Origin: Welwitschia mirabilis
Taxonomy: Eukaryota
Reading direction: 5' to 3'
Length of the DNA stretch: 38,147 bases
Assembly: GCA_051453625.1 (NCBI GenBank)
Contig: JBOZIK010000001.1
Coordinates: forward strand, 8,934,853 to 8,972,999
Made by a program: the position numbers and the translations under genes. The notes under the pieces are model-generated. The model saw nothing but the letters and a program-made list of their open reading frames with translations. It was not told where the DNA came from and did not search any database. Each line of letters opens with the position of its first letter. Position 1 is the stretch's first letter. Positions 1 through 38,147 of the stretch are shown here, piece after piece.

Positions 1-72
1 ATAGTCTAATAAAGCAGTAAAGAGAAATTACCCTATTCACCCCCCCTCTAGGGTGCTTCTTTGATCCTAACA
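1..72 (+). mobile_element. 3' end of a SIRE/Sirevirus-like (Ty1/copia) LTR, solo or 3' LTR
   Basis: CTATTCACCCCCCCTCTAGG at about 33-52, then ...CCTAACA ending at 72. This motif is typical of Sirevirus LTR 3' ends. No PBS follows. Confidence 0.6.
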
Positions 73-540
73 CTTTTTGTGTAATAGCCCATTGTATTGT
101 TAATACTAGATTTGGAATGATGAAATGTCACTTAAAAATAAGAAGTTCACTATTAGAGTTTTTAATACTATTAAAAAGGATTTAAGTGATGAGTTGAATA
201 TTGAAGGAGAAATTAAGCCTAGTCTATTTTTATAACATCATCCACTTAAAGAAATATGACTAATGCTTCATGATCCTATCTTGTTTGATGATCCACTTGA
301 ACTAGAAAATGTGAAGGCTTTTGATGCTGATTAACTTAACTATGAACATTTAGGAAGTAACTATTTTGATCAAAGGAGTAAAAACTAAAACTATAAACTA
401 TGCAGAACTCTAAAATCTGAACAAAACTGAGATTTTTCTTATTTTAAGGAAGGTCGTTCACAATAGTCATCTAGACAATAGTCTGAGATGATAGTCAATT
501 TTAATAAAAATTTAATAGAAAATCAAAATCTAAATTTAAA

Positions 541-1489
541 TCTAAAACCTTTACCCAGTGGACTAAAATATATCATTTTTTTGTGATGATCAAAACACAA
601 CTTTGATAATAAATAAGAATCTTTTCCCTTAATAAGTGTTCATTTTAATTTTACTTTTAAAATCTAAGGTTAATGCGTTTTCTTAATTCCACAAAGATTT
701 AATAGCCATTTCTATCTCTATTATTTAATATAAAATCTACCTTGAGGATAATGTAAAAACTATTAAGGAATCCCAATGTAGACTAAACCCAGCCCTTAAA
801 CAAGTTATAAAAGATGAAATCATTAAATTAATGAATGCTAGAATTATTTATGCAATAGCTAATAATGAGTAGGTTAGCCCTTTGACAGTAGTGCCTAAGA
901 AAGATGGGAAGTAGAGAATGTGTATTAATTTTAAAAAATCTAAATGAAGTAATCAAGAAAGACCATTGTCTTTACCTTTCCTGGACCAAATACTTGATAA
1001 AATCTAAGGACATGCTTTTTATTACTTTCTTGATGGGTATAATAGTTACAATCAGGTTTGTATTGCTAGTGAGGATCAGCTTTAAACTCCTTTTACTTCA
1101 TCTTTTGGAACTTTTACTTGTAGATACATGTCTTTTAGACTTTGCAATACTCTTGGTACTTTTTAATGTGTAATGATGGGTATCTTTTTCAATATGCTGA
1201 AGGATTTAATTGAAAATTTTATGGATGACTTCTCAATGTATAGTGAAAACTTTGAATAAGTCTTAAAAAGTTAGAGAAAGTCTTTGATAAATGCATTAAG
1301 AGTGGCAAACATTTAAGTTAGAAAAAGATTTTATTTTTAGTTGAGAATGGAATTGTATTATGTCTAATAAAGGAATTAGGATGAACTCTGAAAAAGTAAG
1401 TATCATTAAAAACCTAACTTCTCCAACAAATGTAAAATAAGTTCGATCTTTCCTTGGTTATTGTGGTTTTTTATCATCATTTTATTTAA
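541..1489 (+). pseudogene. Reverse transcriptase remnant of Athila-type pol
   Basis: Manual translation across frameshifts: LKPLPSGLKY; QCRLNPALKQVIKDEIIKL; VSPLTVVPKKDGK*RMCINF; LNEVIKKDH; FLDGYNSYNQ; ENFMDDFS (catalytic xMDD at about 1218-1229); VRSFLG. Confidence 0.92.
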
Positions 1490-1681
1490 NNNNNNNNNNN
1501 NNNNNNNNNNNNNNNNNNNNNNNNNNNNNNNNNNNNNNNNNNNNNNNNNNNNNNNNNNNNNNNNNNNNNNNNNNNNNNNNNNNNNNNNNNNNNNNNNNNN
1601 NNNNNNNNNNNNNNNNNNNNNNNNNNNNNNNNNNNNNNNNNNNNNNNNNNNNNNNNNNNNNNNNNNNNNNNNNNNNNNNNG

Positions 1682-1995
1682 GTGCTTGGACAAAAATATA
1701 AAAATGATTTTAAGGTTATATCTTATCATAGTAAAACTTTGTCTAAAGCTCAAATGATTTACACTATTACTAAGAAAGAAATGCTAGGAATAATCTTTTA
1801 CCTTGATACACTTAGACACTATCCTTTAGGCTTCCATATAAATGTTTATACCGATCATCCAGCAATTAGATTCCTCATGACCAAGAAAGATTCTAGTATT
1901 AGACTCATTAGATGAATCCTCCTTATGCAAGAATTTAATTTGATCATCATTGATAAAGCAGGGGAGCATAATAGCATAGTAAACCATTTGTTACA
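1682..1995 (+). pseudogene. RNase H remnant of Athila-type pol
   Basis: LGQK...VISYHSKTLSKAQMIYTITKKEMLGIIF...VYTDHPAIRFLMTKKDSSIRLIR*ILLMQEFNLIIIDKAGEHN, matching the Athila RH consensus (YTTTEKELLAVVF / TDHAALKYL / RLIRWILLLQEFD). Confidence 0.92.
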
Positions 1996-2079
1996 TCTTT
2001 ATTCTTCTCTTAATAATCTTATAATTAATGATTCTTTTCAGAATAAACAACCTTTTGCCATATCCTCTACTCATCCTCC

Positions 2080-3349
2080 TCTTTGGTATGCTGATATAGT
2101 TAATTATCTTGTTACCATAAAAACACCACAATATTGAACTCATAGTTAAAGAAAATCCTTTTTTCATAGAATAGGTAATTATGAATAGATAGAGTCACAT
2201 CTTTACGGTAGGTGCAAAGACCAAATCATGAGAAAATGTGTACCAAATGGGAAAAATCAGATATTCTTCATCTTTGTTATGATGATGTTTGTGAAGGTCA
2301 TTTTAGTAGATAGAAAACATCTATGAAAATCCTTCACTTTGATTTTTATTAACCTAGTTTTTTTTATTTTGTTAGAATGTGTGATGCTTATTAACATTAT
2401 AGTAGCCTTATTCATTCTTAAGAGATGTCTTTTAAACCTTTTTTTGAATGTAAACCCTTTTATTGTTGGGGAACTGATTTTAGATGCCCTATTAAACCAC
2501 TTTCTAATGGTAAGAACTACATCTCATGGCTGTTGACTATGTTACTAAATGGGTTGAAGCTATTCCTACTTCTATGAATGATGTCTGAATTGTTTGTACT
2601 TTTCTTAGAACTCATATTTTTCAATGTTTTGGTTTTTCTAGAATTATCATTAGTGATCAATAAACTCATTTTATTAACTAACTTTTTAGGAAACTTCTTT
2701 TATCCATTGGAATTGAACATAGAGTAGCCTATGCTTATCATCCATAAACTAATAGTTAAGCTGAAAAAGGCAAATATAAAAATGAAGAAAATGTTACAAA
2801 CCTTGTCTCTGTTAATAAGAAATCTTAGGCTTCTAAATTTAACAATGTTCTTTAGGCTTATCATACTACTTGGCATAATTTCCTTGGCTTTTCACCTTAT
2901 GAAATTCTATATGGAAAAGTTTATATTTTATCTGTTGATGTGTGTTATAACTTTTATTGTTTTTCTCATCAACTTAATCTTGTAGACCTTTATGAGAATC
3001 TTAAACATAGATTAGTCCAACTTGATCACTTAGATGAAAAACATACTTATGCTATACATCGTCCATTCATAAAGCCCAATCTAAGTCCAAACATGATAGA
3101 AAGTTACTTCATAAAAAGTTTGAATCAATTTAACTTGTTCTTTTATATAATACTAAAGTGCCTCTTTTACATAACAAGTTGATCTCTAAATGGTTAGGTA
3201 CTTATCTTATAGAGAAAGTACATTCTAATAGTTCTATTGAGATTTCCGACTTAAAAGCAAAGGAGATTCAGAAAGTTAATGGACAAAGGTTAAACATACA
3301 TGAAAAACCTTTCGATGCAACCTTGAACATATTAGAAGTAGTATTTTAG
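2080..3349 (+). pseudogene. Integrase remnant of Athila-type pol
   Basis: WYADIVNYLV; zinc-finger remnant CYDDVCEGHFS; PFYCWGTDF; VDYVTKWVEAIPT; IIISDQ*THF; AYHP*TNS; C-terminal KLISKWLGTYLI...KVNGQRL (GPY/F module). Confidence 0.92.
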
Positions 3350-3861
3350 AGGTTTTTCTCAATGAAAAGGGCTTCCACCCTATCATTATCTGAATTCTCT
3401 CTTAGCTTATTCCTTTGATGGATATTATGATGTCACTTGATCATCTTTTANNNNNNNNNNNNNNNNNNNNNNNNNNNNNNNNNNNNNNNNNNNNNNNNNN
3501 NNNNNNNNNNNNNNNNNNNNNNNNNNNNNNNNNNNNNNNNNNNNNNNNNNGCTTCCACCCTATCATTATCTGAATTCTCTCTTAGCTTATTCCGTTGATG
3601 GATATTATGATGTCACTTGATCATCTTTTAAACTTGACTTATGTGTTTACTTTATGAAGTTTCCATGACTAGTATTCATACTTGAGCATTTTTATAGTGA
3701 TAAGATTAGATTCACCCAATCTTAAGATATTCACATATCTATAAATTTCATTTTGAAGGAAGATTCCTTGGTTTTTATGATTTTTTCAATGATGTGGATT
3801 TTTGGTTATTTAAGTGTGTTTCTTTTTATCTTTTATCTGACTTATTTACCTNNNNNNNNNN

Positions 3862-3894
<33 letters not shown>

Positions 3895-3904
3895 GGGGGG
3901 GAGA

Positions 3905-4718
3905 AATAATGATCATGATCTATTATATCTATGCTAAAACACATGGTTACCATGATGTCTTACCACACTAGGGTAACTTTTTCCAGAAGGAACATTTGGC
4001 AGCATTGGTAGCTGTGGGAACTCCACTGGGGGATCAGTTGACCATGCTTCACAGGTCCTTACTTCTCTGATTGTGGTTACACTCCCCTTAACATGGAAAG
4101 TAGTAATAAAACTTTGAGACTATAGGATCAGTAGTGTTCCTAGTNNNNNNNNNNNNNNNNNNNNNNNNNNNNNNNNNNNNNNNNNNNNNNNNNNNNNNNN
4201 NNNNNNNNNNNNNNNNNNNNNNNNNNNNNNNNNNNNNNNNNNNNNNNNNNNNNNNNNNNNNNNNNNNNNNNNNNNNNNNNNNNNNNNNNNNNNNNNNNNN
4301 NNNNNNNNNNNNNNNNNNNNNNNNNNNNNNNNNNNNNNNNNNNNNNNNNNNNNNNNNNNNNNNNNNNNNNNNNNNNNNNNNNNNNNNNNNNNNNNNNNNN
4401 NNNNNNNNNNNNNNNNNNNNNNNCCCCCCCCCCCCCCCCCCCCCGTATATCTCACTTATTCATCTTTGTCTTTTTGAGTATGTGATCATGTGAGAATTAT
4501 TCATGTGAAAAAAAAAAGAAAAAAAGGAAAAAAAAAAAAAACAATGATCACAATCTATTATATTTGTGCTAAAATACATGGTCACCATAATGTCCTACCT
4601 TTAGGGTCAGTTGGTTATGCTTTTAGAGGTCCTTGCTTCTCTAATTGTAGTTGTACTCCCCTCATCATGAAAAGTAGTAATATAACTTTAAGGCTATGGA
4701 ATTAATGGTGTTCCTAGT
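3905..4718 (+). repeat. Two diverged direct copies of a ~180-240 bp non-coding unit (3905-4144 and 4541-4718) in the Athila 3' UTR
   Basis: Both start AATGATCA..ATCTATTATAT..TGCTAAAA.ACATGGT.ACCAT and end GTGTTCCTAGT. The second copy lacks the central block. Confidence 0.85.
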
Positions 4719-5610
4719 ATCATCAAAGGCATTGATTATTTTTTAGACTCTTAGTATTCCCATAATGATCATTTCACTTTTGAGGATTCCGATGTGTTTT
4801 AAGGTATAAGTAGGTGAGTTCATTTTGGAGTAGTTTTTTTATCTTATCATTCATTGTTCAAAGCATTTGATCTTTGGTTTCATCATAATCACTACTTTAT
4901 CGAATGAAACTTTATGGAGTTAATACATTTTGTCATGCGTTTTTACTCAGGTGGCTTTATGATGTCTTTCAAGTGAGTTTGCTAAGTTCGAATTTAGGAC
5001 AGGTAAGTTATCTTGTTAATGTTTCTTGTGTCTATTTTCATTCTGCTTTTCTTTAGTTCTTTACCTTATTATGTCAAAGTCATTTCCATACTTTTTCATC
5101 ATTATCTAGGACCTTATCATTTAGTAGTTTTCCTGTTGTTATTTATGTCAATTCTTTTAATAACAAATTGATTTTCTTTTAGCATTTTAATTAGACAATC
5201 ACATCTTATTCTTAATGATTTTTATAAGTTTCCTTTGAGTCTTTTAGAGTTCTAAATGTTTTTAGGATTATTTTTTAGTTTAGGCATGTTTGTTTAGTTT
5301 TCTTTGACAACTTTCGTCCTACTTAGTGCATTTTTCATCACCCTATCTTTCAATTCTTTTACATTTTCCTACTCATCTTCATTCGTTATAACTCTTTACC
5401 ATTCCCAATTTTTTGAGCTTTCTAATACATTCTGATACCTTCACGATGATATCTAAGCCTAACTTATTTAGCTGACATCTCTAGCTTTTTGAAATTGTTC
5501 AAAGTCCTGCATCCACCTGGTAATCCAGATGACACTGGGAAATGACATTAGGCTATTGTCTGGTCGATGTAATAAGACAATAGTGTAATAAAACCATGGG
5601 TTGATTTTTT

Positions 5611-5779
5611 TCCTTCATTTTTCTTCCATTCTCTATCATTTCCACCCATTCTCAAGATAACAATGTCCCTAGTCCTTGCCAACGTGCTGGAATTCCTTCA
5701 TTTTTCTTCCATTCTCTATCATTTCCATTCATTCTCATAAGACAACAATGCCCCTAGTCCCTGCCAACGTGATGGAATT
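5611..5779 (+). repeat. Tandem duplication, unit about 83 bp
   Basis: TCCTTCATTTTTCTTCCATTCTCTATCATTTCCA...CCTAGTCC.TGCCAACGTG.TGGAATT starts at both 5611 and 5694. Confidence 0.9.
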
Positions 5780-6379
5780 TATCCTAGTCAAATTCATGTT
5801 TAAACTTTTCAAATTTTAGTATATTCTCAAGAATGAGGTATCTTTTTTTTCTCCCTTATTTTTTTAAATTTTTCTCCCATTTTTAAGCCTTTCAATGCAT
5901 AGTTTTCATGTACATTGTCCAATTTTTTGTTTTCTTTGATTTGGAACTTACAGATCTAGTTTTCACTGCGTATCTTGCAAGTTATAATAAATTCTACACA
6001 TTATAAGGTAGAATTAGGTTTTTCACTTTTAAACCTTGTTTTCTTGCAAATCGTAAGTCAAAATACTCAGTATGATGCACTTTACATTTCTAGTAGATTA
6101 GATTTTTAATTTAAGCACTTTTATTTTCACTTTATGTGAGACTCAACTAATTTACACGTTTTAACTTTCTCGCATGTTTTGCATTTTTCTTTGCACGACT
6201 AGACAATACAACATGTATTGACACTTCTAAGGGGGTAGAACATATTTTACAATTTTTACACATTAAAAACCAATTTATGGGGTCATTTCGAGCTTCCACG
6301 TAACACATCTTAGATATTTACACTTGACTTCACATGACATGTTTCTATTTATGACTAAGTAGGCTACACACATGTAGAG

Positions 6380-7100
6380 CTAAACAGGATGAGGCAAAGG
6401 CCAAGGCTATTGAATAGGAGATGGACACATTGACATCACAAGAGGTTAAGCGAGCAGAGCGAGTCCACCCTCTACCTCGACATGCTAGATTATTGACTAT
6501 CTAGTCCATGATCATTCATGTCTAGAGGCACTTTACAGATTGTATAAGTCGCGTAAAGCTAAGGGTGAATCTAAGATTGACTGACATATAGCTCTAATGG
6601 ATATTAGATGCACAGAGGACATATTATGTGTTAGATACCACGGAGTTCTATGACACGATGCATACAGAACATCATCCTGATGCTCATGGCTAGCTTGTGG
6701 ATATGATAATAGCTATGATTCAAGGCCACAAGATTACTATCCTCCTAAACCACATCATCGCAGTTACTGATCTTAGTGGCATTGGGAGTACGCATACACA
6801 TTCTGTTGGTGGCACAAAGGAGCACCAAGCTTATGGCACCGCACTTGACATACTAGCAAATTTAACTTTGGATAGATGGGGTGTTTTATTTATACAATTG
6901 ATACCTACCTATTGGATTTTGCATAAAGGACTGATCCATAACATCAGCCCATCCTTCCCTGATAGTCATGCATAGTGGCGCATCTACAGATATTGATAGT
7001 GTTCAGGAAGGGTTAGCAGATGGACCTACCTATATTCCTATGAAGGAGACTCAGGATGATGGTAGAGGCATGTCAGCTTTAAACTCTAAGCTATTTATGC
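6380..7100 (+). pseudogene. Env-like / extra 3' ORF remnant of Athila (Transposase_32-like plant transposon protein)
   Basis: YVLDTTEFYDTM...MIIAMIQGHKITILLNHIIAVTDL...LIPTYWILHKGLIHNISP resembles the Y.ELVREFYAN...S.VRG..I...I...L and L...LH.II..N..P blocks of Athila extra ORFs. It sits between INT and the 3' LTR. Confidence 0.6.
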
Positions 7101-8120
7101 CTTCTCTCAGCCATGTACAGATACTTCAGCATACCAAAGTCTATAAGCAAGCAGTAATTCATGCATATATAGACTTTAATTCATTACCTGTAGGACATGG
7201 ACATCCAAATACCAGAAGAAGCAGAAAGATCTTAAGTTCAAAGACTTGTGGTTGGTGCTTCTATAAAGCATATTCAAGCCCTCCTGGCCTAGACTACCAA
7301 GACCATCAAAGGTGTTATAAACCGAGGCATCTTTACATTAAAGCAAAGGATTCAAACAGTTAAGAGCAGAGTATAACACACTGAGGGGCTACTAGTGGGT
7401 GTGCGACAGCACATTTTATGGATAGAGCATGGTGCAATGGTAGACCTCCCAGAGATTGTTCAAGTATAGGGAGACAAGATAGTGCAGATGATCACGACTC
7501 CACTTGACCACTGTTTTCCTATAGATCTTGAGAATCCTCCTTCTTTTCTTCTACATCTGAGTCTATTGCCCATCAAGAATTCATCATGACTAGACAAGGA
7601 GAGTGATTTCTTATGCTACATTTTATGTCTTTTCCTCTATGGATTCTATAAAGCTTATGATATATATACAGAAACATTATTTTTTAATAGTAGTATGGTG
7701 TAGATTTTCATTTTTACATATCATTTTTGATACTTTATGATGAGGATTGTTTATGTTATACATGATTATCTTTTATCTATTGTACATTCCAGTGGACGGC
7801 TCTTAGTTACTAGTGTATTTAATGTTTATCTTTCTAAAAACTTTTTCACAGGCTTCTACTTTTTAAGAACAATTTTTGAGTTTATCATCCCCTTCATTAT
7901 CTAGACAATGCCCAGGATGACAGTATGACCAATTGCATGACACAGATGAAATGTTCAACTATCTGTTTTTGACTTTCTTGTCTTACATTCTCAGATTCCT
8001 AAAAATCTTTCTGAGTTTATTTCACATTTCTCTAGTTGATTTATTATTAGTCAATTTGGCTTGCAATTATAGTTGTTTGTCTAGTTTTGTTAGGGAGTGA
8101 CAAGGTTAAGTGATAGGTTG

Positions 8121-10204
8121 TGTTGCACTACTAAATTGCATGTATTTGATAGGATATTTTGAGTAGTTTTGCAAGATATCAAATAGGTTTATGCTGAGTT
8201 TCAACAATAATGGTGAGCTAAGGTAAATGTCACAAAAACATGCAATCTTCATTACATTTAACAGCATTCGAAGCAATTTACACTACTTTCTATCTAAAAC
8301 AATAGTTCTACAATCAAAAAGGCTAATACGACATAAGAGATACTTTATAAAAGTCGATTGTTCACCTAATCATCTAGATGATTGTACGAACAACATAAAT
8401 ACTAAGTTAAGAAGGATGCTTACTAGATCAATTTGCTAGCTGATGTGGAACTCATATAATATGGCATCGTCTCTTGTGATGTTCCAATGATCAGTAGAAT
8501 GATACTTGAAATAAATGCTTCATCAAACTTTACCAAACACTGGCCATATGACTTTCATCTTCTGGCATAATTGTTAGGGTTGTTAGCATGTCTATTTGTA
8601 TTTTCTTATTTTAGAGTCTTTTTGTAATAAATACCTTCTTTTTCCTCGACTCCATTTTTATCTTCCTTGAAATTGAAAATTCTTATGACAGGAGATTGAA
8701 GGGTAGGATATCCATTCATTGTTTTTGCAGAAAGACATATTTTTGATGTTAGACTATGGATTGTTCATTAAGGTGCTACTATGTATAACATGGATGTTGG
8801 TTTACTTTTAATCGAAACTCTATTTTCCTTTTCATATCTTTTATTTTATGCATCTTCCTTATGGTTTACATTGTTTTTGATTCCATGATAGCTTCTTTAC
8901 TTTTAATCGAAACTCTATTTTCCTTTTCANNNNNNNNNNNNNNNNNNNNNNNNNNNNNNNNNNNNNNNNNNNNNNNNNNNNNNNNNNNNNNNNNNNNNNN
9001 NNNNNNNNNNNNNNNNNNNNNNNNNNNNNNNNNNNNNNNNNNNNNNNNNNNNNNNNNNNNNNNNNNNNNNNNNNNNNNNNNNNNNNNNNNNNNNNNNNNN
9101 NNNNNNNNNNNNNNNNNNNNNNNNNNNNNNNNNNNNNNNNNNNNNNNNNNNNNNNNNNNNNNNNNNNNNNNNNNNNNNNNNNNNNNNNNNNNNNNNNNNN
9201 NNNNNNNNNNNNNNNNNNNNNNNNNNNNNNNNNNNNNNNNNNNNNNNNNNNNNNNNNNNNNNNNNNNNNNNNNNNNNNNNNNNNNNNNNNNNNNNNNNNN
9301 NNNNNNNNNNNNNNNNNNNNNNNNNNNNNNNNNNNNNNNNNNNNNNNNNNNNNNNNNNNNNNNNNNNNNNNNNNNNNNNNNNNNNNNNNNNNNNNNNNNN
9401 NNNNNNNNNNNNNNNNNNNNNNNNNNNNNNNNNNNNNNNNNNNNNNNNNNNNNNNNNNNNNNNNNNNNNNNNNNNNNNNNNNNNNNNNNNNNNNNNNNNN
9501 NNNNNNNNNNNNNNNNNNNNNNNNNNNNNNNNNNNNNNNNNNNNNNNNNNNNNNNNNNNNNNNNNNNNNNNNNNNNNNNNNNNNNNNNNNNNNNNNNNNN
9601 NNNNNNNNNNNNNNNNNNNNNNNNNNNNNNNNNNNNNNNNNNNNNNNNNNNNNNNNNNNNNNNNNNNNNNTTTTCGTATCTTTTATTATATGCATCTCCC
9701 TTATGGTTTACATTTCCTCTAATTCTATGACAACTTCTTTAGTGATATAGATTATAAAGGCAACCTTTATTAAGATTAACATTATTAGCTTAAGTGCATT
9801 GCATTTCATTTCCTAGATTAACTTTACATTATTTTTATATTTTGTTTGACATACCTGATATCTTATGTTGATCTTGATCTGATGATGCTTTTCTTGATTG
9901 ATCTAGGTTATATAAGGCTGATCTCTGTGATAGGTTGATTTGGTAATTAGATAGAATTTGCATTTAGAATAAGACTTGCATTTCATTTACATAGTTTATT
10001 CATTTGTATTGTTATTTCTGCCTTGTTATTGTGTTCTACTTTAAGGTTACATAGTGTTTTGTTTTTGAAATCAAGTCTCTTTCTTCTTACCTATGCCTTC
10101 AACGAGATTATGACAATTAGATCACTTTCATGTATATTAGTGTGTTGTGTTATGCAAAATCTATTTATATGTGTGATTTACAAGATTCACTTGAGAACGT
10201 AACA
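8121..10204 (+). mobile_element. Putative 3' LTR of the Athila element, containing a gap and a tandem repeat
   Basis: Preceded by the Athila-like pre-PPT TTGTTAGGGAGTGACAAGGTTAAGTGATAGG. Starts TGTTG, has a TATA-like AATAAATAC near 8626, and ends ...GATTCACTTGAGAACGTAACA. No partner LTR in the window confirms the ends. Confidence 0.55.
8801..9713 (+). repeat. ~95-bp tandem repeat spanning an assembly gap
   Basis: TTTACTTTTAATCGAAACTCTATTTTCCTTTTCA occurs at 8801 and 8896. The unit resumes after the gap at 9671 (TTTTCGTATCTTTTATTATATGCATCTCCCTTATGGTTTACATT). Confidence 0.75.
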
Positions 10205-11117
10205 TTTGCACAAATGCTCACCATAACACTCATCTCGGATCCCAGGCATGCAAGATTCAAAATTGGTTTTAGACAAATTCTAGAAAGATTTCAAATAGAT
10301 TCAGAATGATAGAAGGTTTTTCAAGTTTTAATAGTGATCTCAGGAAGAGTTTTAAAAGTTCCTATGTAGAAATGCCATCTCTAGCAATTAGATAAAACAG
10401 GACCTAGGTTAGGATGTGCATTATGGTTTCAAAAAATTCTCAAGCATTCATAGAAATCTTGCAAAGTGATTGACATGATAAGATCATAGATAAACATAAG
10501 AGAAATAAAAAACAGCAGTACACTCCAAACCAATTAAATCATAAAAACAATTGTTTAGTTTTTAGCATTTATAATGGCAAATTCACTAAGTAGAAAATTA
10601 AAACTCAAGTTATAAATGTAAGAGATGAAAGAAAGCATGCAAATTAAATGAGTTCAATTTTAGGGNNNNNNNNNNNNNNNNNNNNNNNNNNNNNNNNNNN
10701 NNNNNNNNNNNNNNNNNNNNNNNNNNNNNNNNNNNNNNNNNNNNNNNNNNNNNNNNNNNNNNNNNTAAGATATTAAATAAATCATGCAAATTTAATTAGT
10801 TAAATTTTAGGGGTTTTTTATTTTTTTTTCCCTTTTTTACCTTTACTTGTAACCTACAAAAACTTGTTATAACTGCAACACAAATCAAGTTAGAGCAGAA
10901 AACTAAAGCAAATTTAAAACTAGACTAATTTGGATATCACTAGAAATGACTAGTACCAATCATTGGAAAAAAGAGAAAACAAATAAAATAAAAAAATACA
11001 TGCCCAGTTTGGGTATCACTAGGGTTAATCAATATCCACCACTTAAAAAAAATCAAAACTAAAAAGCTTACTAGAAAGTAAAATTTANNNNNNNNNNNAG
11101 CAACTACCATGTCATTA

Positions 11118-12495
11118 TTCCTAATAATGGTATCAAATTCTATTCATTTAAGTACAATAAATCAGATATAAACTCACTTAATACTTAGTACCATTCTCTC
11201 TATAAGATAATCAGGGTAGGTTTTTAGGATTTACACAACTCTTTCTTAATTACAAGTTATAGTTAAAGAAAAGGAAAACAAAGAGAGTTGAGAATATTGG
11301 TTTAAAACTTTGTTGGAAAAGTAAGGAAGCAAACAAGCTCAAGTTTTCACTCGATTTATCCACTAGCAATTCTTCACTCTGATAATATCTTGTACCTTCC
11401 TGAAACATACTTCAAATTATCAAGTAATGATAGCTCAGTTCATGATGACATAATCTCATTCACCATATGAGAATTGGTGAATTCAAATGTCACTTAGTCC
11501 TTCATAACCCTTAAATAAGCATGGAAAGTAAGGACTTAATGTACTTAAAATCCATCAAATAGAAGAGACATAGACTAATTAACTAATGAACTAATTTAGT
11601 TAACAAAAGAACTTGATATCATAGATTTACTAAGCATTAAAGTTATGAAGCTATTTATGACTTAAAATCAAAATGAACATCTAGTTACATTAAATCAAAA
11701 GAGATACATTACATCAAAGAAAGAAGAAGGAAGCTGGAAATGGCTCTTCAAGCTATCCTTAAAATAAGCTCACTCCCTAAAAAGAGAACTTAGAAGGCCA
11801 TGTTGACTTGATACTCCAAAAGTTCTATTACTTCACCAAAATGAAGGATGGCATACATGAGGGCTCAAGGCCTTTTTATAAGCAAGTATGAGGTGAGGGT
11901 TGGTTACAAGCCTTTAGCTTATAGAACTAGGTAAGTAGTTATAAAATATAGCATGTAGCATTAGGTAAAATCTTTATCATCTTGCATTAGGTAGAAAACA
12001 TTATGATGAGCCCAACAACTGGCTTCTAGATGTTGCTGTTTTTATCAACTAATAATGTTGTCATATGTCTTCATCATCATTCTACTTAGCACTATCACAT
12101 GCCACTGTTATGTGTCGTCATCATCATGACCATGTGTCATAAGACATACTAGTTATTTCTGATGTGAAATCTGATTAGACCCATAACTGCATTCAGTTGA
12201 ATTTTGCATGAAAAGTCAAGAATGGGAATTTTAAAGTTTTCTGCTCTGAAAGACCAATGGTGTTAGTGACCTAGATGGAGGCGCTAGCGTTTTAAGCTCA
12301 ATGATCATCACGTTTTAGCATGTCCTTCAAAATGAGATAAATGTCTTGAAAATGTTATAGGAAGATGATAAGTTTATTAAAATATTAAAAATAGTAGAAG
12401 ACATAATTCCATGATAAATTGGTTATATTAATGTTTTTTGTTAAACTAAATTAATCAAATAACTTGATTAGAATGTTAATTTTTACATGTTAACA
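11118..12495 (-). mobile_element. Second Athila-type element on the minus strand: 5' LTR (about 11141-12495) and decayed tRNA-Asp PBS (11118-11135); 5' UTR extends toward about 10205
   Basis: The minus strand starts TGTTAACATG at 12495, with TATAAAAAGG near 11871-11880. TTCCTAATAATGGTATCA differs from the Athila PBS complement TCCCCGGCAACGGCGCCA only by C>T and G>A transitions. Confidence 0.55.
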
Positions 12496-13729
12496 GAAAA
12501 CCATACAATAGAGTAAGTAATTGGATCTTTGCAATGCAATTTGAGATAATAAGAATAATTTAACCAAAAAAAAAAAATTTCACAACATCAACACACTAAA
12601 ATTAGAAAAAGATATGTTATTAAAAGAAATAGTGTCAATAAAATGGTTTTGTATTTTCTGAAATACTACAAAGAATAAAGTAGGAAAGTATAACCTATCT
12701 TTTAAATTCTTTGTAGATTTGTAAAGATAGGATTTTACTAGTGTTGTAAGTATAGAGCGTTTGTGTTCCAGATTGCAAGGTTAATAGTGGAGGAAAGTAT
12801 GTTTTGATTCAAAGCAGGATGAGGTAGGTTGTATTATTAAATAGTTCATTAGAATGAGTTGTTTTACACTTAGATGATGTTGAATAATTATTTCAATATG
12901 AGTTGTTCTACACATTGATGATGCCTCTGTGAGTTATTAACCAAGTGAATTTATGTGGCCCTATCAATAAATATATATGATATTCTTGGAATACTTTATG
13001 CTTATTTTCTATATAGAATATGTAACGTAACAACTAACTAATAATAAAACATTTAGCTAAAATTAAATTTAATATAAATTATAAAAATGATTATTTAAAA
13101 TCTTTACCCAATTAAATTATCTAACACTAAATACTTTGAGAAAGCTAAAGTGCTAAATGCAATTAGCTAGAGGTCTTCTAATGCAGAAAGTAAAAATGAA
13201 CTTAATATAGCTCCAATGTGCAATGGACAATGATCAGAAAATAACACTCAATTGTATTTAAAGGAATTAAGTAACAAGAACAGGTAATAAAAGAAACAAA
13301 TAAAATTGCATTTATTAATCACAAGTAAGATGAGTCCATCAAGGCCATCTCATATATGAAGGCATACTCAATGCTACTTCCTTGGGTGTGGTGTATGCTA
13401 GAAGTAGAAAAAGTAAATTCTATAAGAGTATATGAAAGAGTTAAGTGATTTATTCTAGTTTGAGGCTACTTTTATAGAAAACAAATTCATGTGTATGCAT
13501 TAATACATATTAGTCTCTGCAACTTAACCTAACAAAATAAGACAATGACTTTAGTAGGTGTGTTAACATGCTTAGCAAATATAGCAAATATAGCAAATAC
13601 AAAGAGAACATCACAAGGACTTGAGTATTTAATATATAAATATTGTATAAGACCTCATTATTCTATGATGTCATATGCTTTAATATTTCTATATCACATA
13701 TATGTGATAGTTCATTTGTCATGATTTTT

Positions 13730-14824
13730 TTGCAAAACTATCTAACGATGGAAAAGATAGAATTCCAAAACACACATAGAGTTAGATGAATTCTAGAAAT
13801 TGCATAGAACTATTTTTAAAGGAGGCATTTGAGTTGTATTCCATGGTGTGTTTCATCATGTTTCAAAGGGAGCAGTATTTTAAAATGGAAGATATACATC
13901 ATCAAATGACATTTTTAGGCATAACATAATAGAATGCTATTGTAGAAGAAATGAATGACAACCTTCTTAATATGGTGTTAGTAATCTCATATACAAGGAG
14001 TTACTTGCCTATTTATAGGGGTAAGCATTGGATATATCTACTCAAATATTGAATAGTTTATCGAGGAAAGAAATAAAACCACCTAACAAGTTGTGGAGAA
14101 GACATGTCAGAAGTGTAAAACTATTTTGATTATTTGTGTCTTATTGTTATGCATTTATCTTGCCATAGAGTCATAAGAAACTTTAATCACATGCTCAGGT
14201 AGACAGATGTGTTTGGTATGGAGTTAATACAAAGAGTTATAAAAGTCTATTTTCCTTGAAATAATAAAAGATTATTCTTTCTCACAACATAGTGTTTAGA
14301 GAGTGTAAAGAAAAGCTCATAACATTAGATAAAAGAGTGAAGATCCATAAGGTGAAACATAAAACCAAAATCTTAAGTGATTGTTTACACAAATTCTAGT
14401 ATTTAGGGGGGCCAAATGATGCTTTGAATGTGATGATTCAAGTGCAAATACAGTAATTTGTACACAAGTGGCTTTGCCACCTATCTAAATGTGGGCATGC
14501 ATAGTAATAGAATGCTTAATGGTTAGAGAAAAAGTATCTTCAAGTACAAAATTTGAAGAGAAGGCTTTTAATGAAGAAGTTTTTGATAATGATGACTTTT
14601 AGATGTAAAAGTTTCTGATCTCACTTTCATAGTATCAGATGTCATGAAGCATGACAGCTTTTAAAGGTTTTAAGATTAGATGAAGTGTTTAAATTAGAAA
14701 CTTGGAAAGGGAGAGCAATTCATTAAGGGGGGATGAAGATACTTAATTTGAAACTAATTTTACAAAAGTTTACTTTATTTATAATAAGTAATCAAGACAT
14801 TCAAAAAAGCAATGATTTACCTAG
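13730..14824 (+). pseudogene. Ty1/copia integrase and pre-RT remnant (left part of an element split by the Tat insertion)
   Basis: IHHQMTFLGIT**NAIVEEMNDNLLNM resembles the copia INT GIHHQ.T.P.TPQQNGVAERMNRTL. The segment ends KTFKKAMIY. Confidence 0.7.
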
Positions 14825-15980
14825 TGTAATATGTTTTTTTTTTTTTTTTCAACCATATCATGTAGGGGCACTCACCCTTAGGCAAGGAGAGGGCGGCAAC
14901 ATAGAAAAGTAGGTGCATGCCTACTAAATCGAAAGGAGAGCATAATGAGGAGTGCAAAAAAGAATAATAGTGCCTTAGAAACAAGGAATCACATGAGGAG
15001 TGAGTGAGAAGGGCACCAAATCAAAGTAGTTCGAGGAAAAATAAACACAACACAGGTAGTGCAGGCTCACAGAGTACAAGGGAGTGGCGCTTTGGAGGAG
15101 AGCACATGCAGTAAATAATGTGCAAGAGAAGAACACTGGAAGAAAAAAAGGATATTCTATGATTCACAATGGAAGATATAGTTCATCAAAAATTTGCTAG
15201 GTTAAATCATGAGTTTTAAGAATCATCCTTTCAATAAGCCTATGTTGGCCAAAGGATGTTTTTCCTAATATTTTCCTCAATTAAATGGTTCATTTCATTT
15301 TAAAATCAATGTACAAACATAAAGGATTAAATCCTCCTTCCACTTCTTATACTCTTTGAATAGAGACCAATTGTATTTCATTGAGAATAACCAAAGAAAT
15401 TTTATTATTTTAGAGAGATGAATAACTTTATTATTTTTTTTTTATTGAACCTTTCATGTTTTGAAACCTCCACCTAAAGGGTGATTTTTTCTATCTCTTT
15501 TATTCTATTACCTATCACTTAGAATTTGTTTGTTCATTTTAAATAATAAGGAATTTTCATTTAATTTTTTTCTTTTTAATTTGGTAATCACTTATGTGCA
15601 TGTGTGTGTGTGCGCGTGTGTGTGTGTGTGTGTGTGTGAAAATACTTTAGCATTGTCTAATTCCCAACGTCTTTAATTTATTCGATTAAAATTAAGACCA
15701 TGGATCTTTCTTTGAGTTCATTTTCAGATGAAACATTTACAAGATTATTTTAGGTATCATTCCTAATATCAAAGAAAAACACAAATGAATATAGGATGGC
15801 TGAGACCTTCTTTATTTTATTTTACCATAATGATAAGATCATGAACTATTAAATTCATAACATTAGCCACTAGTTTTACTCTTGAGTCTTACCTATGACT
15901 ATTAAACTACCTTTACATTCAAATCTATCTTCCAAAATCAAGATAAATCAGGTTGTGGAGGGGGAAAAATCTCGTAAATA
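14825..15980 (+). repeat. 5' LTR of the Tat/Ogre element
   Basis: TGTAATATG...GGGGAAAAATCTCGTAAATA (terminal CA mutated to TA). Colinear with 25510-26709. Confidence 0.93.
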
Positions 15981-15983
15981 GTT

Positions 15984-16000
15984 TGCCGCTAGAAGGAGGG
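15984..16000 (+). promoter_or_regulatory. Primer binding site, tRNA-Asn type
   Basis: TGCCGCTAGAAGGAGGG is one mismatch from TGGCGCTAGAAGGAGGG, the complement of the plant tRNA-Asn(GUU) 3' end as recalled. It begins after a 3-nt spacer from the LTR end. Confidence 0.8.
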
Positions 16001-16247
16001 CCTCTCTTGTATATTTTTCAATCATTTGTTTGATCTTTCCCATTTACATTCCCTACCACCTTGTTGTAAACTTAGAATAGTTAAAGTATCAGTGTCAACA
16101 AGAGGCAAAAAGGTTATATTTTTGAGGATATGTACAAACTTCTCATCCAATAAGATCCCTCTATGCTCACCGTGGATGAGCTTTGCGTGATCATGGACTA
16201 CAAAACCTATTGAAACCCATACTTTGTCCACCCTAGTAAGCGAATTC

Positions 16248-18480
16248 ATGTTATGGCATCCAAAAGATTAGAGTTGACTAATCAAGAAAAGATTTAGGCT
16301 CGTGAGAATGAATTTCTTCATGAAAGGAGCAATAATGAAGAGTTCATTAATGAATGCAATTATGAGAAAAATCCAAAAACCTAGTTGGAATCACAAGCAC
16401 AAGGCCTAAAGAAACAAGCTAACAATGATAGCTTATTCAAATACTCCACACATGGAGAAGAACCACCCAGAGACAGGTAAGCTAAAACTAGAGCTTCCAA
16501 CCAACCTGATTTGACTACTATTTAGGAAGCTATTAATAACTTAAAATGAGGTCTCCAAAATCAGAAAATCTATTTTGAATCTGATTTCGACGATACCCCA
16601 TTCACCCCTCTATCCCCTATAAAATCCTCACACCAAATGAAATGTCAGATTTCAAAAAGTTCACTAGTTTTAAATACATGTGTCATATACAACATTGTAT
16701 GTCATCTCTTCTGTCACTCTCTAAAGAGACAAGCTCTTGAGTGATATCACTACATACCCACTCACCTTATCAGAGGTTTGAAATAACTCCTTGAAATGTT
16801 TGCCCAACATTATTCAAATAATACCTTAAATAGCATGACCTTAGACACTCTAACCACCATCAAACAATAATTCAAAGATTGTACAAGAATACATGTGTCA
16901 ATGGAGAGTTATCACATTACGGCTAAAGACATTCATCACAGACTCAGACATGGCATACCTTTTTGTCAAGTCATGCATGCCATATGTGTCAGAGCATTTG
17001 AGAATGCAGCTTTCAAGAATTTTGAACAAGCTGTGAACTTGGCCAAGAGGATAAAAGTTACAGGAGAAGAAAAGGGAACTATAAAATATGACAACAACAT
17101 GTCCTAAAGGGAACTATCAAAAAAAGGACAACAACATTATAGGTAACAACCCAAAGAACATTACTGTTGTTAATTAACCAATTCAACCAACTTATCCACC
17201 CGATCGATGGGCAACCTAGTGATGATGCTAATGGCATTTTAAGTTCTTTATGCTCTATAAGATTTTGCTTCTGAAGTAACTTATCGTTAATCATACTATC
17301 CTTCATCACAATAAGTGAAACCTTCACTACCACCACAACCTTAACCACAAGCATACACAACTCAAAGTAAAGGATCAAACAAGCTTCCAAGTGAAGCTTC
17401 AATCCCTTAACCTAGAAGGAGTTTCGCAAATAGACAAATCCTCCTGATGCTACTCAAAAACATGGTAATCCAATTACCTCTGATTCAACAAAGAGATCCC
17501 AACACACCCAAATGAAGGGGGTATGATGAGTCGAAGCACTATGAGTATCATCAAGTCCAAGGACATCACACTGGGAACTATTTCAACTTAAGACACAATG
17601 TTTAGAATAACATCGAAAATAAAAAGAATATAAAATTTGACACAATCTTAGCAGCTAGAAATGAACATCTTGAGATCTATAAAAACCCTTTTTCTTTTCA
17701 ATCCTTCACATCATAACTGCCACAAAATGTAGCATTTCAAAATGATAATAATCCCTTTGCCATTCTAGTAATCGAGAATCCACCTAAGAAGTCATTGAAA
17801 TAAATTATTTAAGAGAACAAAGAAAAATTAGAAGCAGTAGTTCGAATGAAATATTCTTAGACTCGTCCTACCTGTTGATCACATGCATTAACATAGCCAC
17901 TCAACTCTAAAGTAGAGGAGGTATATCATTATTTAACCTCACTAATTGAGAGCTTTGAGCTCATAGACTCGCATTTGAAAGAATATGCGAGAAGCATTTA
18001 AGCTTAAAATCACATCCCAATCAAAATCAACTATCTAAAGAAGAAGCCACCTCAAAGCAGCTAAATATTCAAAAGAGCAAANNNNNNNNNNNNNNNNNNN
18101 NNNNNNNNNNNNNNNNNNNNNNNNNNNNNNNNNNNNNNNNNNNNNNNNNNNNNNNNNNNNNNNNNNNNNNNNNNNNNNNNNNNNNNNNNNNNAGTATAGA
18201 TTACAGAGCCGAATTAAATGGGATAGGTTTGTCATGCTTAGAAAAGCTCAAAAACGGTCATCTCTTGAACATGAAGAAAGGTGTGATGATCAGCGGGTTT
18301 AACAATCACAAAGACAAATTGAGGGGAACAATCACTTTACCTATTAAAATGGCTTAAAAGGTTGAGGATACTAAATTCCACATAATAGATAATGCAGCAG
18401 TGTTTAACTTATATTAGGGCATCCTTGGATAATGGACATGACACAATCATATCCTTGTCTCATTAAAAACTAAAATATAT
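16248..18480 (+). pseudogene. gag and aspartic protease remnants of the Tat/Ogre element
   Basis: LFCHSLKRQALE*YHYIP (retrotransposon gag); YEYHQVQGHHTGNYFQLRH (decayed Tat-type Cx2Hx4Hx4C knuckle); ISGFNN...GTITLPI...FHIID...FNLLLG.PWI (protease C-terminal half; the active site is probably in the gap). Confidence 0.8.
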
Positions 18481-19559
18481 TAGCTCTTAAAGTTCAGCAC
18501 CATTGGAAGGAAATCACATCGTAGAAAATGTGAAGGGTTCATCCACATCATCTTTTCACCATTACCTCTTGCACTTGAAAAGATGATTATCCCTTTTTGA
18601 CTATTTGAATATGATCCAATGAACCCTCATATGATAAAGGTCTCACCCATTTCTAACACTCAGATCCTAGATGTGGGGTGAATTCCATTTCTTACAGGAC
18701 TTTCTAACAAGCTCATGATTCAAAATTCTCTAAAAAACAAAAGTTATTAAACAATACTTTATTTAAAACCAAAAAACCAAAAATACTTTATTTAAAACCA
18801 AAAACCCACACACCACAAAAAAAAAGATGAAAAACATAAAAACACAAAAACTTAAAAAAATGTACATGTGTGCATAAACCCCCAAAAAAAACAAAACGCA
18901 ACAAAAAAACATAAAAATAAAAAAATGTAAATATGTCTATGTTAAAAAACAGAACAAAACAAAAAGAAAACCAAAAAGACCAAGTGTTAGTTTACTTATA
19001 TAGCTAAAACGTAAAGGACAAGGTCCTTAATGGTCAAGTACATCATGCAAAACAAGTTTGCATAGCCAAGAAAAGTCTTGAAAGCTAAGCAAAAGCCTTA
19101 GCCTATCACATCACTCATGAACACTCTCAAAGTGTAATTTTTTGAAACTTTTCAAGAAAAACCCAAAAAAAAAAAAACAAGAAGAAGAAGAAGAAAAAAA
19201 GAAAAAGCAAACTCTCTTCTAAATAATTCATGTTTTACTTTCTAATTCTTTTAGTCAAAGTAGCTTACGATTTTTTTTTTTAATGTTTTCTTTTGGTTTG
19301 ATTCTCATTATTGGTTCTTGCCTTAATTCCTTGGCTTGTAAGACACCATAATGAGGAGTTAATTAGGTGTGCTCTTGCATTCAACTCTTGATGGTCAACT
19401 TATCAAAACATATGTTAATCTCAACCACTTTTAGTTTTTATTATAGCAATTCCCTAGGAAAACCTTGTATCTTTTCAAATCAAGAGTAAATGAGTGAAAA
19501 CGCTAAGGCGTATGCAAAGATGAAATAATTTCTGGTGTAGTAATAGAATATTACAATGT

Positions 19560-20990
19560 ATGAAGCAATAGAATATTGCAATGTATGACTTCCTAATGGA
19601 CTTTACTAGTTGAGAGAAATCTTTTAAAATCAATGAACAACTACCATAACAAACTAAATTTGAGCTCACAAATGTGTTATCTTTCAATAGGGACATCTTC
19701 ATCTCACATTACAAAGATATGTTGAGTATCGACAAATCAATATTCATACATAATATCATCCTAAAGCTAAATTCAATCCCAGTGAGACTGAATATTATAA
19801 ATCTTAATCCTTGTCTTGCATTAGTGGTAAAACAAGGCCTAGACCATCTTTTAACTGCTAGTTTCATCCGACTGCTAGACTATTCAGATTGGCTATCAAA
19901 CATGATGGTCATTCTAAAGAAGAACGATCAGATCAGGATCTGTATTAATTACCATAACCTAAACAAGGTTATCTTGAAGGATGATTATCCTTTATTAAAC
20001 ATCGACATCCTAGTAGACAAAGCTGCTAGTTATGATCTCTTATTATTCATGGATGGTTATTCAGGTTATAATTACATATTTATCATTCTCACGGATTAGC
20101 AAAAATAACTTTTACAATGCCATGGGTCTCTTCTATTACGTCAGGATGCCTTTTGGATTAAAGAATACTAGTATAACATACTAGCATGTAATGACACACA
20201 TCTTTCATAACATGATCCATCGAAACATAGAAGATTACATGGATGATGTTGTAGAGAAGTCAAAGATAGTTACTAATCATCTTAATGAGTTAAATCAACT
20301 CTTCATGCAAGTAAGGCAATATAATATATGCCTAAATCCAAAGAAATGCATGCTTGGTGTGCCATTAGGTAAACTCTTAAGCTTGTGGTATCAAACAGGG
20401 GAATAGAAATTAACCCAAACAAGATCAAGGTAGTCACTAACATGCCACCACCATGGAATTTAAAAGAACTGCAAAGTCTACAACGTAGGCTGCAGAAAAT
20501 ATGTTAGTTATCTCAACCTTAACAGATTGATGTAAGCCATTCATGCACTTGCTTAAAAAAAATAGCAAGTTCAAATGGAACGAGAATCACTAAAAGGCCT
20601 TTAAGAGGAATAAAGAGTATTTAATGTCTACTCCTATTTTGAGTCTGCCTAGGTCAGATTGATTATTTAATCTTTATCTTGCATATACCTTGTCATCGAT
20701 TAGCATGATAATCTTTTAAATAGATAAGCTTCATCGGGATCACCCAAACTACTACATCAATAGGACACTACACCAATACAAGAAGAACTAGATTGACATG
20801 AAAAAGACATGTTTGCGTATAGTATGCACTTCGCAAAAATTTTATTATTACATGATGACGAACAAAAACTTGTACAGCCTAAACCTACTCAAACATTAGA
20901 CTAAATGGATGTTAATCCTTAATGAATTTGACTTGGAATTTCAATCATAAAAATCAGTCAAAGAGAAGTGCAAAGCCAAATAAATGGTAG
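19560..20990 (+). pseudogene. RT and RNase H remnants of the Tat/Ogre element
   Basis: YSDWLSNMMVILKKNDQIRICINYHNLNKVILKDDYPLLNIDILVD; FMDGYSGYN; MPFGLKN; EDYMDDVVEKSK; LNPKKC; KWMLILNEFDL. Confidence 0.95.
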
Positions 20991-21078
20991 GTCTCCCAAC
21001 TGAAACTAAAGATAAAGCCCCTAGTGAGTTTGAACAATTCCCTAACAAAGAAATTCACATCATCAAAATGAAAAAGAA

Positions 21079-21450
21079 TTGGGATGCATTGATGTTCCTT
21101 AATGGCATATTCAATCGAAATGGTGGATTTACAAGAGTAGTCTTTTTTCTTAACAATAAAACTAGTCTGCCATTCTCTTTTAAGTTAACTTTTCATTGTA
21201 CAAACAACATTGTCCAATAGGAGGCTTTAATAAGAGAAATCATACTAACCATTTAAGTGGGTTTCAGTAAATTACACATATTCGATGACTCATAACTAGT
21301 CGGCAATCAAGTCTTAGGCAAGTATGAAGCTAAATCAGGAATCTTAGATGCATATCTCTAAAAAGTAAGAAAGCTTCTTACATCAAGTCATGTGAAATTC
21401 TAGTTGTCCCTAGAAATAAAAACCAATTTGTGAACTATCTTGCAAACTTC
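21079..21450 (+). pseudogene. Additional (archaeal-like) RNase H domain, aRH
   Basis: WDALMFLNG...FSFKLTFHCTNNIVQ*EALI...LHIFDDS*LVGNQV.GKYEAK...VPRNKNQFVNYLAN matches the Tat aRH consensus (CTNNxAEYEA, GDSxLVxNQ, PRxxNxxADxLA). Confidence 0.9.
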
Positions 21451-21599
21451 ATGCAAACATGTTTTAAAGATCCATCTCTTAAAGAGTACATCACATGCAT
21501 GGACATTAGTCAAAATTTCCTTGATGCATACATGATAATTGCTTATTTAGAGCTATTACAAGATGAAGTAATCAATTAATAAAAGATCCCAAAGCAAAT

Positions 21600-22745
21600 A
21601 ACGAGTGGTATAACACTTTTGTGGACTACCTCACCGAGCAAAAGCGACTAGGAAATCTTTCGTCACTACAAAAGCAAAACTTTAGGGATCAAGCCATGCG
21701 CTTCAACCTAATCCAAAATCAATTGTATAAAACATTAAATAAAGGTATCTTACTAAGATGCCTAAAGTCAACTAAAGCTGCTTATGTCTTAAAACAGACC
21801 CATGCTAGACTAGGTGGGTCCTATCAGGGGGTAAAATAACTATTGGGTCATGTAATAAGGTCTAGTTATTTCTAAAAATTAATGAGTGATGACTACTTTA
21901 AGATCATGAGAACATGTCATACCTATCAAATATTTTCATTAAGAATATGTCAATTGCTTATTGAACTCTTTCCTTTCAATTCACTTTATATTTCTAGGAA
22001 GTATGGTATGGATTTGATCAGTCATATCACGCATACCTCATCGGGACAACATGCCTTCATCGTTACTATGATAGAATACTTTTCCAAATGGGTTAAAACA
22101 ATCCCATATGGTAAACAATGTCAAAGAAAATCCAAAATTTCATTTTTAATCATATAATCACTAGATTTGGTATGCACTATGTCATTGTCACCGATAATAG
22201 TCCATAGTTCAGATCATCAAAATTAAGGAATTTCTTGAATAAATTCAAGACAAAACACTCATTTTTTACTCCGTGTTATCCTCAAGCAAATGGACAAGTT
22301 GAGGAAATTAATAAAATCATAATCAACTGCTTTAAGAAGTTGTTGCAAAGGAATACAAAGTCGTGATGTGAAAAACTACCTTTAGTGTTATGGACTTACC
22401 ATACTATAGTTAAAACGGCTACAGGAATGACCCCGTTTCAACTAGTCTATGGCACCAAAGTGATTTTGCCTATCTAGATTCAAATTCCCATGCTAAAAAC
22501 GCTAGTTAAAGATCTAGAATTGTTTGATGCTAAAAAGGAAATTGGACTTGCACAACCTGAAACTTTTGATAAAAAGTGGGTAAAAGCCTTACAACAANNN
22601 NNNNNNNATCAATATGAGAAAAATTATACTGAAGTAGAAAAGGCATGTTTGAGTTTAGTTTTTGCTTCACAAAAGTTTTGTCATTATATTAGTTAGGACC
22701 ATTTATCATTTCACAGAAGTTCAATAAGGGAACATACAAACTAAG
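21600..22745 (+). pseudogene. Integrase remnant of the Tat/Ogre element
   Basis: LLRCL...THARLGGSYQG; CHTYQ; YGMDLI; IEYFSKWV; IVTDNS; TPCYPQANGQVE; TATGMTPFQLVYG; GPFIISQKFNKGTYKL. Confidence 0.92.
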
Positions 22746-25306
22746 AAGTTTAAATTGTGTTAAAGAAAGTGAACTGATAAATTCCCTATATCTTTGATCT
22801 TATTATCATTGAAATAAAATTCAAAACACATGTCATTTTCATTTTACACTATAATTTAGTCATTTCAACATTTTTATTAGCTAGTTTGCATAGTTTCCCC
22901 TTGTATTTATTTTCTTAATGAAATATTTCATGTATATATACATCAATTTTTGTGCAAGATAATGTTGGCCTTTTTCACACATCACACAAACTTCATGTTC
23001 TATTTTCCATGTTTGAGTTTTATAAACTATAGCCGAACATGTTTATCAAATCGTAGAAGCGATGCATGCTGCTAACCTTCATGCAAAACACGGCTGAGGA
23101 CTTATGCCAGGCCCACATGGTACGGGTCACTTCATCCCCTATCACTTCAATGTCTCTGTCATTAACATTTCACTCCATGAGGCTCCATCTATGGAATAGG
23201 ACAACAATAACATATACCACATTGACCCATGTTATGATAGTCTTGATCCTTTCCCTATTATAATTCACCCCCTTACACGAGCCCTTTTATTTTACCTACT
23301 CATATATCACCATTATCGTTTTACTAAATATTAGTGGTATATCTCCCTTCTGCCATGCATCTCATCACATCCTCTATGAATCATCATTACCTCATTTTAT
23401 TTCACTCATACCTGCCATGTTATCCTATTGGCCATATCTGCATCACATTTTCCATGGCTCTCACTTTCATCTTGTTTTTAATTTTTTAAAAAAAGAAGAA
23501 AAATAGAAAAACAAAATTCAATCAAAATCACTATTAAAAACCCGCAAGGGCACATGTTTGCATCTTTCCTAGCATTTGAGACTTTATAATAATCATAGCA
23601 TATTATAAGCCCGTCATGTTCATCATTTAGTTTTCATTATTCACTCACAGTTTCCATCTCTTTATAGCCTAATCTTATTTTACCTTGCATGAACCATTAC
23701 CTTAAATTCATCTACTTCCTTTTATTGCACAACGTTTAGATACATCTTTATAATGAGTTAACTTCCAAGTGGCTAAATCTTTATCTTATAAAGAAGTGCA
23801 TTTTGAGTGACTTCATTGAGGTTCTTAATTTAAATGCTAAGAAAAACTTAGGGTCAATGAATAATAGTTAAGACTATGTTAATGATGACCGATATGATCT
23901 TGGCATGATAAAAGCAATTGAGTAGGAAGATCATCTTAATTGAAAGATGCATCCTTCCTTTGCCTTTACCTAAATGACTCTTCGGTAAGATTTCTTTGTT
24001 AGAGTCACTTGTTTGTTTAATTGGTCTATCTATTTGGTCCTATGTTAAATCACATTCCAGTTTTCATCAAGGTAGTTTTTTACTGTTTGGCACTCACAGT
24101 GGTAAGATTAGATTTCACCTAATCTGAAGACATTCCCTTGTTTATAACCCTTGATATCTTATGTTGTTCTATCTTGGTATCGATTATGTCAATTCTAATA
24201 CATACCTTCAACTGTGAGACTTACAATTTACCATCTCAATGATCAAGCAATGTTAAAACAAAAAAAGGAGAATCCAAGTTAATTCATTAATACTCAAAAA
24301 AAAAGGGGAAAAAAAGGAGATCATGATGTTCTACCACAAGCATCCTAGGGTAAATATTCCTAAGAGGGGCCTTTCACAGTGTCATGTGGGAGCTATGGAA
24401 ACTCCACTAGGTTGTTAGTTGGTCACGATCTAGCTTCAGCTTGCAGATCCTTACGCTATTGTTAGTGGTTGCACTCCCCTTACCATGGTAAATGGTGTTT
24501 CCTAAGCACCCCATTGACCTGGTTTTTCATAACTCTGAAGCTATGACTTTGCAAGCATTTAGAACATATTTGTTATTGGATAGTAAGTTAGTCAGGTTTC
24601 ACTTACTGTTACAGCTGATGAGTGAACTGAGTTATAGTCTAGCCATTATATTAGTACTTCGTAGTATAACCATAAGCATTATCATAATCACTGCCCTTAT
24701 TGCGTGATACTCTGTGGTATTTAGCATCAAATCACATGTTAATGATATTAAACAATGTTATGATTTATACCAATAGACTTTGCTAGGCTGGCATTTAGAG
24801 GTGTGGAAATCAATCTTCTTTATGCCTCTCTTTGTCCATTCTCACCTAGTCTTTTTGCGGTATTCGTGACTAATTACCTTAAAGTATTTTTTTGTATTTA
24901 CTCTTACTTACTCAAGACTAATCACATTTCTCAGTTATCTTTTGGCATTCATCTCCTTCCACCACCTTGCTTTATTACCTTGTGATGTCACAATCATCTA
25001 TCTTCCATCATCATCACCTCTCGTACCCTTTTTCTTGTCCCCCTTTTCTTTACTTACCACTCTCTCACACTCTAATCCATCCTTATCCATTTTCATAATT
25101 ATAGTCAAATGTCAGTTATCCTTCCCATTTTCCATTTTCTTCATTTTTCCCCTTTGACGTTGCTAAGTTACATCATCACCTAGATCCCAGTGCTTTAACA
25201 TTTGTCCCTTGAGCATTTGCATCCATTTTGTTTTAAAAAAAAGAAGAAAAGAAGAAAAGAAAATAAGAGAAAAATTTTAAAAAATTAAATGAGAGAGAAA
25301 ATTATT

Positions 25307-25309
<3 letters not shown>

Positions 25310-25364
<55 letters not shown>
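25310..25364. repeat. (GA)n microsatellite
   Basis: Direct reading. Other SSRs: (GA)n about 3862-3892 and 37683-37741, (GT)n about 15601-15638 and 26310-26352, (CT)n about 26125-26154. Confidence 0.95.
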
Positions 25365-25367
<3 letters not shown>

Positions 25368-25495
25368 AGAAGAATGAGAAAAGAAAAAATTTTAAAAAAC
25401 CAAAAAAATTTATCATGGTGCTCAAACATATAAGAACTCCAAAAGGGAGTGTGTGATTAGTTTCATGGATTTCATTCCACTCACCCCCACACTAC

Positions 25496-25509
25496 AAAAG
25501 GGGGACAAG
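25496..25509 (+). promoter_or_regulatory. Polypurine tract
   Basis: AAAAGGGGGACAAG lies immediately before the TG of the 3' LTR. Confidence 0.88.
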
Positions 25510-26122
25510 TGTAATATGTTATTATTTTTATCGTATCACATAGGGGCACTCACTCCTAGGTAAGGAGAGGGCGACAATACAGAAAAGCAGGTGCATGTCC
25601 ATAGAATCAAAAAGAGAGCAAAATGAGAAGCATAAAAAGGCAAAACAATGCCTTAAAATAGGGAATTGTATGAGGAGCAAGGGAGAAGGGCATCAAATCA
25701 AAGCAGCCCCAAAAAAAAAAAAAAAAAAAAAATTAACACAAGCAGCGAAGGCTCAGAGAGCAAAATAGAGCAATGATTTAGAGGAGAGCACACACAGTGG
25801 ATGATGTACAGGAGGAGGACACAGCAGGAAAAAAAAAAGGATATTCCATGACTTGTAACAGAAGATTTAGTTCATCAAAATTTTGCCAGGTTTGAATCAT
25901 GAATTTTAATAATCATCCTCTCGATAAGTCTATGTTGGCCAAAGGACATTTTCCCTAATATTTTCCTCAATTAAACAATTCATTTCATTTTAAAATCAGC
26001 GTGCGAATATAGAGGATTGAGTCCTCCTTCCACTCCTTTTACTCGTCGAATAGAGACCAGCTGTATTTCATTGAGAATGGCCAAAGAAATTTTATTCTTT
26101 TAGAGAGATGAATAGCTTTCAT

Positions 26123-26158
<36 letters not shown>

Positions 26159-26308
26159 CGTTGAATCCTTATGTTTTAGAACCTCCATCTAAAGGGTCAT
26201 TTTTACTTTCTCTTGCTTTTATTCTACTACCTATCACTTGTAATTTATTTTTTCATTTGAAATAATAAGAAAATTTGGCTTAAAAAAGAAATTTTTTTCG
26301 GTAGTTGC

Positions 26309-26354
<46 letters not shown>

Positions 26355-26709
26355 TTATGTTCATATGCAAATACTTTAGAGTTTTCCTGCTCCCAACATC
26401 TTTAATTTATTAAATTTAAATTAAGATTGTGGATTTTTACTTAAGTTAATTTTCAGATAAAACATTTATAAGATTGTTTTGGGTACCATCCCTAATATGA
26501 AAGGAAAATGCCAATGAATATAGGATTGTTCAGACCTTCTTTATTTTATTTTACCATAATGATAAGACCATGAACTATTGAGTTCATAACATTAGCCACT
26601 AGTTTTTCTCTTGAGTCTCAGCTATGACTATTAAAGCACCTTTACGTTCAAATCTGTCTTCCAATATCAAGATAAATTAGGTTATGAGGGGGGAAAAATC
26701 TAGTAAACA
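25510..26709 (+). repeat. 3' LTR of the Tat/Ogre element
   Basis: TGTAATATG...GGGAAAAATCTAGTAAACA, followed by the TSD copy TCTAG. Confidence 0.93.
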
Positions 26710-27050
26710 TCTAGAGTGGAGACACCCCATGTGGATGCAGTAACAATTTTTTGATACATAACAACACTCAAAAGCTAGTAGTCTTAGTATTATTCAATAA
26801 AGTTATAAGGAACAAATTGGCATTCTACAATAAGATCGATGAAACACTTGATAAATGCAAGAGTAGATCAAAAGGATTGACTTGGAAGCACGGAATTAGC
26901 TACATAAAGGTTTTTGTACTACTAGTAAAATTACACATCATTTAAACCTTAATTGCATTAGTAGCATACAAAGAATGGCACGTGCATCAGCTTGATGTGA
27001 AGAGTAGATTTTTTTAATGCAGATTTTGAAGAGGAGATTTACATGGGAAT
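26710..27050 (+). pseudogene. Ty1/copia RT remnant (right part of the split element)
   Basis: EWRHPM...KIDETLDKCKSR..KG...GISYIKVF...LIALVAYKEWHVHQLDVKS...EEEIYM (copia RT motifs QLDVKxAFL and EEIYM). Confidence 0.88.
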
Positions 27051-30000
27051 AACAATCCAATCCTACAGGAAGTAGTTTAGAATCATGTGATAAACATGTA
27101 GTAATTTGTTAATATATTAACTTGCAGATATTCTAACAATATCACTAGGTAGAATTAAGTCTCATGATTTTAGATATCGACTACAGTTAAGTAGCATTAA
27201 GTGCTTAGTAAGAGGAAGTCTACTAAAAGATCAACGATTTCGTGTTTAAGGCCACAACCACATTAGTTTAGGCCTAATGCTTTCTCTAAGTACTCTAATT
27301 TTCTTAAAAGATATTTTCTTTGAAATTCTTCTTATTTTTAATGTGTTAATTATATGACATGTCATACATGACTTCCAAACTTAAAGAGGTAACTAAAGTC
27401 TAATGGCCTATAACTTTAGTTAGTAAGTTCATAATATAATAATAAATGTAAAAAATCAACCACTTGTAAAAAGTGAGACCAATAATTAAAAAGGGTAAAG
27501 GACTAACCTTAGATGTATGAATAAAGATTAGTATTCTAATGAGGTAATTGTTGTTGTATAGTTGTTTTGTTTTCATGTTGACAGATGGTTTCTATTAATG
27601 TTATTGCATTGTTATGATGCTTGAATAAGGACTATTATTCTTGTTGTTTTGCTCTACAACATTGTCTGGCTTTTTTAGTTCTCTACTAACTTCACCTTTG
27701 CAAGTTATCTCCATACATTAGTCTTCCTAACATTTTAAGCTAAGTGAAAAAGATAAAATTTTCCATCATATCTTGGGAAGTACTAGAATTGATATACCAT
27801 AAAAAGAATCTAGATTTATTAATAAAAAAGGCTAAATTTTAATTGCATATTTCCTTGTTCATGCAACACATCGATCTCTCAGTGTAAGTTTTGTTATTAG
27901 AATTATTTCAATAATTTTTAATTGATAATAACTCTTAATTCCTCAGTGTAAAGTTTGTTATTAGAATTGTTAGAATTATTTCAATAATTTTTAATTGATA
28001 ATAAGTCTCATTTGCAAAATTGATAGTAACTTGTTCTTCTTCATTTCAGTGTTTTTAAGTCCCTCCCCCATTCCCCACCCCACCCTCCTTGACCCCCAAC
28101 CCTCGCCACCCCCTCTTAATGGCTTGTCATTTGATTTAGTGGTTAATCTAGGTGCTTTTGATTCCCTAGTAGCCTTTTGTTCTAATTTTGTCTAAAGCAA
28201 TTTAGCAAAAGGATCTTTGGTGATCTTCATTGTTTTAGATTGTTTGTAGGTTCTTACAAATATACTATGTTTTGTTGGTAATTGATGTAACATTGTGTAT
28301 TAAACCTTTAGCTTGCTTGTAGGTTTCTATAAATCTATTATGTTTTGTTGGTAATGGATATTGAAGTTCCAAAATTAGGAACTTAATGCAAAGAAGACCC
28401 AATATCCCACTGTTAATCAATTACTCAAACATTCTTTAACACAAACATTGCTAATGTGATATAGAAAACTACATCCAATTCATGTTGAGTTCCATTTTGA
28501 GTGAACAAATGTTATTAGAGCATACACATTTTGATGGCCACTTGTCATTCGTATTTGTGAATTATCTTCAGCAGCTGACATGATCTTAGCTTTGAAAGGT
28601 GTATTTAGTTGGCCAAAAAAATTGAAACATACGTCCAATCAGATACTTTTGATAACCACACAACTTGTAAGAACACACTTTATTGACAAGTATTTCTTAG
28701 TGAGAGGCCAAACAACTTGAAATAGGTCTGGTTCATCATTTATGAAGATAATAAAGTGATGAGTAAGCTAGTTTGACCCAAACATCACTGAATTCCAAGC
28801 TCATGCCAATGTTCACAGACATTTGTTGTTCAAAAGCATAAAATCTTTTAACCACTGAAGTATTCAGAAGATCTCTAACTGTTTTATGTTGCTTTTTTAT
28901 AATAAGTAGAGAGTGGCAATTACAACTGAATTATAAAGAAGGCAAGCGTGACTTGAAAACATCCAATATTCCAAATTAACAATGAACTGAAAGGGCTGCC
29001 CTATCAATGTCATTAGAAACGGTATTTTATCAAATTTTCAATCACAAGAAGGTTTGAGCTAAGAATAGAGAGACTTCAAAAGTGGGGCTTTTCCTCATGG
29101 AGGATCTTGGCCCAACACATATATCTCACAAATATGTCCAAAATTTTACAACTTGCAAAACATAAAATTATTTAACAATCAATGTTCTGGGTTTGAAAAT
29201 CTTTTAATAATTTGTTAAAACGTTGGAATAGGAAAACAGGACACTTCTGCAAATACAAACCTTTAGGACTGAATAACAAACTCCAAAACAACGTTGAAAT
29301 TGAGCCACTAAAAACAACGTTTTAGAAAGAAGCTATTTCAGGGTTTTGTCAATTTTTCTGATGCAACTNNNNNNNNNNTTAACTCAAATAATATTGACTG
29401 AAAATTCTCTAATCAATAAGAAGTATACACGGATCAAAATATAAGTTCTAATCGCAGATTTTTAGCAAATATTGGCAAGTATTTTACAGGTCACGTTGAT
29501 GACATTTTCTGCATTTTCTTGTTAGCATCAGAACTAAAAGAGATTTATTAATTAGAACTCTTGAAGGTAAGATAAGGCATTTATGTTGGCAGAAAAAAGC
29601 TTGCAGAGACTGCAGTTTAATTTGAGACGAAAAGGGATTAAAGGAATCCTTTCCTACCGGTGTCCCTTTTTCAATGGAAGTTGGTTTGTGCAGGAACTGA
29701 AACTGTACAGCAATTGGAAGCAATCTGCAAACCGTTCAGTTTTTTTTTGGACTTCTAACGCTTGTCAAGAGGAGAAGAACTAAACGTGACAACAAGGGAT
29801 GAGGTTACAAAGCTGACAGCAATCCTAGGATCATATTAACGAACACAACATTTTTTAAAACTAGGATCATATTAACGTCAAATGTTGCTAAATGTGGGCA
29901 ACTCAAATATAAGAACTGAACATGAAATTTCGGAGCTAAATTCATTGCAAGTGTGATTTCATAATAAAAAACTTCGAAAGCAATTTATATTCTTTGTTAA

Positions 30001-30810
30001 TGAAGAAATGGTTGGGCGGTTTTTAAATAAAAACAAGAGCTGAGTCATGAATTGGACACTGTGAATTCATTATGCACACCCAAAAGACAAAGTATCCTCA
30101 AATTATCTCACTACATCAACAGAGAACTGAAATTTATTACAAGAAATAGAACATTTGTGATGATAAAGAAAGTTAGAATTGAAGAAATCCGATAACAAGG
30201 GTCTACAACCCAAATGCTGAGATGCCTTGGTGACTGAGTTTGAAACTGAAACTGACAAAATCAAGTAAAGAGGGTTTGTAACTCTAATGCAGACTTCCAA
30301 ACAATAGAAGCAATCGCACAATTTCTCGTCAATGGAGAAGAGGTTTAAATACATTTTTGAAAGCCAAAAAAATATGAGAAGACAAATGACAAAATTGATG
30401 AATGGGCGTGGTTGTCTTTGCCATTCTAGATTTTTTTGCTTATCTCAACTTGCAACTGTAGTTTTGCGTTTGCTTTATCTACAGCATGTAAATCGCTCGC
30501 TCGTTGAAGCACACTTTTTGGACTTTATGTATTAACCACTGATAAAGAGCAGGATATTTCTGAATTTAGGTACCACCCGTCTAAGACAAAAAAGAAAATC
30601 TCTTCCAAGAAGAATCCTTGTTTTACTATAGTGGCTGAGAAGGAGAAAACCTTTTGGACGCAGTTGGATACTTTTCAATATAAAAAAAAGTTGACTTTTT
30701 GGTTTACCTCNNNNNNNNNNNNNNNNNNNNNNNNNNNNNNNNNNNNNNNNNNNNNNNNNNNNNNNNNNNNNNNNNNNNNNNNNNNNNNNNNNNNNNNNNN
30801 NNNNNNNNNN

Positions 30811-30940
30811 TGTTCTTTTCTTCATTCTAATAGAGAGCTCTGCATTGCTTCCGTGGTTTTTCCCCACATTGGGGTTTTCTACGTAAACCTGGTGTGTTGA
30901 TATTTGCATTTTGCTTTTGCTCTGCTGCATTTCTCTAACA
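30811..30940 (+). mobile_element. 3' end of a Ty1/copia LTR; the remainder is in the gap
   Basis: CCGTGGTTTTTCCCCACATTGGGGTTTTCTACGTAAA is a typical copia U5 motif, and the segment ends CTCTAACA. A highly similar reverse complement lies at 37974-38100. Confidence 0.8.
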
Positions 30941-32725
30941 TATTTTTCATAACACATTCATCTTTCCTGTTGGCGTCCCTTTTTTGTTCTCCCTTCATGT
31001 GACTATCGTCTTCTCACATGTATTTGTTGTCCTTTTGTATTTCTTTCTACTTCCCTTTCTTGGTTTTTGGAGAAAGCAAGCATGATTAAATTATCATCAA
31101 ATTATAAAGCAGAAGAGTATCCAAAAGGTGATGGAAGTGAGACAATAGCAGTCGGCAGGGGCCTACAATAAGGATATGGCAATGAAAAGATCATATCAAC
31201 TGAATGAAACACCTGAAGGGGATCTCTGAATCCCAACAAGGCTAAATAGACACAATCCAAAAGGGCACGAGACAAACTGAAAGGAGCTATGCCATTAGCT
31301 GGAGATGATGATTATCTCTACGCAATAAAAGAACAGGGAGTCAGAGCAAACTAATGTGCATTGTTGCTTATTGTACACATTTTTGGCATAGCATTCCTAA
31401 AATGTTCATTTGGATGAGATTTGCTAGTGTTGATTCCATGGGTGGCTCTCCAAAATATGAATTTGCATGACAGAGGGGTATTGAAGGCTTTGGATTCATC
31501 TTTCTGCTGTTGCCAGTTTTTCTGAAAGCTTTTTCTTTGAATATCCTAGTAGCATTGATCTTATGGACAAAGAGATTTTGATCTTTCTTCTTTGCATCCC
31601 GAATAGAAGAATCAATGAAAGCAGCTAGGAGTCATTATAGGTTAATAGACACAATTTTTCTGTGAGTGAATATGAGCTTAAAATGTATGTCCTCCCTCTT
31701 TTTGTTATCGTCATCTCTCTTTTGTTTTATAAATTTTGAACTCTGCTTCCTGTTGTTATCAAGTCCCTTAGTGTCATCAAAATTTTGGTGTATTTATTTC
31801 TTCATGTGTTGCATATATTCATTTGTTTACACATATGTCTCTTTTTCCTACCATTCTTTATAGCCTTGGCCACAGTCAAGGTTTCAAATTTGATATTCTT
31901 TTAACTTTATTTTAATATGACCAAACCATCTTTTATGTGTCCTATTTAGGAAAATAACTATGATGACTAGAGAAGCAAGGGTTGTCTCTTAAGTTATGAT
32001 TAAGTCTAGTCAGGATATTATGTGACATTTTGGCCCTCTCATTGTTGCTAGACTCAGCTAGGCGAATGTGGTGGTGGTGGTATGCTTATTAGTTATGAAA
32101 TTCAGCCTTTTTCCTTGAAATGATATAAAAAAGGATACATATGCTTTCTAAATCAATCTTAGATAAGGTAATGATAGTGAAACATGAATAATTCACTAGG
32201 AAATATATTGCATGACCAGTTTTAGGAAAACGACAAAGCATAACTCATGGAAATGTCAGAAAGTAAAGGTATCATGTACGTCTTACCATAGATCAATAGT
32301 AGCATCAATTATCAATGTAATCATGGAACCACACTTAGAAATACAATTTTGAAACATTGAGCACAAAATAATTTATGTGTGATGCTATGATACAGACATA
32401 CCCATTAAGATTCTTTCTAATTTTTCTCTACTATTTGAGTNNNNNNNNNNCAAATGTCATAATCTGTGAAGATATTGTTGAAAATAAACTACTCGTACCC
32501 ATTCCAAGTGCAAGGCGTGATTCGACAATCATCTGTCTGCATACACTTCCTGACATGTAGGTGGCAATAGAGGAAGGCTATCTCTCTGTTGTTTTCCTTG
32601 CCTACAGTTGGACCAAGCTGTTCTGCCCTAACACCTACGTTATAATCAACAATCATCCTAGCACAAGAATGTTTTAAGCATGTCATAACTAAAAGCTATT
32701 GGGCTATGGCAAAGTNNNNNNNNNN

Positions 32726-32880
32726 CCACTGTACCACGAGATTGTGGCAAGTCAGAGAGTACTCGTCAACTCACAAGTCTCTAAAAACTCCTGAGTCAGA
32801 TTCAAAGAAACTCACAAGTCTTTGTAAAACTCGTTAAGTCTGCGAGTTTGCATGAGTCTTGCTGAGCCTACGTAGGTCAG
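32726..32880. mobile_element. Possible hAT-type non-autonomous DNA transposon fragment (subterminal repeats)
   Basis: Clustered ACTC/GAGT motifs in both orientations (GAGTACTCG, AACTCACAAGTC twice, AACTCG, CGAGTT). No TIR or TSD identified. Confidence 0.4.
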
Positions 32881-33081
32881 GGAGGGGGCAAAAGATTAAT
32901 TAAGAAAACACTTTTGCTGATATTTTTTAGGGCCCAGCAAGTTTTTAGGGTAGAAGAAAGCCTTTGCCCTCTTTCCTAATGCAGATTTCACTCAGATTTC
33001 ACATATTTTGGATTTTAAGAGAGGATTTTTGGAGTTAGTACAGCCTCTGAACTCCAAAGTTTGGAGTTCAAATAGGTTTTT

Positions 33082-33461
33082 AAGGAATGCTCACTTTTGG
33101 AAAGTCTATCATGGAGTCCAAACATGGACAGAATTAGGCAAAATTGTGGGGCAAAAAAGAAAGTTACAAATTAAGTCTTCTTTTGAATAAGGCACATGGA
33201 ATGCGGACTGTGTTTATCATATTCATTGTGAAAGATATCCTCACTTGTAGATGAAACTTTAATTGACATATCAGTACAACCTCCAATTATATCAATACAG
33301 GATATTGCATGCAAAGTGATTATATATTCATCTCTCTCATTAAAGGAATGATTAATCAATTAAAGGTGAGTACTGAAGGAAGAATTGATTTATAGGAGCT
33401 AAAACTGGATTCCTTGCCTTTAATCTGTTCATGATAGGTTTTCCAAAAGTGAGCATTCTTT
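33082..33461. repeat. Inverted repeat with ~34-bp arms; MITE-like or foldback
   Basis: AAGGAATGCTCACTTTTGGAAAGTCTATCATGGA (33082-33115) against the reverse complement of 33428-33461, AAAGAATGCTCACTTTTGGAAAACCTATCATGAA: 30/34 identical. Confidence 0.8.
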
Positions 33462-34255
33462 GCAGTTCAAAGTTTGTGAGCACTCTTTATAAACATCATT
33501 AAAATCCTTAGGATTGTATTCAAAGTGCTAAAATATGAGACTCTTTAGTGTCCATACCCTGGATCTTTGAAGAATCTCTTAACTCTGCTCAAAAGGATAC
33601 GTTACAACTGCTAATTAGCAGAGTGTTTAAACAAGAAAATATAGATTAGCGAATGTTAATGTAAACAATCGGTTGGTTATTGGCTTATTGCTATGTTTGG
33701 CTATTATGCTAATAGAAAGACAGATCAATGGGTAATCTATAATCATACAAACTTAGAATGGTACTGTGTATAGAAATACATTTTACGTTATTGTCGTATA
33801 GAGATCTTAGTTTAGAATTTCTCGTCCATGCTAAATTAATTTTCTTATAATTGAGTCTATTAATAGTTTTACACTTTCAGGTATTCCAATCATGTTCATG
33901 ATTGTATTGGTTTAAGCACTGTTGTATTGCTATAGACAGTTTTTTCCTTTTTACATGCTTAACTGTTCATTTGATTGGATACATTTTATCGTATTTGTTT
34001 TCTTTTGTTATGCAGTTTCAGTAGTCTCCCCAGTGTTTTGACCCACATTATATGATTGATTTCATTTAAAGTTTGGATGTGCTTACAATTTGAATGTTAT
34101 TTTAACTATGTTTACCGATTGATTAGTTTGGGATCTTCAACTGTAAACGTGAAAACCATTACAAAGTATTAAATCTTTTCTGACATAGATATCATTTTTT
34201 CCCCTAACTGGTGAAATTCATGGATATTTATATGAACCTCTTCCTATTGTGTCAG

Positions 34256-34411
34256 GTTCTGGCAAGAAAGTTTGGAGCTATAATTGTTAGCCTTGAGCAT
34301 AGATATTATGGAAAAAGCATTCCTTTTAACACGTCAACGACAAGCAATCTGCGGTTTCTTTCATCCAAGCAAGCTCTTTTCGACTTAGCGACATTTCGTA
34401 AATATTACCAG
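34256..34411 (+). CDS. Internal exon of a peptidase S28 family serine carboxypeptidase (EDA2-like)
   Basis: 156 nt in phase 0, flanked by TGTCAG| and |GTTTTG. It encodes VLARKFGAIIVSLEHRYYGKSIPFNTSTTSNLRFLSSKQALFDLATFRKYYQ, with the S28 signatures LEHRYYGKS and LSSxQALxDLAxF and no stops. Confidence 0.93.
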
Positions 34412-34599
34412 GTTTTGTTGTATCACATATTTAATCTGTATGAGTGTGTATGAGAGTGATACATCTATCTTTTTCTCTCTTTATAAATTAAGGCTGCACT
34501 ATACATACACAGAGACACACATATTCGTTACATAAGTTTAAAAAATATGTACATTTGCTGAAGATGATGTCTTCTACTTACTGAAATAAATGCTGAAGT

Positions 34600-35078
34600 T
34601 GTTCTAAAGAGCATAGCCAAAAGCAACAATGGAATAGAGCAACAACAAACAAAAGACACACGAATTAACGTGGTTTAGGCCCTTTATACCCTATGTCTAT
34701 AGAATAGTGTAGAGCTCTTAATCTAATCAGAAAACAAGGACACAAGCTGTTGACAATAGCTTTGACAGGGCAAACAACAAGCTGTTGTCAATGGCTTTAA
34801 CAGGGCAAACGATCACTCAATCACTCACTCGAGCCAAGAGACAACATACATCCTCCCTCAAAAAACGTTTTATAAGCTCACATTATGATTAGAAACCCGA
34901 ATACTAGTGACAAAATCCTAAAGTTACATGGGAGCCCTTTAATTTAAACAATCCTTCATAAACAAGTAACTTTATAACATATGAGGAAACCTCATGCTTT
35001 TCCCTCATTTTACAATCAATGTTTTCCAACATAAAAGGGAAAAGTTAACTAGAAGGAAGATTTGGCTTCAATCTAACA
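34600..35078 (-). mobile_element. 3' LTR of a Tork-like Ty1/copia element (minus strand)
   Basis: TGTT...AACA ends. On the minus strand it is preceded by the PPT-like GCCAAGGAGAGAAT and the RNase H C-terminus. Confidence 0.75.
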
Positions 35079-35179
35079 ATTCTCTCCTTGGCACAAATCT
35101 GCCAGCCTTTAAGGAACAAAGAGATGCACTCTCTAGATGTTCAATAGTTATGTTGTAACTATCCCACACTACTCTTCAT

Positions 35180-35401
35180 AGAAGACATGCTTCTTTGTTG
35201 TTGCCACCTTTGTTAATGCATCAATATTCCTTTTAGTATGAATCTGTTGCATATCCATAAAGCCATCTTCTATTATGTCTTTGATAATTTGGACCATCAC
35301 ATCTATATGCTTGTTCCTTTCATGGTAAACAGGATTTTTAGCCAAAAAAATTGCACTTTAAGAATCACATAGGACATAATATTTCTTTTATCTTATTCCA
35401 G
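35180..35401 (-). pseudogene. Ty1/copia RNase H C-terminal remnant
   Basis: Minus strand reads LCDS*SAIFLAKNPVYHERNKHIDV...IHTKRNIDALTK. Confidence 0.92.
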
Positions 35402-36329
35402 GAGAACTCAAAATCAACTCATTAGGAAACAATGAGCAAAAATAGCAAAGAACCTTGCAAGCCCATTTAACAAGGTTCAAGATCTCAAACCATTCAAAAC
35501 TCTTTATTAGAACAGCCAAAAACCTCTTGTATGTCTTCACCAACCCATGCTTCCATTTTATAGACTCATTTTAGGGTTTCAACTTTCAACTCTAAAAAGA
35601 ACCTTAACTCCACTCCCAACCCACATAGCTTACATACAAATAGCTTTTACAAGTTTATAAGGGCAGAGGCCCTTTTAGCCAATTAAGAGGAAGATAATAA
35701 GACAGGGAGACTTGACTTCATGATTCTAACATTGTTCCACTTGAAGACAAAGTTATTCACTTTTCAAATAAACAAAACTAGCATTAACAAATAACAAAAT
35801 GTTGAACGATAACATTACGATCCAATACAATGCTTTCACTGCTAACCACAACAAAGTAAAACAAGGAAAATGCAAAAGCACCAATAGGGATGTGCACCAC
35901 TTTCAAAGGAATATCCTTGCACAAAAACATCAAACCAGGACTAGGCCTTCTTAAGTTAAATAGATAGAAGATAGTAACAAAAAGGTATTAATAGGTACAA
36001 CCTTCAAAAGCTCCCAATCATGTAGTTTTGAAGTAGTCAACAACTATAAGATGTACATTAGGTAGAACAAAGACTTCCAAATGCACAAAGAACTCCTACT
36101 GGCTGCAGGTAATGTTCCCGGGAGAAAAACAACCCCCCACAACAAAAAAAGAAACAAAAAGTAAAAAAAAAGGGGTTTTGGTGGGGGAGGGGGGTGGACC
36201 AACTTGTCTTGAAGTTTTAGGGTTAGTCTTATAAGAGGAGACAACACCCTTATGAAGCTCTAGGCAGTTCTTTTTCACAGAGCGTTCTCCCTCTTGCTCT
36301 TAACAATCAAAGCCTCACCTGCAAATGAA

Positions 36330-36900
36330 CATTCAATATTCGCTAAATGACAAATCTCTTCGGGCAAAACAACACCGACCGTCTCTTTAAAGTTTAGCAT
36401 AACCAAAGGATTGCTACCTAGTGCCACCACAAGGCTTTTTTATGAGTCAGGTGATAACTTAGAAACGTCACTGCCTTATCCTTATTAGAGTTTTTCACCC
36501 CAATTATAGTCACTTGTGAAATGATAGTGTTGAATCGTTGCAAATAATGGGTCATGCTTTCATTTGGTTGAGGTTTAACATGAGGCAAATTCCGATCCAG
36601 GAGATCCAATTTGGAATGATTTTCTTATGGTAGAGGTTCTCCCGCTTCTTCCACAAATCATTCATAGTCCTTTCTTCTTGCACATATGCAAGAACTAAAT
36701 CATTCAGATAGCATCGAATAACAACCACAGGTGTGTTGTCTGACTTGGCCAATTGGTATGAAAATATAGAACCTAGTTATGAGAGGGTTTTGTATAGGCA
36801 GTGCCAAATCCTTCTCATATAAAGGTCTTTTACATTTAGCTTCCAAAGGTCATAGCTCCTATTATCAAATCTGTCCACCAAAACAATGTTCTTCTCGATG
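36330..36900 (-). pseudogene. Ty1/copia (Tork-like) gag remnant
   Basis: VDRFDNRSYDLWKL; IRCYLNDLVLAYVQEERTMNDLWKKRENLY; ESMTHYLQRFNTIISQV...DKAVTFL (Retrotran_gag_2-like). Confidence 0.8.
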
Positions 36901-37213
36901 TTGTATATGGCTCTCACTCAAATAGGAATCACAAGTTTGTGAATCAAAAATCTATCTCAATACAAGCGATTGAAAACAACACACCAAATCCTACTTTCTT
37001 TGCTTATTCCAATTAGCGATCTTCCTTTGCTTCACTCCACTTCCTAGTACATAGGACTATTGATAAACTTCTACAAGGAACCCTCACTTAACAAATGTTA
37101 TGCTTCAATCCACAATCAAGAGCTTTGATATGACTATTTGTATTCTTTGAAGCTTTGGTTTCCAAACAAGAGCTTTGCACCACTTTCTTGAAGACATAGG
37201 CTAGTGATGAGAT

Positions 37214-37681
37214 TGTTGTGCAATAGGTTTAAGCACGTATTTCATGTTATAGATTTATCAACAGGAATGCATTAAAATAGAACAAAAATCAAGCAAAAGA
37301 AAGAAACAACACACATAGAGTTACAAGGGTTGGGACTTTTTTACCCTACGTCCACAAGAAGTGATGTGGAGCTCTATTGATAATTTAAGAGCAATGTCAA
37401 GGCTACAACAAACAACCCTCAAGTAGGTTTAGATAAGCCCACGGTTAGGGTTTCAAGCCAATCTTAACTTTTATCCTTTCACCCTCCTTATTTTAATAAA
37501 TCACCCCAAGGGAGTTAACACCCTAACTCCCTTTTCCCATATTAATAGAGGAGTCAATATTAAAACTTAACATTACAACATAAAATAACAAACTTGGCTT
37601 CACATATCAACATTTGACACCATCCAATAATCTTGAGTATTGTAACTAGTGAATACAAGAGGTTAGAGAGTAAAAGAACAC

Positions 37682-37744
<63 letters not shown>

Positions 37745-37794
37745 CAAATTGTTTAATAAGAAGATAGAGAAACAACAAAGAATCTCCACTAACA
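37214..37794 (-). mobile_element. Putative 5' LTR of the minus-strand copia element, containing (GA)n
   Basis: TGTT...AACA ends. It shares a U5 block (ACACA...GGTT.GG...TACCCTA.GTC.A.AG....TG.GAGCTCT) with 34655-34720 and lies next to PBS-like motifs. Confidence 0.6.
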
Positions 37795-37973
37795 ATGCAA
37801 GTTACTATGAAGTTCTAGTTGGTTGTCACCTAACTTGTCTCAAACCATATACCAATATAACATCAATATTCAATCATTACTCATTACACATCAATGCAAA
37901 TCAATACACAATTTGAGAATTAGAAATGTAATGTTTCATTTAGTCAAATATTTGAAATACATGACTTACATTG

Positions 37974-38147
37974 TGTTAGAGAAATGCAGCAGAGCAAAAG
38001 CAAACTGCAAACACCAACACACTAGATTTACGTGGAAAACCACAATGTGGGGAAAAACCACGGAAGCAATGCAGAGCTCTCTATTAGAATAAAAGAAAAG
38101 GGCAAGGATACAAGCCGTCCTCAATAGCCCATCTGATGACTCTTGAC
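37974..38147 (-). mobile_element. Ty1/copia LTR 3' end (minus strand), same family as 30811-30940; runs off the window
   Basis: TGTTAGAGAAATGCAGCAGAGCAAAAGCAAA...GGGGAAAAACCACGGAAGCAATGCAGAGCTCTCTATTAGAAT is the reverse complement of the 30811-30940 segment. Confidence 0.8.

Follow-up and report, generated by a model that had tools for sequence, protein, structure and literature searches.

How two LTR retrotransposons of different Ty3/gypsy lineages came to share sequence behind their pol genes is the question raised by the window analyzed here, a 38,147-nt stretch of Welwitschia mirabilis DNA. Its scaffold is of draft quality, containing 13 N gaps and showing duplication at gap edges. Classification of plant LTR retrotransposons follows reverse transcriptase (RT) phylogeny and takes each element to have a single history. 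The initial annotation described a non-coding 3'-UTR module common to both elements and offered two explanations: a conserved structured cis-acting RNA or exchange of the module by recombination.

Results

Domain architecture and lineage of the two elements

The following parts of the first (e1) and second (e2) element were located outside the region of interest or at its upstream border.

678..1482, + strand: decayed RT of e1 (tblastn with Tat/OTA proteins: P0061 49-238 at 678-1247, P0093 226-267 at 1357-1482)
1682..1963, + strand: canonical RNase H (RH) of e1, leading straight into the integrase N-terminus without archaeal-type RNase H (aRH) (RH HMM, E 2e-9 at 1682-1912)
2242..3038, + strand: integrase remnants of e1 (P0093 683-775 and 782-952, P0073 1574-1669; rve HMM pieces at 2422-2660)
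3062..3346, + strand: pol C-terminus of e1, with the shared tract from about 3100-3140 (HMM E 2.9e-6 on ORF 3134-3346; P0061 990-1062 at 3062-3274)
14825..15980, + strand: 5' LTR of e2, preceded by CCTAG at 14820-14824 (blastn 14823-15978 versus 25508-26707, 77.6% over 1211; termini read)
19656..20501, + strand: RT of e2 (Pfam RVT_1, E 1e-4 on 20185-20403; P0061 35-317)
20510..21576, + strand: degenerate RH, then aRH of e2 (P0061 321-605 and P0068 348-634 across RH and aRH)
21666..22597, + strand: integrase of e2 (P0061 692-965; rve HMM, E 9e-9)
22693..22815, + strand: pol C-terminus of Tat type belonging to e2 itself, as far behind the integrase as expected (HMM E 2.2e-4 at 22693-22794; P0073 1747-1783 at 22696-22806; frame reading)
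25494..25509, + strand: polypurine tract of e2, before the 3' LTR (direct reading)
25510..26709, + strand: 3' LTR of e2, followed by TCTAG at 26710-26714 (blastn; termini read)

In a passage of Neumann et al. (2019; PMC6317226), Tat and Athila are set apart by the aRH domain. The RH of e1 (P0145 RH 578-661 versus e1 1712-1963: 37%, E 1e-12) was not followed by such a domain: P0111 836-950, which extends from the RH end to the pre-integrase region, aligned without a break to e1 1916-2242, the RH-to-zinc-finger spacing was about 103 aa, versus 168-276 aa in seven aRH-bearing references, and the aRH HMM gave no match in e1. In e2, colinear matches to the same HMM lay within 20984-21576, the best of them at E 0.0017, and Tat proteins spanned RH and aRH at 20510-21382.

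An RT tree of 123 rows joined e1 to P0043 and P0111 with 98% support, in a part of the tree where 0/19 rows bear aRH, and placed e2 on the side holding 27/27 aRH rows; support for the e1/e2 split was 97% in this quick tree search, in which both window rows sat on long branches (1.05 and 1.32). Domain architecture and this tree, built without named Athila references, assign e1 to a predicted Athila type; the aRH between RH and integrase and the side of the tree occupied by e2 likewise predict a Tat type. Decay of e2 blurs the distinction between Ogre, which has an extra 5' ORF and an intron, and Retand. The earlier statement that the carriers belong to different Ty3/gypsy lineages was thus upheld, both by aRH content and by RT classification. 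RT and integrase of e1 and e2 were not alignable at nucleotide level by blastn. A phmmer search with the e2 RT returned 9377 relatives at E<=0.001; word-index protein searches with the e2 RT ORF and the e1 RH ORF gave no match, and a search of viral contigs with the Athila-like alignment gave 0 matches.

Athila elements have a PBS complementary to tRNA-Asp and typical LTR junction motifs; the 5' end, LTRs and PBS of e1 lie outside the window, and no 3' LTR of e1 was identified within it. The LTR pair of e2 showed 82% identity in aligned columns, with a transition:transversion ratio (ts:tv) of 150:55, and its target-site duplication (CCTAG/TCTAG) matched at 4/5 bases. Because of this duplication and the absence of an N gap from 22608 to 29368, e2 can be regarded as one integration unit, with its own pol C-terminus, the shared tract, the polypurine tract and the 3' LTR on one contig. 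Reading the sequence behind its 5' LTR gave no assignment of a PBS to a tRNA. An antisense Transposase_28 ORF (PF04195), as in Retand, was not detected by Pfam searches on 150 + 64 ORFs.

Extent of the shared tract

Parts of the shared tract and of its surroundings are listed below.

3696..3744, + strand: shared island 1 of e1, with a small AAGAUU/AAUCUU hairpin (match to 24098-24147)
3862..3906, + strand: purine tract of e1 adjoining module copy a (45-nt A/G run, after a 10-N gap)
3904..4144, + strand: core module copy a of e1, the module of the initial annotation (blastn 3951-4099 versus 24322-24491; 78% identity in aligned columns)
4507..4541, + strand: purine tract of e1 adjoining module copy b (35-nt A/G run)
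4539..4718, + strand: core module copy b of e1 (85% identical to 3904-3964, 80% to 4031-4144)
4882..5083, + strand: weak colinear islands of e1 downstream of copy b (4882-4917 with 24681-24717, 4957-4997 with 24758-24798, 5061-5083 with 24975-24997)
22816..23690, + strand: e2-specific spacer of low copy number, with no e1 counterpart (z -0.1 versus e1 2300-3100; depth)
23720..23925, + strand: second, e1-like, decayed pol C-terminus of e2, putative head of a captured tract (tblastx, HMM, nucleotide identity)
24098..24147, + strand: shared island 1 of e2 (blastn to e1 3696-3744; depth peak 24048-24137 in run X1)
24296..24320, + strand: purine tract of e2 adjoining the core module (A/G run; contigs diverge here)
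24322..24590, + strand: core module of e2, partner of the e1 module (blastn; no other island in the 2.7-kb stretch is as well kept)
24681..24857, + strand: further shared or conserved island of e2 (weak colinear matches; depth peak 24768-24857)

Similarity between e1 and e2 was far above chance. The Smith-Waterman local score was 91. Dinucleotide shuffles (n = 300) scored 24.6 ± 3.4 (maximum 50), and a real-sequence control of 70 window segments did not exceed 35. By blastn, e1 3951-4099 matched e2 24322-24491 (68% over 170 columns, E 3e-8) and e1 3696-3744 matched e2 24098-24147 (82% over 50, E 2e-7; region z 10.8). These results confirmed that the two regions are alike at the positions originally reported, with an alignment well above the level of shuffled controls that had been named as grounds for dropping the claim. 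Seven of the eight colinear blocks reported at the outset lie in or beside the two blastn matches, the last (ATAA.CT.TGA..CTAT) falling outside the match itself; the first block, directly after the stop codon, was at chance level (score 18 versus 19.5 ± 2.8, reached by 227/300 shuffles).

The span 3360..4144, originally given as the limit of sharing, proved too narrow at both ends. The tract opens in the last ~60 pol codons (window positions ~3100 in e1 and ~23690 in e2), with similarity reaching ~200 nt upstream into pol (local nucleotide score z 5.5), and colinear islands extend it to ~5080 in e1 and ~24860 in e2. The downstream extension (4720-5100 versus 24600-25000) scored 45 versus 24.2 ± 3.3 (z 6.2; reached by 0/300 shuffles). 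Upstream, the similarity stops sharply: control segments 2300-3100 of e1 and 22820-23680 of e2 showed none (z -0.1). Nor is the tract purely non-coding, since it begins in pol and the Tat-type element carries a vestigial second pol C-terminus. By tblastx, e1 3167-3265 matched e2 23746-23844 (48% aa, E 2e-5); by HMM alone, this second C-terminus (23740-23868) was weak (E 0.31). The module itself gave no coding reading, with stops or frame loss in all six frames of its three copies and no Pfam match.

N gaps break the e1 region at 3451-3550, 3852-3861 and 4145-4423. The first has an 80-nt repeat at its edges (3371-3450 = 3551-3630, 98.75%) and therefore looks like an assembly artefact; the path from island 1 to the core module crosses the 10-N gap. 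The third module copy (e1 copy b, 4539-4718) sits behind an N gap and is 80-85% like 3904-4144; compared with copy a, it showed 82% identity in aligned columns (ts:tv 29:3) and lacked ~62 nt at 3965-4030. Copy b may have arisen by tandem duplication, or scaffolding may have attached another member of the family here.

Unequal divergence and a breakpoint in e2

RT and integrase matches between e1 and e2 showed 44-51% nucleotide identity, with third positions at 27-41% (random 28%) and transversions exceeding transitions (ts:tv 62:102 and 22:53, respectively). The pol-end match had 60% nucleotide identity, 52% at third positions and a ts:tv of 30:10, and the core module reached 78% in aligned columns, versus 82% for the LTR pair of e2. 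LTRs of one element are identical at insertion. By these measures, RT and integrase are saturated between e1 and e2, and the shared tract differs about as much as e2's own LTRs do. Moreover, a pol C-terminus occurs twice in e2: the native one at 22693-22815 and, heading the shared tract, the decayed, e1-like one at 23720-23870. The alignments thus indicate the two marks of a mosaic, unequal divergence from one partner and a definable breakpoint, with breakpoint and identity estimates that are noisy owing to the great age of both copies (LTR identity ~78-82%).

Four contigs from the runs of two organisms, 15-19% diverged from the window, bridged the junction at 23688. Summed depth just upstream of it was 196-637, where depth is the sum over contigs of all copies and not a copy number. 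This depth pointed to dozens of copies, and the junction is probably not private to the copy in the window.

We consider it fairly probable that a Tat-type lineage captured an Athila-type 3' tail by recombination, and that the best-kept islands of this tail are probably cis-acting signals. Of the two original explanations, exchange by recombination is thereby favored, on account of the two pol C-termini, the discordant divergence and the sharp boundary. The tract would be native to e1, where it comprises the end of the pol gene and then the post-pol region. With a complete pol C-terminus of its own, e2 would have gained the ~1.2-kb tract (~23690-24860), ~0.9 kb further on, from an e1-like donor; as the tract begins in the donor's last ~60 pol codons, the second pol C-terminus, now redundant and decayed, would have come with it. 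A template switch in reverse transcription of co-packaged RNAs would be the likeliest route, after which the recombinant would have spread as a family.

Alternatively, the arrangement could be an accident private to this copy, either an e1-like insertion in the tail of e2 after integration that was later mostly deleted, or a contig misjoin. The gaps and duplicated gap edges of the draft scaffold would allow for this, as would an RNase-H-like scrap beside the 10-N gap at 22598-22607 and the age of e2, which is sufficient for nested insertions. However, the stretch from e2's own pol C-terminus through its 3' LTR lies on one contig without N, diverged contigs from two organisms' runs cross 23688, and nothing like a leftover LTR from a nested element was observed, the module being unlike the e2 LTR ends and the downstream part of e1 unlike the e2 LTR. 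Such an accident is considered unlikely.

Conservation of short islands in genomic and RNA reads

Two DNA runs and two RNA runs, the latter chosen by species label, were compared with the e2 tract. Summed depth swung between 490-1330 and 8300-39500 in adjacent 90-nt bins, and RNA reads peaked in the same bins. All four runs had their highest summed depth in the core (24318-24497), at 15495-39546 and 31911-37453 for the DNA runs; island 24768-24857 formed another peak (21442 and 26796), again with RNA reads. In the e2 spacer 22816-23690, summed depth was 160-1900, versus 7500-14000 beyond 23688. Sequences were alike within the tract only at 24098-24147, 24228-24587 and 24768-24857, with spacers that drift or change length. 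Conservation of the islands, strongest for 24318-24587, extended over thousands of genomic copy-equivalents and to transcripts.

Among the RNA reads, 187/190 and 109/113 fitted only in part, and their loose-end consensus at the core edges was homologous to e1's own flanks. Contigs diverged at the e2 purine tract, where the loose-end consensus ahead of 24320-24322 was A-rich and of low agreement. In the RNA runs, reads neither started nor ended at the module and showed no joints there, and none ended at the purine tract.

Spacers between the islands of e1 and e2 are not alignable, unlike what a simple recent wholesale transfer would leave; this counts against capture, which would then require more than one event or else a long period of divergence since the transfer, during which selection kept the islands.

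One observation still speaks for the cis-acting role suggested by the initial annotation: contigs and RNA reads showed islands kept far better than spacers. A structured RNA was not supported. Being the best-kept parts across genome copies and transcripts, the islands probably serve the abundant donor family as signals in cis. We would guess that the core consists of the purine tract and a ~90-270-nt conserved recognition site on genomic RNA or cDNA; conceivable, conjectural roles are in packaging or dimer linkage, or in priming the plus strand internally. A more far-reaching proposal, in which the islands (the purine tract with the core at 24322-24590, and its neighbours) form a portable cis-acting cassette of the abundant Athila-type family, for instance with one of these roles, kept by the Tat lineage to ride in or recombine with Athila particles, is decidedly doubtful. 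If true, it would imply selected modular exchange between clades and not a neutral accident.

Structured RNA and other identities of the module

Descent of an ancient, structured cis-acting RNA, inherited vertically and selected in both clades since their common ancestor, would also account for islands kept far better than spacers in DNA contigs and RNA reads. A small island 1 hairpin occurs in both elements (fold z -1.4 and -1.1), and there is a precedent in the Tat post-pol hairpin (model R1) with its compensatory changes. Against this, fold z-scores of the module were -0.36 and -0.50, and the consensus fold of its three decayed copies was weak (-8 kcal/mol), with five pairs with double changes, too few to weigh and not usable as covariation. 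Rfam gave 0 matches at E<=1 over the window, and scans of small regions returned weak, chance-level rows. Searches with blastn (word 7) and nhmmer did not find the module in 81 Tat-like loci (646 kb) or 37 Athila-like loci (123 kb); the best match in these 118 loci covered 21 nt on the opposite strand (E 0.003). The 24-27-nt core pattern, including the 24-nt core motif, was found 0 times in viral contigs and 0 times in metagenome contigs. Furthermore, deep descent predicts neither a vestigial coding piece nor divergence of a recent type. The structured-RNA option of the initial annotation is therefore regarded as very improbable.

Three further identities were tried and rejected. A fragment of the e2 LTR was not supported (z -1.1 to 1.8; no similarity to the e2 LTR ends). 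For a tRNA-like or SINE sequence, ARAGORN gave 0 matches and Rfam no tRNA or SINE row, and homology continued on both sides of the core. The Tat post-pol hairpin model R1 had no match at 4040-4130, 4610-4700 or 24420-24540, its best window matches (E 1.2-9) lying elsewhere.

Independent insertion of a separate small mobile element (SINE or MITE) into both retrotransposons, which the initial annotation had named with its own target-site duplications as a competing explanation, is most improbable: core depth far above that of the flanks, an A-rich tract at the core 5' edge and what we take to be a loose resemblance of the core to tRNA-gene promoter boxes speak for it, but homology is colinear over ~1.2 kb including the pol end, with islands on both sides of the core, no tRNA, Rfam match, terminal repeats or duplicated flanks were seen, and RNA loose ends at the core edges are homologous to e1 flanks.

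Discussion

An Athila-type tail with a vestigial pol end on a Tat-type family would mean that 3' regions can cross clade borders, and such regions can mislead lineage calls made from non-coding parts. The short islands are good candidates for cis-acting signals of these very large elements. The literature searched did not describe the hairpin motif or sharing of the e1/e2 type; an earlier description may exist in Macas et al. (2009) or in Macas and Neumann (2007).

The position of the islands recalls the Tat/Ogre 3' UTR and the Retand POL-3'LTR region, which the relevant passages (Macas et al., 2009, cited in PMC7004042; Vicient, 2025, PMC11963269) describe as long and variable, with length-variable spacers and microsatellites. 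Unlike these regions, the module showed no tandem array or antisense Transposase_28 ORF, and the passages in PMC7004042 and PMC11963269 on Tat/Ogre and Retand regions do not describe sharing between clades.

Hairpin R1, in Tat-type loci of other plants, is a 55-95-nt structure directly behind pol and better kept than pol; its compensatory changes include 10 pairs with double changes, and 90.3% of cells were paired, versus 30-54% when the alignment was slid. The core resembles R1 in lying behind pol, in being better kept than pol (R1 in families with 64-72% pol identity) and in sharing a short pyrimidine-rich word. It differs in location (~400-600 nt behind the pol stop, versus 10-60 nt for R1), and the covariance model of R1 was unmatched in the window (E>=1.2).

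Similarly, Sirevirus (Ty1/copia) motifs, in the part of Bousios et al. (2010; PMC2829016) that describes them, are short non-coding islands near purine tracts, kept across families. Sireviruses belong to a different superfamily, and, unlike their motifs, the present islands were not found in 118 loci of other plants.

The closest known systems are mosaic LTR retrotransposons. Sections of the review by Drost and Sanchez (2019; PMC6894440) report such mosaics, formed by recombination in reverse transcription, in barley/wheat, Arabidopsis Athila, rice CRR and soybean; recombination between families is documented there, with very distant partners rare and limited to a handful of studies. Discordant divergence, a sharp breakpoint, a probably multi-copy recombinant and partners in one genome are features that the present case has in common with the mosaics of these sections (PMC6894440). 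It differs from them in that the partners belong to different OTA clades, with RT third positions saturated, and in the redundant second pol C-terminus. The event proposed here is therefore of a known kind, retrotransposon recombination, with unusually distant partners.

Structure and lineage of the two elements

Both the Athila-type element 1 (e1) and the Tat-type element 2 (e2) were heavily decayed, and Pfam models recovered only scraps of them (RVT_1, E 1e-4; RT_RNaseH, E 3e-4). An exhaustive phmmer search with the 149-aa reverse transcriptase (RT) reading frame of e2 yielded 9377 relatives. RVT_3, the archaeal-type RNase H (aRH) domain, was matched in 13 of the 21 long relatives scanned, and those that also carried an integrase showed the order RVT_1, RT_RNaseH, RVT_3, integrase. 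Domains were mapped by aligning the relatives' proteins and small HMMs to the window; the HMM of the pol C-terminus was built from 28 proteins of the OTA superclade, which includes Athila and Tat.

Features of e1 and e2 (window positions)
678-1482, e1 RT
1682-1963, e1 canonical RNase H (RH; HMM E 2e-9)
2242-3038, e1 integrase; RH runs uninterrupted into its N-terminus
3134-3346, e1 pol C-terminus (HMM E 2.9e-6), continuous with the e1 integrase
14825-15980 and 25510-26709, e2 LTRs (77.6% identity by blastn, 82% in aligned columns)
19656-20501, e2 RT
20510-21576, e2 degenerate RH and aRH
21666-22597, e2 integrase
22693-22815, e2 own pol C-terminus, at a distance from integrase as in Tat references (HMM E 2.2e-4)
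23720-23870, e2 second, decayed pol C-terminus (HMM weak, E 0.31; 48% identity to the e1 C-terminus, tblastx E 2e-5)
25494-25509, e2 polypurine tract
CCTAG and TCTAG, pentamers flanking e2

Element 2 was a complete integration unit. Presence of aRH, which angiosperm Ogre and Retand elements carry between RH and integrase, has been used as the criterion separating Tat from Athila (Neumann et al., 2019, PMC6317226). Between RH and the zinc finger lay approximately 103 aa in e1, whereas seven references with an aRH had 168-276 aa. A quick tree search on 123 RT rows, with long branches for both window rows, separated e1 and e2 by a 97% split. Element 1 grouped with the reference polyproteins P0043 and P0111 (98%) on a side of 19 rows, none of them aRH-bearing, while e2 fell on the side of 104 rows that held all 27 aRH-bearing rows. 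In this comparison of domain architecture and RT sequence, the aRH criterion, domain layout and RT split therefore supported the initial annotation of e1 as Athila and e2 as Tat.

Directly 3' of a 10-N gap (22598-22607) in e2, a 25-aa RNase-H-like scrap (22616-22690, +; HMM E 9e-6) was 60-64% identical to the RH of several relatives. It occupied a position where pol residues are expected, in a frame different from those of the e2 integrase and pol C-terminus; a minor insertion or an assembly error could account for it. Downstream of the retrotransposons, an open reading frame piece (34208-34450, +) matched serine carboxypeptidase S28 (Pfam PF05577, E 4e-17) and is probably a host-gene exon. 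An inverted repeat (30815-30940, +; 37974-38100, -) of 127 nt and 93% identity, its arms 7 kb apart, could represent the ends of another mobile element; it enclosed a weak copia-type gag fragment (36421-36624, -).

Extent of the similarity between e1 and e2

The window consists of draft scaffold sequence from a plant, with 33% G+C and 13 N runs. In a blastn self-comparison, the bodies of the two retrotransposons resembled each other at nucleotide level only in the module match already noted from the sequence (3951-4099 versus 24322-24491; 68% over 170 columns, E 3e-8). A finer search added island 1 (3696-3744 versus 24098-24147; 82% over 50, E 2e-7). Local alignment of the post-pol regions scored 91, as compared to 24.6 ± 3.4 (maximum 50) in 300 dinucleotide shuffles; 70 real segments from the same window scored no higher than 35. 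The colinear similarity is therefore real. The block proposed directly 3' of the stop codon was at chance level (18 versus 19.5 ± 2.8, equalled in 227 of 300 shuffles). The boundaries originally assigned to the similarity were too narrow: on the upstream side it reached inside pol (z 5.5), and on the downstream side it took in 4720-5100 versus 24600-25000 (z 6.2). Upstream of ~3100 / ~23690, no similarity between e1 and e2 was found (z -0.1).

Beyond an N gap, e1 contained a third copy of the core module (4539-4718; 80-85% identity to 3904-4144). Each of the three copies was immediately preceded by a purine run (3862-3906, 4507-4541, and 24296-24320). The two e1 copies were 82% identical, with nearly all differences transitions (29:3), and 4539-4718 lacked 62 nt present in 3904-4144. 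Either the element tail underwent tandem duplication, or a 279-N gap links two members of the family. The pyrimidine-rich region 3' of the e1 module contained a tandem duplication of ~85 nt (5610-5694 / 5693-5779; 91% identity).

Origin of the shared tract

Frame reading revealed two pol C-termini in e2. The description of the module as purely non-coding 3'-UTR was not supported, as the tract begins inside pol and includes a vestigial pol C-terminus in e2. The core module itself had no conserved reading frame. In the RT and integrase matches between e1 and e2, nucleotide identity was 44-51%, third positions were 27-41% identical (random segments, 28%), and transversions exceeded transitions (ts:tv 62:102 and 22:53). 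The pol-end match showed 60% identity, 52% at third positions, and a prevalence of transitions (30:10). This shift in the type of divergence coincided with the start of the similarity (~3100 / 23690). Identity of the core module (78% in aligned columns) was close to that of the e2 LTR pair (82%), whose members were identical at the time of integration. Saturated divergence of RT and integrase, as opposed to the milder, transition-rich, LTR-like divergence of the tract, indicates that the common ancestor of the tract is far more recent than that of the remaining e1 and e2 sequence. An Athila-type element would have been the donor and a Tat-type element the recipient, because the tract is a functional pol continuation in e1 and a redundant appendix in e2.

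The module was found neither in 81 Tat-like loci (646 kb), retrieved with an alignment of Tat-type pol proteins, nor in 37 Athila-like loci (123 kb) of plant DNA inside prokaryote assemblies, retrieved with an Athila-like alignment. In this sample it was therefore not general to either clade, which argues against deep vertical conservation. A 24-nt core motif was absent from viral and metagenome contigs. The 37 Athila-like contigs, filed as bacterial genomes or MAGs (Modestobacter, Blastococcus, Streptomyces, Geminicoccus, and others), code for Ty3/gypsy polyproteins of plant type and look like eukaryotic contamination.

The interval 22608-29368 contained no N, so that the e2 own pol end, tract, polypurine tract and 3' LTR are on one contig. 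Two DNA runs, under two organism labels, supplied contigs and two RNA runs supplied reads for alignment to 22608-25290 at 80% likeness. Contigs differing by 15-19% from the window bridged the junction at 23688 (four records: 3, 4, 10, and 11). Summed depth was 196-637 just upstream of the junction (single contigs, 3-7) and 7500-14000 past it. These depths are taken to reflect a recombinant family with dozens of copies and a donor family of much greater abundance, summed contig depth being a poor measure of copy number. Elsewhere, near-identical short duplicates at N-gap edges (3371-3450 / 3551-3630, 98.75%; 8801-8834 / 8896-8929, 100%; 10619-10665 / 10766-10812, 85%) are likely overlapping contig ends, which would make those gaps assembly artefacts rather than missing sequence.

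Conserved islands within the tract

Depth in DNA run X1 alternated along successive 90-nt bins of the tract (750, 8800, 1300, 9200, 15500, 39500, 8300, 1100, 3200, 21400, and 490), with a similar pattern in run X4. RNA reads of both libraries shared these peak bins, with 21 and 19 at 24408-24497 and 0-6 in most others. Nearly all fitted only partially (187/190 and 109/113), and the consensus of their overhanging ends resembled e1 flanks. Islands are therefore retained among otherwise diverged, transcribed copies, which speaks for some cis-acting function, none in particular.

The proposal of a structured RNA was not supported: core-module folds did not exceed shuffles in stability (z -0.36 and -0.50), and no Rfam family was found window-wide at E ≤ 1, scans of small regions giving chance-level rows only. 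The consensus fold of the three copies was weak, and no tRNA was found. A small hairpin in island 1, present in both elements, reached z values of only -1.1 to -1.4. The core module was also considered as a piece of the e2 LTR and showed no similarity to the LTR ends. In the two RNA runs, no reads started or ended at the purine tract. Our preferred guess is that the islands may be a donor-family recognition site on genomic RNA or cDNA, with packaging, dimer linkage, or internal plus-strand priming beside the purine tract as candidate roles.

Comparison with known systems

Tat-type elements from other plants carried a post-pol hairpin that was better kept than pol and showed compensatory changes. 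Among 34 complete-pol loci, pairs with 64-72% identical pol often shared a block of 50-130 nt at 80-90%, located 10-145 nt 3' of pol. Eighteen such blocks (alignment A6) aligned as a nested hairpin of 55-95 nt, 10-60 nt past the pol stop. Pairing occurred in 90.3% of cells, versus 30-54% with the partner slid, and double-sided changes affected 10 pairs (shuffles 4.7 ± 1.4, reached in 0 of 500).

Examples of the hairpin (retrotransposon loci from other sources)
L026:8946-9030
L035:7263-7347
L046:4708-4792
L029:8703-8784
L033:6197-6253
L034:5618-5675

Its covariance model gave 21 matches in 91 loci and none at the window core module; no Rfam family corresponded to it, and a literature search by sequence words found no mention of it. 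This hairpin shows that short structured signals 3' of pol exist in the Tat-type clade; the window module is not recognisable as a member of this hairpin type.

Mosaic LTR retrotransposons arising by recombination during reverse transcription are established, and a review cites only a handful of studies of such events between distant families (PMC6894440). The present case, whose type of sharing may have been described before in older papers on Athila, Tat, or Ogre structure, is a further member of this kind, with unusually distant partners and a second pol end persisting as a vestige.
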